A stretch of 64,000 nt of DNA from Candidatus Gastranaerophilales bacterium (GTDB lineage Bacteria; Cyanobacteriota; Vampirovibrionia; Gastranaerophilales; Gastranaerophilaceae): NCBI GenBank assembly GCA_947584965.1, contig CANPWQ010000001.1:12480-76479 (forward strand). The letters run 5' to 3'. Positions within the stretch are counted from its first letter, which is position 1; each line of letters begins with the position of its first letter. This document shows, piece by piece, positions 1 to 64,000 of the stretch. The notes below the pieces were generated by a model. The model did no database searches. It was not told where the DNA came from and saw only the letters and a program-made list of their open reading frames with translations. A program made the translations under genes and the position numbers.

Positions 1-353
1 AAAATCCGGGACAGGAGACATTTGATAATGTAACAAAGTCCATTGCAGGATTTAATAAAAATGTTGAATTACTTAAATCAAAACCCGTAACAGCTCAAGA
101 GCTTGAGTATGCCAAAAAAATGCTGAAAACACAGCTGCTTAACACAACAGAATCTAATTTAGGGCTGACAACTCAATTTCATGCAAACAGAAACTCGGCA
201 TACGGTACAAAAGAATATGAATTATTGCTAAATGCTATAGATAAAGTCACTATTGAAGATATACAAACGGCAGCAAATTATGTATTCCAAAATCAACCCG
301 TTACATCAATTGTTGCAAGTCAAAAAACGCTCAATGCTTTGAATTTAAAATAA
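1..353 (+). CDS. peptidase M16 (insulinase/pitrilysin-like) family protein, C-terminal fragment; 5' end is outside the window
   Basis: The frame is open from nt 3 with no stop (..VTAQELEYAKKMLKTQLLNTTESNLG..VTIEDIQTAANYVF..SIVASQ). This pattern resembles the C-terminal end of M16 peptidases. A hairpin terminator follows. Confidence 0.5.
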   Translation, partial: NPGQETFDNVTKSIAGFNKNVELLKSKPVTAQELEYAKKMLKTQLLNTTESNLGLTTQFHANRNSAYGTKEYELLLNAIDKVTIEDIQTAANYVFQNQPVTSIVASQKTLNALNLK

Positions 354-358
354 AAAAA

Positions 359-385
359 CAGCGGAGGTTTAATCCGCCGTTTTTA
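359..385. terminator. bidirectional rho-independent terminator between the convergent M16 fragment and ftsZ
   Basis: GCGGA-ggtttaa-TCCGC hairpin with a T-run on the plus strand and an A-run upstream, which is a U-run on the minus strand. Confidence 0.6.
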
Positions 386-396
386 TAAATCAGTTT

Positions 397-1572
397 TTAT
401 TTTTTTAAGAAATCAGGAATATCAAGAATATTATTAGCAAATTCAGCAGCTTCCTGTTTCGTAACCTTAGGAGCTTGAGGATTTAAACCTGCAGTCCCAA
501 ATAAATCCAATGCACCAAGGGTTTTTGTTTCCTGTTCCTGCTGATTAAATCTGTCAATTTCGCTTCTCTTTAATTCAAAACCGGTAGCAATAACGGTAAT
601 TTGAATTTCACCCTGAATTCTGTCATCAATAACAGCACCGAAGTGAACAATTGCATCTTCTGATACGGAATCATGAATAACATTAGCAGCGTCGGTTACT
701 TCATATAATGTCATATCAGGACCGCCCGTTACGTTCATAATAATACCCGTAGCTCCGTTAATAGAAGTTTCTAACAGAGGTGAATTAATAGCCGCTTTAG
801 CAGCTTCTAATGCTCTGCCTTCGCCTGTTCCGCGTCCGATACCCATTAATGCGGAACCTGATGATTCCATTACGCTTCTTACATCTGCAAAGTCAACATT
901 TATCATGCCCGGAACGGTTATGATATCAGATATACCTTGAACACCGCGGAGCAATACTTCATCTACAACTTGGAATGCTTCACGCATTGTCGTTCTGCGG
1001 TCAATTACTTCCAGAAGTTTATCATTAGGTATAACAATTAAAGCATCAACTGTTTCTTTTAACTTTTCAATTCCTTGAACAGCTTGTTTCATTCTTCTCG
1101 GACCTTCAAAACCGAAAGGTTTTGTAACAACACCGATAGTTAAAGCACCCAATTCTTTAGCAATTCTTGCAACAACAGGAGCAGCACCCGTACCTGTTCC
1201 GCCGCCCATGCCTGCGGTTACAAATACCATATCAGCTTTTCCGATAGCGTTAACTATTTCATCTCTGGTTTCTTCGGCTGATTTTTCACCTTTTTCGGGG
1301 TTTCCGCCTGCGCCTAAACCGTTTGTCAATTTGCTGCCTATTCTTATTTTATTTTCAGCTAAAGACATTTCAAGCACTTGAACATCGGTATTCATTGCCC
1401 AAAATTCAACACCGCCCAAGCCTGCTTTTATCATTCGGTTAACTGCGTTACCGCCTCCGCCGCCTACACCAATTACTTTAATATCGGCAGGAGTTCCGCC
1501 TGTATGCTGTGTTGTTGAATCGTTATTACTTGTTTCTCTTTTGCCAAAGATATCAGGAACAAAATTTTCCAC
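397..1572 (-). CDS. ftsZ: cell division GTPase FtsZ
   Basis: Tubulin signature [13 protein letters not shown], plus [15 protein letters not shown] and NTDVQ. GTG start preceded by AAGAGGG. Confidence 0.97.
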
Positions 1573-1911
1573 TTATACGCCCTCTTTTTTTTCTATTACT
1601 TTTGATTTAGTGCTTGAGGACTTTGGAGTTTTACCCTTTTATGGTTTTTTGTATTTCCTTTAAGGGTTTTGTCATTTGTGCCTTTTCCGCTTTTGTGACC
1701 GTACTTTTTTATAATTTGTACCGCCTTTTATGCCTTGTACTCCACGCAGGTGACTTTGGATTTGCCGTCTGCCGCCCTGTACCTCTTGCACCCTTTCATA
1801 TCCCGATGTGCCAATTTTTACATGGTTTTCATCGTATATTAACATAGTATTGTAAAATTTTTAAATAGTAAAGAAAAAAACTTTTAAATATTATAGAAAT
1901 TTAATATATGT

Positions 1912-2454
1912 TTATAAATCTTTGTTAGCCTCGCCGATTATATTAGCGGCAGCCGTTAAATTCTTTGCAATATCGGAATAAAGCTCCTCTTCTTCGCCTT
2001 GCGCAACCACTGCATTTATCATTTCATCAACATTTTCTTTTATATCCGACAGTTGAGAAACTGTATTTTGCAGTTTTTGAGTTCGCTTTTTCAGAATAAA
2101 ATAATTCAATAACGGTATTGATGAAACACAATTACTCAGCTTTTTTTTAAAGCGTTTAAAAGTATCCTCCGAAACAATAAAGAAGTTTTCCGAACTTTCT
2201 TCTTTTACGGCAGGATTTTCAGTTTCACTGACAGCGAAAAACTCACTATCTGTTGCATTTAGTTTTTTATTTTTTCTTTTACCTTTAGAGCGAATATTCC
2301 CTGTTGTATTTGAAGCAGTTGAAGCGTGTTCGGGCGCAAAAATATTTGTTTGATATGCCCTTACATCTTCATCTATTGCCATATTTATAGTATTTCCCGT
2401 ATTTTTTTGATAAAAATTTACGGGCTGATTTAATCCGTTTGCGCTTATTTCCAT
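1912..2454 (-). CDS. hypothetical protein, possible FlgM-like anti-sigma-28 factor (weak)
   Basis: 180 aa. The N-terminus MEISANGLNQPVNFYQKN resembles the FlgM N-terminus as I recall it. A helical acidic C-terminus follows (..LYSDIAKNLTAAANII..). Same strand as the GT operon and 60 nt downstream of it. Confidence 0.45.
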   Translation of the reverse strand: MEISANGLNQPVNFYQKNTGNTINMAIDEDVRAYQTNIFAPEHASTASNTTGNIRSKGKRKNKKLNATDSEFFAVSETENPAVKEESSENFFIVSEDTFKRFKKKLSNCVSSIPLLNYFILKKRTQKLQNTVSQLSDIKENVDEMINAVVAQGEEEELYSDIAKNLTAAANIIGEANKDL

Positions 2455-2514
2455 AAGAAAATATTTCCCTATGATAAAATTATAACCTCGCGGGTTTCTT
2501 TTGTTACCGTTTAT

Positions 2515-3987
2515 TTATATGATTTTAATTAATTCGGGGTATTTTTGCGTCAGTTTTTCTTTTTCTTCACTGTTCATTTGAGTCTTTTTAAGCGCTTCAA
2601 CCATATTTTCATAGTATTCATGCTTATATTCATCTTTAATCATGCTGTAATAATAAAGCAGATTATGGACTTTATATGTTAAAAAATCAAACCTTAACGG
2701 TTCAAATGTTTTAGTATCTTTCATCAATTGTTCGACGATATTGAATATTTCTATATGGTCAATAAGCCGTCTGTTATTGTCGGATAAAACGGAGCCTTCT
2801 CTGTTAAACCTGTATACATAAAGTTTTTCGCGAATAAAAAATATCCGTTCCGCTGTTAAAAGAGTTCCGAATATAACTTTATGGTCCTCAAAATCAAGCC
2901 CTTCCGCAAATTCTATATTGTTTTTATCAAATAATTCTTTTGTATACAACTTATTCCAGACGCACATCGGATATTTAAACGGCGATAAATCCCGCCAATT
3001 AAATATTTTATCCGCAGGTATAATATCAAAATTTGCGTCAATAAAGTAAGGAAAAGGTGCATTTACTTTATTTCCCTCATCATAACCGTCAGGCATGCAC
3101 ATTGCAATATCAAGATTTTTTTCTTTTATTAGAGAATATAACCTTTCATACATATTCGGCTTAACCCAATCGTCAGGGTCAACAAAGCCTATGCATTCGC
3201 CTGTTGCAAGCCTTAAGCCGTCATTGCGGGCTGCGCCCGTTCCTTTATTTTCTTTGTGTATTACTTTTATTCTGTTATCTTTAGATTTGTATTCTTCAAG
3301 TATTTTATAGCTTTCATCGGTTGAACCGTCATCTACGCAGATTATTTCTATCTCTTTTAATGTCTGATTAATTAAGCTGTCTAAAGATTGCCTTAAGTAC
3401 TTTCCCACATTATAAACGGGCAGAATTACAGATACTTTTGGCTTAATTTCATAATTAACCTGAATGACGGCAGGCTTTTGCTCTTTTTGTTCTTTTTTAA
3501 CTTTTTGAGATTTTAAAGTAAAAAGTTTTTTCCCTGCTTTTATTAATTTTTTATAGGGTTTTAATTGTTCTTCATAGTATTTTTTTTGCTCTATAAGCTG
3601 ATTTGAAAGGATTTGAGTTTCCGTATTAAATTTTTCATTCAATGCCGATATAATTTCTTCATAGCTTTTTTGAAGCTCTTGAGTTTTTTCTTTTAAATTA
3701 TTTACATGCCAATTTTCTGTTTCTTTTTGACGTCTTATTATTTCTTCTTCATACCAATTTTTTTGCGAGAGTAGTTCTTTTTCATAATACTCTTTTACCG
3801 CTTCTTTATCCTGAGTATTTTTTACGTTGTAATATTCTTCCAATTCCTTTTTTAATTGGGATTTTTCATTTTCAAAATCAGTTAATAACTTTGATTTTTC
3901 ATATTCAAATTTAGATTTTAAAAGTTCAATTTCACTTTCGTAAAATTGCTTTTGAGATTTTAAATATTTTTCATCAAAGTTATCCAT
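2515..3987 (-). CDS. family 2 glycosyltransferase with an N-terminal coiled-coil of about 175 aa
   Basis: K/E/Q-rich heptad-like N-terminus, then VSVILPVYNVGKYL..IICVDDGSTDES..GFVDPDDWV (GT-A fold, DxD motif). Confidence 0.9.
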   Translation of the reverse strand: MDNFDEKYLKSQKQFYESEIELLKSKFEYEKSKLLTDFENEKSQLKKELEEYYNVKNTQDKEAVKEYYEKELLSQKNWYEEEIIRRQKETENWHVNNLKEKTQELQKSYEEIISALNEKFNTETQILSNQLIEQKKYYEEQLKPYKKLIKAGKKLFTLKSQKVKKEQKEQKPAVIQVNYEIKPKVSVILPVYNVGKYLRQSLDSLINQTLKEIEIICVDDGSTDESYKILEEYKSKDNRIKVIHKENKGTGAARNDGLRLATGECIGFVDPDDWVKPNMYERLYSLIKEKNLDIAMCMPDGYDEGNKVNAPFPYFIDANFDIIPADKIFNWRDLSPFKYPMCVWNKLYTKELFDKNNIEFAEGLDFEDHKVIFGTLLTAERIFFIREKLYVYRFNREGSVLSDNNRRLIDHIEIFNIVEQLMKDTKTFEPLRFDFLTYKVHNLLYYYSMIKDEYKHEYYENMVEALKKTQMNSEEKEKLTQKYPELIKII

Positions 3988-3993
3988 AATTCT

Positions 3994-5439
3994 TTAATTC
4001 TTTTTTACTGATTTTTTTAATTTGTTTTGAAGCTGTTCCAGTTTTTTATACGCCTTTAGTAATATTTTAACCAATAAATATTTATTTTCATAATAATTTT
4101 TTTGCTCGTTTAAAGCCTGCATATAATGCTGTTTTTGCTCTTTTAATTTCCATTCGTAATCGGCAATCAGTTTTTCTTTTACCTGTCTTACGGACTCCGC
4201 CTGCCATTTTTTCAATTCATATTCCTGTTTAATCATTTTTTGATTAAATTCGCATTCTAAAACGGCAGATTGCTCTTGAAGCCTGCGAGTGACTTCTTTT
4301 AAGCGTTCTTCTTCGCTAAAATTCTTCCACCATTCTTCTATCTGCCTTTTTTCCTGCTCGCTTTCGCGTTTATACTGTTCAAGATAATCTTTAATTGCTT
4401 TAATATCAAGATTACATTTATGCTCTGCGGCTTTTATTCTCTTATTTGAGGTTTTATATTTTTCAATTAAAAAATTCCAAAATCCGTAATAATCACGTGA
4501 AATTATATTGCAATATTCATCGTAGCAATAACCGACTTTTAAGCTCTCTTTTTGCTCCTCGGTTAAATTTAAGCCGATAAACATTTCACGCATTCGTTTA
4601 TAATATTCTTCATAATATTTATCTTCAAGCAGAGTATAGCGGTGAAATATATCATCAATAAGCCACCTTAAAATTTCATTTTGCTTTTCGGGGAAAAAAC
4701 TTGCCTGCTGTAATATGCTGTATGTTAATTTTGCCATGTCTATTCGGTCATAAACCTTTTTATCGGAGTTTTGCATTGTTGATAAACCCCTGTTTCGGCG
4801 GTAATAATATAAATTTTCCCAAAGTATATTTATTTTTTCTGCTTTCAAATATGTTTCAAAGAAAAACGGCATATCTTCATAAATATAGCCCTCGCTGAAC
4901 TTTACTCCAATTTTTTCTAAAAATTCACGTTTATATATTTTATTCCACAAAACTACGTTAATATTTAAAATTTCATCTTTTGTATCTTCGGGAGAAAATA
5001 CGCTATCACCGTATTTTTCAAGCGATTTTAAAGAATATAAGTCATCAGTATAAAATTCCTGCGACTTATCATCATACAATTGAGCTTTACACATTGTTAT
5101 ATCGGTATCCGCTGATTTTGCTTTGTTATACATTTTTTCAAACATATCAAGCTCTACCCAGTCATCAGCGTCTACAAAGCCTACATATTCGCCCGAAGCT
5201 ATTTCGAGTCCTAAATTTCTTGCATAAGATTGCCCCGATTCCTGCTCCGTATTTAAAAATTTTATTCTTTTATCCTTTTGAGCATACTGCATTACTATTT
5301 CTTTGCTGTTATCGGTTGACGCGTCATTAATACAGATTATCTCTATATCCTCTAACGATTGATATATCAGCGTTGTAAGAGCTTTTGATATATACCTTTC
5401 CACATTCCTGTACGGCATTATTACGGATACTTTAGTCAT
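3994..5439 (-). CDS. family 2 glycosyltransferase with a C-terminal coiled-coil of about 170 aa
   Basis: VSVIMPYRNVERYI..IICINDASTDNS..GFVDADDWV, then a K/E/Q-rich helical tail (..EWWKNFSEEERLKEV..QKNYYENKY..). The catalytic domain is a paralogue of the one at 8913-11267. Confidence 0.9.
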   Translation of the reverse strand: MTKVSVIMPYRNVERYISKALTTLIYQSLEDIEIICINDASTDNSKEIVMQYAQKDKRIKFLNTEQESGQSYARNLGLEIASGEYVGFVDADDWVELDMFEKMYNKAKSADTDITMCKAQLYDDKSQEFYTDDLYSLKSLEKYGDSVFSPEDTKDEILNINVVLWNKIYKREFLEKIGVKFSEGYIYEDMPFFFETYLKAEKINILWENLYYYRRNRGLSTMQNSDKKVYDRIDMAKLTYSILQQASFFPEKQNEILRWLIDDIFHRYTLLEDKYYEEYYKRMREMFIGLNLTEEQKESLKVGYCYDEYCNIISRDYYGFWNFLIEKYKTSNKRIKAAEHKCNLDIKAIKDYLEQYKRESEQEKRQIEEWWKNFSEEERLKEVTRRLQEQSAVLECEFNQKMIKQEYELKKWQAESVRQVKEKLIADYEWKLKEQKQHYMQALNEQKNYYENKYLLVKILLKAYKKLEQLQNKLKKSVKKN

Positions 5440-6640
5440 TGTCGTTCAACTTCTCCAGTTTTGAATACTTAAAAGGCAATTTAAATTTTATCTTTTTAAT
5501 TATACTTACATGCAATTTATCATTATTGTAGTATATATCAAAAATGTTAGGATTTTTCTTAATTTTTGTTATATGTTTTTTATACTTTAAATAGTAAAAT
5601 CCGTTTTCTTTGTATATTATCTCCATTATTTTATACATTAATTTCATTTTATATTTTTGAAATTCATAATAACGGATTGAGTTTCGTTTTATGTTGCAAA
5701 ACAAGTAATAATTATATTTAAAAGCACCTTTTACCATATCGGGTGGAAACAGTTTATCATCGGCAAGCGAGCTTTTTGCATTTATTTTATTCATAAATGC
5801 TTTTTTATATTTAGGATTTAAGTGTTCAAATCGGTAGACAAAATCTTCTACTTTTTTTCTGAAGAAAATATATTTTACATCTTCATAATCGCTTATTTGC
5901 TTAATTGAATTATACATAAGCTCGGCAACATCTATAATATCAAGGAACTGACTGCCCGCCTTTTGAACAATTGAACCTTTACGGTTAATTCTGTAATAAT
6001 ACAAAAAATCTCTAACAATAGAAACTCTGGTTGTTTTAAAGAATATTGAAAAGAAAAACGGGCCGTCCTCAAATATTAAGCCGTCGGGAAATTGAGCATT
6101 GCATTCATCTATCAAACTTTTTCGGTACAGTTTATTCCAAGCCATAACGCAAACATCCATTAAAAACGGTTTTGTATCTTTATAGCTGAATGCTCTATTG
6201 TCAAAGGTTTCATCAAAAAATCCCAAAGTATAATACGGGTTAGAATCATCTATCACTTGTCTGCTTTCATCATATTGATGAACCGCACAAATCGCTATAT
6301 CGGTATTTAACGCTGTCATGCTGTTATAAAGTTTTTCCAGCATTGTTTTATCAATCCAATCATCAGAATCAATAAAACTTATAAACTTGCCTTTTGCGAC
6401 CTTTAACCCTGCGTTGCGCGCAGATGATAACCCTCCGTTTTCTTTATCAACTATTTTTATTCTGCTATCTTTATTTTTATATTCCTCTAATATTTTTCTT
6501 GAACTATCCGTTGAGCCGTCATTTACGCAGATTATTTCCGTATTGGCAAAAGTCTGCGCAAGTATTGTATCTAAGCAATTACAAAGATACTTTTCTACAT
6601 TATATACGGGAACTATTACGGATATTTCGGGTTCTTTCAT
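5432..6640 (-). CDS. family 2 glycosyltransferase
   Basis: ISVIVPVYNVEKYL..ICVNDGSTDSS..SFIDSDDWI. I chose the ATG at 6640 because the track's upstream start overlaps the preceding gene. Tandem paralogue of 6642-7838. Confidence 0.9.
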   Translation of the reverse strand: MKEPEISVIVPVYNVEKYLCNCLDTILAQTFANTEIICVNDGSTDSSRKILEEYKNKDSRIKIVDKENGGLSSARNAGLKVAKGKFISFIDSDDWIDKTMLEKLYNSMTALNTDIAICAVHQYDESRQVIDDSNPYYTLGFFDETFDNRAFSYKDTKPFLMDVCVMAWNKLYRKSLIDECNAQFPDGLIFEDGPFFFSIFFKTTRVSIVRDFLYYYRINRKGSIVQKAGSQFLDIIDVAELMYNSIKQISDYEDVKYIFFRKKVEDFVYRFEHLNPKYKKAFMNKINAKSSLADDKLFPPDMVKGAFKYNYYLFCNIKRNSIRYYEFQKYKMKLMYKIMEIIYKENGFYYLKYKKHITKIKKNPNIFDIYYNNDKLHVSIIKKIKFKLPFKYSKLEKLNDND

Positions 6641-6641
6641 A

Positions 6642-7838
6642 CTAATCTCGAGGCTCCAGCTTTGAATATTCAAACTTAAAACTGAATTTTATTTTCATAA
6701 ACAATACCACATATATTCTGTCATTTTCATACCAAACATCATAAAGATTTGCGCGTTTCTTCAGTCTTAAAATAATTTTTCTGTATTTAAAATAGTATAT
6801 ATTTTCTTCCGTATAAAGAATTTGCATTACTTTATACATTAATTTTACAATAAATTTATCATAGTGATAAAGGATTATATTACATCTTTTTCTTATATCA
6901 AATAAGCGTTTGCGGACTCTTGATGCTTTTTCGTCAACAATATTAAAATCAAAAATACTGCCGTCAAAAAGAAAATCTTTCGTCCTTAATTTTTTTGAAA
7001 ACCGCTTTTTATAAAACATATTTACAAGTTCATAGCGATATACTATATCATCAATTTTGCGGATATAAAATTCATTTTTTATATCGTTAAAACAAGGCAA
7101 ATCCTTAATAGAGTTATACATTAATTCAACAACATCAATAATATCAAGAAAGTGCGCTCCGCCTTTTTCTACAATCGAGCCTTTACGGTTAATTCGGTAG
7201 TTATATAGAAAATCTCTTACAATAGAAACACGTTTTGCCTTAAAGTATATGGAAAAGAAAAACGGGCCGTCCTCAAATATTAAGCCGTCAGGGAAACGGG
7301 CATTATATTTATCCAAAAAATTTTTGTGGTACAGCTTATTCCAAGCCATAACACACACATCCATAATAAACGGCAAAGTGTCATTATAGTCAAAGATACG
7401 GTTATCAAAGGTTTTATCAAAAAACGACAGATTAAAATATTTTTGCGATTCGTCGCTTTGCGCCTTTTGCTCGTCATATAATCTCACCGCACATATTGAT
7501 ATTTCGCTGTTTAATTCGGTTATATTTTTATAGAGCTTTTCAAGCATTGTATTTTCAACCCAATCATCTGAGTCAATAAAGCTGATAAATTCACCTTTTG
7601 CCCTATCAAGCCCAAAGTTGCGCGCGGAAGATAATCCGCCGTTTTTCTTATCAATTATTACAAATCTTGAGTCTTTATTTTTGTATTCTTCCAAAATTGC
7701 CCTTGAATTATCCGTTGAACCGTCATTTACACAGATTACTTCAAAATCTTGAAATGTCTGCGCAATTATTGAATCAAGACATCTTCTTAAATATTTTTCA
7801 ACGTTATAAACAGGAACGATTATGGATATCTTCGGCAT
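6642..7838 (-). CDS. family 2 glycosyltransferase
   Basis: ISIIVPVYNVEKYL..ICVNDGSTDNS..SFIDSDDWV. It shares the Tyr/Lys-rich C-terminal module with the previous gene. Confidence 0.9.
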   Translation of the reverse strand: MPKISIIVPVYNVEKYLRRCLDSIIAQTFQDFEVICVNDGSTDNSRAILEEYKNKDSRFVIIDKKNGGLSSARNFGLDRAKGEFISFIDSDDWVENTMLEKLYKNITELNSEISICAVRLYDEQKAQSDESQKYFNLSFFDKTFDNRIFDYNDTLPFIMDVCVMAWNKLYHKNFLDKYNARFPDGLIFEDGPFFFSIYFKAKRVSIVRDFLYNYRINRKGSIVEKGGAHFLDIIDVVELMYNSIKDLPCFNDIKNEFYIRKIDDIVYRYELVNMFYKKRFSKKLRTKDFLFDGSIFDFNIVDEKASRVRKRLFDIRKRCNIILYHYDKFIVKLMYKVMQILYTEENIYYFKYRKIILRLKKRANLYDVWYENDRIYVVLFMKIKFSFKFEYSKLEPRD

Positions 7839-7844
7839 TTAACC

Positions 7845-8909
7845 TTAACCCCGCTTCTGCAAAATTTCTTCTTTTAATTTTGCCAGTTTTTCGTTCGTCT
7901 TTTCACTCATTTCAGTGTAGATTTTTGTTAATTCAGCGTAAAACATAGTATTCATTTCGTTTATACGGGTGTAAATTTGTTCAATATCTTCATCTCTGCT
8001 TGGAGTTTCAGAAGTGTTTAAAGGTACTTCTTTTATTTGAACTTGATTTTTAAGTTTCTCATTTACTTCATTTAGCTCTCTGTCAAGGCGCTCATGAAGC
8101 TCCTGTTTTGCGTTTGCATTTAATGTTTCCGTGTATTTATAGTTATTTGTAACTTCTTCATAAACTTTATTTATTTCCGCACCTTTTTTATTAATTTCGG
8201 AATTTATGTAATCGTAAATCTTTGTAATATCAACATATACCATGTCTTTTAATAAATTAACGGAATTTTTTAGTTCATTTGTAATTGTTTGAGCTTCATT
8301 TTGCGAGTAATTACGATTTTCATAAATTGTTTTTTCAAGCTGGTTAATTCTGCTTACAATTTCATATTCTTTATTATTTATTGTTTCTATTGCTGTTTTT
8401 GCGCCTTTATCAAGAGAATTTTTAATATAATTTTCGTAACTTTTAACAATATCTGTCAATTGAGCGCAATAAACTCCAAGTTTGCCTTGTATTATTGAAT
8501 CTATTAATGTGCTATTTTCAAGATATTCTCTTTTATAAATTTTTCCGTTTTCAATATTTAATTTTTCACCGGAATTAAAAAGTACTTCGGGCGTTATTCC
8601 GCCATGAAAACTCTCGAATATTACTTGTTCGGGAGGTATAAAGCATATATAATCCCCTTGAGCTAAAGATAGCGCCATTGATTTAGCTTTTTCTAATTCA
8701 CTTTCACTGCCGGTATTAATAAGTTTTATTCGCTCATCACTTTGAGAAGCATCTTGCACAAGTTCTTGCGATTTATCATTTGAACCGTTATTTATACAAA
8801 TAAGTTCATAATCTTCAAATTTTTGGTTTAATATACTGTCAATACAATTTTTTATTGTATCTTGTGCGTTTTTATATATTACGATTATTGATACTTTAGG
8901 TTTAGTCAT
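7845..8909 (-). CDS. degenerate GT2-like N-terminal domain fused to a coiled-coil of about 230 aa (probably non-catalytic)
   Basis: VSIIVIYKNAQDTI..LICINNGSNDKS is GT2-like. The DxD position reads CFIPPEQV instead of F(V/I)D(S/P/A)DDW, and the rest of the GT fold is missing. The tail contains VYEEVTNNYKYTE. Confidence 0.75.
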   Translation of the reverse strand: MTKPKVSIIVIYKNAQDTIKNCIDSILNQKFEDYELICINNGSNDKSQELVQDASQSDERIKLINTGSESELEKAKSMALSLAQGDYICFIPPEQVIFESFHGGITPEVLFNSGEKLNIENGKIYKREYLENSTLIDSIIQGKLGVYCAQLTDIVKSYENYIKNSLDKGAKTAIETINNKEYEIVSRINQLEKTIYENRNYSQNEAQTITNELKNSVNLLKDMVYVDITKIYDYINSEINKKGAEINKVYEEVTNNYKYTETLNANAKQELHERLDRELNEVNEKLKNQVQIKEVPLNTSETPSRDEDIEQIYTRINEMNTMFYAELTKIYTEMSEKTNEKLAKLKEEILQKRG

Positions 8910-8912
8910 ACA

Positions 8913-11267
8913 TTATCTCTTTTTGGCTTTTTCCCATAATTTTTGAAAAATATTTTTTTTATTTTCTAATAGCACCTGCTCGGTTTCTTTAAGTTTATTT
9001 TCCATTGAAATTAATTTATTTTCGTATTTTATTCTCTGTTTATTTAATTTATTTTCAAACTCATCACGCAGTTCATTTATAAATTTATTTTGCGAGTATT
9101 CCCAATTATTTTGAACCTCGGTTAATATTTGCGTGTCTGCTTTTTGGTTTAACAGCTCTTTTAATGCTTCATCCTCAGACTTTCTTTCATTTAGTAATTT
9201 ATAAATTTCGCCTGATGTATAATTTAATTTTTTATCAAAATCATGGCTGTTTTCATTAAGTTGTTTAAACGCTTTAGCTAATTCAGAGTTTGTATAAGCA
9301 TAAACTTCACCAACCCTTAAATTAATCTCATTATTTATTATTTTAGATGAGTTTTTAATTTCTTCATTTAATTTTGTTTCAAGCTGATTAACTTTTTCAG
9401 AAGCATTATTTTCTGCTTTTTCGTACTGGTGGTCAATATAAGAATAAACCTTGTCTTTTGTTTGATTTAAGTTAGTTTTTATTTCATCAGACGTTTTATT
9501 AATGTATGAATATATATCATCTTTTGTTTGATTTAAATTGGCACTTATTTCATCAGATTTTTGATTTATGAATATATATAAATCTTCTTTTGTTTTATTT
9601 TGATATTCAACTGTTTCATTCGTTTTTTGATTTATATATGCATATAAATCGTCTTTTGTTTTATTTTGATACTCAACTGTTTCGTCTGCTCTTTGATCTA
9701 TGTATGTATACAAATCATCTTTTACATTATTTTGATACTCAATGGTTTCATCGTTTTTTTGATTAATATATGTGTATACATCATCCTTTATTTTATTTTG
9801 GTACTCAATGGTTTCATCGGTTCTTTGATTAATGTATGTATATACATCATCTTTTATTGAAATAAAATAATTTTGATTAGCTTGGTTTTCCAGTGCTATT
9901 TTTTCATAAATATTTGTTATCTCATTTTGATGAGCTTGTATTGTTTGATTTATATCATCACGGATATTATTTGTATATTCATAATTTTTAGTTATTTCTT
10001 CATAAACATTCGATATTTTTTCATCCGTCTGCACATTGGAATAATCAATACCGTTAGTTATTTCTTGTTTTAACCAATCATTTGAAGCTGTTATTTTTTC
10101 CGTTAATAAATTTATATTTTGCTCGGAATTTTTTAAAATACTGCGTTTAGCTTCATTTACAATTTTTTCGGTATATTTATAATTTTTGTTGATATCAGTG
10201 TATATATTGGAAAATCTGTTATCCAATTCATCCTTTGGAGTAATTTGAGATAAAAGCCTGTCTTCAACCTCGTGGATATCCAAGTATTCATTAAATACTT
10301 TTTGATTAAATTCCTCAAAAGTTGAATTCATAACAAGTTTGTAGCCTTTAAAATGGTAAACCGATTTCCAGTATTCATCTTCTAAATTTTCTATTTCAAG
10401 ACTCTCAAAAACTTTTTTCATTCCGAAAAAGAACTCGCGGTGGCAATTTTCTTTTAAAAGAGTGTATCTGTGAAATAAATCATTAATAATCCAACCTTGT
10501 ATTTTCTTTTTTTCACTGTCCAAATAAGGAGTATTTTTAACCTTATCATAAGTCAACGAAACCATAGGTATGCGGTCTAAGACTCTGTTATTCATCTGGC
10601 GCATTGTAGAGGTTCTGCGGTTGACTCTGTAAGCATAAAAGTCTTTCCAAATAATTTTTATTCTGCTAGCAGGCAGGTATGAAAAATAGAAAAACGGTAA
10701 ATCTTCATAAATATAGCCTTCAGGAAACTTTGCACGTGTCGATTTTAGATACAGTGCATTATACAGTTTATTCCATAACGCTACATTTATATCTAAAATT
10801 TGTTCTTTTGTATCTTCTGCGCTAAAAATACTATCAGCAAAGCCTTTTAACGGAGTAAGCGAATAATAATCTGATTCTATACGTTCTTTTGTAACATCGT
10901 CAAACTCATGAGCCATACACATAGTAATTTCCGTGCAATATTCAACTGCCGTATTATAAAGCTGTTCAAACATATCGGGAGCTATAATATCATCCGAGTC
11001 AACAAATCCGATATATTCACCTTTCGCAATTTCAATTGCACGGTTTCTTGCATAGCCCTGTCCCTGTCTTGTAGGGATTTCAATTAACTTTATCCTATTA
11101 TCTTTTGCCATGTAATTTTTTACTATCTGAGCGGATTTATCCTCCGAGGCATCATTTACCATAATTATTTCAATGTCCTCAAGAGTCTGCGCAATAACAG
11201 AACGTAAACATTCATCAATATAATTTTCTACATTATTAAACGGTATAATTATTGATACTTTTGGCAT
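8913..11267 (-). CDS. family 2 glycosyltransferase with a C-terminal repeat/coiled-coil region of about 450 aa
   Basis: VSIIIPFNNVENYI..IIMVNDASEDKS..GFVDSDDII. The tail carries two NY(K/E)YT motifs and seven 22-aa repeats. Confidence 0.9.
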   Translation of the reverse strand: MPKVSIIIPFNNVENYIDECLRSVIAQTLEDIEIIMVNDASEDKSAQIVKNYMAKDNRIKLIEIPTRQGQGYARNRAIEIAKGEYIGFVDSDDIIAPDMFEQLYNTAVEYCTEITMCMAHEFDDVTKERIESDYYSLTPLKGFADSIFSAEDTKEQILDINVALWNKLYNALYLKSTRAKFPEGYIYEDLPFFYFSYLPASRIKIIWKDFYAYRVNRRTSTMRQMNNRVLDRIPMVSLTYDKVKNTPYLDSEKKKIQGWIINDLFHRYTLLKENCHREFFFGMKKVFESLEIENLEDEYWKSVYHFKGYKLVMNSTFEEFNQKVFNEYLDIHEVEDRLLSQITPKDELDNRFSNIYTDINKNYKYTEKIVNEAKRSILKNSEQNINLLTEKITASNDWLKQEITNGIDYSNVQTDEKISNVYEEITKNYEYTNNIRDDINQTIQAHQNEITNIYEKIALENQANQNYFISIKDDVYTYINQRTDETIEYQNKIKDDVYTYINQKNDETIEYQNNVKDDLYTYIDQRADETVEYQNKTKDDLYAYINQKTNETVEYQNKTKEDLYIFINQKSDEISANLNQTKDDIYSYINKTSDEIKTNLNQTKDKVYSYIDHQYEKAENNASEKVNQLETKLNEEIKNSSKIINNEINLRVGEVYAYTNSELAKAFKQLNENSHDFDKKLNYTSGEIYKLLNERKSEDEALKELLNQKADTQILTEVQNNWEYSQNKFINELRDEFENKLNKQRIKYENKLISMENKLKETEQVLLENKKNIFQKLWEKAKKR
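9426..9857 (-). repeat. in-frame tandem array of about seven 66-bp (22-aa) Tyr-rich repeats inside the 784-aa GT2
   Basis: IKDDVYTYINQRTDETIEYQNK / IKDDVYTYINQKNDETIEYQNN / VKDDLYTYIDQRADETVEYQNK / TKDDLYAYINQKTNETVEYQNK / TKEDLYIFINQKSDEISANLNQ / TKDDIYSYINKTSDEIKTNLNQ / TKDKVYSYIDHQ.. Confidence 0.9.
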
Positions 11268-11274
11268 TATTATC

Positions 11275-12570
11275 TCACTTCGTCAATTCATCCCTTAATT
11301 CGGCAACAATTTTTTCCGTGTATTTGTAATTTTTTGATATTTCCTCGTATATAAGATTTATTTCATTATTTTTCTTTTCTATTGCCTCATTAAGGTAATC
11401 GTAAACTTTAGGGAATACCTGCTGCGTTTTTTCTTCTATCGCCTCATTAAGGTAATCGTAAACTTTAGGGAATACCTGCTGCGTTTTTTCTTCTATCGCC
11501 TCATTTATATTATCATAGATTTCAATACTTACTTCCTGCACCTTTTTTTCAAGTGCTTCATTAACGTAAGTGTAAATTTGCGAAACTTCCTCATCAAACA
11601 GCTTTTTTAAGTACTCAAAAGACTCATTGGTAAATCCGTATATTTTATTGACTTCACTATACAGCTTTTTTAAGTCTTCATCTGTTGCGTTTATTAATAT
11701 ATTAGTAGTCGTTCCGCCTATATTATTTTTTAACGATTTACCAAACGAATTTTGCCTGTATTCCAATATTTTAGGCGCATATTTTGTATAAGTTAAATAA
11801 TAGTAATAACAATCATAAACAGGATGTTCAAAAGGCATAAGCCACGGCTTAAATCTGCCCGATAAGTGCAATATAGAAGCATTTGTAAGACTTTTAGCTT
11901 TTATATTATTATATAAAAAGAACTGATAGTTCCATTTTTCATCAAGTTCTTTAATTTTTCCGTCAAGAACACAATTAATAATATCCTGATCCTGCCATAA
12001 AATTATGTCTTTATGTTTTTTGCCAAATTCAAACAACTCAGCACTTATTGCATTTTTACGCCAATAACCTAAATTTATCAGCATTACTCCCGCATTAAAG
12101 TATTTTTTTATGTTGAGTCTTTCTGACTCTTTTTTTGTTTCCACATCTAAGACCATTGCCGCGGGTGAATTTTTTATATCTGTATTAAATAACTCCTCTA
12201 AGGATGTTCTGACTATTACGTCACAATCTAAATATAAAATTTTATCGACTTTAGGCAAAACCTCGGGCAGTAAAAATCTGAAATACGTAGGCAGAGTAAC
12301 ATGATAATTTTTATAGTGTTTATTGTTATCTTTTAACATCGGGCAGGAGGAAAAATCTTTTACTTCCATTTTTATATATTCAATATTAAAATTTTTAATA
12401 TTTTTTAATAATTCAATGTCAGATTTGTCACTCTTTTTTAATCCGCCGTCCAGTACGTATATATTGATATTATCTTTTACCGAAGCATTTTTTAATATTG
12501 AAACAAGAGAAACACTAAATTGTTCAATATAATTTTTATCAAGACTATAGCAAATATTGTATTCTGACAT
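11275..12570 (-). CDS. family 8 glycosyltransferase (LPS-type retaining GT) with a C-terminal repeat tail
   Basis: YNICYSLDKNY.., YLDCDVIV (DxD), NAGVMLINL, QDQDIIN. ATG at 12570 is preceded by GGAGAAAAAG; the track start at 12591 is an alternative. The tail ends in IYEEISKNYKYTEKIV. Confidence 0.88.
   Translation of the reverse strand: MSEYNICYSLDKNYIEQFSVSLVSILKNASVKDNINIYVLDGGLKKSDKSDIELLKNIKNFNIEYIKMEVKDFSSCPMLKDNNKHYKNYHVTLPTYFRFLLPEVLPKVDKILYLDCDVIVRTSLEELFNTDIKNSPAAMVLDVETKKESERLNIKKYFNAGVMLINLGYWRKNAISAELFEFGKKHKDIILWQDQDIINCVLDGKIKELDEKWNYQFFLYNNIKAKSLTNASILHLSGRFKPWLMPFEHPVYDCYYYYLTYTKYAPKILEYRQNSFGKSLKNNIGGTTTNILINATDEDLKKLYSEVNKIYGFTNESFEYLKKLFDEEVSQIYTYVNEALEKKVQEVSIEIYDNINEAIEEKTQQVFPKVYDYLNEAIEEKTQQVFPKVYDYLNEAIEKKNNEINLIYEEISKNYKYTEKIVAELRDELTK
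11385..11498 (-). repeat. perfect 57-bp x2 tandem duplication (19 aa, EAIEEKTQQVFPKVYDYLN) within the GT8 tail
   Basis: cctcattaaggtaatcgtaaactttagggaatacctgctgcgttttttcttctatcg occurs twice back to back. More diverged copies flank it on both sides. Confidence 0.95.
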
Positions 12571-12693
12571 CTTTTTCTCCTTTGCGGACATTTAAAATTG
12601 TACTATACATACACAAAAAAAAACACTTATGTAATAATAATTAAAGTATTAAAAAAAAATGCCGATTATATATTTGGAAAAACAGGCAATAAA

Positions 12694-13008
12694 ATGGAAA
12701 CAATTGAAGATAGTGATTTAAAAAAAGTCGGACTTGAACTTATGTTCTTAACGCCTGAAAAATGCAGCCGTTCGGAGGGAATTTCTGCTGTCGAATTATC
12801 TAAATCACTTGGTATGCCTTTAGATACCGTAAAAAAGAAACTTAAAATCCTTTTGGATAAAGAAATAATAAGAGTCTACGGGATTAATCCGAAATTATGG
12901 AAATTTGATGAATATAAATTTCAAAAAATGGATGAAGATGATGAAGTATACAGGCTTTTATGCAACTTTGACGATGTCGATTTTGACAGGTACTTTTCCT
13001 ATAATTAA
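12694..13008 (+). CDS. small winged-helix-like DNA-binding protein (hypothetical), divergent from the GT operon
   Basis: 104 aa from the ATG at 12694. ..ISAVELSKSLGMPLDTVKKKLKILLDKEIIRVYG.. looks like an HTH plus wing. The upstream extension in the track is AT-rich junk. Confidence 0.55.
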   Translation: METIEDSDLKKVGLELMFLTPEKCSRSEGISAVELSKSLGMPLDTVKKKLKILLDKEIIRVYGINPKLWKFDEYKFQKMDEDDEVYRLLCNFDDVDFDRYFSYN

Positions 13009-13040
13009 TTTTTAAATTTATAATTTTATAATTTTTCAAA

Positions 13041-13202
13041 AATAATACGATATTCATCGGATACTGCGTTTCTTTTTCACTAACCTCAACCAAAGGTTTC
13101 GTAACTCGCTTCACTACGTTTCGCTCAAACAGACGAAACCTCGCAGTTGTTTCGGCAAGTGAAAAATACGAAACTCCGTATATGATTTCATATCGTATTA
13201 TT
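13041..13202. repeat. 162-nt long imperfect palindrome / structured element with internal GTTTCG/CGAAAC repeats
   Basis: 13-bp perfect terminal inverted repeat AATAATACGATAT/ATATCGTATTATT, extended by TCAT/ATGA, CGGA/TCCG, GTTTC/GAAAC and TTTTTCAC/GTGAAAAA. The interior holds a GGTTTCGT..ACGAAACC stem and six copies of the GTTTCG motif. A TATAAT box at 13027-13032 sits 8 nt upstream. Confidence 0.4.
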
Positions 13203-13228
13203 CTTAAAAATGGAAAAAATCAATTTAT

Positions 13229-13399
13229 CAAAAAAGCCCTATGCGAATATGATTTTGTTACCTGTGAATGCTCCACAGGTGGGTAAGCGCCTTAACAAAT
13301 CCGTTTCCTGCTGCAAGGCAGGTCTACTGCATTGTTATTAGAGTCTTCTTTCCCTTTTAATCAAGATGTAGGAACAAAATAAATACCCGCATAAGGCTC
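13229..13399 (-). ncRNA. candidate small RNA of about 170 nt with 6S-RNA-like rod architecture
   Basis: On the minus strand, 5' GAGCCUUAUGCGGGUAU..UUUUGUU pairs with AACAAAA..AUAUUCGCAUAGGGCUU, about 24 bp. Four of these pairs are G-U and would be A-C mismatches on the other strand. An 18-nt unpaired 5' bubble strand faces a 3' bubble strand that forms its own 6-7 bp hairpin. An apical stem follows, the RNA ends in U6, and TGTTATAAT lies just upstream. Confidence 0.45.
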
Positions 13400-13403
13400 T
13401 TAT

Positions 13404-13412
13404 ATTATAACA
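13404..13412 (-). promoter_or_regulatory. extended -10 promoter element (TGTTATAAT) for the 6S-like RNA candidate
   Basis: The reverse complement of 13404-13412 reads TGTTATAAT. The closing-stem 5' end starts 5 nt downstream. Confidence 0.4.
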
Positions 13413-13414
13413 CC

Positions 13415-14668
13415 TTATTTTTCATTTTTCACTATATTATTGATTAATTTTACAGCCTCCGATAATAATTTATCTTTAGATTTTTTATCGGAAGCGGAAT
13501 TTATTGTAATATCAGGAATAATACCTGTTTTTTCTATGTCCTCGCCGTTAGGCAGTATGTATTTTTCCGTTGTTATTATTAAACCTGTTTTATTCGGCAT
13601 AGGAATTACCCGTTGAATTGTGTTTTTACCGTATGTATTTTCGCCCATAATTATCGCATTAATATCACTTTTGAGCGCACCAGCCAGTATTTCCGCAGCA
13701 CTTGCCGTCTTTTCATTCACCAGTATTATTACGGGCTTAGGTTTAAATACCGATTTTGTATCCGCATTTATCTTAAATATCGGCACACCCTTTTTCTCTA
13801 TACTTAATATTAATCCCTCTGCTATCATCATATCAGCCATTTGAACGGCATTTGCAAGTATCCCGCCGTAATTATTTCTTAAATCAATAATTAATGCTTT
13901 AGTTCCGTTTGTTTTTTCAAGTATATTTCTAAAATCTATAAGCGCTTTTTCACCCATTATCGTCGACAACGTTATTATTCCGATGTTATCCTTTGTAATG
14001 ACATATTTCATTGTATCAATCGGAATATCACCGCTTTTAAGCTCTTTTACAAGTATTAAATTCCCGCGCTTTATCTCTACTTTATGTACTTTGTCTTTCC
14101 CCGAATTAATATAATTTTGAATTTGCTCTATTGTCATTTTATTAATGTTTACATTGTCAATTTTAACAATATAATCTCCGGGCATTATATTTTGCTCTTT
14201 TGCGGAAGAATTTTTTATTACTCTGTTTACAATAAGCCCTTGCGCGGATTTATTTAAGGTTAAACCTACTCCCGTTATTTTAGAATCCATTATGACTTTT
14301 TGCCGCTTGTAATTATTGGATTTTAAAAACCTTGTATATGGATCATTCAAACTGCTTAACATTGTATTTATTGCAACTTCGCAGTCCTCCATGGTCTTAA
14401 TTTTATTATTGTATCTGTTTCTCCACCTGCGCCAATCCTGATTATTCATTGTTTTGTCGGTATATTCACGTCTTGCTGTGCGCCAGGCATTAATATAGAC
14501 TCTTGCAGGCGCTATTTTTTGAGTCTGCCTTATACTCTCTATTGCGTTTTTCATCGGGGCATAATTTATTTTTTCCAACGGATTAAATTTTATATCAATT
14601 ATTATCGCAATGATTAATATTGAAAACGTATAAAATAATATATTTTTAATTTTAAAATTTTTATCCAT
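13415..14668 (-). CDS. ctpA: C-terminal processing peptidase, family S41 (PDZ domain)
   Basis: N-terminal TM segment; PDZ region (GVGLTL..PGDYIVKIDNVNI); IIDLRNNYGG; LVNEKTASAAEILAGAL (Ser/Lys dyad region). Confidence 0.88.
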   Translation of the reverse strand: MDKNFKIKNILFYTFSILIIAIIIDIKFNPLEKINYAPMKNAIESIRQTQKIAPARVYINAWRTARREYTDKTMNNQDWRRWRNRYNNKIKTMEDCEVAINTMLSSLNDPYTRFLKSNNYKRQKVIMDSKITGVGLTLNKSAQGLIVNRVIKNSSAKEQNIMPGDYIVKIDNVNINKMTIEQIQNYINSGKDKVHKVEIKRGNLILVKELKSGDIPIDTMKYVITKDNIGIITLSTIMGEKALIDFRNILEKTNGTKALIIDLRNNYGGILANAVQMADMMIAEGLILSIEKKGVPIFKINADTKSVFKPKPVIILVNEKTASAAEILAGALKSDINAIIMGENTYGKNTIQRVIPMPNKTGLIITTEKYILPNGEDIEKTGIIPDITINSASDKKSKDKLLSEAVKLINNIVKNEK

Positions 14669-14715
14669 ATATTAAATTATCCCACAAATTATGTTTATTT
14701 GTTATAATTATTTTT

Positions 14716-15663
14716 ATGAGGAAGTTATTAAAAGATTATTTATACATATTTTTTGTAGTGGCAGTTTTGTTTTTCATCAGCGATTTGCCGTCATTTTCGC
14801 GGACTTTAAAGTTCGCACAAGTCTCTGACATCCACTTTTCAACAGTTAGAGAAGATAACGGCTATAAACTTTTATCAAAAACAAAACCGCTGTTAATCGA
14901 CGCTATTTCACAAATTAATAAAGAAAAAAATATTGATTTCATCGTAATAACAGGCGACGGAATTGACAGACCTAAAAAAGATGACGCAATTCAGCTTTTT
15001 GATTTGTTAAATACACTAAACCGCCCATGGTATTATGCACTTGGCAATCACGACACAACAACAGACGGATATTTAACAAAAACTATCTTTTTGAAACTGT
15101 TAAAAGAAAAAAATCCGAATTATACTTTTGACTCAACCTACTATACATTTAAGCCTAAAAAGGGATTTAGATTTATAGTTCTTGACGGGGCAAAAAATAA
15201 AGGATTTACTTCCAACGGAATTTTGCCGAAAGAAGAACTTGAATGGCTGGATAATGTTTTAAGCCAATCTCAAAAAGATGTGGTTTTAATTTTCATTCAC
15301 TTCCCGCTTGTTACGCCATACGATTCGCCTCATCACGAAATTTTAAACGCTGATGAGTATAAGGCAGTCCTTAATAAATACAAAATGCCCATAGCAATCT
15401 TTTCGGGGCATTATCACATGACTAAAATATTTAAACGCGGGAATATTCTGCATATTTCAACTCCATCTTTGGCGGGTTATCCTAACTCTTTCAGAATTGT
15501 TGAAGTTGATAACAGAAGAAATAAAGTTATATTTAACTTTAAATTTATGGAAACAAATTTAAAAGATTTTCAGGCAAAAACCCGTTTAATAACACTTGGC
15601 GGGGCAGGATATTACGGCAAAGAGCGCGACAGAAACACACAAATTATTATTGAGAAAAAGTAA
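14716..15663 (+). CDS. calcineurin-like metallophosphoesterase, secreted or membrane-anchored
   Basis: Signal/TM N-terminus; QVSDIHF, ITGDGID, GNHDT, and FIHFPL..SGHYH motifs. Confidence 0.85.
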   Translation: MRKLLKDYLYIFFVVAVLFFISDLPSFSRTLKFAQVSDIHFSTVREDNGYKLLSKTKPLLIDAISQINKEKNIDFIVITGDGIDRPKKDDAIQLFDLLNTLNRPWYYALGNHDTTTDGYLTKTIFLKLLKEKNPNYTFDSTYYTFKPKKGFRFIVLDGAKNKGFTSNGILPKEELEWLDNVLSQSQKDVVLIFIHFPLVTPYDSPHHEILNADEYKAVLNKYKMPIAIFSGHYHMTKIFKRGNILHISTPSLAGYPNSFRIVEVDNRRNKVIFNFKFMETNLKDFQAKTRLITLGGAGYYGKERDRNTQIIIEKK

Positions 15664-15673
15664 CGGCGGTTTT

Positions 15674-16615
15674 ATGACAAAAAAAGATGATTTTAAAATT
15701 ATATTTCGCGGGATAAGAGGCTCATATCCCGTTGCGGATAAAAATTTCCTTAAATACGGAGGTAATACCTCCTGTGTTGAGGTTATTGCAGGCGGAAAAA
15801 GAATTATTTTAGACGCAGGGAGCGGAATAATTCCGCTCGGTGATAAAATCTATAAAGAGTATATTTCTTCGGCTGAAAATCCGCAAGACAGGCGTCCTAT
15901 GGATATTATCCTGCTTTTAACCCACGTTCATCAAGACCATATACAAGGACTCAACTTTTTTAAACCGATTAACGTACCGTCAACTAAATTTTCTCTTTTT
16001 GGGTACAGCGGGTTTGATTGGGGACTTGATGAAACTCTGTCGGAGCTGTGCTTTGGAAAGTCTTTTCCAATTAATTTATATGATATTACCGCAAATATAT
16101 ATATTTCTAATATATCGGAAACGGATGTCATTACAATTAATAAAGAAAATGAATTACCTGTTTTAAAACGCGTAAGTGATATAGAACAAATAAAACCCAA
16201 GAAAGACGAAATTGTTATTTCCATGGCAAAACTCAATGCACATCCTAACTTTGGTGTTATGAGCTATAAAATTACCTATAATAATAAATCCGTAGTTTAT
16301 GCAACCGACACGGAATGTTATTTTGGAGGAGCAAAAAAATTGGAATTGTTTGCAAAAGATGCAAATCTTTTAATTCATGACAGCCAATATACAACGGAAG
16401 ACTATCTTTCAGCCGCGGCCCCAAAACAAGGTTTTGGGCATTCCACATTTGATATGGCAATTCAAACGGCGAAATCCGCTAATGTTAAACAGCTCGCATT
16501 TTTCCATTTTGATCCGTCTTATAACGATGAAAAATTGACTAATATTGAAAATTACATTAAAAAAAATAACGATAACTGTTTTCTTGCAAAAGAAGGACTT
16601 GAAATTTGTTTATAA
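15674..16615 (+). CDS. MBL-fold metallo-hydrolase
   Basis: LLTHVHQDHIQGL (HxHxDH). I chose the ATG at 15674, since the track start overlaps the previous gene. Confidence 0.85.
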   Translation: MTKKDDFKIIFRGIRGSYPVADKNFLKYGGNTSCVEVIAGGKRIILDAGSGIIPLGDKIYKEYISSAENPQDRRPMDIILLLTHVHQDHIQGLNFFKPINVPSTKFSLFGYSGFDWGLDETLSELCFGKSFPINLYDITANIYISNISETDVITINKENELPVLKRVSDIEQIKPKKDEIVISMAKLNAHPNFGVMSYKITYNNKSVVYATDTECYFGGAKKLELFAKDANLLIHDSQYTTEDYLSAAAPKQGFGHSTFDMAIQTAKSANVKQLAFFHFDPSYNDEKLTNIENYIKKNNDNCFLAKEGLEICL

Positions 16616-17157
16616 ATAAACTGCTTTGTTTGATTTTTACGGGGTTATTTTTTGCTTTATCCTGCTTTGCTGAAGTTACACCGATAAAAGCGGAAAATAA
16701 TGCTTACAGACACAATAACAAAGGACTTTTATACTTAGAGGACAAATATTATTACGGCGCAATTAAAGAATTTCAAATAGCTATTGATTTATGCCCCGAT
16801 AAACAAGCAACCGCAGTTTTTTATGTTAATCTCGGCAAAACTTATGAGGCAATAGGATATTATGAATTGGCAAGACACTGTTTTGAAAAAGCAGTATCGC
16901 TTGACCCGCTTTGTTTTGAATATTATGTAAACTTGGCGGAAAATTACAAAAAACTCGGCATTACAGATGAACAACTTGAAATCTATAAATCAAAAGTCAA
17001 TTCTCCGTTAAGCAATATTGTTATAGGACTTTTATATATTCAAAACGGACATATAACCACAGGTATAACAGTTCTTGATGATTTTTGCGACAAAGAACCT
17101 AATCTTATTATAACGGCAGGTGTAAAAAACTATATAAAAAACCTAACGGACTTATAA
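16606..17157 (+). CDS. TPR repeat protein with signal peptide
   Basis: Signal-like N-terminus LCLIFTGLFFALSCFA. TPR-like AIKEFQIAIDLCPD.. and ARHCFEKAVSLDP. TTG start. Confidence 0.75.
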   Translation: MFINKLLCLIFTGLFFALSCFAEVTPIKAENNAYRHNNKGLLYLEDKYYYGAIKEFQIAIDLCPDKQATAVFYVNLGKTYEAIGYYELARHCFEKAVSLDPLCFEYYVNLAENYKKLGITDEQLEIYKSKVNSPLSNIVIGLLYIQNGHITTGITVLDDFCDKEPNLIITAGVKNYIKNLTDL

Positions 17158-17793
17158 TAATTTCTTTCCGTGCGAGTCACTCCCGCCTGTTTTAATTAAA
17201 TGATATTTATCGGCTATTTTTTCAACCGTTTCTTTTTTATGGAATTTAACAAAACGTCTAAGTCTTTTATATTTATAATAAACTTCAACTCCGTCCAAGC
17301 CCATTTCCACTAAATCTCTGACAAATTCATCCAATGAAAGTGTCCAATAACAACAAGGATGCGCTAAAACAGCTATTGCCCCCGCTGATTTTATTTTTTC
17401 AATAACTTCTTCGGGGTTTCTCAACCGTAACATCCTGTATAACACGGAAGAACACCCTATTTTGTTTTTTGAATACAGAGTTTTTAAATTTTCATTATCA
17501 ATATCTATTCCGTAACCTAAAATATGTATAACATTTCCGCGGTAGAAGCAATCAAACTCAACTCCCGGAATTATCGTATCTTCTTTTAATATATTAGAGC
17601 TTAAATATGCGTCAATGGTATTATGGTCTGTTACGGAGAACAACCTTAATGCCTTTTGATTAACCTGCGCCATTACTTCACAGGGAGTCATCTTTCCGTC
17701 GGAAAAATCAGTGTGAATGTGCAAATCCACATTATTTTTGTAATCTTCTTCGTTGAGTGATTGTAATATTTTCTTTAATTCTTCTTTATTCAT
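17152..17793 (-). CDS. PHP domain phosphoesterase
   Basis: DLHIHTDFSDG, VTDHNT, AHP and GGSDSHG motifs. Confidence 0.85.
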   Translation of the reverse strand: MNKEELKKILQSLNEEDYKNNVDLHIHTDFSDGKMTPCEVMAQVNQKALRLFSVTDHNTIDAYLSSNILKEDTIIPGVEFDCFYRGNVIHILGYGIDIDNENLKTLYSKNKIGCSSVLYRMLRLRNPEEVIEKIKSAGAIAVLAHPCCYWTLSLDEFVRDLVEMGLDGVEVYYKYKRLRRFVKFHKKETVEKIADKYHLIKTGGSDSHGKKLL

Positions 17794-17833
17794 GCTATTA
17801 ATATGCTAATATAAAACATAAAAAAGGGAAAGT

Positions 17834-18826
17834 ATGACAAAAAAAAATTCTAATAAATTTACAGGTGTTTTTAAAATATTTTTTTCAAGCATTAAATCAT
17901 ATTTTTTGTATCTTGACCAATGCGCAAAACAGCTGGCATTCCCTGTTTTCGGTCAAGTATTAAGTATAATCGCAATTTTTGCCTTTACTCACTTATTTGT
18001 TTCTAATTTTGAAAATATTAAAAGTTTTAACTCTTTTTTTGCAAATGAAAAAAATTTAATAATAACTTTTTTTGTTATATTATCACCATTATTTTTTATT
18101 CTTATGAAAGCAATTTTTGACTATCTTATTGCATTTGCTTCTCTTAACCTTTTGTTTTACACAACATCAGGAAAATCCAAAGTAAAAAATATTGATTTTA
18201 AAGCAAATAATAATGTTATTAAACGTAAACTTCCAGCATATATATTACTTATGCTTATTGTGAGTTTAATTACCATAATATCGGTTATTCCGCCATTAAT
18301 ACTGATTTTACCGTTCTTATGCTTATGTTTTCAAATATTTGCACTTGAAGGTGATGTTTCCGCTTTTTATTCCGTTAAAAGAAGTATTGAGCTTGTTAAA
18401 AGCAACATAATACCCGTAATTATTATGTTATTACTCTGTTATTTCACCACTTATGAATTTTTACCTAATCTGTTTTTATGGGCATTTGATAAAATTTCTT
18501 TCTCAACTTTTGTTATCGGAAGATTTGAAACATTTTTCAATATTATTCCTTTTTCAGATTTTAACAATAATTTAAAATTAATTGCTGACACTATGACCTC
18601 GGGAATAGTCCAAACTCCCGATAATCTTCTTAATCCGCTGGATAGCGCTATGGCTGCATACAAGTTAATGATTTCTTTTATTATTATCGGATTTACACTT
18701 CCTTTTAGGTGCTGCTGTTTTACGGAATTATATAAATTATTTGACGCGGGTAAAATTAAAGAAAATTCAAAACAAACCGAAGAAATTATAAAAAGAGCTA
18801 CTGGAAGAAAAAGAAAAAATGTTTAA
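17834..18826 (+). CDS. polytopic integral membrane protein, unknown function
   Basis: Several long hydrophobic segments and a basic C-terminus. Confidence 0.7.
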   Translation: MTKKNSNKFTGVFKIFFSSIKSYFLYLDQCAKQLAFPVFGQVLSIIAIFAFTHLFVSNFENIKSFNSFFANEKNLIITFFVILSPLFFILMKAIFDYLIAFASLNLLFYTTSGKSKVKNIDFKANNNVIKRKLPAYILLMLIVSLITIISVIPPLILILPFLCLCFQIFALEGDVSAFYSVKRSIELVKSNIIPVIIMLLLCYFTTYEFLPNLFLWAFDKISFSTFVIGRFETFFNIIPFSDFNNNLKLIADTMTSGIVQTPDNLLNPLDSAMAAYKLMISFIIIGFTLPFRCCCFTELYKLFDAGKIKENSKQTEEIIKRATGRKRKNV

Positions 18827-19034
18827 ATGCAAAAAATGTAATTCAATTGATAAATTTGAATTAATGTTTAATCCCGATTACAAAGGAGAAAAAACATTTT
18901 TAACCGAATATACAAAAAACGGTGATATTAAAATCACCGTTGACGGTTATACTTTTATTCCCGACATTAAGTTTATGAACGCCCATGCAGTCTGCCGTTA
19001 CTGCGGAAATATAAACTGCTGGGATTATAATTAA
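18819..19034 (+). CDS. small zinc-ribbon-like protein (CxxC..CxxC)
   Basis: CKKC near the N-terminus and CRYC near the C-terminus. Overlaps the upstream gene by 8 nt. Confidence 0.5.
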   Translation: MFKCKKCNSIDKFELMFNPDYKGEKTFLTEYTKNGDIKITVDGYTFIPDIKFMNAHAVCRYCGNINCWDYN

Positions 19035-19136
19035 ATTTGTTGCAACTGCAACTTTTTAATAAAAATAAAGACTTTTGTTTGCGATGTCTTGAGCAAACAA
19101 TACGGTGAGAGTCCTATTATTTAAAGAAAAAGAAAC

Positions 19137-19218
19137 TGTCGAAGATGGGACTCGAACCCACAAGGCGTGAACCACATGAACCTGAATCATGCGCGTCTAC
19201 CAATTTCGCCACTTCGAC
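19137..19218 (-). tRNA. tRNA-Leu (anticodon CAG), class II with long variable arm; CCA not encoded
   Basis: GUCGAAG-UG-GCGAAAUUGGUAGACGC-G-CAUGA-UUCAGGU-UCAUG-UGGUUCACGCCUUGU-GGGUUCGAGUCCCAU-CUUCGAC-A folds as a cloverleaf. Confidence 0.9.
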
Positions 19219-19253
19219 ATAGTTTCTAAGTATTCAATTGTCAGATTAACTCA

Positions 19254-19346
19254 GTCGTCTGTGGCTCATGGTTTTCTCTCCGTTCAAACCCCTCTCCTCG
19301 AAAGGTACACTGTACCTTCCTCGTCGGCAGAGTGCCACTTCGACAT
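19254..19346 (-). ncRNA. structured G/C-rich leader or ncRNA upstream of tRNA-Leu, with a 5' end identical to the tRNA 5' end
   Basis: Minus strand: closing helix GUCG..GUGGC / GCCAC..CGAC. Hairpin CGAGGAAGGUAC-AGU-GUACCUUUCG includes a G-U pair that would be A-C on the other strand. A second hairpin is GGUUU-N11-AAACC. Confidence 0.3.
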
Positions 19347-19356
19347 TGTCCTATTT

Positions 19357-19365
19357 ATTCTAACA
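19357..19365 (-). promoter_or_regulatory. extended -10 element (TGTTAGAAT) driving the leader and tRNA-Leu transcript
   Basis: The reverse complement reads TGTTAGAAT. It lies between the adh terminator and the structured leader. Confidence 0.4.
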
Positions 19366-19371
19366 TAAATA

Positions 19372-19404
19372 TATAAAAAAGGGAGAGTGTGCGAACTCTC
19401 CCTT
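19372..19404 (-). terminator. rho-independent terminator of the alcohol dehydrogenase gene
   Basis: Minus strand GGGAGAG-uucgcaca-CUCUCCC followed by UUUUUU. Confidence 0.75.
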
Positions 19405-19411
19405 TTAATTA

Positions 19412-20626
19412 TTATTTATTATATGGTTTTAAAGACTCGGTAAATATAGCTTTTACCGTTTCTTTATTACCGTCAACAGGGGCAATTGCAAGTAAACCCG
19501 ATAATGACGGAGTTTCAAAGGTTAAATTAACAAGTTTATCTATATCTGCTTCAGAAAATCCTTCATCTGATAATTTTTTCTTTATTCCAACAGAATATAA
19601 CCATTCTTCTACTTTTTTAGCGGCAAATTCCGCTTCATCAGGTGTTCCTTTTAATTCGGGTATTACTGTATGGAACAAGGTCGCTATTGTTTTTGCTTTC
19701 GCAGGATAGATGTACTTAATTACCGCAGGTAATATCATTGCAAGCCCTAATCCGTGTGATAATTTCGGTTTAACTCCGCTCAGGGGATGTTCAAGAGCAT
19801 GCGTAAAATGTAATAATCCGTTATCAAAACTTACTCCGCCTAAAATCGAAGCATAAAGCAAGAAATACCTTGCCTCTTTATCGTTAGGATTAGCATTTAT
19901 CTTCGGCAAATACTTTCCTACAAGTTCAATACATTCTTTTGCCGTTGATACGGATAAAGGCGAAGCGACTTTTGATGTTGCTGCTTCAACAGAGTGGTTA
20001 ACCGCATCTATTGATACATATATTGTCTGCTCCGGTGATAAATTCATCATCAAAGCAGGGTCATCTATTGAATATGACGGATATATGCAATCATAAGCAA
20101 TAGCAGGTTTATATTGAGTTTCAGGAATAGTAACAACCGCAAATCTGTTTGTTTCCGTTCCCGTACCGTGAGTTAAATTTATTGCCACAATAGGAACGGC
20201 TTTTTCGGGAATAAACTTAAATTCCATAACTTCACGCGCACTAACACCGTTATTAGCCAGTAAAATCGCTGCTGTCTTTGCCGCGTCAATAGGTGAGCCA
20301 CCGCCTATACCCATAACAGCTTTTGCACCAAATTCCCGCCCCAGTTTTGCAGCCTCATCAACCGCTTCAACCGTCGGATTCGGCGTTACTTCAGCATAAT
20401 TTACATATAAAATACCGTTATTTTTAAACGCTTTTTCAATTACTTCCCAAGCTCCCGAGGATTTATAAGCATTTCGCCCTGAAACTACAAGCACTTTATC
20501 AAGTCCTTTTGATTTCATGTCCTTTGCAATATCTTCCATTTTGTTAATAGCCCCAAAACCAAAATATACATTTGGCTTTACTCTTAACTCAACAACAGAG
20601 TTAATATCAACTTCACTTTTCCACAT
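19412..20626 (-). CDS. iron-containing (group III) alcohol dehydrogenase
   Basis: GIGGGSPIDAAK and HGTGTE.., with a His-rich metal site (HALEHPLS). ATG at 20626 is preceded by GAAAGGAG; the track's 56-aa extension is rejected. Confidence 0.9.
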   Translation of the reverse strand: MWKSEVDINSVVELRVKPNVYFGFGAINKMEDIAKDMKSKGLDKVLVVSGRNAYKSSGAWEVIEKAFKNNGILYVNYAEVTPNPTVEAVDEAAKLGREFGAKAVMGIGGGSPIDAAKTAAILLANNGVSAREVMEFKFIPEKAVPIVAINLTHGTGTETNRFAVVTIPETQYKPAIAYDCIYPSYSIDDPALMMNLSPEQTIYVSIDAVNHSVEAATSKVASPLSVSTAKECIELVGKYLPKINANPNDKEARYFLLYASILGGVSFDNGLLHFTHALEHPLSGVKPKLSHGLGLAMILPAVIKYIYPAKAKTIATLFHTVIPELKGTPDEAEFAAKKVEEWLYSVGIKKKLSDEGFSEADIDKLVNLTFETPSLSGLLAIAPVDGNKETVKAIFTESLKPYNK

Positions 20627-20745
20627 AGGGTTCTCCTTTCTTGAATATCCGATTATACAATATTTTTTGCAATTTTGAAATAAAATTTTTATGTTGACTC
20701 CGCTATTCTTATCCAATATACTAAAAATAAACACGAGAGGGGAAT

Positions 20746-21705
20746 ATGGAACAAATTGATGCGGCTGTTCAGTCATATAAAAAACCGGAATCACTGATTT
20801 ATTCTTTATTAAGCCTTAAAAACTCTTTAAACTTTGATAAAGAGGAAAATCCTAATTTTTACCTTGATACCATTTGGATAGATGACGATTTATCAGGTGA
20901 AGATACGGTTAAACATTACAAAGACCCTGCTTTTATTGAGGCTATGGCGCCTATTAATATTAAAGTCAGAGTTAATAAAAAAAAGTTCAGACCCGGAAGA
21001 ACCGTTTTAACTTGGCCTATTCCGCCTTATATTAAAGATTATCTGCCTAAAGATTTAAAAAGATATATTAGAGCTTTCTTTACCTTCGGACTTACAACCG
21101 AAGATGATATCCGCTATCAGTGGGCTATAAATAATACTAAAGCAAAGAAATTATTTATATTACACGATGATATTCTTTTTACGGGAAATATAATAAAAAA
21201 ATTTTTTAATACTTTTCAAAAAAATTCAAACTTAATTATTGCAGGGGATTTGGGATTATGCTGGATGTGCCCTCATAATAACATTTGCTCTCCCGAAAAA
21301 ATATTAAAAAAAATATATCCATCACCAATTTATCCTAAAACAAAAAGACGTGAATGCACTGAATTGCGTTTATTTACAAGAGATTACGAACGACTGTGCC
21401 GAATAAGTGAATGGTGCTGTATGCTAGATGTTGAAAAAACCAAAACATTAAAATCCCACTTCGGAAACTATATTGACGGCGGTGATGTTGCTTGTTATTG
21501 GTTTGAAGAAGTATTTCATTCGGGATACGACTTCACCGACCCGCTTTTATCCGTAGAGGAGAAACTAAAATATTATAACCATCCTTGGCAAGGACACAGC
21601 GGACATAGTGTTTGGGAAGATCAAGGCAATGGTATTCAGCCTTATGATAAAGATTTAATCAATAAAAAATTACTCGAAGATTTTAATTATAAATTAAATT
21701 ACTAA
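20746..21705 (+). CDS. hypothetical protein with a GT-A-like N-terminal half and a Cys-rich C-terminal half
   Basis: AAVQSYKKPESLIYSLLSL, IWIDDD and FILHDDILF (DxD-like). The Cys-rich half includes CWMCPHNNIC and CRISEWCC. Confidence 0.55.
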   Translation: MEQIDAAVQSYKKPESLIYSLLSLKNSLNFDKEENPNFYLDTIWIDDDLSGEDTVKHYKDPAFIEAMAPINIKVRVNKKKFRPGRTVLTWPIPPYIKDYLPKDLKRYIRAFFTFGLTTEDDIRYQWAINNTKAKKLFILHDDILFTGNIIKKFFNTFQKNSNLIIAGDLGLCWMCPHNNICSPEKILKKIYPSPIYPKTKRRECTELRLFTRDYERLCRISEWCCMLDVEKTKTLKSHFGNYIDGGDVACYWFEEVFHSGYDFTDPLLSVEEKLKYYNHPWQGHSGHSVWEDQGNGIQPYDKDLINKKLLEDFNYKLNY

Positions 21706-21756
21706 GCCTTGCCTTAAAAATTTAATATTATAAAATGTTCTTATAAAGGACAAAAA

Positions 21757-22734
21757 ATGCATTACAAAAGCTGTCAATGGGTAAATAGAGGTATAGAATT
21801 CCGCACCGATAACCTTAGAATATGCTGCTACGGTTATCTTCAAGGACGCGAAACGGAATATCAAACAACAATCCGCGAAAATTACCACGGTGAGCTTATT
21901 GATTGGAATGAAATTTTTAAAATCAAAGATGAATTAAAATCAATGCATAAACAAGGTAAGTATTTAGAAGCCTGCAAAGACTGCATTTATCTTCAGGAAA
22001 AAGATTGGGATGAAGAAAATTATATAAATCATTTTACTCTTAACCATTGGACTAAATGCAACTGCAATTGCACATACTGTTATACTAAAAATGATAAAAA
22101 AGCCTTTAATTCATACAAAGAATATCCGCTTTACCCGATAATTAAAGATATGTTTAAAAAAGACATCATAAAAAAAACGGCTGAGTCCTGTATAATCTTT
22201 GGCGGGGGTGAACCTACAATTTTAAAGGATTTTGATAAACTTATTGACCTTTTTTTAGAAAAAGGTTGTAAAAATATAAGAATTAACTCCTCGGGGATTA
22301 AATATTCAAAAAGTATTGAAAAAGGATTGAAATTAGGGGCTATAAGCCTTGTTATCTCTACTGACGCAGGCTGCCGAGAAACTTATGAAAAAATCAAAGG
22401 AGTTAAAACATATAAAAAAGTTTGGGGAAACATCCGTAAATACGCGAAAGCCCAAAAAGAACCTAATCTTTTAAAAGTAAAATTTATTCTTTACCCTAAC
22501 GTAAACGACAATTATGAAGAAATAAATAAATGGTTTGACGAGGTAGTGAAAAACGGGGTTAAAGCTGTCAGCTTAAGCGTTGAACAAGATTGGTATAATA
22601 CTCATCAACCCGAATTTACGCCTCAAATATATGAACAAATCGCGTATATGGAAACCCGTGCAAAAGAACTAAATCTTGATATGGAGATATACTGCGAAGC
22701 TCTTGCAGTTTTAAGGGAACATAAGAATAAATAA
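21757..22734 (+). CDS. radical SAM enzyme, unknown substrate
   Basis: CX3CX2C within HWTKCNCNCTYCY; GGGEPT SAM-binding motif; extra N-terminal cysteines (CQW..ICCYGY..CKDC). Confidence 0.85.
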   Translation: MHYKSCQWVNRGIEFRTDNLRICCYGYLQGRETEYQTTIRENYHGELIDWNEIFKIKDELKSMHKQGKYLEACKDCIYLQEKDWDEENYINHFTLNHWTKCNCNCTYCYTKNDKKAFNSYKEYPLYPIIKDMFKKDIIKKTAESCIIFGGGEPTILKDFDKLIDLFLEKGCKNIRINSSGIKYSKSIEKGLKLGAISLVISTDAGCRETYEKIKGVKTYKKVWGNIRKYAKAQKEPNLLKVKFILYPNVNDNYEEINKWFDEVVKNGVKAVSLSVEQDWYNTHQPEFTPQIYEQIAYMETRAKELNLDMEIYCEALAVLREHKNK

Positions 22735-22736
22735 AA

Positions 22737-22760
22737 AAAGAGGTTTAAAACCTCTTTAAA
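22737..22760. terminator. hairpin between the radical SAM gene and tRNA-Glu (convergent)
   Basis: AAGAGGUUU-AA-AACCUCUU flanked by A/T runs on both sides. Confidence 0.5.
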
Positions 22761-22762
22761 AA

Positions 22763-22838
22763 TGGTAGTCCCAAGGGGATTTGAACCCCTGTCGCATCCG
22801 TGAAAGGGATGTGTCCTAGGCCTCTAGACGATGGGACC
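22763..22838 (-). tRNA. tRNA-Glu (anticodon UUC), CCA encoded
   Basis: GGUCCCA-UC-GUCUAGAGGCCUAGGAC-A-CAUCC-CUUUCAC-GGAUG-CGAC-AGGGGUUCAAAUCCCCU-UGGGACU-ACCA. Confidence 0.9.
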
Positions 22839-22852
22839 AAGTAACATATATA

Positions 22853-22881
22853 AGTTTATCTAAAGCATAATTTAGAGTCAA
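22853..22881 (-). promoter_or_regulatory. putative sigma-70 promoter of tRNA-Glu
   Basis: Minus strand TTGACT, 17 nt spacer, TAAACT, ending about 14 nt upstream of the tRNA 5' end. Confidence 0.35.
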
Positions 22882-23046
22882 GTGCTTTGATAAAAATGTT
22901 CTCTTTTTTATGTTATATCTGTAATTCATTTGATATTACTCACATGTATACCTTGTTGACTATACTGACAGGTCATAGTTTCCTTCAATTTTTTTAACTA
23001 TTTATTTAATAGATAAATTGTTTTATGTAAAGGTATTTTTTTAGTA

Positions 23047-23646
23047 ATGTCAAAAAGAAAATATAAAGAAATGAATTTATATGACTTGATATGTTCTGCA
23101 CAGGAAGATGATTATGATGCTCTTGAAGAACTTATCAGACGTGAACAGAAAAATGTCTTTGCGTCTTTTTGTTATCTTGGTGCTCAACGCGAAAATTTAT
23201 CCGATTTAACTCAAGAAGCATTATTTAGAGTTTCTAAAAATATTAAGAATTTAAAAAATCCTAAACTTTTTAAATCCTGGCTTGGTCAGATTATTTCTAA
23301 TTTATTTTATGATGATTTAAGAAAAAAACAGCGTATTCCCGATTCTGTTTCCATTGAGTCTTACTGGTTAAATGATGATACCGCTGATGATAACGTATTA
23401 AATATTTGTGATAATACAACCAAGCCCGATGAAAAAACTCTTGGAAAAGAGCTTACTGATGTTATTAGAGAAATGATTGGCAGGTTGCCCGAGCATTTTA
23501 GGCTGGTAATTATTTTGCGCGAGCTTCAAGGGCTTAGTTATGAAGAAATTGCCAAAATTACTCATACTAATGTCGGCACCGTTAAATCGAGAATATCTCG
23601 TGCCAGAAATAAACTGCAAGAGTGCCTTAAACCTTATTTGACTTAA
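23047..23646 (+). CDS. ECF-type RNA polymerase sigma factor
   Basis: Region 2 (DLTQEALFRV..FKSWLGQI) and region 4 HTH (LSYEEIAKITHTNVGTVKSRISRARNKL). Confidence 0.9.
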   Translation: MSKRKYKEMNLYDLICSAQEDDYDALEELIRREQKNVFASFCYLGAQRENLSDLTQEALFRVSKNIKNLKNPKLFKSWLGQIISNLFYDDLRKKQRIPDSVSIESYWLNDDTADDNVLNICDNTTKPDEKTLGKELTDVIREMIGRLPEHFRLVIILRELQGLSYEEIAKITHTNVGTVKSRISRARNKLQECLKPYLT

Positions 23647-23662
23647 CTATGGGAGATTAACA

Positions 23663-24343
23663 TTGAATAATTCCGTTTGTAAAAAAGTAGTATCCATGCT
23701 TGCTTTATATATTGAAAATAAACTTGATGACAATGAAAGATTGTTTGTGGAAAATCATTTTGCCGTTTGTCCCGATTGTTATCAAAAATTTCTTGAAATG
23801 AAAGAAATTATAGGTAATCTTCATTATGAATATAAAAAACTTCTTAATGAATTTGAACGGATTGAAGCAAATAAAATCTTTAATATTAGAGAATATGAGA
23901 TGTTTTACAAAAATATTTCTCCATATATTGATGATGAACTTTGTTACGATGAAAGTATTAAATTCAGAAAGTATTTGTTAAAATCTAAACCGGCTAGGGC
24001 AGAACTCGCTTCTGCTTACGGCTTAAAAAACAGTATAAAAAACTCTGTTGCAACTTATAAAGATAATTTGAATATCAATTTTCCAAAAAAAATTGTTAAT
24101 ATGCTCAAAGAAGAGAATAAGGACTCTTTTGAAAATGTATATAAACGTGCTGCTCTTGTTTTAGGTTTTATGATTACAGCGCTTATTATTGCTTCAGTTT
24201 ATATGGGCTTTAATTATTTTAATCAATCCGTAGCTCACGATAAAATCGGTTATGCTCGGGAGTCTTTTTATTTTCCTTATAGTGATGATGAAATGGTGGA
24301 GTTTTCTTTCGACGGAAATGAGGTTTTGTTGAGTTATAAATAA
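23663..24343 (+). CDS. anti-sigma factor (zf-HC2 type), single-pass membrane
   Basis: HFAVCPDCYQKF zinc-finger motif and one TM segment (AALVLGFMITALIIASVYMGF). Sits 17 nt after the sigma gene. TTG start with GGGAG RBS. Confidence 0.75.
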   Translation: MNNSVCKKVVSMLALYIENKLDDNERLFVENHFAVCPDCYQKFLEMKEIIGNLHYEYKKLLNEFERIEANKIFNIREYEMFYKNISPYIDDELCYDESIKFRKYLLKSKPARAELASAYGLKNSIKNSVATYKDNLNINFPKKIVNMLKEENKDSFENVYKRAALVLGFMITALIIASVYMGFNYFNQSVAHDKIGYARESFYFPYSDDEMVEFSFDGNEVLLSYK

Positions 24344-24386
24344 ATTAATATGGAAAATCTTATTGACTGTGTTATATTTAAAAAAT

Positions 24387-25247
24387 ATGAAACAATCACA
24401 TGTAAAACTTCCCGATTATCTTAAGCGCGGAATTATTGACACGGAAAAAACAAAAACAGTAAGGCATATTTTAAAACAAAACTGTCTTAATACGGTATGT
24501 GAAGCGGCAAGATGTCCGAATAAAAGTGAATGCTATAATAAAAATACGGCTACATTTTTAATTATGGGGAATAATTGCACTCGTAACTGCCGTTTTTGCA
24601 ATATTAATTGTGCTTCTCCCGAGCCTTTAAACCCCGATGAACCTAAAAATATAGCTGACGCGGTATTTAAATTGGGATTAAAATATGCAGTCATAACCTC
24701 TGTTACACGTGACGATTTAGCTGACGGCGGAGCGGGGCATTTCGCCGAGGTTATTTATCAAATCAGAAAATATGCTCCTAATGTTAAAATTGAAGTGCTT
24801 ACTCCCGATTTTAAAGGGAATAAGGATGCAATTAATACTGTTATAAAAGCTCAGCCTGATGTATTTAATCATAATATTGAAACAGTACCATCTTTGTATA
24901 AAATAGCCCGTCCACAGGCTGATTACAAGCGTTCTTTAGAATTTTTAAAGTATATAAAAGAGAATTCAAATATTTTAACTAAAACAGGCTTAATGGTCGG
25001 ACTTGGTGAAACTAAAGACCAGCTTATTAGCGTTTTTAAAGACTTAGTTGAAATAAATTGTGATATTGTTACGATAGGGCAATATATTCAGCCGACAAAG
25101 CAACATCTTCCCGTGATTAAATACTATAAGCCCCACGAGTATGATGAACTGGCTGAAATCGCAAAGAAATCAGGTATAAAACACACCTTTTTCTCTCCGC
25201 TTACTCGCAGTTCATATAAGGCTTTTGAAGTATTCGAGAAAAAGTAA
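24387..25247 (+). CDS. lipA: lipoyl synthase
   Basis: CEAARCPNKSEC auxiliary cluster and CTRNCRFC radical SAM cluster. The start is uncertain: ATG 24387 versus TTG 24363. Confidence 0.93.
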   Translation: MKQSHVKLPDYLKRGIIDTEKTKTVRHILKQNCLNTVCEAARCPNKSECYNKNTATFLIMGNNCTRNCRFCNINCASPEPLNPDEPKNIADAVFKLGLKYAVITSVTRDDLADGGAGHFAEVIYQIRKYAPNVKIEVLTPDFKGNKDAINTVIKAQPDVFNHNIETVPSLYKIARPQADYKRSLEFLKYIKENSNILTKTGLMVGLGETKDQLISVFKDLVEINCDIVTIGQYIQPTKQHLPVIKYYKPHEYDELAEIAKKSGIKHTFFSPLTRSSYKAFEVFEKK

Positions 25248-25249
25248 AA

Positions 25250-25468
25250 TTATTTATCAAAATCAAAAAGGTCTTTTAATTTAACATCTAAGGCTTTGGC
25301 TATTTCTATTACCGTATCCAATGAAGGTTTAGAATATGCAATTTCTATCTTACCGACAAAATTAAGCCCTTTACCTATTTTATCCGCAAGCTCCTGCTGA
25401 GTATAGCAAAGTTCCTGCCTTCTTTTTTTTATATTCTTGCCTAATTTTTTATAAATACCCATATTCAT
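25250..25468 (-). CDS. XRE-family HTH transcriptional regulator
   Basis: 72 aa; ..LCYTQQELADKIGKGLNFVGKIEIAYSKPSLDTV.. is Cro/C1-type. Confidence 0.85.
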   Translation of the reverse strand: MNMGIYKKLGKNIKKRRQELCYTQQELADKIGKGLNFVGKIEIAYSKPSLDTVIEIAKALDVKLKDLFDFDK

Positions 25469-25505
25469 AATACATAAAGAATATATTTAAATCCCCTAAA
25501 CTTAT

Positions 25506-25539
25506 ACGTATTGACAATACGTAAAAATTGACATATTAT
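25506..25539 (+). promoter_or_regulatory. promoter (TTGACA, 17 nt spacer, TATTAT) overlapped by a perfect 17-bp palindrome, a likely XRE operator
   Basis: ACGTATTGaCAATACGT at 25506-25522 contains the -35 TTGACA (25511-25516). The -10 TATTAT is at 25534-25539. All lie in the 102-nt divergent region between the XRE gene and the pilin-like gene. Confidence 0.55.
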
Positions 25540-25570
25540 AACTACAACAGTCATTTTGGGAGTTTAATTT

Positions 25571-26302
25571 ATGTTTCGGGAAAATTGTATTCAAAAAAAT
25601 GGTTTTACACTTTCTGAAGTACTTATAACAATAGTTGTCATAGGTGTGATAGCAGCAATAGCTATTCCTATAATAAACAGCAGTATGTTGAAAAAAGATT
25701 TGGAATCAAAATTTTTAAAAGTATACAGCGGATTAAATCAATTTTCGAAAAAATTTTTCTTTAATGAAGGCATAAGTTTTGCGGAATATTGTTTGAGCGT
25801 TGCTCCATCTACTTTTATGAACAAATTCATATCATATTATAATATATCCGGTTATGCCTCGAAGGATATGTATGCAACACCAACCGAGGATTTAGATAAT
25901 AATTATAGTTTAAAAAGCATATCCGGTATCAAATCCAAAATACATGGATATTGTGATAATACAGGTTTTGTATCGGATTTATCCGGAGCTTTATATAAAT
26001 TTAATGATAGTCCATCATTATATAACGGACCCGTTGTTTGTGTTGATATAAACGGACTTAAAGGACCTAACAGAGTAGGCTATGATTATTTTCTTTTTGT
26101 TTTTACCATGGATAACAAGGTAATTCCTATGGGAATGTATGATAAAAATAATCCGCCATATGGACAAAAAGATGGTTCGGGCGAGTTATTTTCAACGGAA
26201 TGCACTAAGACTGGCAACGTTGGATGGGGATGTGCTTATTATGCTTTAAAAAATGCACATCCACAAAATCCATCTAAAAAATATTGGGGTGATTTTATTT
26301 AA
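25571..26302 (+). CDS. prepilin-type N-terminal cleavage/methylation domain protein (type IV pilin or pseudopilin-like)
   Basis: ..NGFTLSEVLITIVVIGVIAAIAIP.. (class III signal: G|FTL.E plus a hydrophobic helix). Confidence 0.8.
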   Translation: MFRENCIQKNGFTLSEVLITIVVIGVIAAIAIPIINSSMLKKDLESKFLKVYSGLNQFSKKFFFNEGISFAEYCLSVAPSTFMNKFISYYNISGYASKDMYATPTEDLDNNYSLKSISGIKSKIHGYCDNTGFVSDLSGALYKFNDSPSLYNGPVVCVDINGLKGPNRVGYDYFLFVFTMDNKVIPMGMYDKNNPPYGQKDGSGELFSTECTKTGNVGWGCAYYALKNAHPQNPSKKYWGDFI

Positions 26303-26526
26303 ATTTGTTTTTCTCTTCTGTAATTTTCTAAATAAAGTATTATTCTTTCTTTAAATATAATAAAAAATACGCCTACACCTACAAGCATTACAGCATTAAA
26401 AAATGTGAACCATACTATTTTGTTGCCGTTTAACAGTTGGGGCATGTTAAAAATCAACACGCTAAAAAGCAACCCTAAAGTAAGTAATAAATATATTACC
26501 GAAAAACGTACAGTAAATTTATACAT
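26299..26526 (-). CDS. small two-TM membrane protein, hypothetical
   Basis: 75 aa with two hydrophobic helices. Confidence 0.45.
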   Translation of the reverse strand: MYKFTVRFSVIYLLLTLGLLFSVLIFNMPQLLNGNKIVWFTFFNAVMLVGVGVFFIIFKERIILYLENYRREKQI

Positions 26527-26663
26527 AAAAAACCGCCTTTTCTTCCTTATAAATTAAAAAATGACACTATAAAATGAACACTCACTTCAGGTGTCAGATG
26601 AATAGGAAGCTAAACAGTTTAATAATATTTTTCTCATAACCGTATTATAACATTTCTTGTGCA

Positions 26664-26700
26664 AAATTAAAAGCCCCCATGATTTCATGGGGGCTTTTTG
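26664..26700 (-). terminator. rho-independent terminator of clpC
   Basis: AAAGCCCCCAUGA-nn-UCAUGGGGGCUUU hairpin, U-rich on the minus strand downstream. Confidence 0.75.
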
Positions 26701-26714
26701 TTAAGTTTTATTTT

Positions 26715-29156
26715 TTATGCTTTTTCACACTCAAAGACAATTTTTTCATCTTTTAGCTTAAGAACAATTTTATCGCCTTGTTCATATTTACCTGATAAGA
26801 TTTCTTCTGCCAAACCGTCTTCTATTCGTTTTTGAATTAATCTTCTTAACGGTCTTGCTCCGTATGCTTCCGAATATCCTGCATTGCCAAGATAATCTTT
26901 AACTTCATCGGTTACTTCTATTGTTAAGTTTTGTGATTCTAAGCGTTTGAATAAGTCATTAAGCATTAAATCTACAATTTCACGGATTTCTGGTTTAGAC
27001 AGATGAGCAAATACAATAATATCGTCAATTCTGTTTAAGAATTCGGGACGGAATGATTTTTTCATTTCTTCCATAACCGTATCTTTTAATTTTTCGTATT
27101 TGTCTTTTTGTTCATCTTCGGCAACGCTGAAGCCAAGTTTACTTGTATTTGTAATCATGCTTGCTCCGACGTTACTTGTCATGATGATAATTGTATTTTT
27201 AAAGTTAATATGTCTGCCTTTAGAATCAGTTAATCGCCCGTCATCAAGTATTTGAAGCATTATGTTAAATACATCGGGGTGTGCCTTTTCAATTTCATCA
27301 AAAAGAATTACGCTGTAAGGTTTCTTTCTGATGATTTCGGTTAAATGTCCGCCGTCATCATAGCCGACATATCCGGGAGGCGAACCGATTAATTTTGCGG
27401 TTGAATGTTTTTCCATAAATTCTGACATATCAACACGAATCATATTATCTTCACTGCCAAAAACAGCTTCCGCTAATGCTTTTGCAAGTTCTGTTTTACC
27501 TACACCCGTAGGCCCTGAGAAGATAAAACTTCCGATTGGTCTGTTTGGTGATTTCAAACCTACCCTTGCGCGTCTTATTGCTTTTGATAATGCAACAACT
27601 GCCTGATCTTGACCGATTACGCGTTTATGCAGTGTTTCTTCAAGTTTTAATAATCTTTCACTTTCACCCTCGGTTATTTTTGTTGTAGGTATACCTGTCA
27701 TTTGGCTTACAACTTGAGCTACCTGTTCTGCAGTAACCGTAGGTTTATTTTCTTCATTATCTTCACGCCATTTTAATGACATCTCACGAATTTTTTCTTT
27801 TAAGTCCGCCTCATCATCTCTTAAATTTGAAGCTGTTTCAAATTCTTGATTTCTTATGGCTTCTTCTTTTTCCTTTATAACAGCTTTTAACTGTTTTTCA
27901 AGTTCTTTACCCTCAGGCGGAAGTGCGCTTGTTTGTATTCTTAACTTTGACGCAGCTTCATCTATTATATCTATTGCTTTATCGGGTAAAAATCTGTCTG
28001 TTATGTATTTGTATGAAAGTTCTGTTGCTGCTACAATAGCTTCATCAGATATTTTTAACTTATGGTGGTCTTCATATTTGGGTTTTAACCCTTTTATTAT
28101 TTCGATAGTATCTTCAACAGACGGTTCTTCTATTATTATGGATTGGAAACGTCTTTCAAGTGCGGGGTCTTTTTCAACGTATTTTCTGTATTCATCAAGT
28201 GTTGTTGCACCTATAACTTGTATTTCGCCTCTTGAAAGAGCAGGCTTTAATATATTTGCAGCGTCAATAGCACCTTCTGCCGCACCTGCTCCTATCAAAG
28301 TGTGCATTTCATCAATAATAAGTATAATATTCCCAGCTTGACGAATTTCATCCATTATCTTTTTAAGACGTTCTTCAAATTCGCCTCTGTATTTTGTTCC
28401 TGCAACAAGTAACCCCATATCAAGCTGGATTACTTTTTTGCCGTCTAAAATATCGGGAACTTCCGAGTTAACAATTCTTGCTGCTAATCCCTCGACTACC
28501 GCAGTTTTACCTACACCCGGTTCACCTAAAAGTACGGGATTATTTTTTGTTCTTCTTGCCAGAATTTGTATAACACGTTCAATTTCTTTTTCTCTGCCGA
28601 CAACAGGGTCAAGTCTTTGTTCTTGCGCTGCAAGCGTTAAATCCGTACCAAATTCGTCAAGACTCGGCGTTTTTGTTTTTCCGCCGGATGCGCTTACTGT
28701 TGACGTTGTTTGTGTGGGTTTTGTTTCGCCCAGCATTTTTATTACGTTGCTTCTTACCTTATTCAAATCAACGCCTAAATTTTCCAGCACTCTTGCCGCA
28801 ACGCCTTCGCCCTCGCGAATTAATCCAAGCAGTAAGTGTTCCGTGCCTATATAATTATGTCCCAGTTGTCTTGCTTCATCCCAAGATAATTCTAATACTC
28901 TTTTTGCTCTTGGCGTAAAAGGAATTTCTACCGCAACAAAGCCCGAACCTCTGCCTATAATTTTTTCTACCTCAACACGTGCATCTTTTAATGTTACGCC
29001 CATTGTTTTTAATGTTTTTGCCGCAACACCGGTGCCTTCTCCGATTAATCCTAAAAGCACCTGCTCCGTACCTACAAAATTATGACCCAGTCTTCTTGCT
29101 TCTTCTTGTGCAAGCATTATTACTTTTATAGCCTTTTCGGTAAAACGTTCAAACAT
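26715..29156 (-). CDS. clpC: ATP-dependent Clp protease ATP-binding subunit ClpC
   Basis: Double Clp_N repeat; two AAA+ modules ([18 protein letters not shown]); UVR-like linker. Confidence 0.95.
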
Positions 29157-29225
29157 TGCTTTACTTCTCCTAATAAGACTCTTATATAAAATATTTTACA
29201 CCATAATCAAAATTATACAATCGCT

Positions 29226-29843
29226 TTATTGTAATTCATTCAGTTTTATTTTTGCGGGATTATATTCTTTTGATACTTCAATGGCTTTTTGATATTCGTC
29301 TTTTGCTTTTTCTTTTTCGTTCATTTTTTCATATATCATACCGTATATATAATGTGTTTCGGGATCTTTATATGATATTGATATACTTTTTTCTATATAT
29401 TTTTTTGCTCTTTGAATATAGTTATTATTCAACAAAACTCTTGCCGTGTATTTATATATTTCACGGTTAAATTTTTCTAAATAAGTAATTTTTTTTATTA
29501 TTTTCTCTATAATTTCGGTTTGGTGATACTTAAACAACATCTCTAAATCCTGCTCATAATAATTTCTTATTTGAAAATAAGTAGGATTTCTGGTGATATT
29601 TTCGCCATTAATTATATTAATTAAACACAAAAGCCAGTTAACTGCAGAAGATGAACCGTTGATTAAGGTTAATATTACTTTTGCTTCATCCAACTCGCCG
29701 GTCAGAAATTTTACATAAGCACATCCGTATAAATTCTCGGCTTTATTAAAATATTCCAAAGCGTTTTCAGGTTCTATACTTTGCAGTGCTGCTTTTGCCT
29801 TTGTATTATATTCTTTTTCAGCGTCCAAGGCTTTTTTATTCAT
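29226..29843 (-). CDS. TPR-like helical repeat protein
   Basis: C-terminal TPR (HYIYGMIYEKMNEKEKAKDEYQKAIEV). Confidence 0.65.
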   Translation of the reverse strand: MNKKALDAEKEYNTKAKAALQSIEPENALEYFNKAENLYGCAYVKFLTGELDEAKVILTLINGSSSAVNWLLCLINIINGENITRNPTYFQIRNYYEQDLEMLFKYHQTEIIEKIIKKITYLEKFNREIYKYTARVLLNNNYIQRAKKYIEKSISISYKDPETHYIYGMIYEKMNEKEKAKDEYQKAIEVSKEYNPAKIKLNELQ

Positions 29844-30433
29844 TATACTTTATTTTGTATAGGAGTTGAATTAATCTCATTTTGCTTCATTTTAGCGCGT
29901 TCCTGCATTATAAATGCTCTTGCACTCGGATGAATATTGTTTGAATATGCACCTTTAATTAATTTATCTATTTCAACATCGGTTTCATTTTTCGGTGTTT
30001 CTTTTAATTTTTCATTATACTCAACCATAAAAGCTACAGGATCGGCTTTTAGTTTTTTAATTTCATCAAAAGTAAATTCTTTATATTTACATTTTTCATT
30101 GTTTTCCATACACATTTCTGCCTGTATTGCGTATGAGGTTAATTTTGGTACGGTATTTAAATCTATTGTTTTATTAAATGCTTCGTGTGCCTCATCAGTC
30201 ATTGCTATTTGCATATAAGCACTTCCTAAGTAATACCAGGCTACTGCACTTGATGTATCTTTTGTTGTATACTCTTTTAAATCAGATATACAGCCTAAAT
30301 AATTTTTCTGCTTATATTTATTTATAGCCTCTTTTATTATTTTATCATCGCTGCTTGCGGCATTTACCGGAGCTGCAATACCGAAAACTCCCGTAATTGT
30401 TAAGATAAGCACTGCCAATAATATTTTTTTCAT
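29843..30433 (-). CDS. secreted TPR-like protein
   Basis: Signal peptide MKKILLAVLILTITGVFGIAAPVNA, and AWYYLGSAYMQIAMTDEAHEAFNKTIDL. Confidence 0.7.
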   Translation of the reverse strand: MKKILLAVLILTITGVFGIAAPVNAASSDDKIIKEAINKYKQKNYLGCISDLKEYTTKDTSSAVAWYYLGSAYMQIAMTDEAHEAFNKTIDLNTVPKLTSYAIQAEMCMENNEKCKYKEFTFDEIKKLKADPVAFMVEYNEKLKETPKNETDVEIDKLIKGAYSNNIHPSARAFIMQERAKMKQNEINSTPIQNKV

Positions 30434-30666
30434 ATATTATCCTCTTAAAATATTCTGATTTACCAAAATTACCTATTATAGATTATATACCCATTTTTTC
30501 AAAAAATATAGTATTATACATTTCTTATATGAATTCTTTAATTTTATTTCATATTTTTGAAGTAATTATTTCAATAAATACTATATTAACATTTGTAACA
30601 AAGGTATAATGTAATATGTAATTGTTGAGTAAACATTTTGTTTAATGATTATAATTCGGAGGAGAG

Positions 30667-30897
30667 ATGAAAATCAAAATTAAAGAAACGGTTAAGGCTA
30701 AAAAAGGCTGGAGTTTGTATAAACTTGCGCAAGTGCTTGATTTACCTCAGCAGACTGTTTATTCTTGGGCTAATGGCAGGACTCAACCCAGTTACGAAAA
30801 TATGGACAGATTATGTGAAACTATTTGCTGCAGTGTTGGTGATTTATTTGAAGCAGAGCCTGTTCAACAAAAACTTAACCTTGCCGTTAATCAATAG
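30667..30897 (+). CDS. XRE-family HTH transcriptional regulator
   Basis: 76 aa; GWSLYKLAQVLDLPQQTVYSWANGRTQPS. GGAGGAG RBS. Confidence 0.8.
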   Translation: MKIKIKETVKAKKGWSLYKLAQVLDLPQQTVYSWANGRTQPSYENMDRLCETICCSVGDLFEAEPVQQKLNLAVNQ

Positions 30898-31705
30898 TAT
30901 TTAATTCCCTGTGTGCGTCCTGTACTGTTTTTATGACGCTAATTTCCCTGTTTACCTTTTCGGTAGTTAAATATATTAAATATTCTATATTACCTTTTTG
31001 TCCTTTTACGGGCGAAAAGGTTAAATTTTTTGTGTTTAATCCTTTTTTAGCGCATTCTTCCATTACTTTATTTATTACTTGAATGTGAATTTCTTTTTCT
31101 CTTACTATTCCGTTTTTGCCAACCTGCTCTTTTCCCGCTTCAAATTGAGGTTTTATTAACGATACAATTTCTAAATTGTCCTTTTTTCCGAGTTTTATAA
31201 TATTTTCTATTACTCTTGTTATTGATATGAATGATAAATCCATTGTTATAAATTCTGCATACTCATCATTATCATCATAGATATCATTTTCCGAGCAGTT
31301 TTTTATATTAACTTTTTCTATTACTTTTACTCTCTTGTCTGTTCTGAGCTTCCACGCCAATTGACCGTAACCTACATCAACGCTGTATACTTTTTTTGCT
31401 CCGTTTTGAAGCATGCAGTCCGTAAACCCGCCTGTTGAAGCACCTGCATCCAAGCATATTTTCCCCTTTAAATCAATATTAAATTCTTTAATTGCTTTTT
31501 CCAGCTTATATCCTCCGCGAGATACGTAAGGCATTGTTTTTATTTCTATTGTTGTATTTTCTTTTAATTCAAGCAGATACCCTGATTTTGTTATTGTTTC
31601 GCCGTTTATTTTTACATCGCCCGCCATTATTGCAGCTTGAGCTTTACTTTTTGTCTCAAAATAGCCCTTTTCCGTAAGTATTTTATCAAGTCTTTCTTTT
31701 GTCAT
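30887..31705 (-). CDS. tlyA: TlyA family rRNA (cytidine-2'-O)-methyltransferase
   Basis: S4 domain N-terminus (RLDKILTEKGYFETKSKAQ) and FtsJ-like DAGASTGGFTDC. Confidence 0.9.
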   Translation of the reverse strand: MTKERLDKILTEKGYFETKSKAQAAIMAGDVKINGETITKSGYLLELKENTTIEIKTMPYVSRGGYKLEKAIKEFNIDLKGKICLDAGASTGGFTDCMLQNGAKKVYSVDVGYGQLAWKLRTDKRVKVIEKVNIKNCSENDIYDDNDEYAEFITMDLSFISITRVIENIIKLGKKDNLEIVSLIKPQFEAGKEQVGKNGIVREKEIHIQVINKVMEECAKKGLNTKNLTFSPVKGQKGNIEYLIYLTTEKVNREISVIKTVQDAHRELNTID

Positions 31706-32460
31706 TAAAAATTAAATATCCTTTTAGCGTTTTTGGTTGTCTGTTCTTTTACTTCTTCAACATCAATATTTCTAATTGCTGCTATTTCCCGTGCAATGTA
31801 CTTTAAATATGCGGGAGTATTTAATTTGCCGCGAAATGGTACAGGGGCCAGATATGGAGCGTCTGTTTCAAGCAGTATACGTTCAAGCGGAATTATTTTT
31901 GCCGTTTCTTTTAAATCTTTTGCGTTTTTAAAGGTTACTACTCCGCCTATGGCGATATAATAGCCTTTATCTATACATCTTTTTGCAAATTCGCAGCTGC
32001 CTGAAAAACAGTGAAAAACAATGGTCTTTATATCATAATCTTTAAGTATGTTAAATGTATCTTCATGAGCTTCTCTATCATGTATTAATACAGGCAGTCT
32101 TACTTCTTGAGCAAGTTCTAATTGTTTTCGCAGAACGGTTTTTTGCAGTTCTTTTGTTTCTGTTTCCCAATAATAATCAAGACCGATTTCACCTATGGCA
32201 ATAATCTTTTTATTAATTGCAAATTCTTTTAATTTTGCTTCAACTGCGTCATTATATGTTTTAGCTTCAGACGGGTGTACTCCTAAAGCAGGGTATAACA
32301 TTTCATACTTATTACAAAGGCTTATGATTTCATTAAATGTTGACGGCTCAACTCCGGGGATTATTACTTTTTCAATTTCATTTTCCCTAAGTTCTTCTAA
32401 AAACCCGTCAAAATTATTTTGGTATTCTTCAAAATTTATATGTGAATGCGTGTCTATCAT
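31705..32460 (-). CDS. tatD: TatD family metal-dependent hydrolase
   Basis: MIDTHSHINF.., GEIGLDY, HCFSG and ETDAPYL motifs. I chose the ATG at 32460. Confidence 0.9.
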   Translation of the reverse strand: MIDTHSHINFEEYQNNFDGFLEELRENEIEKVIIPGVEPSTFNEIISLCNKYEMLYPALGVHPSEAKTYNDAVEAKLKEFAINKKIIAIGEIGLDYYWETETKELQKTVLRKQLELAQEVRLPVLIHDREAHEDTFNILKDYDIKTIVFHCFSGSCEFAKRCIDKGYYIAIGGVVTFKNAKDLKETAKIIPLERILLETDAPYLAPVPFRGKLNTPAYLKYIAREIAAIRNIDVEEVKEQTTKNAKRIFNF

Positions 32461-32531
32461 AACTTTACTATAACAAAAAAAATTTTTATGTGATTTGATA
32501 TATATGAGAAGTTTTGGAAAAATATACAAAA

Positions 32532-33215
32532 ATGGAAATTAATGCATTAATAAATAAGCCGCAAAGCAACATTAAAACGAATAAAAAACGGGTAACGGCA
32601 GCCTCAATTGCAGGTAGTGCAATAGGAATAGGAGCGGCAGTCGCAGGCGTTTATGCAATGGCAAAAAGACGCAATCCTATGACTACACTTAAAAATTTAA
32701 CGTACGAAGAAGGTGATGTCCTTTTAATCGGTGCAGGTTCTGTTTTGGGCGGATTAACAGGCGGATTAATGGCTGATAAAAATAAAAACAATAAAACACT
32801 TAAACTCCGTGAGGCTTCTCAGCAATTTATAGGAAATATGGTTTTCCCGATTTCTATTCTGGCGGGAGCTAATAAACTCCTTAATAAGTATGTTATTAAA
32901 TCTCTTGAAAATCTTTCCGCACGCGATATGGTTATTAAAACCGCCGTTTGTATTGCCTCTTTGGTCGGCGGTATGGAACTCGGCAATGCCGTTATGAACA
33001 GAGTTAACAATAAAATTTTTAAAGAAGAAATTAAACATGATGTCCATGCGGAAGATTACTTAGTGCATGCTGATGATTTGTGTTTGACGGCTAATATGGT
33101 CTTAAAAGATTTTAAACAAATTTCTGCAATTACTTCAAAAATCTTACCTTTAACTTTTATTGTGGCAGGTTCTAAAACAGGCATGCAGCAGTCTGAAAAG
33201 AGTATTAATTTATAA
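32532..33215 (+). CDS. membrane protein with glycine-zipper segments, hypothetical
   Basis: AGSAIGIGAAVAGVYA and GAGSVLGGLTGGLMA. Confidence 0.55.
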   Translation: MEINALINKPQSNIKTNKKRVTAASIAGSAIGIGAAVAGVYAMAKRRNPMTTLKNLTYEEGDVLLIGAGSVLGGLTGGLMADKNKNNKTLKLREASQQFIGNMVFPISILAGANKLLNKYVIKSLENLSARDMVIKTAVCIASLVGGMELGNAVMNRVNNKIFKEEIKHDVHAEDYLVHADDLCLTANMVLKDFKQISAITSKILPLTFIVAGSKTGMQQSEKSINL

Positions 33216-34293
33216 ACTCGCACATTACTTCGTTACTTAAAAGAATTCCTTTTTTTGTAAGTTTAACCGTGCCGTTTTCAGCTGTTAATAAATTTAATTT
33301 TTTATAGTTGTTTAGGATAACCGAGTATTTTTTCTCAAAATCAATATTATATTTTTTATTTATGTTATCAATATTTATGCCGTTATTAAGCCTTAAAGCC
33401 AGTATTATTTCTTCTTCCAGCTTTTCTTTCGCGGTTAAAACAGTTTCTTCTTCCCTATCAAGCGGGTTTAAAATATATTTTTTTAAATCTGATTGATTTT
33501 TATATCTTATATCCCCGATGTACCCCGAAGCGTTAACTCCAAATCCGTAATAATTTTTGTTTTGCCAATAGCATAAATTATGGCGCGAGGCATAACCTAG
33601 TTTAGCAAAATTACTTATTTCATAATGCTTAAAGCTGTTTTTTTCAAGAGCTTCACATATATATAAAAACATTGTTTCCTGCATGGTATCATCGGGGAGG
33701 TTATTCGGCAGATTTTTCCCGAAATATGAGTTTTTTTCGATTTTTAATCCGTATGTTGAAATGTGTGTTATATCAAGTTCTAATGCTTTTTTAATATCAT
33801 TTTTCACGTCAGAGAGATTTTGATTGGGCAGTCCGTAGATTAAATCAATGCTGATATTACTAAAACCTGCATTTTTCAAATTATTTAAGGCTTTATAAAT
33901 TGTTTTTTCATCATGTAATCTGCCGATTTTATTAAGGATTTTCCCGTTAAAAGTCTGAACTCCTAAAGAAATTCTGTTTATCCCGAGTTGTTTAAAAAGT
34001 TTGAATTTATTTTCGTCAACGGTTTCAGGGTTTACTTCAAGAGTTATTTCTGCATTGGAGCTTATTTTAAACAAAGATATCAACCCTTCAATATTTTTTG
34101 TTTCAAGCAAAGATGGAGTTCCGCCGCCTATGTACAAGGTTTTTAATTCTTCATTTTTATACTGTTTTTTAATTTGATATGTCAGTGAATTTATATATTC
34201 ATCTTTTAACTGAATATCTGCCCCCGATACAAAGTTACAGTATCGGCATTTTCTAATGCAAAACGGAATATGAATGTACGCGTGGCTTGTCAT
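33205..34293 (-). CDS. hemW: radical SAM family heme chaperone HemW (HemN-like)
   Basis: YIHIPFCIRKCRYCNF and GGGTPS. Confidence 0.9.
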   Translation of the reverse strand: MTSHAYIHIPFCIRKCRYCNFVSGADIQLKDEYINSLTYQIKKQYKNEELKTLYIGGGTPSLLETKNIEGLISLFKISSNAEITLEVNPETVDENKFKLFKQLGINRISLGVQTFNGKILNKIGRLHDEKTIYKALNNLKNAGFSNISIDLIYGLPNQNLSDVKNDIKKALELDITHISTYGLKIEKNSYFGKNLPNNLPDDTMQETMFLYICEALEKNSFKHYEISNFAKLGYASRHNLCYWQNKNYYGFGVNASGYIGDIRYKNQSDLKKYILNPLDREEETVLTAKEKLEEEIILALRLNNGINIDNINKKYNIDFEKKYSVILNNYKKLNLLTAENGTVKLTKKGILLSNEVMCEFIN

Positions 34294-35195
34294 GGTTGTA
34301 ATTCGGTATTAATTAAAACTTCTTTGTCTTTTATAATCAATACTTTTTTATTTAAAAATTCTTCCACCATCAGCGGAATTGCTTTTGTTCCAAGATGATA
34401 GCCGTCAACATAGTATTGAGTCTTTGTGTTTAATTTATCATCAACGAGTTTATTAAAAATGGAACAAAATACAAATCCGTTTTTGTGTGATAATTTTTCA
34501 AGTTTTTCATTAAATATTTTTGTTGCAAGATTTCTGTCATGCTCGCTTCCGATACTCGGAAGTAAAAAATCTTTAGGTACAGAGTCATTTTGAGAAGCGA
34601 CAGGTCCCCATGTGATTACATTCAGCCCCTCTTTTTGAAGCATTTTTATGTATTCAAGATAATTTTTTAATATAGCGTCTATTTCATCATTCATTGACTG
34701 AAGATTGTATTCACCGTTTTCATCTTTTAGAACACGTTTAAATAAATGCACTCTTATGTCAATCTCACCAAAAGACAAAATAATACTATCGCCTTTTTTT
34801 ATATAACCGTTCTCAATTAAAAATTTAGTTTTGTTTAAAGTGTTGGTTGATGAATTTTCTTTCATGGAATTATAAGCAAGAACAGCGCCTAAATGGTAAT
34901 TTTTAAACGTAGGCATTGACTGGCAGCCTGTTGTAATACCATATTTCAGCTTTTTGTAAGACAAAAAATCCTGCCCCGAAAAGAAAACGCTGTGACTGTC
35001 CCCTATAACAAATAAAGTTTCCGGTTTTACTTCTGTAACTCCTTTATCGGTTATTTCATTTACCGTTTTTAAAAGATGAATATCCGACAACTTATTGCAT
35101 TTTCCCCAGTTGTTAAAAGAAGTAAACTTAAATTTTATTCCAAAAAAGTTAATAAATAATCTGTTTCTTATTCGTTCAAATTTAAAAAGTTTCAT
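34290..35195 (-). CDS. SGNH/GDSL-like hydrolase, hypothetical
   Basis: FVIGDSHSVFFSG (block I) and DGYHLG (block V-like). I chose the ATG at 35195. Confidence 0.55.
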   Translation of the reverse strand: MKLFKFERIRNRLFINFFGIKFKFTSFNNWGKCNKLSDIHLLKTVNEITDKGVTEVKPETLFVIGDSHSVFFSGQDFLSYKKLKYGITTGCQSMPTFKNYHLGAVLAYNSMKENSSTNTLNKTKFLIENGYIKKGDSIILSFGEIDIRVHLFKRVLKDENGEYNLQSMNDEIDAILKNYLEYIKMLQKEGLNVITWGPVASQNDSVPKDFLLPSIGSEHDRNLATKIFNEKLEKLSHKNGFVFCSIFNKLVDDKLNTKTQYYVDGYHLGTKAIPLMVEEFLNKKVLIIKDKEVLINTELQP

Positions 35196-35282
35196 AATAA
35201 ACTGAATATAGCAAAAAATAAGTAAAAGCACAAAATTGTAACTTTTGATATTATTTGATAAAATTTCAATGGAGTGAATTTA

Positions 35283-35807
35283 ATGGACAAATATACCGTT
35301 GAAAAAATGCAGACAGATGATGTGAGTGAAGTTTATGAGATAGAAGCACTTATACATCCCAATCATCACTGGTCGAAAGAGTCATTTTTCAATGAGCTTG
35401 CAAATAATCTTGCACGGTATTGGTGCGTAAAAGATATGAATAATAAAATATGTGCCTATATCGGTTATTGGATGATATTTGAAGAAGCGCATATAACAAC
35501 ACTCGGAGTCCATCCTGATTACAGACATCTTCAACTTGCACAGTCATTGATGATAAAAACAATAGAAGATTGTTATAACGAAATGATAAAATATATAACT
35601 CTTGAAGTAAGAGAAAGTAATAAGCCTGCAATTGCTCTTTATGAAAAGTTTTTGTTTGAGTCCATCGGTGTAAGAAAAAATTATTATCAGGATAACGGAG
35701 AAAACGCTATAATAATGTTTACTCAAAATATTTGGTATGATAAATTTAAAAATAATTTTAAAACAATAAAAGAAAATATAAATAAGGTTGATATAGTTTA
35801 TGCTTAA
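35283..35807 (+). CDS. rimI: ribosomal-protein-alanine N-acetyltransferase (GNAT)
   Basis: ITTLGVHPDYRHLQLAQSLM.., LEVRESNKPAIALYEKFLF and NYYQDNGENAIIM. GGAG lies 8 nt upstream of the ATG. Confidence 0.85.
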   Translation: MDKYTVEKMQTDDVSEVYEIEALIHPNHHWSKESFFNELANNLARYWCVKDMNNKICAYIGYWMIFEEAHITTLGVHPDYRHLQLAQSLMIKTIEDCYNEMIKYITLEVRESNKPAIALYEKFLFESIGVRKNYYQDNGENAIIMFTQNIWYDKFKNNFKTIKENINKVDIVYA

Positions 35808-36441
35808 TAAACGGGTAAAAGAGGGAATAAAACAGTTTCATAAAGAAAATAAAAAAATAAAATTCTGCCTCGGTACAATAGCACTTATAGGGTTATGTGT
35901 ACTTCTGTTAATAATATCAACATTTACGCAGATACGAATAAATTTTAATATGCCCGAAAGCGGTATCGGGAACTATTTAAAATTTGAATATATCCCGCAA
36001 ATACCAATAGTAATATTTATAGCAGGATTATTGGGTGAAACATGGGGATTTATTGCGGTTTTAATATATATATTAATGGGACTTACGCCATGGTACCCCG
36101 TTTTTGCGCTTGGCGGCGGACTTCCATACATATTTCAATTTAATTTCGGATATATTTTTGCATATTTGTTTGCTGTAATCTTAAGCGCAAGAGAGATTAA
36201 TAAAGGAAATTCCATTAAGAATATGATATTTGCGGTGCTTTATGGAATTCTTACCGTACACGTTTTTGGAACTTTATATATGATAATTATTGCACTTATA
36301 AGGCATGAAAATTTTGATTTTATTGCAAATTGGATATATTATCAGTCATTATCAAAAATATTGTATGATTTAGTATTTGGTATCCTTGCATTAATTATAG
36401 CAAAAGGATTTCGTAAAATATTATGGCTGATTATGGGTTAA
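35800..36441 (+). CDS. bioY: BioY-family biotin transporter S component (probable)
   Basis: IPQIPIVIFIAGLLG..AVLIYILMGL..PVFALGGGLPYI..FGYIFAYLFA matches the BioY consensus pattern. Confidence 0.6.
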   Translation: MLNKRVKEGIKQFHKENKKIKFCLGTIALIGLCVLLLIISTFTQIRINFNMPESGIGNYLKFEYIPQIPIVIFIAGLLGETWGFIAVLIYILMGLTPWYPVFALGGGLPYIFQFNFGYIFAYLFAVILSAREINKGNSIKNMIFAVLYGILTVHVFGTLYMIIIALIRHENFDFIANWIYYQSLSKILYDLVFGILALIIAKGFRKILWLIMG

Positions 36442-36701
36442 AGTCCAAAATGCAATAATATATTTATAATTAATTTTTCAATTATCTGTAAAAGTATAAA
36501 AGCTATTAAAGGTGAAATATCAATCATGCCGATAGGCGGAATAATTGCTTTAAAAGGAGCCATTATCATATCATAAATTCTTACCAATGAGGCTAAAGGT
36601 TCTTTTCTTTGGTCAAATATCGGTATCCAGCTTAATAATACGACAATAAGTATTATTAAATATACTATTTTAAAGGCAATTGAAACGAGATATGAAATCA
36701 T
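36438..36701 (-). CDS. YggT family membrane protein
   Basis: 87 aa; ..VVLLSWIP.. and ..MIMAPFKAIIPPIGMIDISPLIAFILLQ. Confidence 0.7.
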   Translation of the reverse strand: MISYLVSIAFKIVYLIILIVVLLSWIPIFDQRKEPLASLVRIYDMIMAPFKAIIPPIGMIDISPLIAFILLQIIEKLIINILLHFGL

Positions 36702-36712
36702 TACATGTTCCT

Positions 36713-37522
36713 TTATGACGTATGTGAAGTGTTATAACATTCGCAATTATTGCGTTCAATTGGCGTATTTTCTATAATTGCGAGTAATAATTCTTTTAGT
36801 CTGCTAATATTTGATTTGAAAACTTGAATGACCTCTTGATGAGTAACAGGAGGAACATCGCCTACTAATCCGGCGTCATAGTCTGTTATTAAAGCAATAG
36901 TAACAGGACACATATCAAGCTCATGTACAAGGTGGACTTCAGGATATTGGCTCATATTAATAACTTCCCAGCCTTGGTTGGTAAAGAATTTTGATTCTGA
37001 CTTTGTTGTAAATCTCGGGCCGTTAATAACAACGACGGTTCCCGTTTCATGAACAGTAATTTCGAGTTTTTTTGCCTGTTCTATGGCTATTTGTCTTAAC
37101 TCGGGACAATATGGGTCTGCTGCAGAGGGGTGAACACAATTAGGTCCTTCAAAAAATGTATTTTTTCTGCCGTCTGTCCAATCAACAAACTGATCGCAAA
37201 TTACAAAATCGCCGGGTTTTACATGCTTTTGTAAACTTCCTGCTGCGCAAGGTGATATAACTCTTGTAACTCCTAAGGATTTTAATGCCCAAACATTAGC
37301 TCTATAATTAACTAAGTGAGGTAAAAATCTGTGATTTTTGCCATGCCTGGGAATAAAAGCAACTTTCTTTCCGAATAACTCACCTACTGTTATCGGGTCG
37401 GAAGGTTCTCCGTAGGGTGTATTTACCGTTATTTCTTCATAAGGAGTACCTGATTTTTCAAAAAAACTGTAAAATCCGCTCCCGCCTATTATACCTATTT
37501 GTGCTTGATTTTTCTCACTCAT
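36713..37522 (-). CDS. mtnP: S-methyl-5'-thioadenosine phosphorylase
   Basis: IGIIGGSGFY, FIPRHGKNHRFLPH..NYRANVWALKSLGV. Confidence 0.9.
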   Translation of the reverse strand: MSEKNQAQIGIIGGSGFYSFFEKSGTPYEEITVNTPYGEPSDPITVGELFGKKVAFIPRHGKNHRFLPHLVNYRANVWALKSLGVTRVISPCAAGSLQKHVKPGDFVICDQFVDWTDGRKNTFFEGPNCVHPSAADPYCPELRQIAIEQAKKLEITVHETGTVVVINGPRFTTKSESKFFTNQGWEVINMSQYPEVHLVHELDMCPVTIALITDYDAGLVGDVPPVTHQEVIQVFKSNISRLKELLLAIIENTPIERNNCECYNTSHTS

Positions 37523-37567
37523 AATATTTCTCCTAAATGACAGAAATATTTTAGCATAAAAAAACGC

Positions 37568-37597
37568 ATAAAAAAACCGCTCTGTTAAGAGTGGTTT
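37568..37597 (-). terminator. rho-independent terminator after the tandem pilin-like genes
   Basis: Minus strand AACCACUCU-uaac-AGAGCGGUU (one A-C mismatch) followed by U7. Confidence 0.6.
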
Positions 37598-37604
37598 TAA
37601 TTCA

Positions 37605-38255
37605 CTATTCTTGAGTTTTTGTTAATTGAAGAGAATTTTCAATTAAATCATTTTCATAATCATATTTATCGGTATCAGCCGTATCAATTTTACCGTCGTA
37701 TGAAACACGAATTTTTAAACCTTGAGCATCAGAACCTCTTTTTGACACAACCTTTTTAAACTCAGAATCAGAAATAGGACGGTCAACATAAATTTCACGG
37801 GTTCTGCCTGTTTCGCTGTCCAAACTGAATATTTTACCTTCAAGTCCCCAATATCTTATACCATCTGAAGTAATAAAGTTAGGAGAACTGTAGCAGGAAC
37901 CCAAAGGACCTCTTGCGCTCTGATCGTCGGCAGCGCATTCAAATTTAAAATTATCTGTTGGATTACCGCAATGAACGGCACCTGAAGTATTGAGTGCATC
38001 TGCAATTGACTGACAGAAAGTATGATCCGGAATGTTATCATCTGCCCAATATGCAGCGGAGTTTGCTGCAACAGAATATACCGTAGAATCCATTGCATTA
38101 GCTACGGCATTTTGCATATCATACAAGGCTTTTTTGTAATAAACTTTATCTTTATCCGGTCTGACATTATCAATAACAGGAATTAAAATTGCAAATAAAA
38201 CAGCAATTATTGCTAATGTAACTAATGCTTCTGATAGAGTAAATGCTTTTTTCAT
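37605..38255 (-). CDS. prepilin-type N-terminal methylation domain protein
   Basis: MKKAFTLSEALVTLAIIAVLFAILIPV. The C-terminal part is paralogous to the next gene (SPNFITSDGIRYWGLEGK). Confidence 0.8.
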   Translation of the reverse strand: MKKAFTLSEALVTLAIIAVLFAILIPVIDNVRPDKDKVYYKKALYDMQNAVANAMDSTVYSVAANSAAYWADDNIPDHTFCQSIADALNTSGAVHCGNPTDNFKFECAADDQSARGPLGSCYSSPNFITSDGIRYWGLEGKIFSLDSETGRTREIYVDRPISDSEFKKVVSKRGSDAQGLKIRVSYDGKIDTADTDKYDYENDLIENSLQLTKTQE

Positions 38256-38323
38256 TATTTTTTCCTTATACTCACATAAAATTAAATTAATACTATTACA
38301 ATATAATAATACCACAATTCATA

Positions 38324-38917
38324 TTAAAAATCACCAATTATTTTATTTTCATAATCAAAATTTAAATTTTGTGATTCTGAACTGCCTGATGTGGAATTAT
38401 CAGGTATAGAAACGTGACCGTTATATGAAATATTGATTTTCAATCCCGGCTCTTCGTGGTATGAATCTCTTTTTTTAGCAAGATTATTTATTTCATTTCT
38501 GCTAAGTTTTCTGTCAAAGTATACTGTTTTTTCTCCTCCAATGTTAAATTTACCCTCAAACCCCCAAAATCTTATTCCGTCAGTTGTAATAAAGTTAGGA
38601 GAGTTATAACTTGATGATTCGTTACAGCTGCTTTTACCCGAAATATTTAATGTCTCCGCAAATAATTCACAAAAACGTGATTCGGAAGTAAGCCCTGCTA
38701 AATAATAATTTATACCATTGTCATCTGTAACTTCTTCAACTTCTTTCATATTCATTATTTTATTCAATGCTGCTTGAATGCTTTGTGATCCTTTTTTGTA
38801 GAATATCGGATCTTTATCAGGGCTGACATTATTTAAAACAGGTATTGTAACTGCCATAACAACACCTAATATTGTTAAAGTGACCAGTACTTCTGCTAAA
38901 GTAAACCCTTTTTTCAT
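38324..38917 (-). CDS. prepilin-type N-terminal methylation domain protein
   Basis: MKKGFTLAEVLVTLTILGVVMAVTIPV, with a GGAGG RBS. The track's 112-aa N-terminal extension overlaps rpmE and is rejected. Confidence 0.8.
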   Translation of the reverse strand: MKKGFTLAEVLVTLTILGVVMAVTIPVLNNVSPDKDPIFYKKGSQSIQAALNKIMNMKEVEEVTDDNGINYYLAGLTSESRFCELFAETLNISGKSSCNESSSYNSPNFITTDGIRFWGFEGKFNIGGEKTVYFDRKLSRNEINNLAKKRDSYHEEPGLKINISYNGHVSIPDNSTSGSSESQNLNFDYENKIIGDF

Positions 38918-39061
38918 AGTCCTCCAATAAATTTTATATAAGCATACAAAAATTATAATACAATTATTTAATATAAAATACAATTTTTTAAAATTTACTT
39001 GATATAAAATTTTTAGGTGTATATAATTCATTATCGGAAATACTAGCAAAGGAATGAAAAA

Positions 39062-39268
39062 ATGAAAAAAGGAATACATCCCGAATACAAAAAAACAGTT
39101 ATAAAATGTGTATGCGGTAACGAAATTGAAACAGGCTCGGTTATGGATGATATTACGGTTGAAATTTGTAATCATTGTCATCCGTTCTATACAGGTAATC
39201 AAAAAATTGTTGATACCGAAGGTCGTATTGAAAAATTCAAAAAACGTTATCAAAAAAATCAGAAATAA
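39062..39268 (+). CDS. rpmE: 50S ribosomal protein L31 (Zn-ribbon type A)
   Basis: [23 protein letters not shown]. Confidence 0.95.
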
Positions 39269-39273
39269 CTTTT

Positions 39274-39306
39274 GCTGTGCTTTGTTTACAAAGCACAGCT
39301 TTTTTA
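39274..39306 (+). terminator. rho-independent terminator of rpmE
   Basis: GCUGUGCUUUG-uuua-CAAAGCACAGC followed by U6. Confidence 0.85.
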
Positions 39307-39349
39307 AACCCGCTTTAATGACGGGTTTTTGTATGTAACGGAGGAAGTT

Positions 39350-40051
39350 ATGACAAATGACGGATATGCACAGGTTAAATTAATTTCAAAACCCGAAAAT
39401 ATGCTTAAAACAATATATACGGCATGCAGGACCTGCTATAGCAGTGATTCGCCATTGAATATTTATGAGTGTGATAATGCTCAAGATAACGAAAAAATGC
39501 TTAAACTTATAAACAGAGTTATATCATCAGGGCATTACAGCACTATTGAACATATTCAGGTCAGCTTCGCAATCAGCAATATATCGCGGGCATGCTCTCA
39601 TCAGCTTGTAAGGCACAGACACATGTCATTTTCGCAAAAATCCCAAAGGTATGTTAAAGAAAAAGAGCAGTTTGAATATTTAATTCCGGATAGTATCGCA
39701 GAAAATGAGGAATTAAAAACAAAATTTGAAAATTTTATGGGTAAGATTTCCGAATTTTATTTGGAATTGACAGAAAAAGGTATTCCTGCGGAAGATGCAA
39801 GGGCAGTACTTCCGAATGCAGCTTCTACAAGTATGGTTGCGAGTTTGAATTTAAGAGAAATGATACATCTTGCAAATTTAAGATTATGTACAAGAGCTCA
39901 AAAAGAAATAAGAATACTTGTTAAAAGAATGTGTGATGCACTTACGGCAGAAGAACCGTGGTTAAAAGAATATCTTGTTCCAAAGTGCGAAAGATTAGGA
40001 TATTGTGATGAAGATAAATCCTGCGGAAGAAAACAGGTAAAAGGTAAATAA
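39350..40051 (+). CDS. thyX: FAD-dependent thymidylate synthase ThyX
   Basis: ThyX motif [23 protein letters not shown] before the ATG at 39350. Confidence 0.93.
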
Positions 40052-40053
40052 TT

Positions 40054-41136
40054 ATGGAAGAAATGCTTGATAAAATACTGCAAATAGAAAATAAATATAC
40101 TGAACTCGGGCAAATATTATCTGATCCCGAGGTTATACAAGATTATAACAGATTTAAAACATTGTCCAAGCAAAGAAAGGCAATGGAAGAAACTGTTGAA
40201 GTATATCACAGCTGGAAAGACTCGGAGCAGGCTGTTCAAGACGCACAAGAAATGTTAAAAAACGAGCAGGATGAATCAATGCGTGAATTTCTGCATAATG
40301 AAATAAACGAAAATGAAAATAAAATGGCAGAACTGGAAGAAAGAATGCGAATTCTGCTTCTTCCGCGCGATCCCATGGATGATAAAGATATTATGCTTGA
40401 AATAAGAGGCGGAGCAGGCGGAGATGAAGCAAACATCTTTGCGGGCGACCTTATGAGAATGTATTTAAGATATGCCGATAAGCAAGGCTGGCAGACTCAA
40501 GTATTAAGTAAAACCGACTGTGAAGCGGGCGGAGTATCAGAAGTTATTATTTCAATTAAAGGGGACAGTATTTATTCAAAACTAAAATACGAATCGGGTG
40601 TGCATAGAGTTCAAAGAGTTCCCGCAACGGAGTCGCAGGGCAGAGTGCATACTTCCACCGCAACGGTTGCCGTAATGCCTGAAGTCGATGATGTTGAAAT
40701 TGAATTAAATATGAATGATATAGAAATAACAACAGCGCGTTCGGGCGGTGCAGGCGGTCAGAACGTAAATAAAGTTGAAACTGCGGCAAGGGTGTTTCAT
40801 AAACCGACAGGGATTATGATTTTCTGTACGGAAGAACGTTCACAGCTTCAAAATAAAGAACGCGCACTTCAAATATTAAAAGCAAAACTTTATGATATGG
40901 AAGTGCAGAAACAAATGAAAGAAGTGACCGATTTAAGACGTTCACAAGTCGGAACAGGAGACCGCTCCGAGCGTATCAGGACGTATAATTTCCCGCAAGG
41001 ACGCTTAACAGACCATAGAATAGGTCAAAATTTGAATGTATGGACCGTTATTGACGGAGATTTGGATGAATTAATTGGTTTATTGATGGCTCATGACCAG
41101 AAATTAAAACTGGAAAAACTGGCTGAAATAAACTAG
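40054..41136 (+). CDS. prfA: peptide chain release factor 1
   Basis: PAT tripeptide ([13 protein letters not shown]) and the GGQ motif ([11 protein letters not shown]). Confidence 0.97.
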
Positions 41137-41150
41137 AGTCGGCAAAAGGA

Positions 41151-42110
41151 ATGGAAGAATATAAACACTATCCCGTAATGTTAAATGAAGCCGTCGGCGC
41201 ACTAAATTGCACAGACGGGAAATTATATATTGATGCAACATTAGGCGGCGGCGGATACAGCGAATTAATATTAAAGCAAATATCGCCTAACGGCAGATTG
41301 ATAGCCTTTGATGTTGATGAAGCAGCAATAAAATATTCGAGTGAGAAATTAAAAGATTACAAAAATTTAACGATTGTAAACGAATCTTACACAAATATTA
41401 AGAAATATTTAGAAGAAAACAAAATAAAAGAAATAACCGGCGGAATAGTTTTTGACCTCGGCGCGTCAAGTGCTCAACTGACTTCCAAAGAGAGGGGTTT
41501 CAGCTTTTTAAGTAATTCGAAATTAGACATGAGATTTAACCAAAGGGCTGATTTTTCCGCTTATGATGTGATTAATGATTACAAAGAAGATGAATTAGTC
41601 CGAATATTCAGTGAATACGGGGAAGAACGGTTTTCAAAAAGGATTGCTAAAAAAATAGTTGAAAAGCGAAAATTAAAAAAAATTGAAACAACCAAAGAGC
41701 TTACAGACATTGTATTTGAAGCAACTCCAAGAATAAAATTAAAAATTCATCCGGCCACAAGAGTATTCCAAGCAGTCAGAATCGAAGTTAACCATGAACT
41801 TGACAATATAAAAAATACATTAAACGAAGTGCTTACATTATTATCAAATGGTGCTATACTATCAGTAGTAACATTCCATTCTTTGGAGGACAGAATAGTA
41901 AAACAATTTTTCAAATACTATTCGCATGAATGGGTTGACTCTCAAGAGAGCAGTATTGAATATGCTCGCGGGGGGATAATAAATTTCAATAAGCCGTTGG
42001 TTGAGCTTATCAACAAAAAACCGATTACGGCAAGTGAAAAGGAAATTAAAATAAATCCTCCGTCAAGGTCGGCAAAACTTAGAGCAGCAAGAAGAATAAA
42101 TAAACAATAG
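41151..42110 (+). CDS. rsmH: 16S rRNA (cytosine1402-N4)-methyltransferase RsmH/MraW
   Basis: HYPVMLNE.., DATLGGGGYS, DLGASSAQL, and FHSLEDRIVK. Confidence 0.95.
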   Translation: MEEYKHYPVMLNEAVGALNCTDGKLYIDATLGGGGYSELILKQISPNGRLIAFDVDEAAIKYSSEKLKDYKNLTIVNESYTNIKKYLEENKIKEITGGIVFDLGASSAQLTSKERGFSFLSNSKLDMRFNQRADFSAYDVINDYKEDELVRIFSEYGEERFSKRIAKKIVEKRKLKKIETTKELTDIVFEATPRIKLKIHPATRVFQAVRIEVNHELDNIKNTLNEVLTLLSNGAILSVVTFHSLEDRIVKQFFKYYSHEWVDSQESSIEYARGGIINFNKPLVELINKKPITASEKEIKINPPSRSAKLRAARRINKQ

Positions 42111-42128
42111 TCAACAGGGGAAAGATAA

Positions 42129-42572
42129 TTGAGCAGAAGTGCAATAAATTATTCAGGTAAAATTTATTATAATGAACAGGTGAAACAAGCACCCGTTTCA
42201 AACCCTGTTATATACGGAAAATTTCCCAAGTATAATTCAAAGAAAACGCCGGTTGAAAAGTTAAATAAAGTTTTAACCGTTATGTTAATGGGTTTAGTTA
42301 TGTTATCTCTTGTCAGTTATTATTTTGTTTCCGATAGGGAAAAAACAATGAATAATCTCGGGCATGAAATAGTTACTTTAAGTAATGAGAATATAGAATT
42401 ACAAAATAAAATTGATAATATGCATTCTTTTGAAAAAGTAGATGAATATATACACAGCAAAACATTATTGGATACAGCTAAAAAAGTAATAGAAATACCA
42501 GCGGTAAATATTATTCAGGCGCCAAAACCGCAGTCAATGCCGATAAACTACAAATGGTCAATCGGATATTAA
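42129..42572 (+). CDS. ftsL: FtsL-like cell division protein (single TM plus short coiled-coil)
   Basis: Position between rsmH and ftsI. TM segment LTVMLMGLVMLSLVSYYFV followed by a helical LSNENIELQNKIDNM. TTG start with AGGGGAAAG RBS. Confidence 0.55.
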   Translation: MSRSAINYSGKIYYNEQVKQAPVSNPVIYGKFPKYNSKKTPVEKLNKVLTVMLMGLVMLSLVSYYFVSDREKTMNNLGHEIVTLSNENIELQNKIDNMHSFEKVDEYIHSKTLLDTAKKVIEIPAVNIIQAPKPQSMPINYKWSIGY

Positions 42573-42634
42573 ATTTAGTTAACAATTTTTCCATAAATGT
42601 ATAATATGATACCCTGTTTATAGGGATTTTTACC

Positions 42635-44353
42635 ATGGAACAAAGCGAGAAAGAAAGTAAATTAAAACAGATAGAAAAACGAATAAAAAAAGCACAAATC
42701 ATATTATTAGGCTTATTTACCGTTGCCATTATATATTTATTTTTACTTCAAATTGTTGATATAAGGCATTATAAGGCAAAAGCAAAAAATCAAAGATACA
42801 GCAAAAATTTTATAATGCGCGGGCAAATAGTTGATAGAAACGGTGTAAGACTGGCAAGTGACCGGACATCGTTTAATTTGTATGTACACAGAGAATATTT
42901 TGACCATACCCCCGAAGAATTGGCACAATTACTGGCTCCGTTAATCGGTGTTGATAAAAAAACAATAGTAAAATCAATAAATAAAGGAGCAACCGTCATC
43001 CTCATAAAAAAAGATGTGGATAGACAGACGGCAGAAAAAATAAAAAAATTGGGACTTAGAGAAATAAGCCTTGATAAGAAAAATGAAAGAGTTTATCCGC
43101 AGGATGAACTGGCTGCACATATTATAGGATATTACAATCCGGATGCCGATACAGCTTCGGGGGTTGAATTAATTGCAAAAGAAACGCTTGAGGATGTTGA
43201 AAAAAATGTAAAAGTCCAAAGGACACCGCGCGGAGATATAATATATGACACAGGAACTGATCCTATATTGGCGGCAACTCCGCAAGTCGGAAAAACTGTT
43301 ACTTTAACAATAGATTCTGCAATACAACATGTTTGCGAGCGTGAGCTTTTAAATATGGTTCAAGAAAAAAATGCTTCTCGCGGCGCTGTTATTGTTATGA
43401 ATCCTAAAAACGGAGAAATACTGGGTTATGCGGTTTATCCCAGATATAATCCCAATAACTATAAAAAAGTGCCTGCAATAAGATTAAAAAATTGGACATT
43501 ATCTGATGTTTATCCTCCCGGGTCAACCTTTAAAACCCTTACCGTTGCGGCAGGGCTGGAGAGCGGAAAAATAAATTCGGCTTCCAGAATTTTGGATACG
43601 GGTAAAATGCAGCTTGGGAATTGGACTATAACTAATTATGATATTAATAAACATCCGTATCCCGGTATGATTAACTTGGTTTATTTGCTTGAACACTCAA
43701 GCAATGTAGGCAGCGCAAATATTGCGCTTATGATGTCGCCTGCTGAATTTTATAATATTTTATCAAATTTCGGTATAGGTAAAAAAACGGGAATAGATTT
43801 AAACGGCGAGTCATCAGGGTTGCTGCCTAAACCCTTTAAATGGGATAAATCCAGACAGGCTACCATGGGTTACGGTTACGGAGCTTCCGTTACCTCCGTT
43901 CAAATGATTAGTGCTGTCAGTGCTTTAGCCAATAACGGAGTTAGAGTTACTCCTCATGTTATTAAGTATTCTCCGGAAGAAGAAGCGGTAAAAATAAAAA
44001 AAGTTCAGGTAATTTCTCCCGAAACAGCCAAAACAGTAACAAGGCTTTTAGCTCAAAGTGTTGCTAACTCAAAATCGTTTATAAATTTAGACAAATATAC
44101 GGTTGCGGGAAAAACAGGTACATCTAAAAAACCTAAAGAAAATTCAAAGGGATATTCTAATTCCTTATATACCTCTGTTGTCGGTTATCTTCCTGCAAAT
44201 AACCCTCAAATTCTTGTTTATGTTGTTGTGGATGTTCCTTCCACTTTAGGTATCTGGGGTAATACGGTTGCAGGCCCGGTATTCAAAGAAGTCGCTAATC
44301 AGTGTGCGAGAATATTAAATATTCCGCCGGATAAAAATGTTGGAAATAGTTAA
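42635..44353 (+). CDS. ftsI: class B penicillin-binding protein (FtsI/PBP3-like transpeptidase)
   Basis: N-terminal TM; SxxK (GSTFKT), SxN (SSN) and KTG (GKTGTS). Confidence 0.9.
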   Translation: MEQSEKESKLKQIEKRIKKAQIILLGLFTVAIIYLFLLQIVDIRHYKAKAKNQRYSKNFIMRGQIVDRNGVRLASDRTSFNLYVHREYFDHTPEELAQLLAPLIGVDKKTIVKSINKGATVILIKKDVDRQTAEKIKKLGLREISLDKKNERVYPQDELAAHIIGYYNPDADTASGVELIAKETLEDVEKNVKVQRTPRGDIIYDTGTDPILAATPQVGKTVTLTIDSAIQHVCERELLNMVQEKNASRGAVIVMNPKNGEILGYAVYPRYNPNNYKKVPAIRLKNWTLSDVYPPGSTFKTLTVAAGLESGKINSASRILDTGKMQLGNWTITNYDINKHPYPGMINLVYLLEHSSNVGSANIALMMSPAEFYNILSNFGIGKKTGIDLNGESSGLLPKPFKWDKSRQATMGYGYGASVTSVQMISAVSALANNGVRVTPHVIKYSPEEEAVKIKKVQVISPETAKTVTRLLAQSVANSKSFINLDKYTVAGKTGTSKKPKENSKGYSNSLYTSVVGYLPANNPQILVYVVVDVPSTLGIWGNTVAGPVFKEVANQCARILNIPPDKNVGNS

Positions 44354-44368
44354 AAAAAGGCAAAAAAT

Positions 44369-45844
44369 ATGCAGTTAAACGAATTAGTAAAACTTATAAA
44401 AGATTATAAAACGGAAAAATTTGAAAACGTTGAAATAACAGGATTATCTTATAATTCTAAAAACGTAAAAAACGGTGATTTATTTATTTGTATAAGAGGT
44501 GAGGCTTCTGACGGGCATAATTATGCTCAAAATGCGGTGGATAACGGGGCAAAAGCAATATTTTGCGAGGAAGCCTTGAGTGTAAATGTACCTCAAATTA
44601 TTGTAAATGACACAAAAAGGACTATGGCAAATATAGCTGCCGCTTTTTATAATGAACCTTCTAAAAGTATTAATTTAATAGGTGTAACGGGTACTAACGG
44701 AAAAACAACGGTAACTCACTTAATTCAACGAATATTGGAAGAAAATAATGAAAAATGTGCGCTTATAGGTACGTTAGGCTATAAAATGTCAAGTTCTGAC
44801 GGTTATCATGAAGCAAAACATACAACTCCTCAGCCTCCCGAACTTCAAAGGGATATCCGATTAATGGCTGATAACGGAATTAAAAATGTTGTAATGGAGG
44901 TAAGCTCTCATTCATTAGAACAAAACAGGGTAGGCTGCTGTGATTTTGACGGTGCGGTATTTACTAATTTAACTCAAGACCATTTAGACTATCATATAAC
45001 AATGAGAAATTATTTTAAGGCAAAAGCTCTTTTATTTGAAAATTTAAAACAAGGTGCATTTGCAGTGATAAATGCGGATGATGAATATGCAAAGGATTTC
45101 TTAAATGTAATTCCTGCGGGAGTTAAAGTTTTAACATACGGGGTTAAACAAGAAGCTGATATTAAAGCGGAAGAAATAGAATTTTCCGTTGACGGTGCTA
45201 AATTAACAGTGGATTTTCAAGGAAAAAAAGAAAAAATGAATTTGCATTTAAACGGAATGTTCAGTGTTTATAACGCATTAGCTGCATTTTCCGCAGGACT
45301 TGCAATGAATATTGATTATAAAATAATAATAAAAGCACTTGAAAATACAAAAAGTGTTGCAGGCAGATTTGAAATCGTAAATAAAAAACCAATGGTAATA
45401 GTCGATTATGCACACACTCCCGACGGACTTGAAAATGTATTAAAAGCGGCAAGAGAATTAACTGCTAAAACATCTGATTTAATATGTTTATTTGGCTGCG
45501 GAGGCGACAGAGATACTACAAAGCGTCCTAAAATGGGTAAAATTGCCGATGAATTGGCAGATAAAGTTGTGGTTACTTCTGATAATCCCAGAAGTGAGGA
45601 CCCGCAGTTAATAATATCGGATATAATGACGGGAATAAAAACCGTCGATACAAAACGAATATTTGTAGAACCCGACAGACGTGAAGCAATTAAATTTTTA
45701 AAAACAATTTCAAAGTCCGATGATGTAATAGTGATTGCGGGAAAAGGGCATGAAGATTATCAAATATTAAAAAATGAAACTATCCATTTTGACGATAGGG
45801 AAGAAGCAAGAAAAGTGTTTGTTGAATTAGGAGGCAGAGTATGA
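44369..45844 (+). CDS. murE: UDP-N-acetylmuramoyl-L-alanyl-D-glutamate--2,6-diaminopimelate ligase
   Basis: GVTGTNGKTT; the DNPR motif (TSDNPRSEDP) indicates meso-DAP specificity. Confidence 0.95.
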   Translation: MQLNELVKLIKDYKTEKFENVEITGLSYNSKNVKNGDLFICIRGEASDGHNYAQNAVDNGAKAIFCEEALSVNVPQIIVNDTKRTMANIAAAFYNEPSKSINLIGVTGTNGKTTVTHLIQRILEENNEKCALIGTLGYKMSSSDGYHEAKHTTPQPPELQRDIRLMADNGIKNVVMEVSSHSLEQNRVGCCDFDGAVFTNLTQDHLDYHITMRNYFKAKALLFENLKQGAFAVINADDEYAKDFLNVIPAGVKVLTYGVKQEADIKAEEIEFSVDGAKLTVDFQGKKEKMNLHLNGMFSVYNALAAFSAGLAMNIDYKIIIKALENTKSVAGRFEIVNKKPMVIVDYAHTPDGLENVLKAARELTAKTSDLICLFGCGGDRDTTKRPKMGKIADELADKVVVTSDNPRSEDPQLIISDIMTGIKTVDTKRIFVEPDRREAIKFLKTISKSDDVIVIAGKGHEDYQILKNETIHFDDREEARKVFVELGGRV

Positions 45845-46848
45845 AATTAACTGTTTTAGGTCCGGGATGCTGGGGGTTAACTCTGGCATGGCTGTTAAAT
45901 AATAATTTTGAGCAAATAACTGTTTGGGGCAGAAAAGAAGATATAACGGATGAGCTCAGAACGTATAAAAGAACAACCAAACCGTTGACCGTTCAGCTTG
46001 ACAATAAGGTTCAAATAACCGATAACCTAAAAGAAGCAATAGATGGCGCCGAGATTATCCTTCTTGTTGTTGCTACATCGGGTATAAGACCTGTTTGTAA
46101 ACAGTTAAGAGAAGCAGGATTAAAAGATAATCAAATTCTGGTAAATCTTTCAAAAGGCTTAGAACTTCCGACATTAAAAAGGATGTCTGAGGTAATAAAA
46201 GATGAATTGCCTGATTCAAAATTAGTTATTTTATCTGGGCCTACTCTTGCAAAAGAGATACTGAACGGGTGTCCGACGGCAGCTTCTGTTGCAAGTGATG
46301 ATATGAATGCGGCAGAGTTTGTTCAAAAACATTTAAGTGTTGCTTCAAAATTCAGGTTATATACAAACTCTGATGTTATCGGCGTTGAATTAGGCGGGAG
46401 CTTGAAAAATGTAATAGCAATAGCTTCAGGCTTTGCCGATGCAATGAAACTTGGAGATAATTGCAGAGGTTCGCTTTTAACCCGCGGTATGGCGGAAATT
46501 GTTAGAGTAAGTATGGCATTAGGTGCAAACCCTGCAACATTATACGGGTTATCAGGCATGGGGGATTTAATTGCTACCTGCTCAAGTCCATTCAGCAGAA
46601 ATTTTACGGTAGGTTCAATGCTCGGACAGGGTAAAAAAATAGATGATATTTTAAATGAACTCGGTTCGGTTGCCGAGGGTGTAAAAACATCTAAAGCACT
46701 ATGCGAACTGGCTGATAAATTAGGACTTGAAGTGCCGGTTTCATCTGCTATTTATGAAGCCGTTTATACAAATATAACTCCCAATGAAGTCTTGAATAAA
46801 CTTATGAACAGAAAACTTAAGCAGGAAGATGAATATAAGTTGAAATAA
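45841..46848 (+). CDS. gpsA: NAD(P)H-dependent glycerol-3-phosphate dehydrogenase
   Basis: VLGPGCWG.., GGSLKNVIAIASG and GLSGMGDL. Confidence 0.93.
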   Translation: MKLTVLGPGCWGLTLAWLLNNNFEQITVWGRKEDITDELRTYKRTTKPLTVQLDNKVQITDNLKEAIDGAEIILLVVATSGIRPVCKQLREAGLKDNQILVNLSKGLELPTLKRMSEVIKDELPDSKLVILSGPTLAKEILNGCPTAASVASDDMNAAEFVQKHLSVASKFRLYTNSDVIGVELGGSLKNVIAIASGFADAMKLGDNCRGSLLTRGMAEIVRVSMALGANPATLYGLSGMGDLIATCSSPFSRNFTVGSMLGQGKKIDDILNELGSVAEGVKTSKALCELADKLGLEVPVSSAIYEAVYTNITPNEVLNKLMNRKLKQEDEYKLK

Positions 46849-46859
46849 GGGTTAACATC

Positions 46860-48455
46860 TTGAATAATATTGAAAATAAAAGCGGATATTTAGAATTAAT
46901 TGACAAAGGACAAAAATATAATAAAGAACAAAATTATAAAGAGGAAATTAAAACATACAGATTAATCTTAAGTCTATATGAAAAAGAGATTTCTTCTATA
47001 CAACTGGCAGGTTTATATATAAAACTTGCGAATGCTTATTATAATAAAAAGGATAATGAAAAAGCCGCGTATTATTATGAAGAATATTTGAAATTATATC
47101 CCGAAGGACAGGCAAGTGTTTTTGGCAGATTAGCCCACGCATATTATTATACAGACATTGATAAATGTATAGATTATCATAATAAAGCGTTAAATATTGA
47201 AGTAAATACTTACGATTCGGCAAATAAATTATTTGCCATGATTAAATCTTGTTATTATACTCAAACTGAAATCAAAGAAGAAGCCGAATTTGAAGCTGAT
47301 ATAATAAGAAATACATTATATAAAGATATAAAAAAATATAGTCATGAGAATAAGAAAAAAAAGAATACAGGAAAATTGAATATAGGTTATTTGTCATCAG
47401 ATTGTTATCAACATACCATGATGAATTATATTATGCCGATATGGGAAAACCATAATAGAGAAGAATTTAATATAACCATATTTAACGGTACTGAAAAGCA
47501 CGACAGTACAACGGATAAAATTGAAAAATTGGGGTACAAAATAATTCCTTGTGCAAAAACGGATAACAAAGAACTGGCAAAAGCAATATACGATGAAGAT
47601 ATTGATATTCTTATAGATTTGGGCGGATTTACACATTTAAAGTCATACTGTGCATTTTATAAGCCGGCTCCGATAATAATATCTTATTTAGGATATATAA
47701 ATACAATGGGAATAAAGGAATTTGATTACATATTAACTGACAGATACACAATTCCCGAGGAGTGTGCTGATTTATATACGGAAAAACCACTTTATTTGGA
47801 TAACGGATATACCCTTTTATCAGGAAAGGACTTTTCGGAACCCCAAACTCCTGCGCCAATAACAGAAAACGGATATGTAATTTACGGAAGTTATAATTGT
47901 ACTTCTAAAATGAGTGATGCTGTTTTGCATATCTGGTCAAAGATATTGGAAAAAAATAAAACAGCAAAATTGCTAATATACAGGACTCAGTTAAATTTGA
48001 GTAAAATAAACTATTTAAAAAGAAGAATGAGAAAATGGGGAATAGATTTAGAAAGAGTTATATTTGATACCAAATATACAAATCCGTTTAATATGGCATA
48101 TTCCAAAGCAGATATTGCATTAGATACATATCCTTTCGGAGGAATGACAATATGTGCCGAAGCAGCATTGATGGGAGTTCCTACAATAACATTAACAGGC
48201 GAAGGAATGCAGACAAAAGGTGCGGGAAGAATAAATGAAGAAATCGGAATGAGCGAATTAAATGCAAAAACAGGTGATGAATATATAAATAAAGCTGTTG
48301 AATTGGGTAATAATGCCAAAAAAATAGCTGAGTTAAGACAAACTCTGCGGAAACTTATTGAAAAAAATATATTGCAAAAAGATGCGGTTAGATTTACACG
48401 CAATCTTGAAGACAAGTATAAACAAATTTGGAATGAATTTATAAATAGTCCTTAA
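46860..48455 (+). CDS. TPR repeat protein fused to a GT41 (O-GlcNAc-transferase/SPY-like) domain
   Basis: N-terminal TPRs (YIKLANAYYNKKDNEKAAYYYEEYLKLYP). C-terminal LNIGYLSSDCYQHTMMNYIMP.., DIDILIDLGGFT and ALDTYPFGGMTICAEAALMGVP. Confidence 0.75.
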   Translation: MNNIENKSGYLELIDKGQKYNKEQNYKEEIKTYRLILSLYEKEISSIQLAGLYIKLANAYYNKKDNEKAAYYYEEYLKLYPEGQASVFGRLAHAYYYTDIDKCIDYHNKALNIEVNTYDSANKLFAMIKSCYYTQTEIKEEAEFEADIIRNTLYKDIKKYSHENKKKKNTGKLNIGYLSSDCYQHTMMNYIMPIWENHNREEFNITIFNGTEKHDSTTDKIEKLGYKIIPCAKTDNKELAKAIYDEDIDILIDLGGFTHLKSYCAFYKPAPIIISYLGYINTMGIKEFDYILTDRYTIPEECADLYTEKPLYLDNGYTLLSGKDFSEPQTPAPITENGYVIYGSYNCTSKMSDAVLHIWSKILEKNKTAKLLIYRTQLNLSKINYLKRRMRKWGIDLERVIFDTKYTNPFNMAYSKADIALDTYPFGGMTICAEAALMGVPTITLTGEGMQTKGAGRINEEIGMSELNAKTGDEYINKAVELGNNAKKIAELRQTLRKLIEKNILQKDAVRFTRNLEDKYKQIWNEFINSP

Positions 48456-48828
48456 ATTCTTTTTTAACAATATTAAAACCGCAGCCGTCAATCATTTGTG
48501 CGTTAAATGATATACTTTTGGCGGGATAATTTCGGCAAACTTTTGGTCTTATATTATAGACAGAGCATTTTCCGTCATCCGTAAGATATTTACAGGATAA
48601 AATAAAATTACCTTCATTATCTTTTCCTGTTATAAAAAATCTTTTATAATGCGGAAGAATAAATTGCATAAACTTTAATTCGGTGTTATTTCTAAGTCCA
48701 AAACATCTTATTTGACGGCAGCATTTTCCGCACTTTAAACATTTTCCCTCTATTTTGTATTTTACTTTCTGCGGAACAAAATAAGACATAAATTCAAAAA
48801 TGCAGGATTTTATAAAATCAAAAGACAT
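48439..48828 (-). CDS. YkgJ-family cysteine-cluster protein (UPF0153)
   Basis: CLKCGKCCRQ plus downstream C..C..C residues. Confidence 0.7.
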   Translation of the reverse strand: MSFDFIKSCIFEFMSYFVPQKVKYKIEGKCLKCGKCCRQIRCFGLRNNTELKFMQFILPHYKRFFITGKDNEGNFILSCKYLTDDGKCSVYNIRPKVCRNYPAKSISFNAQMIDGCGFNIVKKEFKDYL

Positions 48829-48897
48829 TTGTTAACAATTCCGTTAAAAAAATTATTTATTTGATAAAATAATATCATAATAAACAAGAGGAATGAA

Positions 48898-50970
48898 ATG
48901 CCAAAGAAAAATAAAAAAGAAAATCCGATACTATTTTTATTTAAAATGATGTTTATTATTGGAACGGCATTAATTCTTGCATTTTATTTTTCCGTAAAAA
49001 CTTATCTTGATAGTTTAGGTCCGATTCCTCAATTAAAAGATTATAATCGAAATATCGTAACTCAAATTTATTCGTCTGATAATAAATTAATAAAAACTTT
49101 CCAGCCGTTTCATTATGAGGAAGCAAAAATTAATGAAATTCCGAAATATTTAAAAGATGCAATAATTTCAACGGAAGATAAAAACTTTTATACCCATGAC
49201 GGATATGATATTTTCGGCATAATACGTTCTATGATAGTAAACGTAATTAATAAGCGGGCATCGCAGGGTGCAAGTACAATAACACAGCAATTAGCAAGAA
49301 TACTTTTTCTTTCTAACGAAAAAACATATATAAGAAAAATAAAAGAAATACAAATAGCAGCCAGAATAGAAAAAACAATATCGAAAGATAAAATACTTGA
49401 GATGTATTTAAATAATGTATATTTAGGCTCGGGGGCGTACGGGGTAGGAGCAGCGGCTTCCACATATTTTAATAAGAGTTTAAAGGAACTTACGCTGGCA
49501 GAATGTGCATTAATTGCAGGATTGCCTCAAGCTCCGTCGCAGTATTCTCCGTATAAAAATATCAAGAAAGCTCAAAAGCGCAGAAATAAAGTTTTAAAGC
49601 GTATGTATATAATGAAAACCATAACAAAAAAACAATATGAAGCAGCTTTAAAAGAAGAAATAACTCTGAGCAAGAAACCCGGATTAGCAAGAACAAATAT
49701 TGCACCGTATTTTATAGATTATGTAATGCGTGAGCTTGAAGAATTAGGTTTTGATGAAACAGAAATATCGCATGGCGGATATAAAATTACGACAACACTT
49801 GATTATAATGCGCAAGTTGCTGCAAATAATGCTATTGAAAAAACAATGGCGGCATGGAAGCTCACAAAGCCGAAACACCAAGCTGCATTATTCAGTTTTT
49901 CGCCAATGACAGGCGGAATTATTGCATATTGCGGCGGGAAAGATTATATTGAAAGTCAATACGACAGAGTAACTCAAGCAATAAGACCTCCAGGCTCCTC
50001 ATTTAAACCAATAGTATATACAACGGCAATAATGAAAGGATACACTCCGACGGATATGGTTGAGGATACTCCCGTTACGGTGGGTAAATGGAGTCCGCAT
50101 AACTACGGTAATAAATATAGAGGCAAAATGCCTTTATATAAAGCACTTGCAATTTCATCAAATGTTGTTGCCGTTAAATTAATTAAGGATATTGGTGCTC
50201 CTGCGGTTATAGAAACTGCAAAAACACTGGGTATTACAACTCCATTGACTAATGATTTAACCATTGCACTTGGTTCAAACGGGGTTAAACTATATGATAT
50301 GGTAGTAGCATACGGCAACTTTGCAAACGGAGGATATAAAGTTCAACCTTATGCAATTGAAAAAATAGAAACTCAAAGAGGAAGAATAATATATCAGGCA
50401 AAAAGAACAAAGATAACAAAGACGCTTGATAAGAACACAGCAGGAATTATGACTGCAATGCTTAGAAAAGTTATCACATCAGGTACGGGTAAAGGTGCTG
50501 ATATAGGTAAACCTATGGGAGGTAAAACGGGTACTACCAATGATAATAAAGACGCTTGGTTTATAGGTTATACTCCCGATATTGTTACGGGTGTATTTAT
50601 GGGTAATGATGATAATACCAGTATCGGCTTGACAGGAGGAAGCGCACCTGCTCGAATTTGGAAAGAAATGATGAAAGTTGCAACAGAAAAATACGGTAAT
50701 ACGGAATTTGATTATGATGTTGTTAATTTAACACCTTCGTATGAACAAACTTCAAATGAAGACGAGGCGGAGGAAGATGCCGAGAATGCAGAAGAAGAAA
50801 ATAATACGGAGCAACCAACCCGTGAGATAATTCCTGCCCCTAAAAGAGAAAATACTTCAACCGAAAACTTTAATTCTATTCCCGTGCAGTTAAACGAAAA
50901 TATTTCCAAAGGCAGAAAATCCGTTCAAGAACAAGCCCAAAAGCCGGTTTCGGATATCAAGACAGAATAG
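48898..50970 (+). CDS. mrcA: class A penicillin-binding protein (bifunctional glycosyltransferase/transpeptidase)
   Basis: GT51 motifs EDKNFYTHDGYD and GASTITQQLAR. Transpeptidase motifs SSFKP, SSN and GKTGTT. Acidic C-terminal tail. Confidence 0.93.
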   Translation: MPKKNKKENPILFLFKMMFIIGTALILAFYFSVKTYLDSLGPIPQLKDYNRNIVTQIYSSDNKLIKTFQPFHYEEAKINEIPKYLKDAIISTEDKNFYTHDGYDIFGIIRSMIVNVINKRASQGASTITQQLARILFLSNEKTYIRKIKEIQIAARIEKTISKDKILEMYLNNVYLGSGAYGVGAAASTYFNKSLKELTLAECALIAGLPQAPSQYSPYKNIKKAQKRRNKVLKRMYIMKTITKKQYEAALKEEITLSKKPGLARTNIAPYFIDYVMRELEELGFDETEISHGGYKITTTLDYNAQVAANNAIEKTMAAWKLTKPKHQAALFSFSPMTGGIIAYCGGKDYIESQYDRVTQAIRPPGSSFKPIVYTTAIMKGYTPTDMVEDTPVTVGKWSPHNYGNKYRGKMPLYKALAISSNVVAVKLIKDIGAPAVIETAKTLGITTPLTNDLTIALGSNGVKLYDMVVAYGNFANGGYKVQPYAIEKIETQRGRIIYQAKRTKITKTLDKNTAGIMTAMLRKVITSGTGKGADIGKPMGGKTGTTNDNKDAWFIGYTPDIVTGVFMGNDDNTSIGLTGGSAPARIWKEMMKVATEKYGNTEFDYDVVNLTPSYEQTSNEDEAEEDAENAEEENNTEQPTREIIPAPKRENTSTENFNSIPVQLNENISKGRKSVQEQAQKPVSDIKTE

Positions 50971-50974
50971 AAAA

Positions 50975-51694
50975 TTAAAAAAAGTTTAATTTTGAAATTT
51001 TCATTCTGAATAAGTCTTCTAAATCAATACCGTTCAATATCTCATTAATAAGTGCGGAGGAATTTACGCTTTTACCTTTAAAGTTTCTGATAAGCCCTAA
51101 AACTTTTGCATCGGAATATTGTTCAATAAGAGTGGGAAACGATTTAATTTCTTTACTCTCGGAATATACGGAGAATTTATTAATAATAACGCCTAATATA
51201 TTAATACCAATAGTTTTTGCAGTGTTAATTTCGTTTAAATAATGATTAACATTATCATTTGACGGATTAACAATAAAAGCAACGGGAAGTTTGAGTTCAA
51301 GGGGTATATGATAATTAAATAATGCTTTATTTAAAGGCATCATCAGCCCGCCCGTGGATTCTACTATTAAAGTATCAGTTTTTTTTGATAACAGTTTGTA
51401 GTCAGAATTAATTTCTTCAAGATTAATATCAAGTTTTTCTTCTTCACAAATAACTGCGGGGCTGACTTTTTCATTTATCATATAAGTGGAATGAGTAATA
51501 ATATAAGGATCTAAAAGTTTAACAAATTTTAAATCAGGTGATAAAAGGTAATCACCTTTTTTTAAAGCACCTATTTGTATGGGTTTATATACGCCTGTTT
51601 TATATCCAAAAGACTGCATAACAGCGGCAATACCTGCTGAAATAAAAGTTTTGCCGTCTCCGTTATTTATTGAACTTATGAATATATTATTCAT
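50975..51694 (-). CDS. bioD: dethiobiotin synthase (probable)
   Basis: P-loop-like ISSINNGDGKTFISAGI, E(S)TGGL and typical length. Confidence 0.75.
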   Translation of the reverse strand: MNNIFISSINNGDGKTFISAGIAAVMQSFGYKTGVYKPIQIGALKKGDYLLSPDLKFVKLLDPYIITHSTYMINEKVSPAVICEEEKLDINLEEINSDYKLLSKKTDTLIVESTGGLMMPLNKALFNYHIPLELKLPVAFIVNPSNDNVNHYLNEINTAKTIGINILGVIINKFSVYSESKEIKSFPTLIEQYSDAKVLGLIRNFKGKSVNSSALINEILNGIDLEDLFRMKISKLNFF

Positions 51695-51787
51695 ACCAAT
51701 GATTATATCAAATTTGCTTTAAGCCGCTTCATTCATAAGGTGTAAATGCTAATTGTATTTTTTTTTGAAAACTATTAAACTATAAAT

Positions 51788-52339
51788 ATGGGAAAAATAA
51801 TAAGAGCAATATTTTTTATACTGATATTAATATTTGTTTCATTAGAGATAAAAGCAGAGGAAATAACACAAGAGCAGACGCTCAGGGCGGGTACTTTTAT
51901 TAAAGTAATTAATCTTGCGGAATTTTCAACCTTAACTTCTGATATAGACGATGAAGTAATATTTTTAAATACTCAGGATATGTATTTATATGAAACAAAT
52001 ATAATTCCTGAAAATACCAAAATATATGGGGAAGTGGAAGATGTTTTAGAACCTGTTGAAGGACGTGACGGAGCAATAAAAATTAAAATAACAAAAATGA
52101 TAACTCCTGATAAAAAGGTGTATAAAATAAAAGGTCATATTTATAGTGATAATGGTAATTATTTAGGCGGAAAAGAAACACTCCCCGTATATTACAGAAA
52201 AGTTCCGCATTATACACAAAGATTGCGCCCTATGTTAAAGGCTGTACCCTTGAATGTTCCCGAAATGGGTAAACATACGGTTATAAAACCCGGTGCAGAA
52301 CTTTTTGTTATAATAGAGGAAGATATTAAAGCAAAATAA
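51788..52339 (+). CDS. secreted hypothetical protein (distant paralogue of the next gene)
   Basis: Signal peptide IFFILILIFVSLEIKA; shared core ..D.VIF....D.Y.....I...T...G... Confidence 0.65.
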   Translation: MGKIIRAIFFILILIFVSLEIKAEEITQEQTLRAGTFIKVINLAEFSTLTSDIDDEVIFLNTQDMYLYETNIIPENTKIYGEVEDVLEPVEGRDGAIKIKITKMITPDKKVYKIKGHIYSDNGNYLGGKETLPVYYRKVPHYTQRLRPMLKAVPLNVPEMGKHTVIKPGAELFVIIEEDIKAK

Positions 52340-52350
52340 AAAGGGAAAAA

Positions 52351-52845
52351 ATGAAAAAAATAACATTAATTTTAATAAGCATGTTAATGATGTCATTAAA
52401 TGCATATTCTCAAGACGGATATAAAATACAGGGCTATAATGCCGAAAACTCTGCCAATGAAGAATTAACCGGAGAAAAATTAATGCCTGCCAATTCAAAT
52501 ATTGAGGTAATGGCGTTAAATACAATAAGCAGTGAATATGTAAAAAAAGGAGATAAAGTAATATTTTATCTCCCGACAGATTTATATTACGGAAAAAATC
52601 TTATAGCTCCTGTCGGAACAAGAGTTAACGGAATAATAATATATATAACAAATGCGACAGGTAAAAAAACGGGAAGTTTGAAGTTAAGATTTAGTTCTAT
52701 GGTGACTCCTAACGGGCAAGTAATACCTGTATCAGCCGAATATTCTAATAATGCGGACAGTGGTAATATTATAATTAAACAAAATGAAAAAATAAATATA
52801 ACAATAAACCAACCGATAACTATTATTTCTAATACTCCTTATTAG
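52351..52845 (+). CDS. secreted hypothetical protein
   Basis: Signal peptide MKKITLILISMLMMSLNAYS. Same core pattern as 51788-52339. Confidence 0.65.
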   Translation: MKKITLILISMLMMSLNAYSQDGYKIQGYNAENSANEELTGEKLMPANSNIEVMALNTISSEYVKKGDKVIFYLPTDLYYGKNLIAPVGTRVNGIIIYITNATGKKTGSLKLRFSSMVTPNGQVIPVSAEYSNNADSGNIIIKQNEKINITINQPITIISNTPY

Positions 52846-52913
52846 ATAGTAAACAGGCTATTTGTTTTATTATAAATTTTTTGATAAAATAAGTATCAAA
52901 TGGGATTTGAGGG

Positions 52914-54092
52914 ATGTCAATAATAAAAAACGATGATTATATAAAAACTGCAAAAAATAGTAAGCAAAGATATGAAATACCAGCAGTATTAAGAAAAGAA
53001 AAGGATGAAATATCTTTTGAAAAAGCATTAATAGCCGCATTAATACTTCATCCTTTAGTGATATTGGTTTTATTATTAACGTCATTTATTTTGCAATTAT
53101 TGGGGATAAATTTGGATATATTCAAAAAACCGGAATTAAAACCCAAAGATATAGAGTTTGTGCTTGTAGAAAAAGAAGCACCGCCAATTGATAAAAAAAC
53201 AAAATACAGAGCAGACAAAAATTCAAGAGCAGGAGGGAAGCATGATCCGAAACGTAAAGTTTCTATGCCACAGGCTCCTGCACCTAAAGGACCGGAGAAA
53301 AAACCAAGTTCGCCTGCTCCGCAAAAACCGTCAGTTCCGAAACAGCAAGCGAAACCACAACCTGAGCAAACTCCTAAAACTCAAGCAAAACCTGCTGCAC
53401 CTCAGCAAACAGCACCGAAGCAGACACCTGCGCCTAAAGCGCCGGCACCAAAACCTGCTCCGTCACCTGTAATGCCAAAACCAACAGCGAAACCAAATTC
53501 AAACTTTAATATACCGATACCAAAATCGGCAATACCAAAAATAGCACAGCCGACAGCCCCTGTTACATCATCGCCGAGCGGCGGTTCAGCGGCAGGCGGA
53601 GCCAAAAGCGGGACAGGTGCGTCACCTGCACCTAAGTTCTCGCCCGTAACTTCGGGAAAAAGCGGTTCTGCAGGAGGCACCGGAACAGGCGCGGGAGGCG
53701 GCGGAAGATTTAGTAACGCCACAGGTTCGGGTTCCGGTAATGTCGGTAACCCCGGACCCGGTAATCCTAAAGGCGCGCCGGGTATTGATGCAATAAAAGA
53801 ACCTGATTTCGGACCTTATATGAAAGAACTTCAAAGACGTATAAAAATGAACTGGGATCCGCCTAAAGGAAATGAAAGCAAACGTGTAATATTGTTATTC
53901 TCAATTGCCCGCGATGGAAGATTGTTAAATGTAAAAGTTCATCGTTCATCGGGATTGCCTGCGGCAGATAATGCGGCAATAGATGCAGTAAAACTTACGG
54001 CTCCTTTTAGACCGTTGCCGCCCGAATTTAAAGGCAACAGCGTTGATATTCAATTTACTTTCGATTACAACGTGTTTGGAGTTTCGGGATAA
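52914..54092 (+). CDS. tonB: TonB-like energy transducer with a long Pro-rich and Gly-rich linker
   Basis: One TM segment, then a (P/A/K/Q)-rich stretch, then a G/S-rich stretch. The C-terminus has the TonB fold pattern (YMKELQRRIKMNWDPP..RVILLFSIARDGRLLNVKVHRSSG..AD.AAIDAV). Confidence 0.85.
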   Translation: MSIIKNDDYIKTAKNSKQRYEIPAVLRKEKDEISFEKALIAALILHPLVILVLLLTSFILQLLGINLDIFKKPELKPKDIEFVLVEKEAPPIDKKTKYRADKNSRAGGKHDPKRKVSMPQAPAPKGPEKKPSSPAPQKPSVPKQQAKPQPEQTPKTQAKPAAPQQTAPKQTPAPKAPAPKPAPSPVMPKPTAKPNSNFNIPIPKSAIPKIAQPTAPVTSSPSGGSAAGGAKSGTGASPAPKFSPVTSGKSGSAGGTGTGAGGGGRFSNATGSGSGNVGNPGPGNPKGAPGIDAIKEPDFGPYMKELQRRIKMNWDPPKGNESKRVILLFSIARDGRLLNVKVHRSSGLPAADNAAIDAVKLTAPFRPLPPEFKGNSVDIQFTFDYNVFGVSG

Positions 54093-54124
54093 GATAAAAA
54101 ATAATTAGAAAAGAGGAAATAACT

Positions 54125-54760
54125 ATGGATTTATTATTACATTCAATTCAAATGGACTGGCCTGTACTGCTTCCGATTTTATTATGCTCAATATTGACAG
54201 TTGCCGTTGCAATTAACAGGTTCAGTTTTTACAACAAAAATAAAAGAGATGTTGTAAAGTTTATCAGAGGGTTAAAATCAGAATTAGTCAGTAACAGACT
54301 TGACGCAGCCAAAAATTTAAGTATTCAATTAGGCGGTGTTATAGGTGAAGTTTCCGAAGAAGCAGTAAGAATATTTTCGGAGCAAAAACAAGGATTTTCA
54401 CGTTCATTTGATATATCTGCAAATTTAGCTACAAGAAAATTGGAAAAATATTTAACTATCTTAGGTACGGTAGGCGGAGTTTGCCCTTTCTTAGGTTTGT
54501 TTGGTACTGTTGTAAGAATACTTTATACATTCCAAGACTTAGCATCACAAGGTAATCAATCGGCAGCAGTTGCAATGGGTATAGGTTCTGCTTTGATTGC
54601 AACAGCATTCGGGTTAGGCGTTGCTATTGTTGCGGTTGTTCTTTATAACTTATTCCAATCAACGGTTAAAAGATATGAGGATGATTTCCAATTAATAAAA
54701 TTATTATTCTTAAGTTTCACGGATTCTGAAGAAAAATTACAGAAAAAAGCATTAGTATAG
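54125..54760 (+). CDS. exbB: MotA/TolQ/ExbB proton channel protein
   Basis: LGTVGGVCPFLGLFGTV and GIGSALIATAFGLGVAIVAVVLYN. Confidence 0.9.
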   Translation: MDLLLHSIQMDWPVLLPILLCSILTVAVAINRFSFYNKNKRDVVKFIRGLKSELVSNRLDAAKNLSIQLGGVIGEVSEEAVRIFSEQKQGFSRSFDISANLATRKLEKYLTILGTVGGVCPFLGLFGTVVRILYTFQDLASQGNQSAAVAMGIGSALIATAFGLGVAIVAVVLYNLFQSTVKRYEDDFQLIKLLFLSFTDSEEKLQKKALV

Positions 54761-54770
54761 GAAAAATATA

Positions 54771-55277
54771 ATGGCATTTTCACGTTCTGACAATAAAAAA
54801 GGATTATTTACCGAAATAAATATAACGCCTTTAACGGATATTTTTCTGGTATTGTTGATTATAATGATGGTTATAGCACCGTCTTTTCAATCCATAGATA
54901 CTGATATAAATATCCCTGAGATTAACAGCGGAGTTTCGGTAGAACAAAAGAATGCGGAAATTTCCGTAACAAAACAGGGAAATTATTATATAAACGGCAG
55001 ACCAATCAGTTCCACTGCGTTATTGGATGAGTTAGTTAACTTGAAACCTTCGCTTGAAAAAGCAGAGGTTGTTGTAAAAGCCGATACTCAAACAAAAAGC
55101 AGTGAAATACAAAATATAATGAAAGCTGCGCAGGCCGCAGAATATGAAAAACTGATTATTGCAGGTGAACCTTTAACAAAAAAAGAACAAAGAAAATTGG
55201 AAAATACCAATAAACCGCAGCCTGCGCAGCCTAAAAATCAACGTAATAATACCCAAGATTACAATTGGGATGAGTAA
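54771..55277 (+). CDS. exbD: ExbD/TolR family protein
   Basis: EINITPLTDIFLVLLIIMMV. Confidence 0.9.
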   Translation: MAFSRSDNKKGLFTEINITPLTDIFLVLLIIMMVIAPSFQSIDTDINIPEINSGVSVEQKNAEISVTKQGNYYINGRPISSTALLDELVNLKPSLEKAEVVVKADTQTKSSEIQNIMKAAQAAEYEKLIIAGEPLTKKEQRKLENTNKPQPAQPKNQRNNTQDYNWDE

Positions 55278-55677
55278 GGAAAGAAAAATGTCATCACAAA
55301 GAAAAACATTTAATGAAATAAACATAACACCTTTAACGGATATATTTCTTGTATTACTGATTATAATGATGGTAATAGCACCGTTGCTAGATCAGCAGGG
55401 ATTAAATCTTGCCGTGCCGAATATGATTGAGGTTCAAGACGAAATCAAGGATTCTAAGTTAATTAAAATTTTAGTAACTGATGATGACAGGTATATACTT
55501 GGCGGTGAAGAAATAGCAGTCAATAATATAGCAGATGTTATAACAGAACAAGCAAAAGAAAACCCTGACGGATTATTAATTATGACACAAAATAATGCAA
55601 CTCATGGAGCTGTTGTTAAATTAATGGATGAGGCACGTAATTCGGGAGTTACTAATATTTCTATTACCGAATATTAG
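55270..55677 (+). CDS. exbD: ExbD/TolR family protein (second copy)
   Basis: EINITPLTDIFLVLLIIMMV repeated. Overlaps the previous gene by 8 nt. Confidence 0.9.
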   Translation: MSKERKMSSQRKTFNEINITPLTDIFLVLLIIMMVIAPLLDQQGLNLAVPNMIEVQDEIKDSKLIKILVTDDDRYILGGEEIAVNNIADVITEQAKENPDGLLIMTQNNATHGAVVKLMDEARNSGVTNISITEY

Positions 55678-55680
55678 TTT

Positions 55681-56250
55681 TTATAAATTTAAACTTTTTT
55701 CTTCTAAACTTACTTTATATATGGTGTTCGAATCAGAAGAAGTTGTTTCTTTTATTATCCCGTCTGTTATTTTACCGTAAGTTATGTGTAATTTACCGTA
55801 TGCAATCTGGTTAAAGATGTTAAAGCCTTTAGTCCTTTCTTTCCCTGTTCTAAAGTATAAAATATATTGTTTTGAGTTATTTTTCATATCTTTAAGTTTT
55901 TTGGATAACATATTTGCAATAGTTCTTTTTCTGTATTCGGTTTGACCAAAATGCAGTTTATTTTCCATTTTTTTTATTTCTTTTGCATCTTTACCTGATA
56001 ATAAAACTATATCACCGTCTGCACTCTGCTTAAAAATTATACCGTCTTGACCGTTATAATCGCCTAAAACCGATTTAAAAAACTCTCTTATTGAGGCTGC
56101 TTGTTTTTTAGAGTATTTGCTTGTATGTTCCGAGTTTAATATTTTACATATTTCGTATGTTGAACTGTCAATACGCTTATCAGATTTTTTATTATCTGAA
56201 TCTGAGCTTATTGGAATAATACGTCCAAAACTTATTTTATTTACTTGCAT
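55681..56250 (-). CDS. hypothetical protein
   Basis: 189 aa with no recognisable motif. Sits 1 nt downstream of ispF on the same strand. Confidence 0.6.
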   Translation of the reverse strand: MQVNKISFGRIIPISSDSDNKKSDKRIDSSTYEICKILNSEHTSKYSKKQAASIREFFKSVLGDYNGQDGIIFKQSADGDIVLLSGKDAKEIKKMENKLHFGQTEYRKRTIANMLSKKLKDMKNNSKQYILYFRTGKERTKGFNIFNQIAYGKLHITYGKITDGIIKETTSSDSNTIYKVSLEEKSLNL

Positions 56251-56251
56251 T

Positions 56252-56728
56252 TTAACTCCTTTTTAAAAGAACTGCCGCTTGAGTACTTATTGCCTGTTTT
56301 TGTCCGACAGAATCCATTTCTTCCATTGTTTTAGCTTTTATTGAAATTTGACTCTCTTTTATATTTAAAACCGAACATAATTTTTTTTGTATAGAAAAAA
56401 TATACGGTTTCATTTTAGGTTCTTGAGCAAATATTGTGCAATCAATATTATTAATTAAATATCCTTGTTCTTTAATAAGGTTATATGTATGATTTAAAAG
56501 TACAAGGCTGTCAATATCTTTATATTTAGGGTCATTATCAGGGAAGTGAGTGCCGATATCGCCAAGAGCTAAAGCTCCAAGCATTGAGTCAATAATTGCA
56601 TGGGTTAGGGCGTCAGCGTCAGAATGTCCTAAAAGTCCTTTTGTATAAGGTATTTCAACTCCGCCAAGGATTAATTTTCTTCCCTCAACAAGTTTATGAA
56701 TATCAAAACCCTGCCCTATTCTATACAT
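56252..56728 (-). CDS. ispF: 2-C-methyl-D-erythritol 2,4-cyclodiphosphate synthase
   Basis: MYRIGQGFDIHKL..LLGHSDADALTHA. I chose the ATG at 56728. Confidence 0.93.
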   Translation of the reverse strand: MYRIGQGFDIHKLVEGRKLILGGVEIPYTKGLLGHSDADALTHAIIDSMLGALALGDIGTHFPDNDPKYKDIDSLVLLNHTYNLIKEQGYLINNIDCTIFAQEPKMKPYIFSIQKKLCSVLNIKESQISIKAKTMEEMDSVGQKQAISTQAAVLLKRS

Positions 56729-57524
56729 CGGTTTTCTCCCATACAAATTTATTAACCGCTTTAACAAAACCGTCATTTTGAACAGTGTCTGTTATATAGT
56801 CGGCTTCCGCTTTGATTTCATCCGTACCGTTTGCCATGGCAACCCCTATGCCTGCCGTTTTAACCATTTCTATATCATTATTTTGGTCACCTATTGCCAT
56901 GACTTCCTTTTCACTGAAGCCTAAACGGTTTGCCAAAAATTTAATTGCGCTTCCTTTTGTTGCCTCTTTATTTGCTATTTCGCAGAAGTAATCAAACGAT
57001 TTTACTACATATATTTGAGGATATTTGTTTCTTAATTCAACTATAAAATCGTCAATAAATTTTGTATCATAATTTATTGCCAGTAATTTATTCAGCTTTG
57101 AAAAATCAAGCTCATCAAAAGAATCGACCTTAAAATAGTCTATTCCTTTATCTCCAATGTAGTCCTTAATATATTTATCATCATTTTCAACATATAAAGT
57201 ATCTTCAATGTATACATTAAGATGAATATTTCTTTTTCTGCAATCCGCAATAATTTCGCGGGCTATATCAGGGTTTAAGTATTTAACGTCAAGGATTTCG
57301 CCTTCATACGAGTTAATAAGTCCGCCTTGATAACAGATTAAAGGGCATTTAATCCCTATCATGTCCGCTATATATTTAGCGCTGCTATATGTTCTGCCTG
57401 TTGCTATTGCAATATATTTGCCATTAGAAACTAATTTGTGTAAACATTTTTTTACATTTTCGCTTATGCCGCTTTCGGGAGAATATATAGTTCCGTCTAT
57501 ATCAGTTACAACCATTTTTATCAT
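56721..57524 (-). CDS. Cof-type HAD-IIB phosphatase
   Basis: VVTDIDGTI, ATGR, and AIGDQNNDIEM. Confidence 0.88.
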   Translation of the reverse strand: MIKMVVTDIDGTIYSPESGISENVKKCLHKLVSNGKYIAIATGRTYSSAKYIADMIGIKCPLICYQGGLINSYEGEILDVKYLNPDIAREIIADCRKRNIHLNVYIEDTLYVENDDKYIKDYIGDKGIDYFKVDSFDELDFSKLNKLLAINYDTKFIDDFIVELRNKYPQIYVVKSFDYFCEIANKEATKGSAIKFLANRLGFSEKEVMAIGDQNNDIEMVKTAGIGVAMANGTDEIKAEADYITDTVQNDGFVKAVNKFVWEKTDV

Positions 57525-58051
57525 AGTTTATATGCCCTCATAAGTGTTGAAATGGTTTTAGAATCGTTAATTTTTCCGTCTTTTACCATTTTAAAAACTT
57601 CTTCTTTATCAATTGCAATATAATCTAAAACTTCACCCACATCAAGATGTTGATGTGTGGGAGTTAAATTTGAGGCTTTAAAAAGGTATAATTTTTCACT
57701 GCAAAATCCGGGGGAGGTCCAGATAAAACCCAAAGGCTCCCAATTTTGAGCTATATGCCCCGTTTCTTCTTCAAGCTCGCGTTTTGCGGCTTCTGTTATT
57801 GTTTCACCCTCTTTATCGAGCTTGCCTGCGGGCAGTTCGTACAAAACTTCTTTTGTAGGATAACGAAACTGCCGCACCATTAGTATTTTGCCGTCTTTCT
57901 CCGCTGCTATTACTACTCCGCCATTATGGTTAACCACTTCGCGTATTGTTTTATAACCGTTTGAAAGCTCAACATCATCGCGGGTTATGGTAAAAACCTT
58001 ACCTTTATATATTTCTTGGGTATTAAGAGTTTTTTCAAATAAATTTTCCAT
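57521..58051 (-). CDS. NUDIX hydrolase (ADP-ribose pyrophosphatase-like)
   Basis: Nudix box LPAGKLDKEGETITEAAKRELEEETG. Confidence 0.88.
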   Translation of the reverse strand: MENLFEKTLNTQEIYKGKVFTITRDDVELSNGYKTIREVVNHNGGVVIAAEKDGKILMVRQFRYPTKEVLYELPAGKLDKEGETITEAAKRELEEETGHIAQNWEPLGFIWTSPGFCSEKLYLFKASNLTPTHQHLDVGEVLDYIAIDKEEVFKMVKDGKINDSKTISTLMRAYKL

Positions 58052-58094
58052 AACAAAATTATAATATAAAAACCGTTTATATTATAATTTAACT

Positions 58095-58817
58095 ATGAGC
58101 AAAAATATAATAGGGTTTTGGGGCTATCCTCACCCAAAGTTGATAAAAGAATTTAAAGAAAAGTACCCGAGCGCCGTTTGGGTAGATTTTGATATAGACT
58201 ACGGTTTTGAAAAGACTGATATTCTGCCCGAGTCATACTGCGCGATTATAAAAAATATTATAAATTCCGCATTTCACTATAAAGATGAACTCCTTGTTAT
58301 ATTGGCACCAATAGGAAAAGATAAATGCGACAGCGGCTGGTTTGCTTATGAAGTTTTAAAAGATTTAGGTTTTAATGTTGTAAAAAGCATATTTGAAGAG
58401 TTCTCATACAGACGTGAAGTTAAAATTTCAACGTCAAATCTGCCTTTAAGGCAGAAAATCGAGCTGATAACAAAAGATATTTATGAGCCTCAAAACCTTG
58501 ATTTAACACCATGTAAAGCGAAATTCGGTTTTTGGGGAGTACCGCCTAATGACTTTTCTTTATTGGAGTTATTTCCGAATGAAACCCATGTATACGGCTG
58601 GAGCAGGTGTGTTGAGGCGATGACTCCAGCGGATATTGAGCTTGAAATGCTTGTTGATAAAGATGTTCCTACGGTATTTTATTCGCAGTCATTCTGTTCA
58701 AAAGCTCAGCTTGCTAAATATCTGGCTGATAAATATAACGGGCTTTATATTGATATTGATGATGTTGCGACAAACTCTACAAGAGCTAAAATAGAAGCGT
58801 TTTTGAGGTTAAGATGA
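58095..58817 (+). CDS. hypothetical protein, possible partner of the downstream activase-like ATPase
   Basis: 240 aa with internal duplication hints (GFWGYP.. / GFWGVPP..) and conserved Cys residues. The stop overlaps the next start. Confidence 0.6.
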   Translation: MSKNIIGFWGYPHPKLIKEFKEKYPSAVWVDFDIDYGFEKTDILPESYCAIIKNIINSAFHYKDELLVILAPIGKDKCDSGWFAYEVLKDLGFNVVKSIFEEFSYRREVKISTSNLPLRQKIELITKDIYEPQNLDLTPCKAKFGFWGVPPNDFSLLELFPNETHVYGWSRCVEAMTPADIELEMLVDKDVPTVFYSQSFCSKAQLAKYLADKYNGLYIDIDDVATNSTRAKIEAFLRLR

Positions 58818-59512
58818 TTGTACTTGATGCGGGAACGACGTGGTCTAAAATAGTTGAAAGCAATGACGAAAATAAGATGATTAACTTTTCATCCAATTTT
58901 GTAAAGCGCGAAAACGGCTTTAAGTATTACGTTATTTCCTCAAGCAGTTTAAAAGATATTGATTTTAAATTTGATAAAGCAACGGGACACATGTCAAAAT
59001 CAATGCTTAATTCTGACAAAGACTATGAAAATGAAGTTATAGCATTAATTGAGGGATTTAGAAAAAAAGTAAATAATGACGGGCTCATACTTGATATGGG
59101 AAGCAGAGATTCCAAGTGGGCTTTGTATAAAAACGGCAAATTTAAAGACTTGGACTGGAACAATTCATGCTCAAGCTCAACAGGGGCAACTATTGAAATG
59201 CTTTTGAAATTTTATTCGATAAATGCAAAAGATTTAGAATTTAATAATGAAAAATACGTTATAACTTGCGGGATTTTCGGCTTGGAAAAGATAATGGATG
59301 ATATTGCAAAAGGAAACGACGCAAAAACCGCCGTTGCTAAATTTATTCACGGAATTGCATTTAATGCTTGGAACTTTGCAAAAAAGCCCGATAAAATATA
59401 TTTATCAGGCGGTTTTTGCGAAAATGAATGTTTTATAAAATCGCTCTCAAACTACTGCGAGGTTATCCCAATGGGCAGATTTTTACTCTGCGAAGGATTG
59501 ATTAAAAATTAA
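58814..59512 (+). CDS. BadF/BadG/BcrA/BcrD-type ATPase (acyl-CoA dehydratase activase-like)
   Basis: ASKHA-fold pattern: VLDAGTTWSK, DMGSRDSK, STGATIE, and IYLSGGF. Confidence 0.65.
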   Translation: MIVLDAGTTWSKIVESNDENKMINFSSNFVKRENGFKYYVISSSSLKDIDFKFDKATGHMSKSMLNSDKDYENEVIALIEGFRKKVNNDGLILDMGSRDSKWALYKNGKFKDLDWNNSCSSSTGATIEMLLKFYSINAKDLEFNNEKYVITCGIFGLEKIMDDIAKGNDAKTAVAKFIHGIAFNAWNFAKKPDKIYLSGGFCENECFIKSLSNYCEVIPMGRFLLCEGLIKN

Positions 59513-59556
59513 TAATAAATTAACTATACCGATAAATATAAGTTTTATTAAAACAA

Positions 59557-59916
59557 TTATTTTGAAAGCAACCCGTTAAATAATTTTGTTAAATAATTTT
59601 TAGGAGAGTTTTTTTCAATAACAATGCCGTCTTTTATATAAGGAACAGACATTTGACTTTCATCGGTATAATTGCCGTTTGCGGAATTTCCTTTTATTGT
59701 TTTTGATACCGTATAGATTTGTACATTAGGTTTATTAGCACTTGCATGTAAATCGGTTATTGATATTTCAATAAAATCATCAGATGTTTTATATTGTTTT
59801 CCTAATTCTTCAAAATATTTTCTTTCCTCGCTAGATAACAAAGTTTCAGGAGCGGTAATTTTAGTTTGTGCTTTAAATGCAGTATTCATATTGGCTGATA
59901 TTTTTGTAATATTCAT
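59557..59916 (-). CDS. hypothetical small protein
   Basis: 119 aa from the ATG at 59916. Sits 72 nt downstream of the HExxH protein gene on the same strand. Confidence 0.5.
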   Translation of the reverse strand: MNITKISANMNTAFKAQTKITAPETLLSSEERKYFEELGKQYKTSDDFIEISITDLHASANKPNVQIYTVSKTIKGNSANGNYTDESQMSVPYIKDGIVIEKNSPKNYLTKLFNGLLSK

Positions 59917-59987
59917 AAATATCCTTTCTGTTTTTTTATTTGCATAAAGGATTATAAAAAATTTTTTTGCCAATAAAAATATTAAAT

Positions 59988-61985
59988 TTATTTATTTTCT
60001 GCATCGTCTGCTATGATATCGGCAGCAGTTGTAGTTGCTTTTGGTATTAAAATACTTGCTCCCGTTTCCGGTCCTTTTAAGAATGGAATTGTTATATAAT
60101 TATTTGATATGACTTTTAAATCCGATCCAAACATATCAGTAGATACAGGGATATTATTTTTAAATATTTCAATTTGTATTGCATCAAGTTCTTTTTTCAA
60201 TTTTGCAGCTTGGGCTGCGAGTTCTTTATTTTCGGGATGATTTATTGCTTCAGTGTATAATTTATAATAATCTACACCTTTTGTTTTATATTCTATAGTT
60301 AATTTTGCTTCTTTAATTAAATCCAGTATCCTTGCTTCTTCTTTGAAGTTACGTTTAGGTTGATTTTTTAATGCTTTAAGCTGCTCTTCCAGTTTTGCTA
60401 TTTCAAACTTATTGCCTTTTGTTTCCGCAAGAACTTCTTCCGAGCAGAACTGGTATTGGTTAAAATCTCCGCCAAATCCCAGAAAACCTTGACCGGCTGC
60501 GTTTCCTTCTATACATTCAATTGAATCTAAATATGATTTTATTGCAGCTTGTGTTTCTTCCGGCGTTAATTGTTTTAATAGTGATGTATTTATTTTTGAA
60601 GTGTCAAATCCTGTTGAATGTTTTAGCGCCAAATTATATCTAAAATTGTGTGATTTCGCATAAGTAGTCATTGCTTTTACTGCATCATCCACACTTGAAT
60701 ATGAACTTGCAAATTCACTGTTTGCTTCAACTAATGGTCTTACCATTGCACTTAATTGTTCATCAGAATATAATACTCCATCTTGATAAAGTTTATCCTG
60801 GGCTAATTTCACAAAATCAGCTTTCATTTGTGCATTTAATTTAGGGGGTTTTGATGTACTTGCACCTAAGAAACTACCGCCAGTAATTATATTTTCTTTC
60901 TCACCATTTTGTATTTTATTAACTAAATATTCTTTTGCCAATTCTACTTTTTTATCCATGGGCAGACTTTGTCTTAATATGGCTTCATTTGCATGGGTAG
61001 CTTCATGTTTTATTACATTAGGTAAATCAAATATACCTTCTCTGTATGAGTTTTCGTTTATTGTAATTGTATGATTTCCGCTTCGATACCCGCCGCCATA
61101 TTTAGCGTTTTCTTTTATTACTTTTATTTCAGGACGCAGTTCTTCAGGTATTCCGTATTCATCAAACGCCTCTTTTGCCAATGATTTTACTTCCGCTTCA
61201 ATTTCTTCGGTGGATAAAGCTGCACGTCGTTTCCCTTCTGCAGTTTTTTTAAATTCCGTCTTTCTTCTTAGAACTTTATCCGCTCTTTCTTTTTTGCCGA
61301 ATACTAACTTTAATGCGTCTTTTCCTCTTTGAAGTATATTTGTTGGCTTAAATTGGTTTATTACCGCTTTAAGTCCCGTCTTGGAAGTAAATAATGACAT
61401 ATTTTCTTTTAATGCGTTTAAGTAGCTTCCGTTATTTACTTCTGTTGCTATAGCTTCTTTTTGGGCTGCGCTTAATGAATTTACTTTTAACTCACTCATT
61501 AATTTAGCTTCTTTTGCAACTCTTGCACTTTGCTTTAATCCTAAGAAACTTAAAACCGTTCCGACAGTTCCTTGTCCTACTGTATTAAAAGATTTTTCCG
61601 CATTATCATATTCTTTATTTTTAATGTTTTTAGCTATATCAAAGCAGCCTTTCCCCAATTGAAATACACTTAATGCACCAAAGCCTATTCCTAAAATCGG
61701 AGTCAATACCGGTATAAGCGAGCAGGCTGCTGCTGTTACACCTACCATCGCTATTGTCATGACCGGGTGTTTTATTACTGCTGTTAAAGGGCTTAAAACT
61801 CCTTTTATAAAGTTTTTTCCTGCCTCTGATATATCAAATTTACCGTTGTTTGATTTATCAATTTTTTTCTTTTCAAAAGTATCTTCTTTCATTTCGGGTA
61901 TATTGATATCGCGAAATGCTTGTTTCGCTTCTGCTGTTTTGTAATTTTCACTTACTCCATTAATATATTGTATATTTTGAACCAT
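59988..61985 (-). CDS. membrane-associated hypothetical protein with an HExxH metallopeptidase-like motif
   Basis: 665 aa. Hydrophobic/Gly-rich segments at about aa 70-160. The motif context is ..GNHTITINENSYREGIFDLPNVIKHEATHANEA... The C-terminal part is helical. Confidence 0.7.
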   Translation of the reverse strand: MVQNIQYINGVSENYKTAEAKQAFRDINIPEMKEDTFEKKKIDKSNNGKFDISEAGKNFIKGVLSPLTAVIKHPVMTIAMVGVTAAACSLIPVLTPILGIGFGALSVFQLGKGCFDIAKNIKNKEYDNAEKSFNTVGQGTVGTVLSFLGLKQSARVAKEAKLMSELKVNSLSAAQKEAIATEVNNGSYLNALKENMSLFTSKTGLKAVINQFKPTNILQRGKDALKLVFGKKERADKVLRRKTEFKKTAEGKRRAALSTEEIEAEVKSLAKEAFDEYGIPEELRPEIKVIKENAKYGGGYRSGNHTITINENSYREGIFDLPNVIKHEATHANEAILRQSLPMDKKVELAKEYLVNKIQNGEKENIITGGSFLGASTSKPPKLNAQMKADFVKLAQDKLYQDGVLYSDEQLSAMVRPLVEANSEFASSYSSVDDAVKAMTTYAKSHNFRYNLALKHSTGFDTSKINTSLLKQLTPEETQAAIKSYLDSIECIEGNAAGQGFLGFGGDFNQYQFCSEEVLAETKGNKFEIAKLEEQLKALKNQPKRNFKEEARILDLIKEAKLTIEYKTKGVDYYKLYTEAINHPENKELAAQAAKLKKELDAIQIEIFKNNIPVSTDMFGSDLKVISNNYITIPFLKGPETGASILIPKATTTAADIIADDAENK

Positions 61986-62061
61986 ACCTTTTTACTCCTT
62001 TAATATGTAAAGTTTTTTTTTTATTCAAAATTTACATATTTTAAATATTTATTAAAAATAA

Positions 62062-64000
62062 TTACAAAATATCAACAGGGTCTATATCAATAATCATTTT
62101 AATATCATCAGCCGCAGACGTATTTTTTATTAATGAAGCAATTAAATAATGCCCTTTTTTACCCATTTTATTTTTAATTATAATTTGATATCGATATTCG
62201 GTATTGATTTTGTGCATTATGCATTTAACGGAACCGTTAATTTCTATATATTCAGACAGCTTAAATTTATTCACTTGCGTCCGCAAATTTTCTGCAACTT
62301 CATTGGCGCAAACAGCCGCTCGGGTTTCATCGTTTGATGAAAATACTATTTTTATTATTTGGCAAAATGGCGGGTAGTTAAATAGCTCGCGCCGTTCAAT
62401 TTCATTTGTGTAAAAATCTTTATAGTTTTGAGATTTAGCATTTTTTATTGCATATAAATCGGGATTATATGTTTGAAATATTACTTTGCCTGCATATTCG
62501 CCTCTGCCTGCTCTGCCTGCAACCTGCATCAGCAGTTGAAATCCGCGTTCTCCCGAACGGTAATCGGGCAGCGCAAAACTTATATCCGCATCTATTACTC
62601 CGACAAGCGTTACATTTTTATTATCCAGTCCTTTTGCAATCATTTGTGTTCCGATTAATATATCTGTTTCACCATTTTGAAATGATTTCAAAATTTCTAT
62701 ATATTTCGTTTTTGATGATAAAACATCGGAGTCTATTCTTGCAATTTTAGCGGTTGGAAATAATTTATTAATAATTGTTTCTACCCTTTGTGTTCCTGCT
62801 CCGCCCATTTTTATTTCAGGTGAGCCGCACTTTGGGCAGAGTTCGGGCGCGGGTTTTGATATTCCGCACCAGTGGCATTTTACTGTTTTATCTGACGCAT
62901 GGTACACCATTGGAATATCGCAATTGGGACATTTTATTACCTCTCCGCACGTTTTGCATTGTACGCTTGTGTAAAATCCGCGTCTGTTCATTAAAAGTAT
63001 TACCTGTTTTTTATCTGACAGCGCTTCATTTATTGAAGTTATCATTTGATTAGAAAATAGTGTTCTTGTTTCACGGTAAAATTCTTCACGCATATCTATA
63101 ATGGTTACATCTGCCAAGTTTGAGTTATTATACCTTTTATCAAGAGTTATAAGATTTTTAGTTGCCAATGCTTTATAATAACTGCTGATATCAGGTGTTG
63201 CACTGCCTTTTATAAGCGCTGCATTATTTATTTCACATATTTTTTCGGCTGCTAATCTTGCGTCATATCTTGGAGCAGGGGATGTTTGCTTATATGAATT
63301 ATCGTGCTCTTCATCTATTATTACAAGTCCTATATCCTTTAACGGCGCAAATACAGCTGACCTTGCTCCTATTATTATTCTTATATCATTATTGCGCAAT
63401 TTATTCCAAACATCATATTTTTCGCCCTCTGATATACTGCTGTGCCATATTGCAACGCTTTCAGAACCAAATCTTCTTATTAATCTTAAAGTTAATTGCG
63501 AAGCCAGCGCTATTTCAGGCGCTAAAAACAGTACATTTCTTCCCTCATTTAATGTTTTTTCTATTGCTTTAAAATATATTTCCGTTTTTCCTGAACCCGT
63601 TATTCCGTTTAATAATATCGGCTGTGTCTGCTTTTTATCCATTTTTTTTGAGATTACTTCAAACGCCTTTTTCTGTTCGGCAGATAATTCGGGCAGGGTT
63701 TCTTCTTTTTTTATTTCTTTAAATATGTTAAGAGGATTACGATATACGGTTTTTTCAATGATATCAATGTATCCGTCGTCTTTCAGTTTTATAATGGTTG
63801 GTCGTGTTGTTTTTACCTCTTTTTCAAATTCGATTAAAGGATATTCTCCTCCTAAATCTTTGAGCTTTTTTAAAATTATCTGCCTGCGCTGATTGAGATT
63901 ATCTTCATTTTTAAATACTATATATTTTTCCGTTTTTTCTTTGATTTGTTTACCCGAATTTTCTTTTAAAAATTTCATTGGAACAGCTGCCTGTATTACA
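62062..64000 (-). CDS. priA: primosomal protein N' (replication restart helicase PriA); the N-terminus probably continues beyond the window
   Basis: Walker A GITGSGKTEIY, DEEH box, and a Cys-rich Zn region (CKTCGEVIKCPNCD..CHWCG..CPKCGS). The frame stays open upstream of the ATG at 63978 to the window end. Confidence 0.93.
   Translation of the reverse strand, partial: VIQAAVPMKFLKENSGKQIKEKTEKYIVFKNEDNLNQRRQIILKKLKDLGGEYPLIEFEKEVKTTRPTIIKLKDDGYIDIIEKTVYRNPLNIFKEIKKEETLPELSAEQKKAFEVISKKMDKKQTQPILLNGITGSGKTEIYFKAIEKTLNEGRNVLFLAPEIALASQLTLRLIRRFGSESVAIWHSSISEGEKYDVWNKLRNNDIRIIIGARSAVFAPLKDIGLVIIDEEHDNSYKQTSPAPRYDARLAAEKICEINNAALIKGSATPDISSYYKALATKNLITLDKRYNNSNLADVTIIDMREEFYRETRTLFSNQMITSINEALSDKKQVILLMNRRGFYTSVQCKTCGEVIKCPNCDIPMVYHASDKTVKCHWCGISKPAPELCPKCGSPEIKMGGAGTQRVETIINKLFPTAKIARIDSDVLSSKTKYIEILKSFQNGETDILIGTQMIAKGLDNKNVTLVGVIDADISFALPDYRSGERGFQLLMQVAGRAGRGEYAGKVIFQTYNPDLYAIKNAKSQNYKDFYTNEIERRELFNYPPFCQIIKIVFSSNDETRAAVCANEVAENLRTQVNKFKLSEYIEINGSVKCIMHKINTEYRYQIIIKNKMGKKGHYLIASLIKNTSAADDIKMIIDIDPVDIL

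Follow-up and report, generated by a model that had tools for sequence, protein, structure and literature searches.

The window, that is, the whole 64,000-nucleotide stretch of DNA from a Gastranaerophilales bacterium (Melainabacteria) analyzed here, carries seven tightly packed genes with glycosyltransferase (GT) domains, all on the minus strand, and a divergent gene for a 104-residue winged-helix-like protein (wHTH104), which together are a lineage-specific eight-gene module of the Gastranaerophilales. The explanation that we favor, with a probability close to but short of even, is that the enzymes form a membrane-tethered complex, akin to WbdD and WbbB, that builds one conserved envelope glycan. 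The genes and their surroundings are as follows:

397-1572: ftsZ, flanking the operon beyond the 180-residue gene
1912-2454, minus strand: conserved gene for a 180-residue protein, 60 nt downstream of the operon and followed by ftsZ
2515-3987, minus strand: P1, GT2 with N-terminal tail
3994-5439, minus strand: P2, GT2 with C-terminal tail
5432-6640, minus strand: P3, GT2, paralogue of P4
6642-7838, minus strand: P4, GT2 with basic C-terminal module
7845-8909, minus strand: P5, degenerate GT2 with C-terminal tail
8913-11267, minus strand: P6, GT2 with C-terminal tail
11275-12570, minus strand: P7, GT8 with C-terminal tail
12571-12693: divergent intergenic region, with conserved blocks in an alignment of eight loci
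12577-12583: AAAGGAG ribosome-binding site
12597-12606: near-palindrome ATAGTACAAT (ATTGTACAAT in 7 of the 8 loci)
12639-12647: intergenic block ACTTTAATT
12660-12665: intergenic block TCGGCA
12694-13008, plus strand: wHTH104, divergent from the operon
13231-13401: 6S RNA, between the Ctp gene and the operon
13415-14668: S41 Ctp protease, on the other flank of the operon

The sequence-only reading had placed seven minus-strand genes at spacings of −8 to +7 nt between ftsZ-side genes and ctpA, and the ORF calls bear out both the layout (gaps from the P1 side of +6, −8, +1, +6, +3, and +7 nt) and the two boundaries. The likeliest start of P3 is the ATG at 6640 rather than the TTG at 6673, which makes it 402 aa long like its orthologues; that of P7 is at 12570 (431 aa) rather than at 12591, in agreement with the calls on contigs L001 and L002. 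The operon has a GC content of 26-31%. As had been noted before, the seven proteins have no transmembrane helix, the Kyte-Doolittle 19-residue maximum being below 1.0 in all of them.

The gene arrangement is not chance: 11 further loci from metagenomes or MAGs contain these genes, 10 of them in the same order and one (L091) with P5 and P6 swapped, and a twelfth locus (L009) has a reduced four-gene form. The outer flanks differ among loci (Ctp, spermine synthase, LysM, sigma-70, aminotransferase). Between genomes the head of P1 is the most conserved of the GT2 heads at 80-84% identity, those of P2, P3, P4, and P6 follow at 59-75%, and the tails, retained in every orthologue, stand at 44-62%, compared with 51-55% for Ctp and 86-91% for FtsZ in the same genomes. 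Since the catalytic heads exceed the neighboring Ctp in conservation, the locus is, by this measure, not of the variable O-antigen type, and the pattern points to strong constraint on the heads and to one conserved product. The tail family has hardly any members outside this operon in a set of 1.84 billion protein clusters. Of the 10 other seven-gene loci with downstream DNA, 8 have the 180-residue gene on that side of the operon (it is absent from L003 and L091 and has no match in L007); its product shares 44-49% identity between genomes, and it may or may not be part of the GT system.

On the other side, wHTH104 is found upstream of the GT8 gene in all nine other seven-gene loci with upstream DNA, at 85-91% identity between loci and 100% in the same-strain contigs L001 and L002. 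Its mechanical ORF begins at TTG 12598, while the conserved start is ATG 12694. The sole Pfam match is HTH_24, at an E of 0.002 that falls under the curated cutoff, Lrp-type matches in the PDB are not significant (E 0.3), and the 106 members of its 90%-identity cluster are all named "hypothetical protein". The gene had not been listed in the sequence-only reading. The conserved intergenic blocks may be regulatory, and wHTH104 may be a regulator.

The proteins can be divided into catalytic heads and tails, with tail boundaries set by BLAST between paralogues:

P1, residues 1-182: N-terminal tail, homologous to that of P2 (E 5e-4)
P2, residues 1-320: GT2 head
P2, residues 321-481: tail of 160 aa, rich in K, E, and Q
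P3 and P4, C-terminus: shared module of ~115 aa, net charge +12 to +15, 9-12% Tyr
P4: GT2 head, helical subdomain, helical hairpin, and basic five-strand beta-meander (residues 347-388)
P5, residues 1-100: conserved pseudo-GT2 stub
P5, residues ~100-354: tail of 250 aa with one 12-mer signature
P6, residues 1-340: GT2 head with helical subdomain
P6, residues ~340-784: tail of 444 aa with two 12-mer signatures
P6, residues 472-625 (DNA ~9454-9858): seven copies of a 22-aa repeat
P7, residues 1-270: GT8 head with DCD and HLSGRFKPW motifs
P7, residues ~271-431: tail with one copy of the 12-mer signature, IYEEISKNYKYT
P7 tail, DNA 11370-11505: 2.4 copies of a 19-aa (57-bp) unit (TRF)

Pfam agrees with the earlier count of five GT2 proteins, one degenerate GT2, and one GT8: PF00535 matches five proteins at E 1e-34 to 1e-41, P5 matches it at profile positions 1-85 only, and P7 matches PF01501 at E 7e-50. 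P5 had rightly been called degenerate, but what was overlooked is that the DxD motif is lost in all six aligned orthologues (FIPPEQ, FINGGE, FISPEK, FIDEIK, ILTPET, FLNADK), with NDGSTD changed to NN(A/G)SxD in five of the six, and P5 is thus to all appearances a pseudo-enzyme. P3 and P4 are paralogues (61% identity by BLAST and alignment) whose common C-terminal module is the basic, Tyr-rich one recognized earlier in two of the proteins; their lengths stay near 400 aa across genomes, and relatives of P4 are nearly all 394-411 aa among the 120 clusters listed of 7,826 matches. The best NCBIfam match of the GT2 heads is PRK10073 (WaaH-like), with all NCBIfam scores far under the curated cutoffs. 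Their best structural matches are CgT, TarS, RmlT, and TarP, and the AlphaFold2 model of P4 (mean pLDDT 89.4, pTM 0.79) likewise gives CgT (5hea), TarS, RmlT, and TarP as its top Foldseek matches. For the P7 head, LgtC is the best solved relative (E 3e-25), and the GT8 matches also include GlyE of the PsrP pathway. Several relatives of these types oligomerize through their C-terminal domains.

The long helical tails that had been described on five proteins (N-terminal in P1; C-terminal in P2, P5, P6, and P7) are found with definable boundaries and are conserved. They are predicted by AlphaFold2 to be all-helical, and not disordered, with a hydrophobic period of 3.64-3.73 residues (hendecad-like) that is coherent over 85-440 residues and stands at z = 4-10 against shuffles, non-repeat parts included (3.66 and z = 8.5 in P5). 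The proposed coiled-coil character holds as to predicted helicity and a coherent periodicity, but the period is ~3.67 and there is almost no power at the heptad value of 3.5. The predicted tail helices are 72-207 residues long at low confidence; in the monomer model of P6 they span residues 345-551, 560-708, and 712-783, with a pLDDT of 45-78 in the tail and above 85 for most of the head. The tail composition is dominated by K, N, E, I, and Y, and the tails of P5, P6, and P7 are acidic (net charge −9 to −22). The 12-mer VYEEITKNYEYT, with conserved Tyr and Thr and present in 1-8 copies, and a YYEN motif are conserved across paralogues and genomes.

Tail length is altered by the copy number of tandem repeats, even among near-identical strains: P7 on contig L002 is missing exactly one repeat and is otherwise identical, and across genomes P7 ranges from 431 to 1315 aa and P6 from 505 to 1154 aa. 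The tail lengths of P6 and P7 do not co-vary between genomes, which makes a single in-register heteromeric complex or stalk unlikely. A tail can apparently serve as a spacer between two heads, since L009, a distant relative, fuses a GT2 head, ~290 aa of P1-type tail repeats, and the P1 GT2 head.

A basic amphipathic helix forms the end of most tails and is a terminal anchor motif conserved across genomes. P6 has the C-terminal helix LENKKNIFQKLWEKAKKR (lipid-binding discriminant D = 2.1), P2 the hydrophobic and basic C-terminal sequence QKNYYENKYLLVKILLKAYKKLEQLQNKLKKSVKKN (D = 2.5, conserved across seven loci), and the P1 tail ends in the basic helix KPYKKLIKAGKKLF directly before the GT2 head. 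P7 in the window does not have the motif, though most of its orthologues do. By our own calculation the distal helices reach D = 2.1-2.7, above the membrane-targeting sequences of MinD and FtsA treated in the same way.

The Pfam scan of the 20 larger ORFs in the window agrees with the earlier reading in finding no Wzx/Wzy, ABC-2 exporter, polyprenyl-phosphate priming transferase, or nucleotide-sugar genes. Nor do homologous clusters lie beside such genes in the flanks examined, which for most sides of the loci other than L007 and, upstream, L010 extend over ~3-8 kb (L001, L002, and L008 have almost no flank), and where Wzm/Wzt, WaaL, a priming transferase, and a terminating module were likewise found near no copy. 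This does not imply a cytoplasmic acceptor, because Waa core operons and tarS/tarP are also encoded without exporter and priming genes.

To account for these features, we propose an assembly line on the cytoplasmic side of the inner membrane in which six active enzymes, P7 (GT8) and P6, P4, P3, P2, and P1 (GT2), together with the dead stub P5, would cooperate on a single conserved envelope glycan. The hendecad-type tails would oligomerize and hold the heads at set distances from the distal basic amphipathic helix, which would sit on the membrane, while P3 and P4 would dock via their basic beta-meander modules. The acceptor would be lipid-linked (LPS-linked or another polymer), with export by machinery encoded elsewhere. 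We count in favor of the assembly line that the closest relatives of the heads act in the cytoplasm on lipid-linked or polymeric acceptors. Melainabacteria are diderm and have lipid A genes (PMC4040986), and the terminator or ruler proteins of glycan assembly in the cytoplasm have been described as marked by an extended coiled coil (PMC11231755). Against the complex, the acidic tails of P5, P6, and P7 fit a stalk and not a helix lying flat on the membrane, a stalk of 30-65 nm would leave a wide distance between the head and an acceptor bound to the membrane, except where the glycan is long, and the ruler literature consulted, in which a system normally has a single coiled-coil protein, offers no precedent for five tailed enzymes in one.

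An LPS outer-core or lipooligosaccharide-type cluster, whose enzymes would each transfer a single sugar straight onto lipid A-core at the membrane and whose tails would be unusually long peripheral-membrane or oligomerization appendages with no spacing function, seems unlikely. With MsbA flipping its product, such a cluster would require neither an exporter of its own nor a priming enzyme, as is consistent with the examined flanks; the heads are conserved at a core-like level, and the host group is diderm with lipid A genes (PMC4040986). The best family matches are to WaaH-like PRK10073 and to LPS 3-alpha-galactosyltransferase or LgtC, but all NCBIfam scores lie far under the curated cutoffs, and heptosyltransferase, WaaA, and WaaL genes were not found nearby. 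The 22-residue amphipathic repeats recall apolipoproteins (faint PF01442 in homologues, ApoA-IV at E 0.07), yet these matches are not significant and long acidic tails are poor binders of an anionic membrane; the conserved pseudo-GT and the 12-mer signature are also left unexplained. We regard as quite unlikely a cytoplasmic protein O-glycosylation system, as for serine-rich-repeat adhesins, in which the seven enzymes sequentially decorate a protein that could be the tails' own Tyr/Thr-rich 12-mer, primed by the glycogenin-family GT8. All proteins are soluble, lipid-carrier genes are absent, GlyE appears among the P7 matches, and the GT2 heads match CgT/GalT1 of the Fap1 pathway best in both sequence and structure, but TarS, TarP, and RmlT match about as well, and no locus contains a GtfA/GtfB-type GT4 pair, a serine-rich-repeat protein, or accessory Sec genes. 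The conserved Tyr of the 12-mer (1-8 copies of VYEEITKNYEYT) is more likely a structural core residue, because in the helix it falls on the hydrophobic stripe.

A cytoskeleton-like or divisome-associated array, in which tail filaments place glycan synthesis at the division site, would suit both the long helical repeats, which resemble coiled-coil-rich cytoskeletal proteins, and the position of the operon directly upstream of and codirectional with the 180-residue gene and ftsZ in the window and seven other loci. It is nonetheless improbable: the ftsZ linkage is broken in L003, L009, and L091, nor was it seen in L007, whereas the operon stays linked to wHTH104, and the synteny may reflect close relatedness of the genomes. 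That the tails are functionless low-complexity expansions of an AT-rich genome on an ordinary polysaccharide GT cluster is already largely refuted, and we give it hardly any probability. The low GC (26-31%), the residues with AT-rich codons (K, N, E, I, Y), and the very variable lengths would be expected of it, but the 12-mer signature, YYEN motif, and terminal anchor are conserved across paralogues and genomes, the long-range periodicity is coherent and far above shuffles, and every orthologue keeps a tail at 44-62% identity.

The preferred reading, a membrane-tethered assembly line, can be set against known systems. TarS, TarP, and RmlT (wall teichoic acid) and CgT/dGT1 (Fap1), the closest solved relatives of the GT2 heads, share with them a GT-A domain, a helical acceptor-binding subdomain, and an extra C-terminal domain; they are soluble, decorate a polymer or protein in the cytoplasm, and are encoded without exporters. 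Identity is only 18-30%, however, their C-terminal domains are compact oligomerization domains unlike the helical tails here, which run to hundreds of residues, and their hosts are Gram-positive rather than diderm. The closest relatives of the P7 head, the LgtC/RfaJ-type GT8 galactosyltransferases of LPS and LOS, are peripheral membrane enzymes with a basic C-terminus; they are tail-less at ~310 aa, whereas P7 orthologues carry 160 to ~1050 aa of repeats. Phage tape-measure proteins are classic protein rulers, and a 22-residue repeat VYSYINQTASNIRQEVGN in tail and tape-measure families of PHROGs resembles the P6 repeat DDVYTYINQRTDETIEYQNK at the repeat level only (20-27% identity); the P6 tail itself has no match in PHROGs, and the phage repeats are T/S/G-rich where it is K/E/N-rich.

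The analogy to WbdD and WbbB drawn in the sequence-only reading stands in topology and fails in the two features that define those systems, a terminating module and the Wzm/Wzt pair, neither of which is present here; Pfam and NCBIfam find no terminator-type domain (kinase, methyltransferase, Kdo transferase) in P1-P7. WbdD, the chain terminator of E. coli O9a and K. pneumoniae O3, has an N-terminal head that is a kinase/methyltransferase and not a GT, an extended helical stalk that by its length determines that of the glycan (PMC11231755), and at the C-terminus an amphipathic helix that binds the membrane. There is one WbdD per system, encoded with wzm/wzt and the WbdA polymerase, in contrast to five tailed proteins with a period of ~3.67 instead of the heptad, no sequence similarity, and no nearby ABC transporter; the order of head, stalk, and basic amphipathic helix is nevertheless shared by P6, P2, and most P7 orthologues. 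In WbbB (Raoultella terrigena, K. pneumoniae O12) and ORF6 of K. pneumoniae O7, a coiled coil parts the catalytic modules (PMC11231755), which include a beta-Kdo GT99 terminator in the former and a methyltransferase-kinase in the latter. Unlike in WbbB, the heads in the window are on separate proteins, while the L009 protein, with GT2, ~290 aa of repeats, and GT2 in one polypeptide, resembles it.

The seven minus-strand open reading frames lie where the sequence-only reading had placed them, but the starts of two (P3 at 6640 and P7 at 12570) were reset on orthologue support, and with orthologue-backed starts the intergenic gaps come to +6, −8, +1, +6, +3 and +7 nt. The genes, with appendages delimited by BLAST among the paralogues, and their closest neighbours are as follows.

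2515-3987, minus strand: P1, GT2 head, N-terminal appendage at residues 1-182
3994-5439, minus strand: P2, GT2 head, appendage at residues 321-481
5432-6640, minus strand: P3, GT2 head, module of about 115 aa in common with P4
6642-7838, minus strand: P4, GT2 head, the same module of about 115 aa
7845-8909, minus strand: P5, degenerate GT2 head, appendage at residues ~100-354
8913-11267, minus strand: P6, GT2 head, appendage at residues ~340-784
11275-12570, minus strand: P7, GT8 head, appendage at residues ~271-431
1912-2454, minus strand: 180-aa gene, between the operon and ftsZ
12694-13008, plus strand: wHTH104, a small divergent gene for a 104-aa protein
13231-13401, minus strand: 6S RNA (Rfam RF00013, 53 bits, gathering cutoff 46.4), between Ctp and wHTH104
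13415-14668: Ctp, S41 protease gene

The proposed count of five GT2 proteins, one degenerate GT2 and one GT8 is borne out by Pfam, with P1, P2, P3, P4 and P6 matching PF00535 at 119-141 bits (gathering cutoff 23.3; E 1e-34 to 1e-41) and P7 matching PF01501 at 170 bits (gathering cutoff 24.3; E 7e-50). In the sequences and alignments the DPDD, DADD and DSDD motifs and the (D/N)DGSTD-like motifs are intact in P1-P4 and P6, and P7 carries the GT8 DxD and HxxGxxKPW motifs as DCD and HLSGRFKPW. The GT2 module covers ~300-320 aa and comprises a GT-A domain and a helical subdomain, as seen by BLAST among the paralogues. The suggestion that the proteins have neither signal peptides nor transmembrane helices also holds, since no 19-residue window in any of the seven has a Kyte-Doolittle mean above 1.0, which leaves no membrane span and no signal-peptide core.

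The placement of the operon between ftsZ and Ctp is correct in outline, but the 180-aa gene, the 6S RNA and wHTH104 intervene. The 20 other large ORFs of the window are housekeeping and cell-wall or division genes (mraW, ftsI, murE, class A PBP, ClpB-like ATPase, RF-1), and none of the 20 is an exporter, flippase or priming transferase. A phage or defence origin is rejected on this chromosomal context (ftsZ, dcw genes, the ClpB-like ATPase), the sole PHROG match being the generic GT2 stub of P5. Rfam finds no leader RNA for the operon, its matches being the neighbouring 6S RNA and two tRNAs (19137-19218 and 22766-22838), and promoter and terminator scans gave no more than background in AT-rich DNA. 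Two further genes of the window were recorded.

46860-48455, plus strand: GT41 (OGT/HMW1C-like) protein of 531 aa (PF13844, E 3.5e-36)
38324-39253, minus strand: 309-aa ORF whose residues 113-136 carry a type IV pilin-like (prokaryotic N-terminal methylation) motif

The GT41 gene is 35 kb from the operon within a cell-wall/division block, flanked by gpsA and a class A PBP gene, and a tie to the operon is conceivable since its family takes in cytoplasmic protein glycosyltransferases. The pilin-like motif is unusually distant from the start of its ORF, so that the real start is probably downstream.

The operon was found again in 11 other loci, and the named homologues belong to Candidatus Gastranaerophilales (non-photosynthetic Melainabacteria/Vampirovibrionia). 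The conserved order (GT8-tail, pseudo-GT2-tail, GT2-long tail, GT2, GT2, GT2-tail, tail-GT2) is identical in L003, L005/L006, L007, L010, L087, L088, L089 and L090; the positions of P5 and P6 are exchanged in L091, the short contigs L001, L002 and L008 hold a partial operon, and L009, from a more distant genome (GC 36%), has a reduced four-gene form. A scan of genome contigs was dominated by generic GT2 matches and gave at least four species representatives with full-length orthologues. The outer flanks vary by locus, both upstream (Ctp, spermine synthase, LysM, sigma-70, aminotransferase) and downstream (ftsZ, MerR, PAS-histidine kinase). The absence of export and priming genes, claimed earlier for the window, extends to the homologous loci: no ABC-2 (Wzm/Wzt), Wzx/Wzy, Bac_transf or GT4 gene occurs in the window ORFs scanned or in the flanks examined, mostly ~3 to 8 kb per side, with next to no flank for L001, L002 and L008 and none annotated for L007 or upstream in L010.

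Homologues of the 180-aa gene (170-180 aa) are directly upstream of ftsZ in the window, L005, L006, L008, L010 and L087-L090. Their products match no Pfam family, are 44-49% identical between genomes, have conserved N-terminal NQPVxFYxKNTGN and C-terminal IAKNL..A motifs, and may be lineage-specific division proteins. One lineage, L005, has a 756-aa G/N/D/T-rich repeat protein (17246-19516, minus strand) inserted between the operon and the 180-aa gene with ftsZ, and a giant protein of >3100 aa (1-2960, minus strand) upstream. Outside the host lineage, many Methanobrevibacter and Methanosphaera MAGs (L012, L014, L018, L024, L027, L032 and others) encode GT2 proteins 36-43% identical to the P4 head, and some of these matches span ~1.7 kb, a hint that gut methanogens have GT2 proteins that are extended or arranged in tandem.

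Rates of divergence differ widely along the operon, as set out in the following table.

Table. Amino-acid identity between genomes whose FtsZ is 86-91% and whose Ctp is only 51-55% identical
P1 head: 80-84%, and still 71% in L009
P3, full length: 69-75%
P2, P4 and P6 heads: 59-73%
P7 head: 53-62%
P5 stub: 37-47%
P1 and P2 tails, P4 C-terminal module: 44-62%

The P3/P4 clusters are nearly all 394-411 aa long (best 120 of 7,826 matches), and orthologues range over 505-1154 aa for P6 and 431-1315 aa for P7. The P4 C-terminal module alone, as a word-index query, returned seven short fragments only, and full-length P4 was used for the counts. These patterns of identity and length mark a conserved product whose enzymes have plastic appendages, and do not fit a serotype-variable O-antigen locus.

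The tails fall into three classes, namely those of P1 and P2, those of P5, P6 and P7, and the P3/P4 modules. The N-terminal tail of P1 is homologous to the C-terminal tail of P2 (E 5e-4), and both are rich in K, E and Q, with a conserved YYE(N/E) motif preceding a helix that is both basic and hydrophobic (LLVKILLKAYKK in P2, KPYKKLIKAGKKLF in P1). The tails of P5, P6 and P7 are acidic, rich in N, K, E, I and Y, and have in common a near-invariant 12-mer, [VI]Y[ED]E[IV][ST]KNY[KED]YT, which among 348 ORFs from 24 loci is confined to the proteins with these tails. Counted by regular expression, it usually occurs once in P5 (not at all in one locus), 0-7 times in P6 and 1-8 times in P7, often at a spacing of 47-51 residues. 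In the window, P6 has seven repeats of 22 residues and P7 has 19-residue repeats. Compared with window positions 11370-11505, L002, from another sample, has exactly one 19-aa (57-bp) repeat fewer in P7 (412 vs. 431 aa), the remainder being 100% identical, which is a strain-level variation in copy number. The C-termini of P6 and P7 orthologues share a conserved motif, (K)(S/T)P-h-x-K-h-h-(E/D)-K-h-K, to which the end of the window P6 (KKNIFQKLWEKAKKR) is related and which is missing from the short window P7. The distal ~200 residues of the window P6 tail match the C-termini of GT8-headed and GT2-headed proteins alike, so that tail modules are shared and evidently exchanged between heads. The P3/P4 modules have a charge of +12 to +15 and a beta-like period of 2.3.

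When the P6 tail was compared exhaustively by phmmer with 1.84 billion cluster representatives, 78 matched at E ≤ 1e-3, 28 of them at E ≤ 1e-10. Among the 50 matches looked at, 15 have a GT8 or GT2 head of the operon type and six are fragments of identical composition type; nearly all of the remainder are phage tail proteins rich in T, S and G, the exceptions being one or two repeat proteins of another kind. Several large phage tail proteins (P0135, P0139, P0143, P0144, P0152, P0161) contain a 22-residue repeat (..VYSYINQTASNIRQEVGN..) that resembles the P6 repeat, and PHROGs puts these repeat regions in tail and tape-measure families. The P6 tail itself had no match in PHROGs, and neither it nor the P1 tail matched PDB sequences significantly. 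Given this lack of PHROG and PDB matches and the few relatives beyond the operon, the P6 tail belongs to a narrow, lineage-specific family.

The AlphaFold2 model of P4 (mean pLDDT 89, pTM 0.79) shows the C-terminal module as a helical hairpin with a five-strand beta-meander (pLDDT 86-91). In the P6 monomer, modeled from a 39-sequence alignment, the head has pLDDT >85 for most of its length and the tail forms three very long helices (residues 345-551, 560-708 and 712-783; pLDDT 45-78). Hydrophobicity in the tails has a period of 3.64-3.73 residues (z = 4-10 relative to shuffles), a signal that the catalytic domains and the P3/P4 modules do not have. Shuffles do not keep tandem repeats; in a control rerun on non-repeat segments the signal persisted, and power at 3.50 was almost nil. 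The period is not that of a canonical heptad coiled coil; it is hendecad- or pentadecad-like, as would be expected of straight or right-handed coiled coils or of 11-mer amphipathic helices. In a HeliQuest-type calculation the P3/P4 modules and the basic, tail-distal helices in P1, P2 and P6 gave the top lipid-binding discriminants (D = 2.1-2.7), which exceed the values computed for the membrane-targeting sequences of MinD and FtsA. P2, P6 and the P7 orthologues have a conserved basic amphipathic C-terminal end, predicted from sequence to associate with the membrane.

P5 retains just the first ~100 residues of the GT-A fold, its Pfam GT2 match covering profile positions 1-85 only. The DxD motif is replaced in all six aligned orthologues (FIPPEQ, FINGGE, FISPEK, FIDEIK, ILTPET, FLNADK) and the nucleotide-binding NDGSTD has become NN(A/G)SxD in five of the six, so by its motifs P5 is a conserved pseudo-enzyme joined to a tail. 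The role implied for such a protein is structural, or that of an adaptor.

The conserved unit comprises eight genes, since each of the nine other seven-gene loci with upstream DNA keeps wHTH104 upstream of its GT8 gene. These copies of wHTH104 are 85-91% identical to that of the window (100% for L001 and L002, contigs of the same strain) and more conserved than every glycosyltransferase of the operon; the annotation is hypothetical protein only, with a sub-threshold match to a winged-helix family as the single clue. Between the two divergent genes, the 123-bp intergenic region holds conserved blocks, a palindrome ATTGTACAAT ~20-30 nt upstream of the GT8 start (reading ATAGTACAAT at window 12597-12606, and present in L003, L007 and L087-L091) and an invariant TCGGCA/ACTTTAATT block, together a candidate operator or promoter.

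Among solved structures, the GT2 heads are closest in sequence to GalT1/CgT from the Fap1 pathway of Streptococcus parasanguinis (E 2e-41), followed by a Bacteroides GT, chondroitin synthase and TarS. CgT, TarS, RmlT and TarP lead the Foldseek matches of the P4 model (E 1e-15 to 1e-22, probability 1.0), and the P7 head is nearest to LgtC, then 3tzt, GlyE and WbbM. Such relatives act on the cytoplasmic side, where they glycosylate proteins or lipid-linked glycans and polymers, and none is known to require export genes within the operon that encodes it. The findings are explained most economically by an assembly line at the membrane periphery that makes one conserved glycan, similar to those of the O-antigen proteins WbdD and WbbB, a model given somewhat less than an even chance. 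The tails would oligomerise and hold the heads apart from a membrane-bound terminal helix; the constant-length P1-P4 could build the repeat or backbone close to the membrane, and the variable-stalk P6 and P7 could, speculatively, work at a distance in capping or branching. An LPS-linked product is plausible since Melainabacteria are reported to be diderm with lipid A genes present (PMC4040986). Against this assembly line stand the missing terminator domain and Wzm/Wzt pair, the acidic tails, and the P7/P6 lengths, which do not co-vary (431/784, 1071/877, 701/1154, 959/505, 522/515, 705/595, 1315/807 and 622/1055 aa) and for which a full-length in-register P6-P7 heteromeric stalk is rejected.

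A plain LPS-core-type cluster with the tails as mere anchors is unlikely; the best NCBIfam models are indeed PRK10073 (WaaH-like) and LPS 3-alpha-galactosyltransferase, but both are well under cutoff (PRK10073, 117-175 bits vs. 423; PRK15171, 103 vs. 461), and there is no equivalog-level Waa match and no GT9 heptosyltransferase, WaaA or WaaL neighbour. Glycosylation of cytoplasmic proteins, or self-glycosylation, is a rather improbable reading; the GT2 heads are closest to a Fap1-pathway enzyme, but the hallmarks of the SRR pathway (the GT4 enzymes GtfA/GtfB that prime it, an SRR substrate and accessory Sec genes) were found in none of the loci. A slimmer chance goes to the tails as a programmable scaffold, on which the 12-mer VYEEITKNYEYT (1-8 copies on P5/P6/P7 stalks) would dock partners into a self-assembling, possibly filamentous, cytoplasmic array. 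The docking partners might be wHTH104 or the other enzymes, P3/P4 for instance by way of their basic beta-meander modules; repeat copy number would tune stoichiometry and reach, and coupling to cell division could come through the conserved place upstream of ftsZ. That the glycosyltransferases form a filament linked to ftsZ is very unlikely; the 180-aa gene and ftsZ are downstream of the operon in most loci, not all. Tails as junk low-complexity expansions are scarcely credible, and the tails are not predicted to be disordered, in line with the helical reading of their sequence, AlphaFold2 making the P6 tail helical at low confidence.

Literature on Gastranaerophilales glycosyltransferases, envelope ultrastructure and GT2 coiled-coil tails holds no description of the operon, nor did we find one of its combination of features, in which long non-heptad helical tails of a private family, on five of the seven proteins with GT domains, go together with a pseudo-GT that is conserved, a repeated 12-mer that is almost invariant and a small partner gene that is itself highly conserved. 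The host lineage is uncultured, common in the guts of animals and sister to cyanobacteria. Should its tails organise the enzymes, the operon would be a natural scaffolded, length-tunable glycan assembly line and a first handle on the Gastranaerophilales envelope glycan. Since the tail family lacks a solved relative and hardly occurs outside the operon, its hendecad-type repeats and signature motif offer coiled-coil structural biology something new.

Oligomeric GT2 enzymes with C-terminal domains are known, such as TarS and TarP, and P4 resembles TarS, TarP and RmlT in Foldseek in having a GT-A domain with a helical acceptor-binding subdomain; no tar/tag genes were seen nearby. The coiled-coil "rulers" known so far come from a few proteobacterial O-antigen systems that each have one such protein, whereas here a pathway is composed of tailed enzymes (five of seven proteins). 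For O-antigen synthesis that depends on an ABC transporter, the existence of single coiled-coil rulers is established (PMC11231755). The operon differs from WbdD and WbbB in that the chain-terminating kinase/methyltransferase or Kdo transferase is missing, only GT2 and GT8 domains being present, and in that a Wzm/Wzt ABC-2 exporter is not in the examined flanks. The predicted topology of P6, P7 and P2 equals that of WbdD, and the fusion in L009, a GT2 followed by ~290 aa of QSQYYENxLKEEL repeats and then P1, is like WbbB and ORF6-O7.

Follow-up and report, generated by a model that had tools for sequence, protein, structure and literature searches.

Gene and domain organisation of the tailed glycosyltransferase

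The window, by which we mean the whole stretch of 64,000 nucleotides analysed here, carries a seven-gene glycosyltransferase (GT) operon of a Candidatus Gastranaerophilales bacterium. We considered the GT2 enzyme of this operon whose long tail contains tandem 22-residue units, together with its two immediate neighbours. The features are the following:

8913..11267, reverse strand: tailed GT2 gene, 784 aa, comprising head, stalk and basic end (ORF, Pfam, AF2 model)
10278..11267, reverse strand: GT-A catalytic head, aa 1-330, with DSDD (aa 90-93) and ED (aa 188-189) intact (PF00535, pLDDT, Foldseek, alignment)
9858..10277, reverse strand: proximal helical tail, aa 331-470, with two copies of the family motif (motif search, AF2 helices, periodicity)
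9396..9857, reverse strand: tandem array of seven 66-bp (22-aa) units, two 11-mers apiece, aa 471-624 (TRF, register, AF2, periodicity)
8916..9440, reverse strand: conserved C-terminal module, aa 610-784, SE.Y.YTN ... QR.KYE.KL ... (alignment, database matches)
8916..8975, reverse strand: C-terminal end VLLENKKNIFQKLWEKAKKR, aa 765-784, basic (net +5) and amphipathic (hydrophobic moment, charge)
11275..12591, reverse strand: GT8, 438 aa, PF01501, the second length-variable stalk of the operon (Pfam, unit counts)
11350-11577, reverse strand: 19-aa units in the tail of GT8
11317-11352, reverse strand: shared NYKYT motif ending the GT8 tail (sequence)
7845..8909, reverse strand: degenerate GT2, 354 aa, coiled tail with NYKYT motif (Pfam, motif search)

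By profile and structure matches the head is a generic GT2. Pfam PF00535 (GT2) matches residues 5-132 (E=2.9e-34), the DSDD and ED residues are invariant in an 18-sequence alignment, and the AF2 model of this part has a pLDDT of 85-95. CgT/GalT1 (5hea), RmlT, TarS and TarP are among the Foldseek matches listed (E=1e-16 to 3e-19, ~335 residues), and 5hea is also retrieved by phmmer (E=8e-28). These Foldseek matches span ~335 columns or fewer, which is about the length of the head; a PDB sequence search with the tail gave no match, and neither Pfam nor NCBIfam has a curated family for it. The tailed GT2 has no signal peptide or transmembrane segment, which places the tail in the cytoplasm and disagrees with the preliminary description, where a variable surface module had been suggested. 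None of the seven operon GTs has a transmembrane segment.

The 444-residue tail has only 1 Pro and 3 Gly. It is under purifying selection, the dN/dS values being 0.11-0.29 in the tail, 0.03-0.06 in the head and 0.16-0.47 in the array. The motif search located the family motif [IV]Y..I.KNY.YT twice in the proximal tail (10170-10205 and 9972-10007). All seven operon GTs bear coiled extensions. The GT8 array has 4 units here and 10, 13 and 15 in relatives, and its tail has a periodicity of 3.72. Of PF00535, only the N-terminal half is matched by the 354-residue GT2, in which 'FIPPEQ' replaces the DxD motif.

The C-terminal module (aa 610-784) is common to GT2- and GT8-headed relatives and stands always at the protein C-terminus in the database matches. 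Of the 24 genome loci at which it was found, nearly all bear the label Candidatus Gastranaerophilales, and in a set of 1.84 billion representative proteins 37 match it at E<1e-10. The tail family has not been described before and is confined to this lineage. The ancestral first element of the module is unit 7 of the array. The last 20 residues of the GT2 have a charge of +4/+5 and a hydrophobic moment of 0.4-0.5; the terminal segment is basic in 44 of 44 homologues and net-positive in 12 of 13 complete genus orthologues, and its sequence suggests an amphipathic helix that may serve as a membrane-binding element.

As regards the genome context, no Wzm/Wzt ABC transporter is encoded in the operon, and searches of the 94.6%-complete genome gave no match to ABC2_membrane/Wzm (PF01061; 14 of 14 control genomes were positive), to the Wzx of PF01943 or to the initiating transferase of PF02397. 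No long lipid-linked polymer needing measurement was identified. Two other candidates for the substrate were rejected: flagellin glycosylation, as the genome has no Flagellin_N match, and glycosylation of a serine-rich-repeat adhesin, an idea taken from the 5hea match, as it has no large Ser-rich ORF.

The 22-residue units and their number in related genomes

The seven tandem 22-residue repeats described beforehand in the tail are real and occupy residues 471-624 in 22-residue register. Of the range first given for them, 9426-9857, the limit at 9857 is right, but the array reaches 9396, so that the last and most degenerate unit had been cut by 30 nt. Tandem Repeats Finder, which had been proposed as a check, reports a period of 66 with 5.5 copies, 80% matches and a score of 394 at 9494-9858. 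A search with a profile of the seven units recovers every one of them (36-43 bits per unit, E=1e-70) and no further copy outside the array in the 1.73-Mb genome. The consensus quoted earlier fits units 1-4; the decay reported towards the C-terminal copies is evident from the amino acid identities of units 2-7 to unit 1 (86, 77, 72, 40, 45 and 27%). K2, Y6 and I9 are invariant in the seven units. Each unit has 2-3 aromatic residues and not the 3-4 announced, with Y6 and Y/F8 in every unit and Y19 in units 1-4 (18 Tyr in 154 residues).

At the DNA level the units are 62-89% identical, unit 7 only ~50%; adjacent units share exact runs of no more than 20 nt. The repeat has thus diverged, and unequal recombination can act on it as had been supposed, but it has no near-perfect tract for slippage: slipped-strand hypermutability is unsupported because the units are too diverged and because the variation is seen between species-level lineages (dS ~0.4).

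Copy number, whose comparison had been proposed in the preliminary description, does vary among relatives. Five Candidatus Gastranaerophilales genomes, which are species-level relatives (dS ~0.4), carry 7, 5, 3, 2 and 1 units, always in register. At this distance the variation is not strain-level phase variation, and it may be neutral drift of a spacer. A scan of JGI metagenomes for close orthologues returned one distant GT2 only. The unit counts rest on short-read MAG assemblies, and we asked how far the differences could be due to collapse or expansion of repeats during assembly, an explanation to which the perfect 57-bp duplication in the GT8 array, a repeat of the type prone to mis-assembly, lends some weight. 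In the GT2 array, by contrast, exact identity at the repeat offset is at most 20 nt, too short for de Bruijn collapse at usual k; the arrays in five independent assemblies all differ, each is in frame, and they keep different, recognisably orthologous units; L002 and L003, from two samples, agree. We thus consider an assembly artefact very improbable.

Across the genus, the tails of GT2 orthologues measure 145-537 residues (3.7-fold), with no obvious pattern, and their periodicity stays at 3.57-3.69, even in orthologues with unrelated tail sequence. In family pairs with 99% identical heads, the tails differ by 95 and 254 residues.

Predicted helix and hendecad periodicity

According to the DSSP string of the AF2 monomer model, from which all helix limits were taken, the array is one continuous helix of 147 residues (H475-621), which answers the call made beforehand for a structure prediction. 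It is preceded by the proximal-tail helices H345-377 and H382-468, so that the whole tail is modelled as helical. In the one-unit orthologue the single unit fuses with the next helix (H433-538). The pLDDT of the tail is 45-75 in the 784-residue GT2 and 31-64 in the one-unit orthologue; as only monomers were modelled, oligomerisation and extension of the tail are putative, and its helices may instead pack back against one another. Copy number differs and the array is predicted to be helical, so that the outcome named in advance as speaking against the reading, an invariant number of units forming unstructured filler, is not what was found.

Hendecad coiled coils are defined by a periodicity of 11/3, or 3.67 (PMC4786415). 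The hydrophobic periodicity of the array within its predicted helix is 3.66, a peak reached by none of 500 shuffles, and the heptad signal is absent (amplitude at 3.5 of 0.13), in accordance with the early proposal that 22 residues represent twice a hendecad. The proximal tail (3.64, 2 of 500 shuffles) and the distal tail (3.70, 3 of 500) behave similarly, whereas 279 of 500 shuffles reach the peak in the head, used as negative control. These values also bear on whether the array is functionless, unstructured low-complexity filler. The abundance of N, K, E, D and Q in its composition and the low to moderate model confidence of the tail would suit filler, but the significant periodicity and its persistence in orthologues with unrelated tail sequence, the three invariant positions of the unit, the near absence of Pro and Gly and a dN/dS below 0.5 for pairs with enough sites make this extremely improbable.

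An 11-residue period is also known from amphipathic helices lying flat on membrane or lipid (apolipoprotein A-I, alpha-synuclein, perilipin, LEA), and an apolipoprotein- or LEA-like array had been suggested at the outset. The periods of 11 and 22, sub-threshold matches to PF01442 (16.9 bits) and Synuclein (12 bits) and faint PF01442 matches in relatives point in this direction; the curated cut-offs are far higher (90 bits for PF01442 and 23.3 bits for Synuclein, PF01387), and no LEA family is among the profile matches listed for the array. Moreover, the array lacks the broad apolar face and lipid-favouring charge pattern of class-A amphipathic helices: its hydrophobic seam is narrow, polar residues make up nearly all of the second 11-mer in each unit, and its net charge of -14 (19 K+R against 33 D+E) is unfavourable on anionic bacterial membranes. 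Such a membrane-lying helix is highly improbable.

The array shares its periodicity (3.66-3.67), a seam of the a-d-e-h type and, in the proposed register, polar or aromatic core residues with the hendecad coiled coils of the tetrabrachion stalk and of segments of trimeric autotransporter stalks. These are extracellular fibres, whereas sequence and monomer prediction point here to the stalk of a cytoplasmic enzyme.

A putative adjustable stalk and its comparison with known molecular rulers

Since related gut bacteria carry 1, 2, 3, 5 or 7 units, the array is probably an adjustable spacer; Helicobacter and E. coli have spacers of this kind, but the 11-residue rhythm is unusual. By analogy with FutA/FutB and WbdD, the GT2 tail as a whole could be a coiled-coil stalk or spacer of the hendecad type that binds the membrane at its end and acts as a ruler, a reading to which we give an even chance. 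The seven units would lengthen, in line, a long alpha-helical stalk of hendecad (11/3) periodicity that joins the soluble GT-A head, with its catalytic motifs intact, to the C-terminal module and its basic amphipathic helix. The stalk would most likely oligomerise into a coiled coil that is almost straight or has a slight right-handed twist, with Tyr and Asn at d and Ile, Val and Leu at a and e in the core register that we propose, and the basic end would most likely lie on the cytoplasmic face of the membrane. One unit would add ~3.3 nm and seven ~23 nm; unequal in-register recombination between diverged units would account for the 1 to 7 units seen across related lineages, and unit number would set the distance between head and anchor. 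A change in this distance would, we propose, change the part or length of a membrane-anchored glycan that is within reach of the enzyme. A ruler function thus fits the architecture of catalytic head, predicted helical stalk and basic amphipathic end; at full extension, however, the 444-residue tail would measure ~67 nm, far above known rulers, which argues against it, as do the negative searches of the genome for Wzm, PF01943 and PF02397.

The closest parallel is offered by the alpha1,3/4-fucosyltransferases FutA and FutB of H. pylori (GT10), in which C-terminal DDLRVNY heptad repeats and amphipathic helices act as an 'enzymatic ruler' (Nilsson 2006; PMC2583950), and stalks of this kind, built of repeats and setting the reach of the enzyme, are the accepted explanation of Lewis-antigen size variation. 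FutA/FutB and the tailed GT2 alike are soluble cytoplasmic GTs with a catalytic N-terminus, variable helical repeats and a basic amphipathic C-terminus; in the tailed GT2 the head (aa 1-330), the array (aa 471-624) and the +5 end (aa 765-784) follow in this order with no transmembrane segment. In both cases two paralogous or neighbouring enzymes each have their own variable array, and D, N and Y abound in the units. Repeat number, which differs between isolates for FutA/FutB, is 7/5/3/2/1 in the five genomes at dS ~0.4. By contrast, the unit here has 22 residues (2x11) and a periodicity of 3.66 on a GT2 head, instead of 7 residues on a GT10; the units are diverged (62-89% at the nucleotide level) and vary between species-level lineages and not within one infecting population, and there is no poly-C phase switch. 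A correlation of repeat number with the size of the modified glycan, a mark of the FutA/FutB type, would hold here by analogy.

WbdD of E. coli O9a and K. pneumoniae O3 and WbbB of K. pneumoniae O12 are coiled-coil molecular rulers (PMC11231755), and the WbdD stalk is the accepted explanation of O-antigen length control. The tailed GT2 would resemble them in having its catalytic module at the distal N-terminal end of an extended coiled coil and a membrane-associated amphipathic helix at the C-terminus; its monomer model is all-helical, its periodicity significant and its end basic. Partner GTs are encoded in the locus in both cases. As heads, WbdD and WbbB carry chain terminators (methyltransferase-kinase or Kdo transferase), and the tailed GT2 a generic GT2. 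Variable tandem repeats are no part of their rulers, and they need a Wzm/Wzt ABC transporter; as the search of this 94.6%-complete genome found no ABC2_membrane protein, membership of the WbdD type was rejected.

It is possible, if somewhat unlikely, that the tail measures nothing and is a scaffold or oligomerisation rod assembling the seven GTs, for example through NY.YT, with unit number drifting neutrally while the phase of the helix is kept. The motif search confines [IV]YEE[IV].xNY.YT, within the genome, to three tailed GTs encoded side by side, coiled extensions are present on all seven enzymes, genus tail lengths spread 3.7-fold without obvious pattern, and the genome searches for ABC2_membrane and PF01943 found no exporter for a long polymer. 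The structural relatives of the head also favour such a scaffold, since TarS, TarP and RmlT oligomerise through their C-terminal domains. Those teichoic-acid-decorating enzymes and CgT/GalT1 (5hea), the best structural matches of the head among those listed, are likewise GT-A enzymes; they decorate polymers or glycans that have already been made and possess a C-terminal oligomerisation part, which is globular and beta-rich or short and helical, unlike the repeat rod of several hundred residues proposed here. Docking alone would nevertheless leave hundreds of rod residues and the universally conserved basic end unexplained, and the dN/dS of the array (0.16-0.47) indicates constraint. The scaffold overlaps with the ruler-like stalk that we prefer, because rulers scaffold too.

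The Tyr-rich units could, on the other hand, be acceptor sites, the GT2 or the neighbouring GT8 glycosylating tyrosines of the tail in the manner of glycogenin, which is also a GT8 and glucosylates its own Tyr. Invariant tyrosines every 22 residues, a GT8 in the same operon and the failure to find markers of a lipid-linked pathway (Wzm, PF01943, PF02397) are compatible with this, but nothing points to it specifically, two of the three tyrosines would occupy core positions in the proposed register, and priming of the glycogenin type needs a flexible acceptor loop and not a rod. We find this barely credible.

A bolder and unlikely extension of the stalk model is that the seven-gene operon constitutes a 'vertical assembly line', in which N- or C-terminal stalks of ~100 to 450 residues, of a different length on every enzyme, would hold the heads at graded heights above one membrane-bound scaffold, stalk length setting the order or position of sugar additions. 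The repeat-built stalks of the GT2 and GT8, together with the swapping of heads between tails at NY.YT, would then re-programme the surface glycan of these uncultured gut Melainabacteria, as a multi-ruler system operating with no Wzm/Wzt exporter.

The comparison with FutA/FutB and WbdD suggests that the same ruler design has arisen in non-photosynthetic cyanobacterial relatives living in herbivore guts. It would differ from known rulers by its 11- instead of 7-residue rhythm, by involving two enzymes of one operon and by occurring in a genome without the exporters normally tied to rulers. If unit number tunes the product, the natural series from 1 to 7 units is a ready test set relating stalk length to glycan structure; if it is neutral, the locus is one more variable coiled-coil spacer. 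If the stalk reading is right, the array would also serve as a clean model of long hendecad coiled coils whose core contains Tyr.

We also considered whether the stalks of the GT8 and the GT2 compensate each other in length. Their tail lengths are inversely related in four loci, with sums of 574-612 residues, but the five-unit genome has 13 GT8 units where 6-8 were predicted; with r ~ -0.76 at n=5 (hand calculation), this idea was rejected.

Repeat array and predicted helix of the tail

The tailed glycosyltransferase GT2 belongs to an operon of seven glycosyltransferases. Its first 330 residues form a GT2/GT-A domain (PF00535, E=2.9e-34 in Pfam; pLDDT 85-95 in the AF2 model) and are followed by a long tail containing the repeats.

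2515..12591, minus strand: seven-glycosyltransferase operon, between ftsZ and an S41 protease
8913..11267, minus strand: intact ORF of the 784-aa GT2
9396..9857, minus strand: array of seven head-to-tail 22-aa units (aa 471-624), placed by a 22-residue register print

Tandem Repeats Finder reported a 66-bp period (5.5 copies, 80% matches, score 394) and a seven-unit profile recovered 7/7 units (36-43 bits each, E=1e-70), with no other match in the 1.73-Mb genome; together with the register, this confirms the seven tandem units of the preliminary description. Its lower limit, 9426, cut the last unit, as the array goes down to 9396, and we counted two to three aromatic residues per unit where it gave three to four. 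Units 1-4 follow the pattern (I/V/T)KDD(V/L)Y(T/A)YI(N/D)Q(R/K)xDET(I/V)EYQN(K/N), the second half of units 5-6 is DEIxxNLNQ instead and unit 7 is the most diverged, with K2, Y6 and I9 invariant across the array. Identity between the DNA sequences of the units is 62-89% (about 50% for unit 7). Exact matches at the repeat offset extend over no more than 20 nt, which makes an assembly artefact, such as a collapse of the repeats, unlikely.

In the array, hydrophobicity has its strongest period at 3.66 residues (reached by 0/500 shuffles), and the amplitude at the heptad value of 3.5 is 0.13. In the non-repetitive tail the maximum lies at 3.64 (proximal part, 2/500 shuffles) and 3.70 (distal part, 3/500); the catalytic head served as control and gave no periodicity signal (279/500). 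Hendecad coiled coils are defined by a periodicity of 11/3 = 3.67 and are slightly right-handed, the ideal helix having 3.63 (PMC4786415). The proposal that 22 is twice 11 was borne out, the 22-mer consisting of two 11-mers. In the proposed a-d-e-h register, positions 5 and 16 are a (V/L/I and T/I), 8 and 19 are d (Tyr or Asn), 9 and 20 are e (Ile and Q/L), and 1 and 12 are h; such a hendecad unit (22 = 2x11), whose proposed core holds Tyr and Asn, is new. The array tyrosines are unlikely to be acceptor sites.

The 444-residue tail contains 1 Pro and 3 Gly. An AF2 monomer model, computed from an 18-sequence alignment, has tail helices H345-377, H382-468, H475-621, H626-708, H712-770 and H773-783, in which the array is predicted as a single 147-residue helix (H475-621); in the model of a one-unit orthologue, that unit is continuous with the next helix (H433-538). 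Model confidence in the tail is only 45-75, as expected where a monomer is modelled of something that probably oligomerises; we consider it unlikely that the array is disordered filler. The array is acidic (net charge -14), and an amphipathic, apolipoprotein-like reading of it is also unlikely; the last 20 residues of the protein, VLLENKKNIFQKLWEKAKKR, carry a charge of +5 and are amphipathic.

Copy number, selection and recombination among relatives

A search with the tail collected 44 proteins, in each of which a long tail follows a head of GT2 or GT8 type. The three closest orthologues (90-92% identity over aligned columns; 696, 674 and 613 aa) contain 3, 2 and 1 units, so that their length differences are whole units, with an additional 39-aa change outside the array in the shortest; the array of a fifth orthologue, L005, consists of 5 units. 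All changes in unit number are in register, and the lineages keep different, recognisably orthologous units. Head dS between the window and the other orthologues is 0.36-0.41 and each compared genome is a separate species representative; these genomes are not strains of one population.

dN/dS is 0.03-0.06 in the head and 0.11-0.29 in the proximal and distal tail. Over the array codons that could be aligned, five pairs gave 0.16-0.47 and one further pair 1.9, the latter from only 28 codons at a dS of 0.03. Selection thus constrains the tail, though less tightly than the head. In the wider family, pairs with 99% identical heads differ in tail length by 95 and 254 residues.

An orthologue is present in 36/41 genomes of the genus. 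Among the best-scoring loci examined, the complete orthologues have tail lengths of 145-537 aa and a periodicity of 3.57-3.69, and the C-terminus is net-positive in 12/13. The 22-mer array is specific to the lineage of the window. In distant relatives, the counterpart of unit 7 is a single-copy element with which the conserved C-terminal module opens. Units 3-5 of the window (9594-9791) and units 1-3 of L005 are identical over 198/198 nt, and the flanking 66-nt blocks are identical at 56-63/66 positions (85-95%); the locus is mosaic, and the 198-nt identity looks like a recent recombination patch in the array between species-level lineages.

A probable stalk between head and membrane

The best-supported reading is a helical stalk between the GT-A head and a membrane-bound basic end, and what is observed comprises the repeats, their periodicity, selection, length variation, the basic end, the helix prediction and the lack of predicted transmembrane segments in all 7 operon glycosyltransferases. 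The stalk would be rigid, probably a nearly straight coiled coil, and would hold the soluble head apart from the basic amphipathic end, which would be bound to the membrane on its cytoplasmic side. The 22-aa array would be a lineage-specific extension by recombination, adding ~3.3 nm per unit. Oligomerisation and binding to the membrane are inferred, as is any effect on a glycan.

This proposed architecture is that of known rulers (two systems, H. pylori FutA/FutB among them). FutA/FutB have a repeat region and C-terminal amphipathic helices, the size of the fucosylated O-chain follows repeat number, and concurrent changes have been reported for the paralogues (PMC2583950). The principle of a repeat-built glycosyltransferase stalk is known already; its occurrence without a Wzm-type exporter is new. 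The main rival explanation is that the rod merely scaffolds the seven enzymes and that its length drifts neutrally.

For export and acceptor markers we searched the window's own genome (94.6% complete), which gave no match to ABC2_membrane/Wzm, Wzx of PF01943 (Polysacc_synt), the PF02397 initiating transferase (Bac_transf) or flagellin (Flagellin_N), and no Ser-rich giant protein; one Wzy_C/WaaL-like gene is present (C14:21634-22050). It is possible that a lipid A-core (LOS-type) is extended directly.

Neighbouring tails and the C-terminal module

11275-12591, minus strand: GT8, upstream of GT2, with a tail array at 11350-11577
7845-8909, minus strand: degenerate GT2 of 354 aa, with the N-terminal half of the GT2 fold only and 'FIPPEQ' where the DxD motif belongs

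The operon is kept in records labelled Candidatus Gastranaerophilales. The GT8 tail is built of 19-aa units (IYDNVNKTIExxIxxxCxS), 4 in the window against 10, 13 and 15 in relatives, and includes a perfect 57-bp tandem duplication (11385-11498). In four loci GT8 and GT2 tail lengths are inverse (121/453, 235/365, 235/343 and 330/282 aa; sums 574-612), but length compensation would give the five-unit genome 6-8 GT8 units, and we counted 13; the two stalks therefore vary independently. Two variable stalks within one operon are new.

The motif [IV]YEE[IV].xNY.YT occurs in this genome only in three adjacent tailed proteins, and in 1-8 copies in every family member. The degenerate GT2, with a coiled tail of ~200 aa bearing the NYKYT motif, is probably a non-catalytic partner.

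In other Gastranaerophilales (L033, L034) the QR.KYE.KL...basic-end module is on a long-tailed GT8 and GT2 has a different end, REEMKSPIKKLIEKY...; in the window this GT8-type module is on GT2, GT8 stops directly after NYKYTEKIV, and the order of GT2 and degenerate GT2 is swapped relative to other lineages. This amounts to a shuffling of heads and tails, which is also new.

Among 1.84 billion representatives, a profile of the C-terminal module matched only 67, of which 37 have E<1e-10, and all matches with E below ~1e-8 extend to the C-terminal end of the protein. No entry in Pfam, NCBIfam or PDB covers the tail, and among the Foldseek matches listed the length covered is about that of the head only. 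The tail family is new and undescribed, and it is restricted to Gastranaerophilales. Two loci with the module (L010, L016) come from MAGs labelled 'uncultured Muribaculaceae', probably by mis-binning or mislabelling rather than transfer, all others being Gastranaerophilales or unclassified.

At the operon end, a conserved 180-aa ORF (1912-2454, minus strand) without a Pfam match is syntenic in the relatives' loci L001-L003. The remaining operon glycosyltransferases likewise have coiled extensions (2515-5439, minus strand, for the other GT2s): in a 490-aa GT2 an N-terminal coil of ~180 aa precedes a basic stretch, and a 481-aa GT2 has a C-terminal coil of ~130 aa with KLKKSVKKN as its last residues, stalk lengths being graded across the operon.

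Follow-up and report, generated by a model that had tools for sequence, protein, structure and literature searches.

The stretch of DNA analysed here, which we call the window, comprises 64,000 nucleotides from a Candidatus Gastranaerophilales bacterium and carries on its minus strand a gene for a C-terminal processing peptidase, followed directly by an element that matches the Rfam model of 6S RNA. The peptidase is the upstream same-strand neighbour of this element, with its stop codon lying 2 nt before an extended -10 motif. On the downstream side, a small convergent ORF (12598-13008, plus strand, 136 aa) has no Pfam match and shares 81-90% identity with its counterparts in three genus members. 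The coordinates of the features discussed below, which include the presumed 3' end of the RNA and the predicted template for a product RNA, are collected in the following table.

Features of the 6S RNA locus, in window coordinates, with the basis on which each was assigned
Feature	Coordinates	Strand	Basis
C-terminal processing peptidase (S41 + PDZ)	13415..14668	-	Peptidase_S41, 1.3e-41
-35-like hexamer GTGAAA, 17 nt upstream of the -10	13427..13432	-	promoter scan
Extended -10, TGTTATAAT	13404..13412	-	10/12 matches, TG present
6S RNA (ssrS) gene	13231..13401	-	RF00013 match, single copy, covariation in 30 homologues
Closing helix, 5' strand	13373..13401	-	27 pairs, 4 G-U; covariation
Helix P2 (downstream duplex), inner part of closing helix, UAUUUUGUU region	13373-13380	-	
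Predicted product-RNA template, UAUUUUGUUCCUAC	13368..13381	-	inferred from Rfam alignment and B. subtilis similarity
Central bubble, 5' strand, CCUACAUCUUGAUUAAAA, 18 nt single-stranded	13355..13372	-	unpaired in MFE and centroid
Internal and apical arm, with interrupted stem	13281..13354	-	fold and covariation
Bubble-closing GGG/CCC helix, invariant	13352-13354 with 13281-13283	-	
Apical hairpin CCUGC-cuugca-GCAGG	13307-13322	-	
Pre-formed 3' bubble hairpin, ACCUGUGGA-gca-UUCACAGGU, 9 bp	13260..13280	-	fold and covariation
Closing helix, 3' strand, AACAAAAUC.AUAUUCGCAUAGGGCUUUU	13232..13259	-	fold and covariation
U6 tract directly 3' of closing helix, presumed 3' end	13230..13235	-	sequence

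Identification of the element rests in the first place on a scan with Rfam 15, in which RF00013 (6S/SsrS) matches 13401..13231 of the minus strand over model positions 1-187, its full length. The score of 53.0 bits exceeds the gathering threshold of 46.4 (E = 1e-7 for the 64-kb window) by a margin of only about 7 bits, and a local, permissive scan of 12500-13900 returned the same family with E = 2.3e-9. Across the whole window, the scan at gathering thresholds reports two tRNAs and the 6S match only. A sequence-only reading had proposed a 6S-like RNA at this position and had suggested a search with the Rfam models as a check; the full-length match above the cut-off, the covarying helices and the conserved promoter described below all bear this proposal out, and a match to a different family is absent. 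That reading had also failed to find the signatures of SRP, RNase P or tmRNA by eye, in agreement with the Rfam scans, in which 6S is the sole credible family at this position, so that readings as SRP, RNase P, tmRNA or a riboswitch are rejected. The permissive scan additionally placed a plant miRNA model on the neighbouring palindrome, a meaningless match with 16.5 bits where 245 are required (E = 0.9). We therefore regard the minus strand from 13401 to 13231 as a single ssrS gene, with a probability of roughly 0.94, its role at the polymerase being assigned by homology. The locus is a canonical and ordinary 6S RNA gene, detectable by a routine Rfam scan.

The fold of the RNA is that of a 6S RNA. 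The segment 13401-13229 has a minimum free energy (MFE) of -59.0 kcal/mol, compared with -37.9 ± 3.8 kcal/mol for 200 dinucleotide shuffles (z = -5.5), none of which was as good. The MFE and centroid structures agree on a rod-like layout consisting of a closing helix, a central bubble and an internal and apical arm, so the architecture described from sequence is recovered by computation. The closing helix, previously estimated at about 24 bp, is present and extends to 27 pairs in the MFE structure (13401..13373 with 13259..13232), of which exactly four are G-U, the number counted earlier. The 18-nt 5' segment described as single-stranded is indeed unpaired, the 3'-side bubble hairpin exists and reaches a length of 9 bp, and both the apical cap and the U6 at the end of the RNA are found where they had been placed.

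Comparison among homologues provides independent support for these helices. Thirty of the RF00013 matches from related genomes were aligned with MAFFT in a structure-blind manner. The RNAalifold consensus reproduces this 6S layout and comprises 49 pairs; compensatory changes, in which both sides differ and pairing is kept, occur at 31 of them. Paired cells make up 95.8% of the total, compared with 82.1% in column shuffles (reached in 0 of 500) and with 40-46% in controls where the 3' partners were slid by 1-3 columns; the covariation score reaches 0.416, whereas the slid controls do not exceed 0.089, and none of the five pairing measures was reached by any of the 500 shuffles. This support is distributed along the molecule: changes on both sides are seen in 13 of the 20 pairs of the closing helix (helix 1) and in 14 of the 21 pairs of the internal and apical arm (helices 2-6, 96-100% paired), and the 3' bubble hairpin (helix 7) has four compensatory pairs out of eight, with 97% of cells paired. 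The closing helix, the bubble-closing helix, the inner arm and the apical and 3' bubble hairpins are thus all supported by the homologues. Sequence conservation, on the other hand, is concentrated in the 5' strand of the bubble, where columns C30, C31, T32, C34 and A35 (CCU.CA) are invariant, and the longer motif UUUUG.UCCU.CA is likewise invariant across the 30 sequences.

The same alignment bears on the strand from which the RNA is read. G-U cells are frequent in the homologues (columns 15/186, UG in 23 sequences; 22/179, GU in 16; 27/174, UG in 15), which fixes the strand as minus. This accords with the earlier argument for a minus-strand RNA, in which the G-U pairs would be A-C mismatches on the opposite strand, and the RF00013 match is found on the minus strand only. 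A small ORF on the plus strand (13210..13341, 43 aa) was considered as a separate candidate and set aside, the substitutions among homologues being pairwise-compensatory and not codon-like.

We next consider how the RNA may be made. The extended -10 that had been noted at 13404-13412 of the minus strand is present as TGTTATAAT, and only its spacing needs correction: GAGCC, where the sequence-only reading had the helix start, is separated from it by 4 nt and not 5. Within the 1 kb scanned around it, no site resembles a sigma-70 promoter more closely than this -10 and the GTGAAA hexamer together. The hexamer falls within the last codons of the peptidase gene and is kept as (A/G)TGAAA in most genus members, a conservation to which coding constraint may contribute. 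Nearly all genus members have the extended -10 itself, as TG.TATAAT, immediately in front of the RNA, and in the order's other families, where the upstream gene differs, its place is taken by a TATG..A.AAT-type element. For a further 29 loci, taken from the family's other genera, the distance from the end of TGnTAnnnT to the invariant core UUUUGUUCCUAC is 24-26 nt, compared with 24 nt in the window; 25 of these loci are exact, and the other four are one base off, reading TGTTATACT or TGTCATAAT. Since the -10 is kept at the same distance where the upstream gene differs, a dedicated extended -10 promoter for the 6S RNA is well supported by these comparisons, and the primary transcript is likely to start at about 13399-13397 and to end at 13235-13230, giving a length of roughly 165-170 nt.

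The alternative that retains most weight, and which we nevertheless consider unlikely, is that the 6S RNA is produced mainly by RNase cleavage from the 3'-terminal part of the ctp (peptidase) mRNA, with TGTTATAAT not acting as the main promoter. The closeness of the peptidase stop codon to the -10 would suit such an arrangement, as would the same-strand ctp-6S order, in which the peptidase lies directly upstream of the 6S gene in 15 of 17 sampled genus members, and the 6S RNAs of E. coli and B. subtilis are known to be processed from longer precursors (PMC10578484). However, 13 loci sampled from the order's other families showed no peptidase upstream of the 6S gene, and the spacing between the -10 and the 6S core is the same in those other genera and families in which an upstream peptidase was not detected. 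Moreover, this alternative concerns biogenesis only and would leave the identity of the RNA as 6S unchanged.

Termination at the U6 tract is a plausible origin of the 3' end of the RNA. A simple terminator scan did not call this tract as a terminator, which we attribute to the fact that its 'loop' would be the whole RNA. Most homologues, though not all, have a T-rich tract behind the closing helix, and so the 3' end may instead arise by trimming or processing of a longer transcript.

Downstream of the 6S gene, 28 nt beyond its U-run, lies a 162-nt imperfect palindrome (13041-13202). Two genus members carry a copy behind their 6S gene, at 83% and 75% identity, and a rabbit-gut MAG that is near-identical has one with 91% identity in its locus. 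In two other members the palindrome is missing, and there the convergent ORF reaches right up to the 3' end of 6S. The window's genome contains a second, diverged copy at another site (77%; G000:C22:10489-10598), and the intergenic stretch upstream of this second copy (G000:C22; L066 ~1080-1400) appears by eye to be rich in G/C and in inverted repeats relative to its AT-rich background. The palindrome looks MITE-like because its pattern is patchy and it is present in several copies. Read on the strand of 6S, it has UUUUUG directly behind it, and it might stop 6S read-through. A bolder and weaker proposal is that, in that part of the genus which carries it, such read-through may be terminated or processed at the palindrome, which would then be a mobile back-up site.

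Among the known 6S RNAs, the RNA described here is, as judged from its predicted fold, of the B. subtilis 6S-1 type and not of the E. coli type, because the 3' bubble hairpin is pre-formed. Like 6S-1 (bsrA), it consists of a rod with closing helix, central bubble and apical arm, and in both the 3' bubble hairpin is formed already in the free RNA. Its template core, (A/G)UUUUG(U/A)UCCUAC, resembles AGUUUUGACCGAAC of B. subtilis, and the known product RNA of B. subtilis and the one predicted here both start with G and continue into a CAAAA stretch. The two differ in length, ~170 nt here compared with 190, and the Rfam alignment shows deletions of 10 nt and 7+4 nt in the closing arm. They also differ in number, a single copy here in place of a 6S-1/6S-2 pair, and the window's genus is without the collapse helix in MFE predictions.

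The E. coli RNA belongs to the same family, with a presumed promoter-mimic mechanism in common, and C34 of the RNA described here aligns to the E. coli product-RNA start region (CCgA) in the Rfam alignment. In E. coli, however, the 3' strand of the bubble is open and an extended 9-bp hairpin forms only after product RNA synthesis (PMC8876501), whereas the hairpin is pre-formed here. The genomic setting differs as well, since E. coli has an ssrS-ygfA operon and no ygfA lies downstream here, the neighbours being the peptidase gene and the small convergent ORF; proteobacterial ygfA or zapA synteny was not seen here. The cyanobacterial 6S RNAs (Synechocystis ssaA, Synechococcus 6Sa) come from the same phylum. 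Both inhibition of transcription and templating of product RNA have been demonstrated in vitro for cyanobacterial 6S (PMC5721685). The present host, by contrast, lives in the gut as a non-photosynthetic anaerobe and has a genome of ~1.7 Mb, and the roles of 6S in nitrogen and light recovery in Synechocystis cannot simply be transferred to it.

The general model of 6S function is that the RNA mimics an open promoter and blocks the holoenzyme containing the housekeeping sigma factor, and that copying of a short product RNA (pRNA) from the 5' bubble strand unwinds the neighbouring helix and leads to release of the 6S RNA (PMC5721685; PMC8876501). In B. subtilis the 6S-1 pRNA 14-mer is GUUCGGUCAAAACU, with its start at nt 40 (PMC8876501). 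The CCUAC of the present RNA falls on CCgAa of the model in the Rfam alignment, and the B. subtilis template AGUUUUGACCGAAC aligns gap-free to UAUUUUGUUCCUAC; from these two correspondences we predict a pRNA start opposite C34 (13368) and a 14-mer of sequence 5'-GUAGGAACAAAAUA, so that the product RNA would begin 5'-GUAGGAACAAAAU. The template is nearly invariant, and the predicted product begins GUAGGA in 28 of the 30 homologues. If the general model applies here, the 6S rod would mimic an open promoter and occupy the active-site cleft of the polymerase carrying the housekeeping sigma factor, and would thereby damp transcription under nutrient scarcity. With the return of NTPs, the polymerase would copy the 5' bubble strand from C34, making 5'-GUAGGAACAAAAUA, and this synthesis would unwind the UUUUGUU/AACAAAA helix, leading to release of the 6S RNA. 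In the B. subtilis 6S-1 type, opening of helix P2 by the product RNA is followed by formation of a central bubble collapse helix. When the 14-nt template was blocked in folding, the MFE structure showed such a helix in two of the 30 homologues and in none from the window's genus; UGAUU:AAUCA could form a weak pairing of 5 bp, in a register that is not conserved.

A suitable target for such an RNA is encoded in the genome, which has one RpoD-class sigma factor scoring 394.6 bits against an NCBIfam cut-off of 354. Three further genes of the sigma-70 family are close paralogues, with 217-323 bits on the RpoD model (the four genes lie at G000:C42:6252-6962, C5:42430-43140, C17:33627-34334 and C41:11942-12628), and this set resembles the group-1 and group-2 set of photosynthetic cyanobacteria, here in a 1.7-Mb gut genome. 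The presence of these paralogues leaves some room for a 6S-shaped RNA with another job, such as binding of core polymerase in the manner of Ms1 or targeting of a holoenzyme with a group-2-like sigma factor, and this actinobacterial core polymerase binder is structurally related to 6S (PMC9130861). We consider this very improbable, however, for the whole length of the 6S model is matched above threshold, the gene is the sole 6S-like gene in the genome and the canonical role would otherwise be unfilled, and neither the bubble nor the template core varies, as would be expected if they are read by the polymerase active site. Least credible of all, to the point of being negligible, is a palindrome acting at the DNA level as a bidirectional terminator between the convergent peptidase gene and small ORF, with no stable RNA gene: the region does sit between convergent ORFs and the plus strand also folds well, if less strongly than the minus strand (-51.4 kcal/mol, z = -4.3), but the Rfam match is restricted to the minus strand, the four G-U pairs of the closing helix and the many G-U cells of the homologues would become mismatches if read as DNA or from the other strand, a promoter is conserved at a fixed distance, and the element is retained in families with different flanking genes.

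As an ssrS gene, the locus can also be followed through related genomes. Its own genome has exactly one RF00013 match, and one copy is likewise found in 39 of 41 relatives, including all 28 of the high-quality genomes; the upstream peptidase has its closest genomic relatives in rabbit-gut Candidatus Gastranaerophilales MAGs, with 90-92% protein identity. The Vampirovibrionia (Melainabacteria), to which the order belongs, are the non-photosynthetic sister class of the cyanobacteria. In a sample of 151 Vampirovibrionia genomes, RF00013 was matched at E <= 1e-3 in 56 and above its own threshold in only six. A covariance model built from the 30-sequence Gastranaerophilales 6S alignment (R1) gave single 6S matches in 81 of the same 151 genomes, with identical coordinates wherever both models match, and found 6S in all 33 genomes of the window's family and single matches in 38 of 80 phylum genomes outside that family, figures in which a missing match does not equate to absence since the searches scored a limited number of pre-filtered candidates. 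The distribution of R1 matches across the phylum fits vertical inheritance of 6S.

Taken together, these searches raise the prospect that the Vampirovibrionia 6S RNAs form a compact subfamily of ~170-185 nt that is largely missed by the Rfam threshold and so is largely unannotated, a proposal to which we would give even odds. The almost invariant template of this subfamily is predicted to specify a G-initiated pRNA, GUAGGA(A/U)CAAAA. A literature search found no paper pairing 6S RNA with Melainabacteria, Vampirovibrionia or Gastranaerophilales, and with the Rfam cut-off missing most copies, the alignment and the clade model may be used for class-wide annotation of 6S.

For the locus itself, the significance of the finding beyond its correct annotation is small. 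The predicted product RNA does offer a concrete sequence target for small-RNA data, and, if the function assigned by homology holds, a non-photosynthetic gut relative of the cyanobacteria would retain the universal 6S brake on RNA polymerase, under a conserved promoter of its own.
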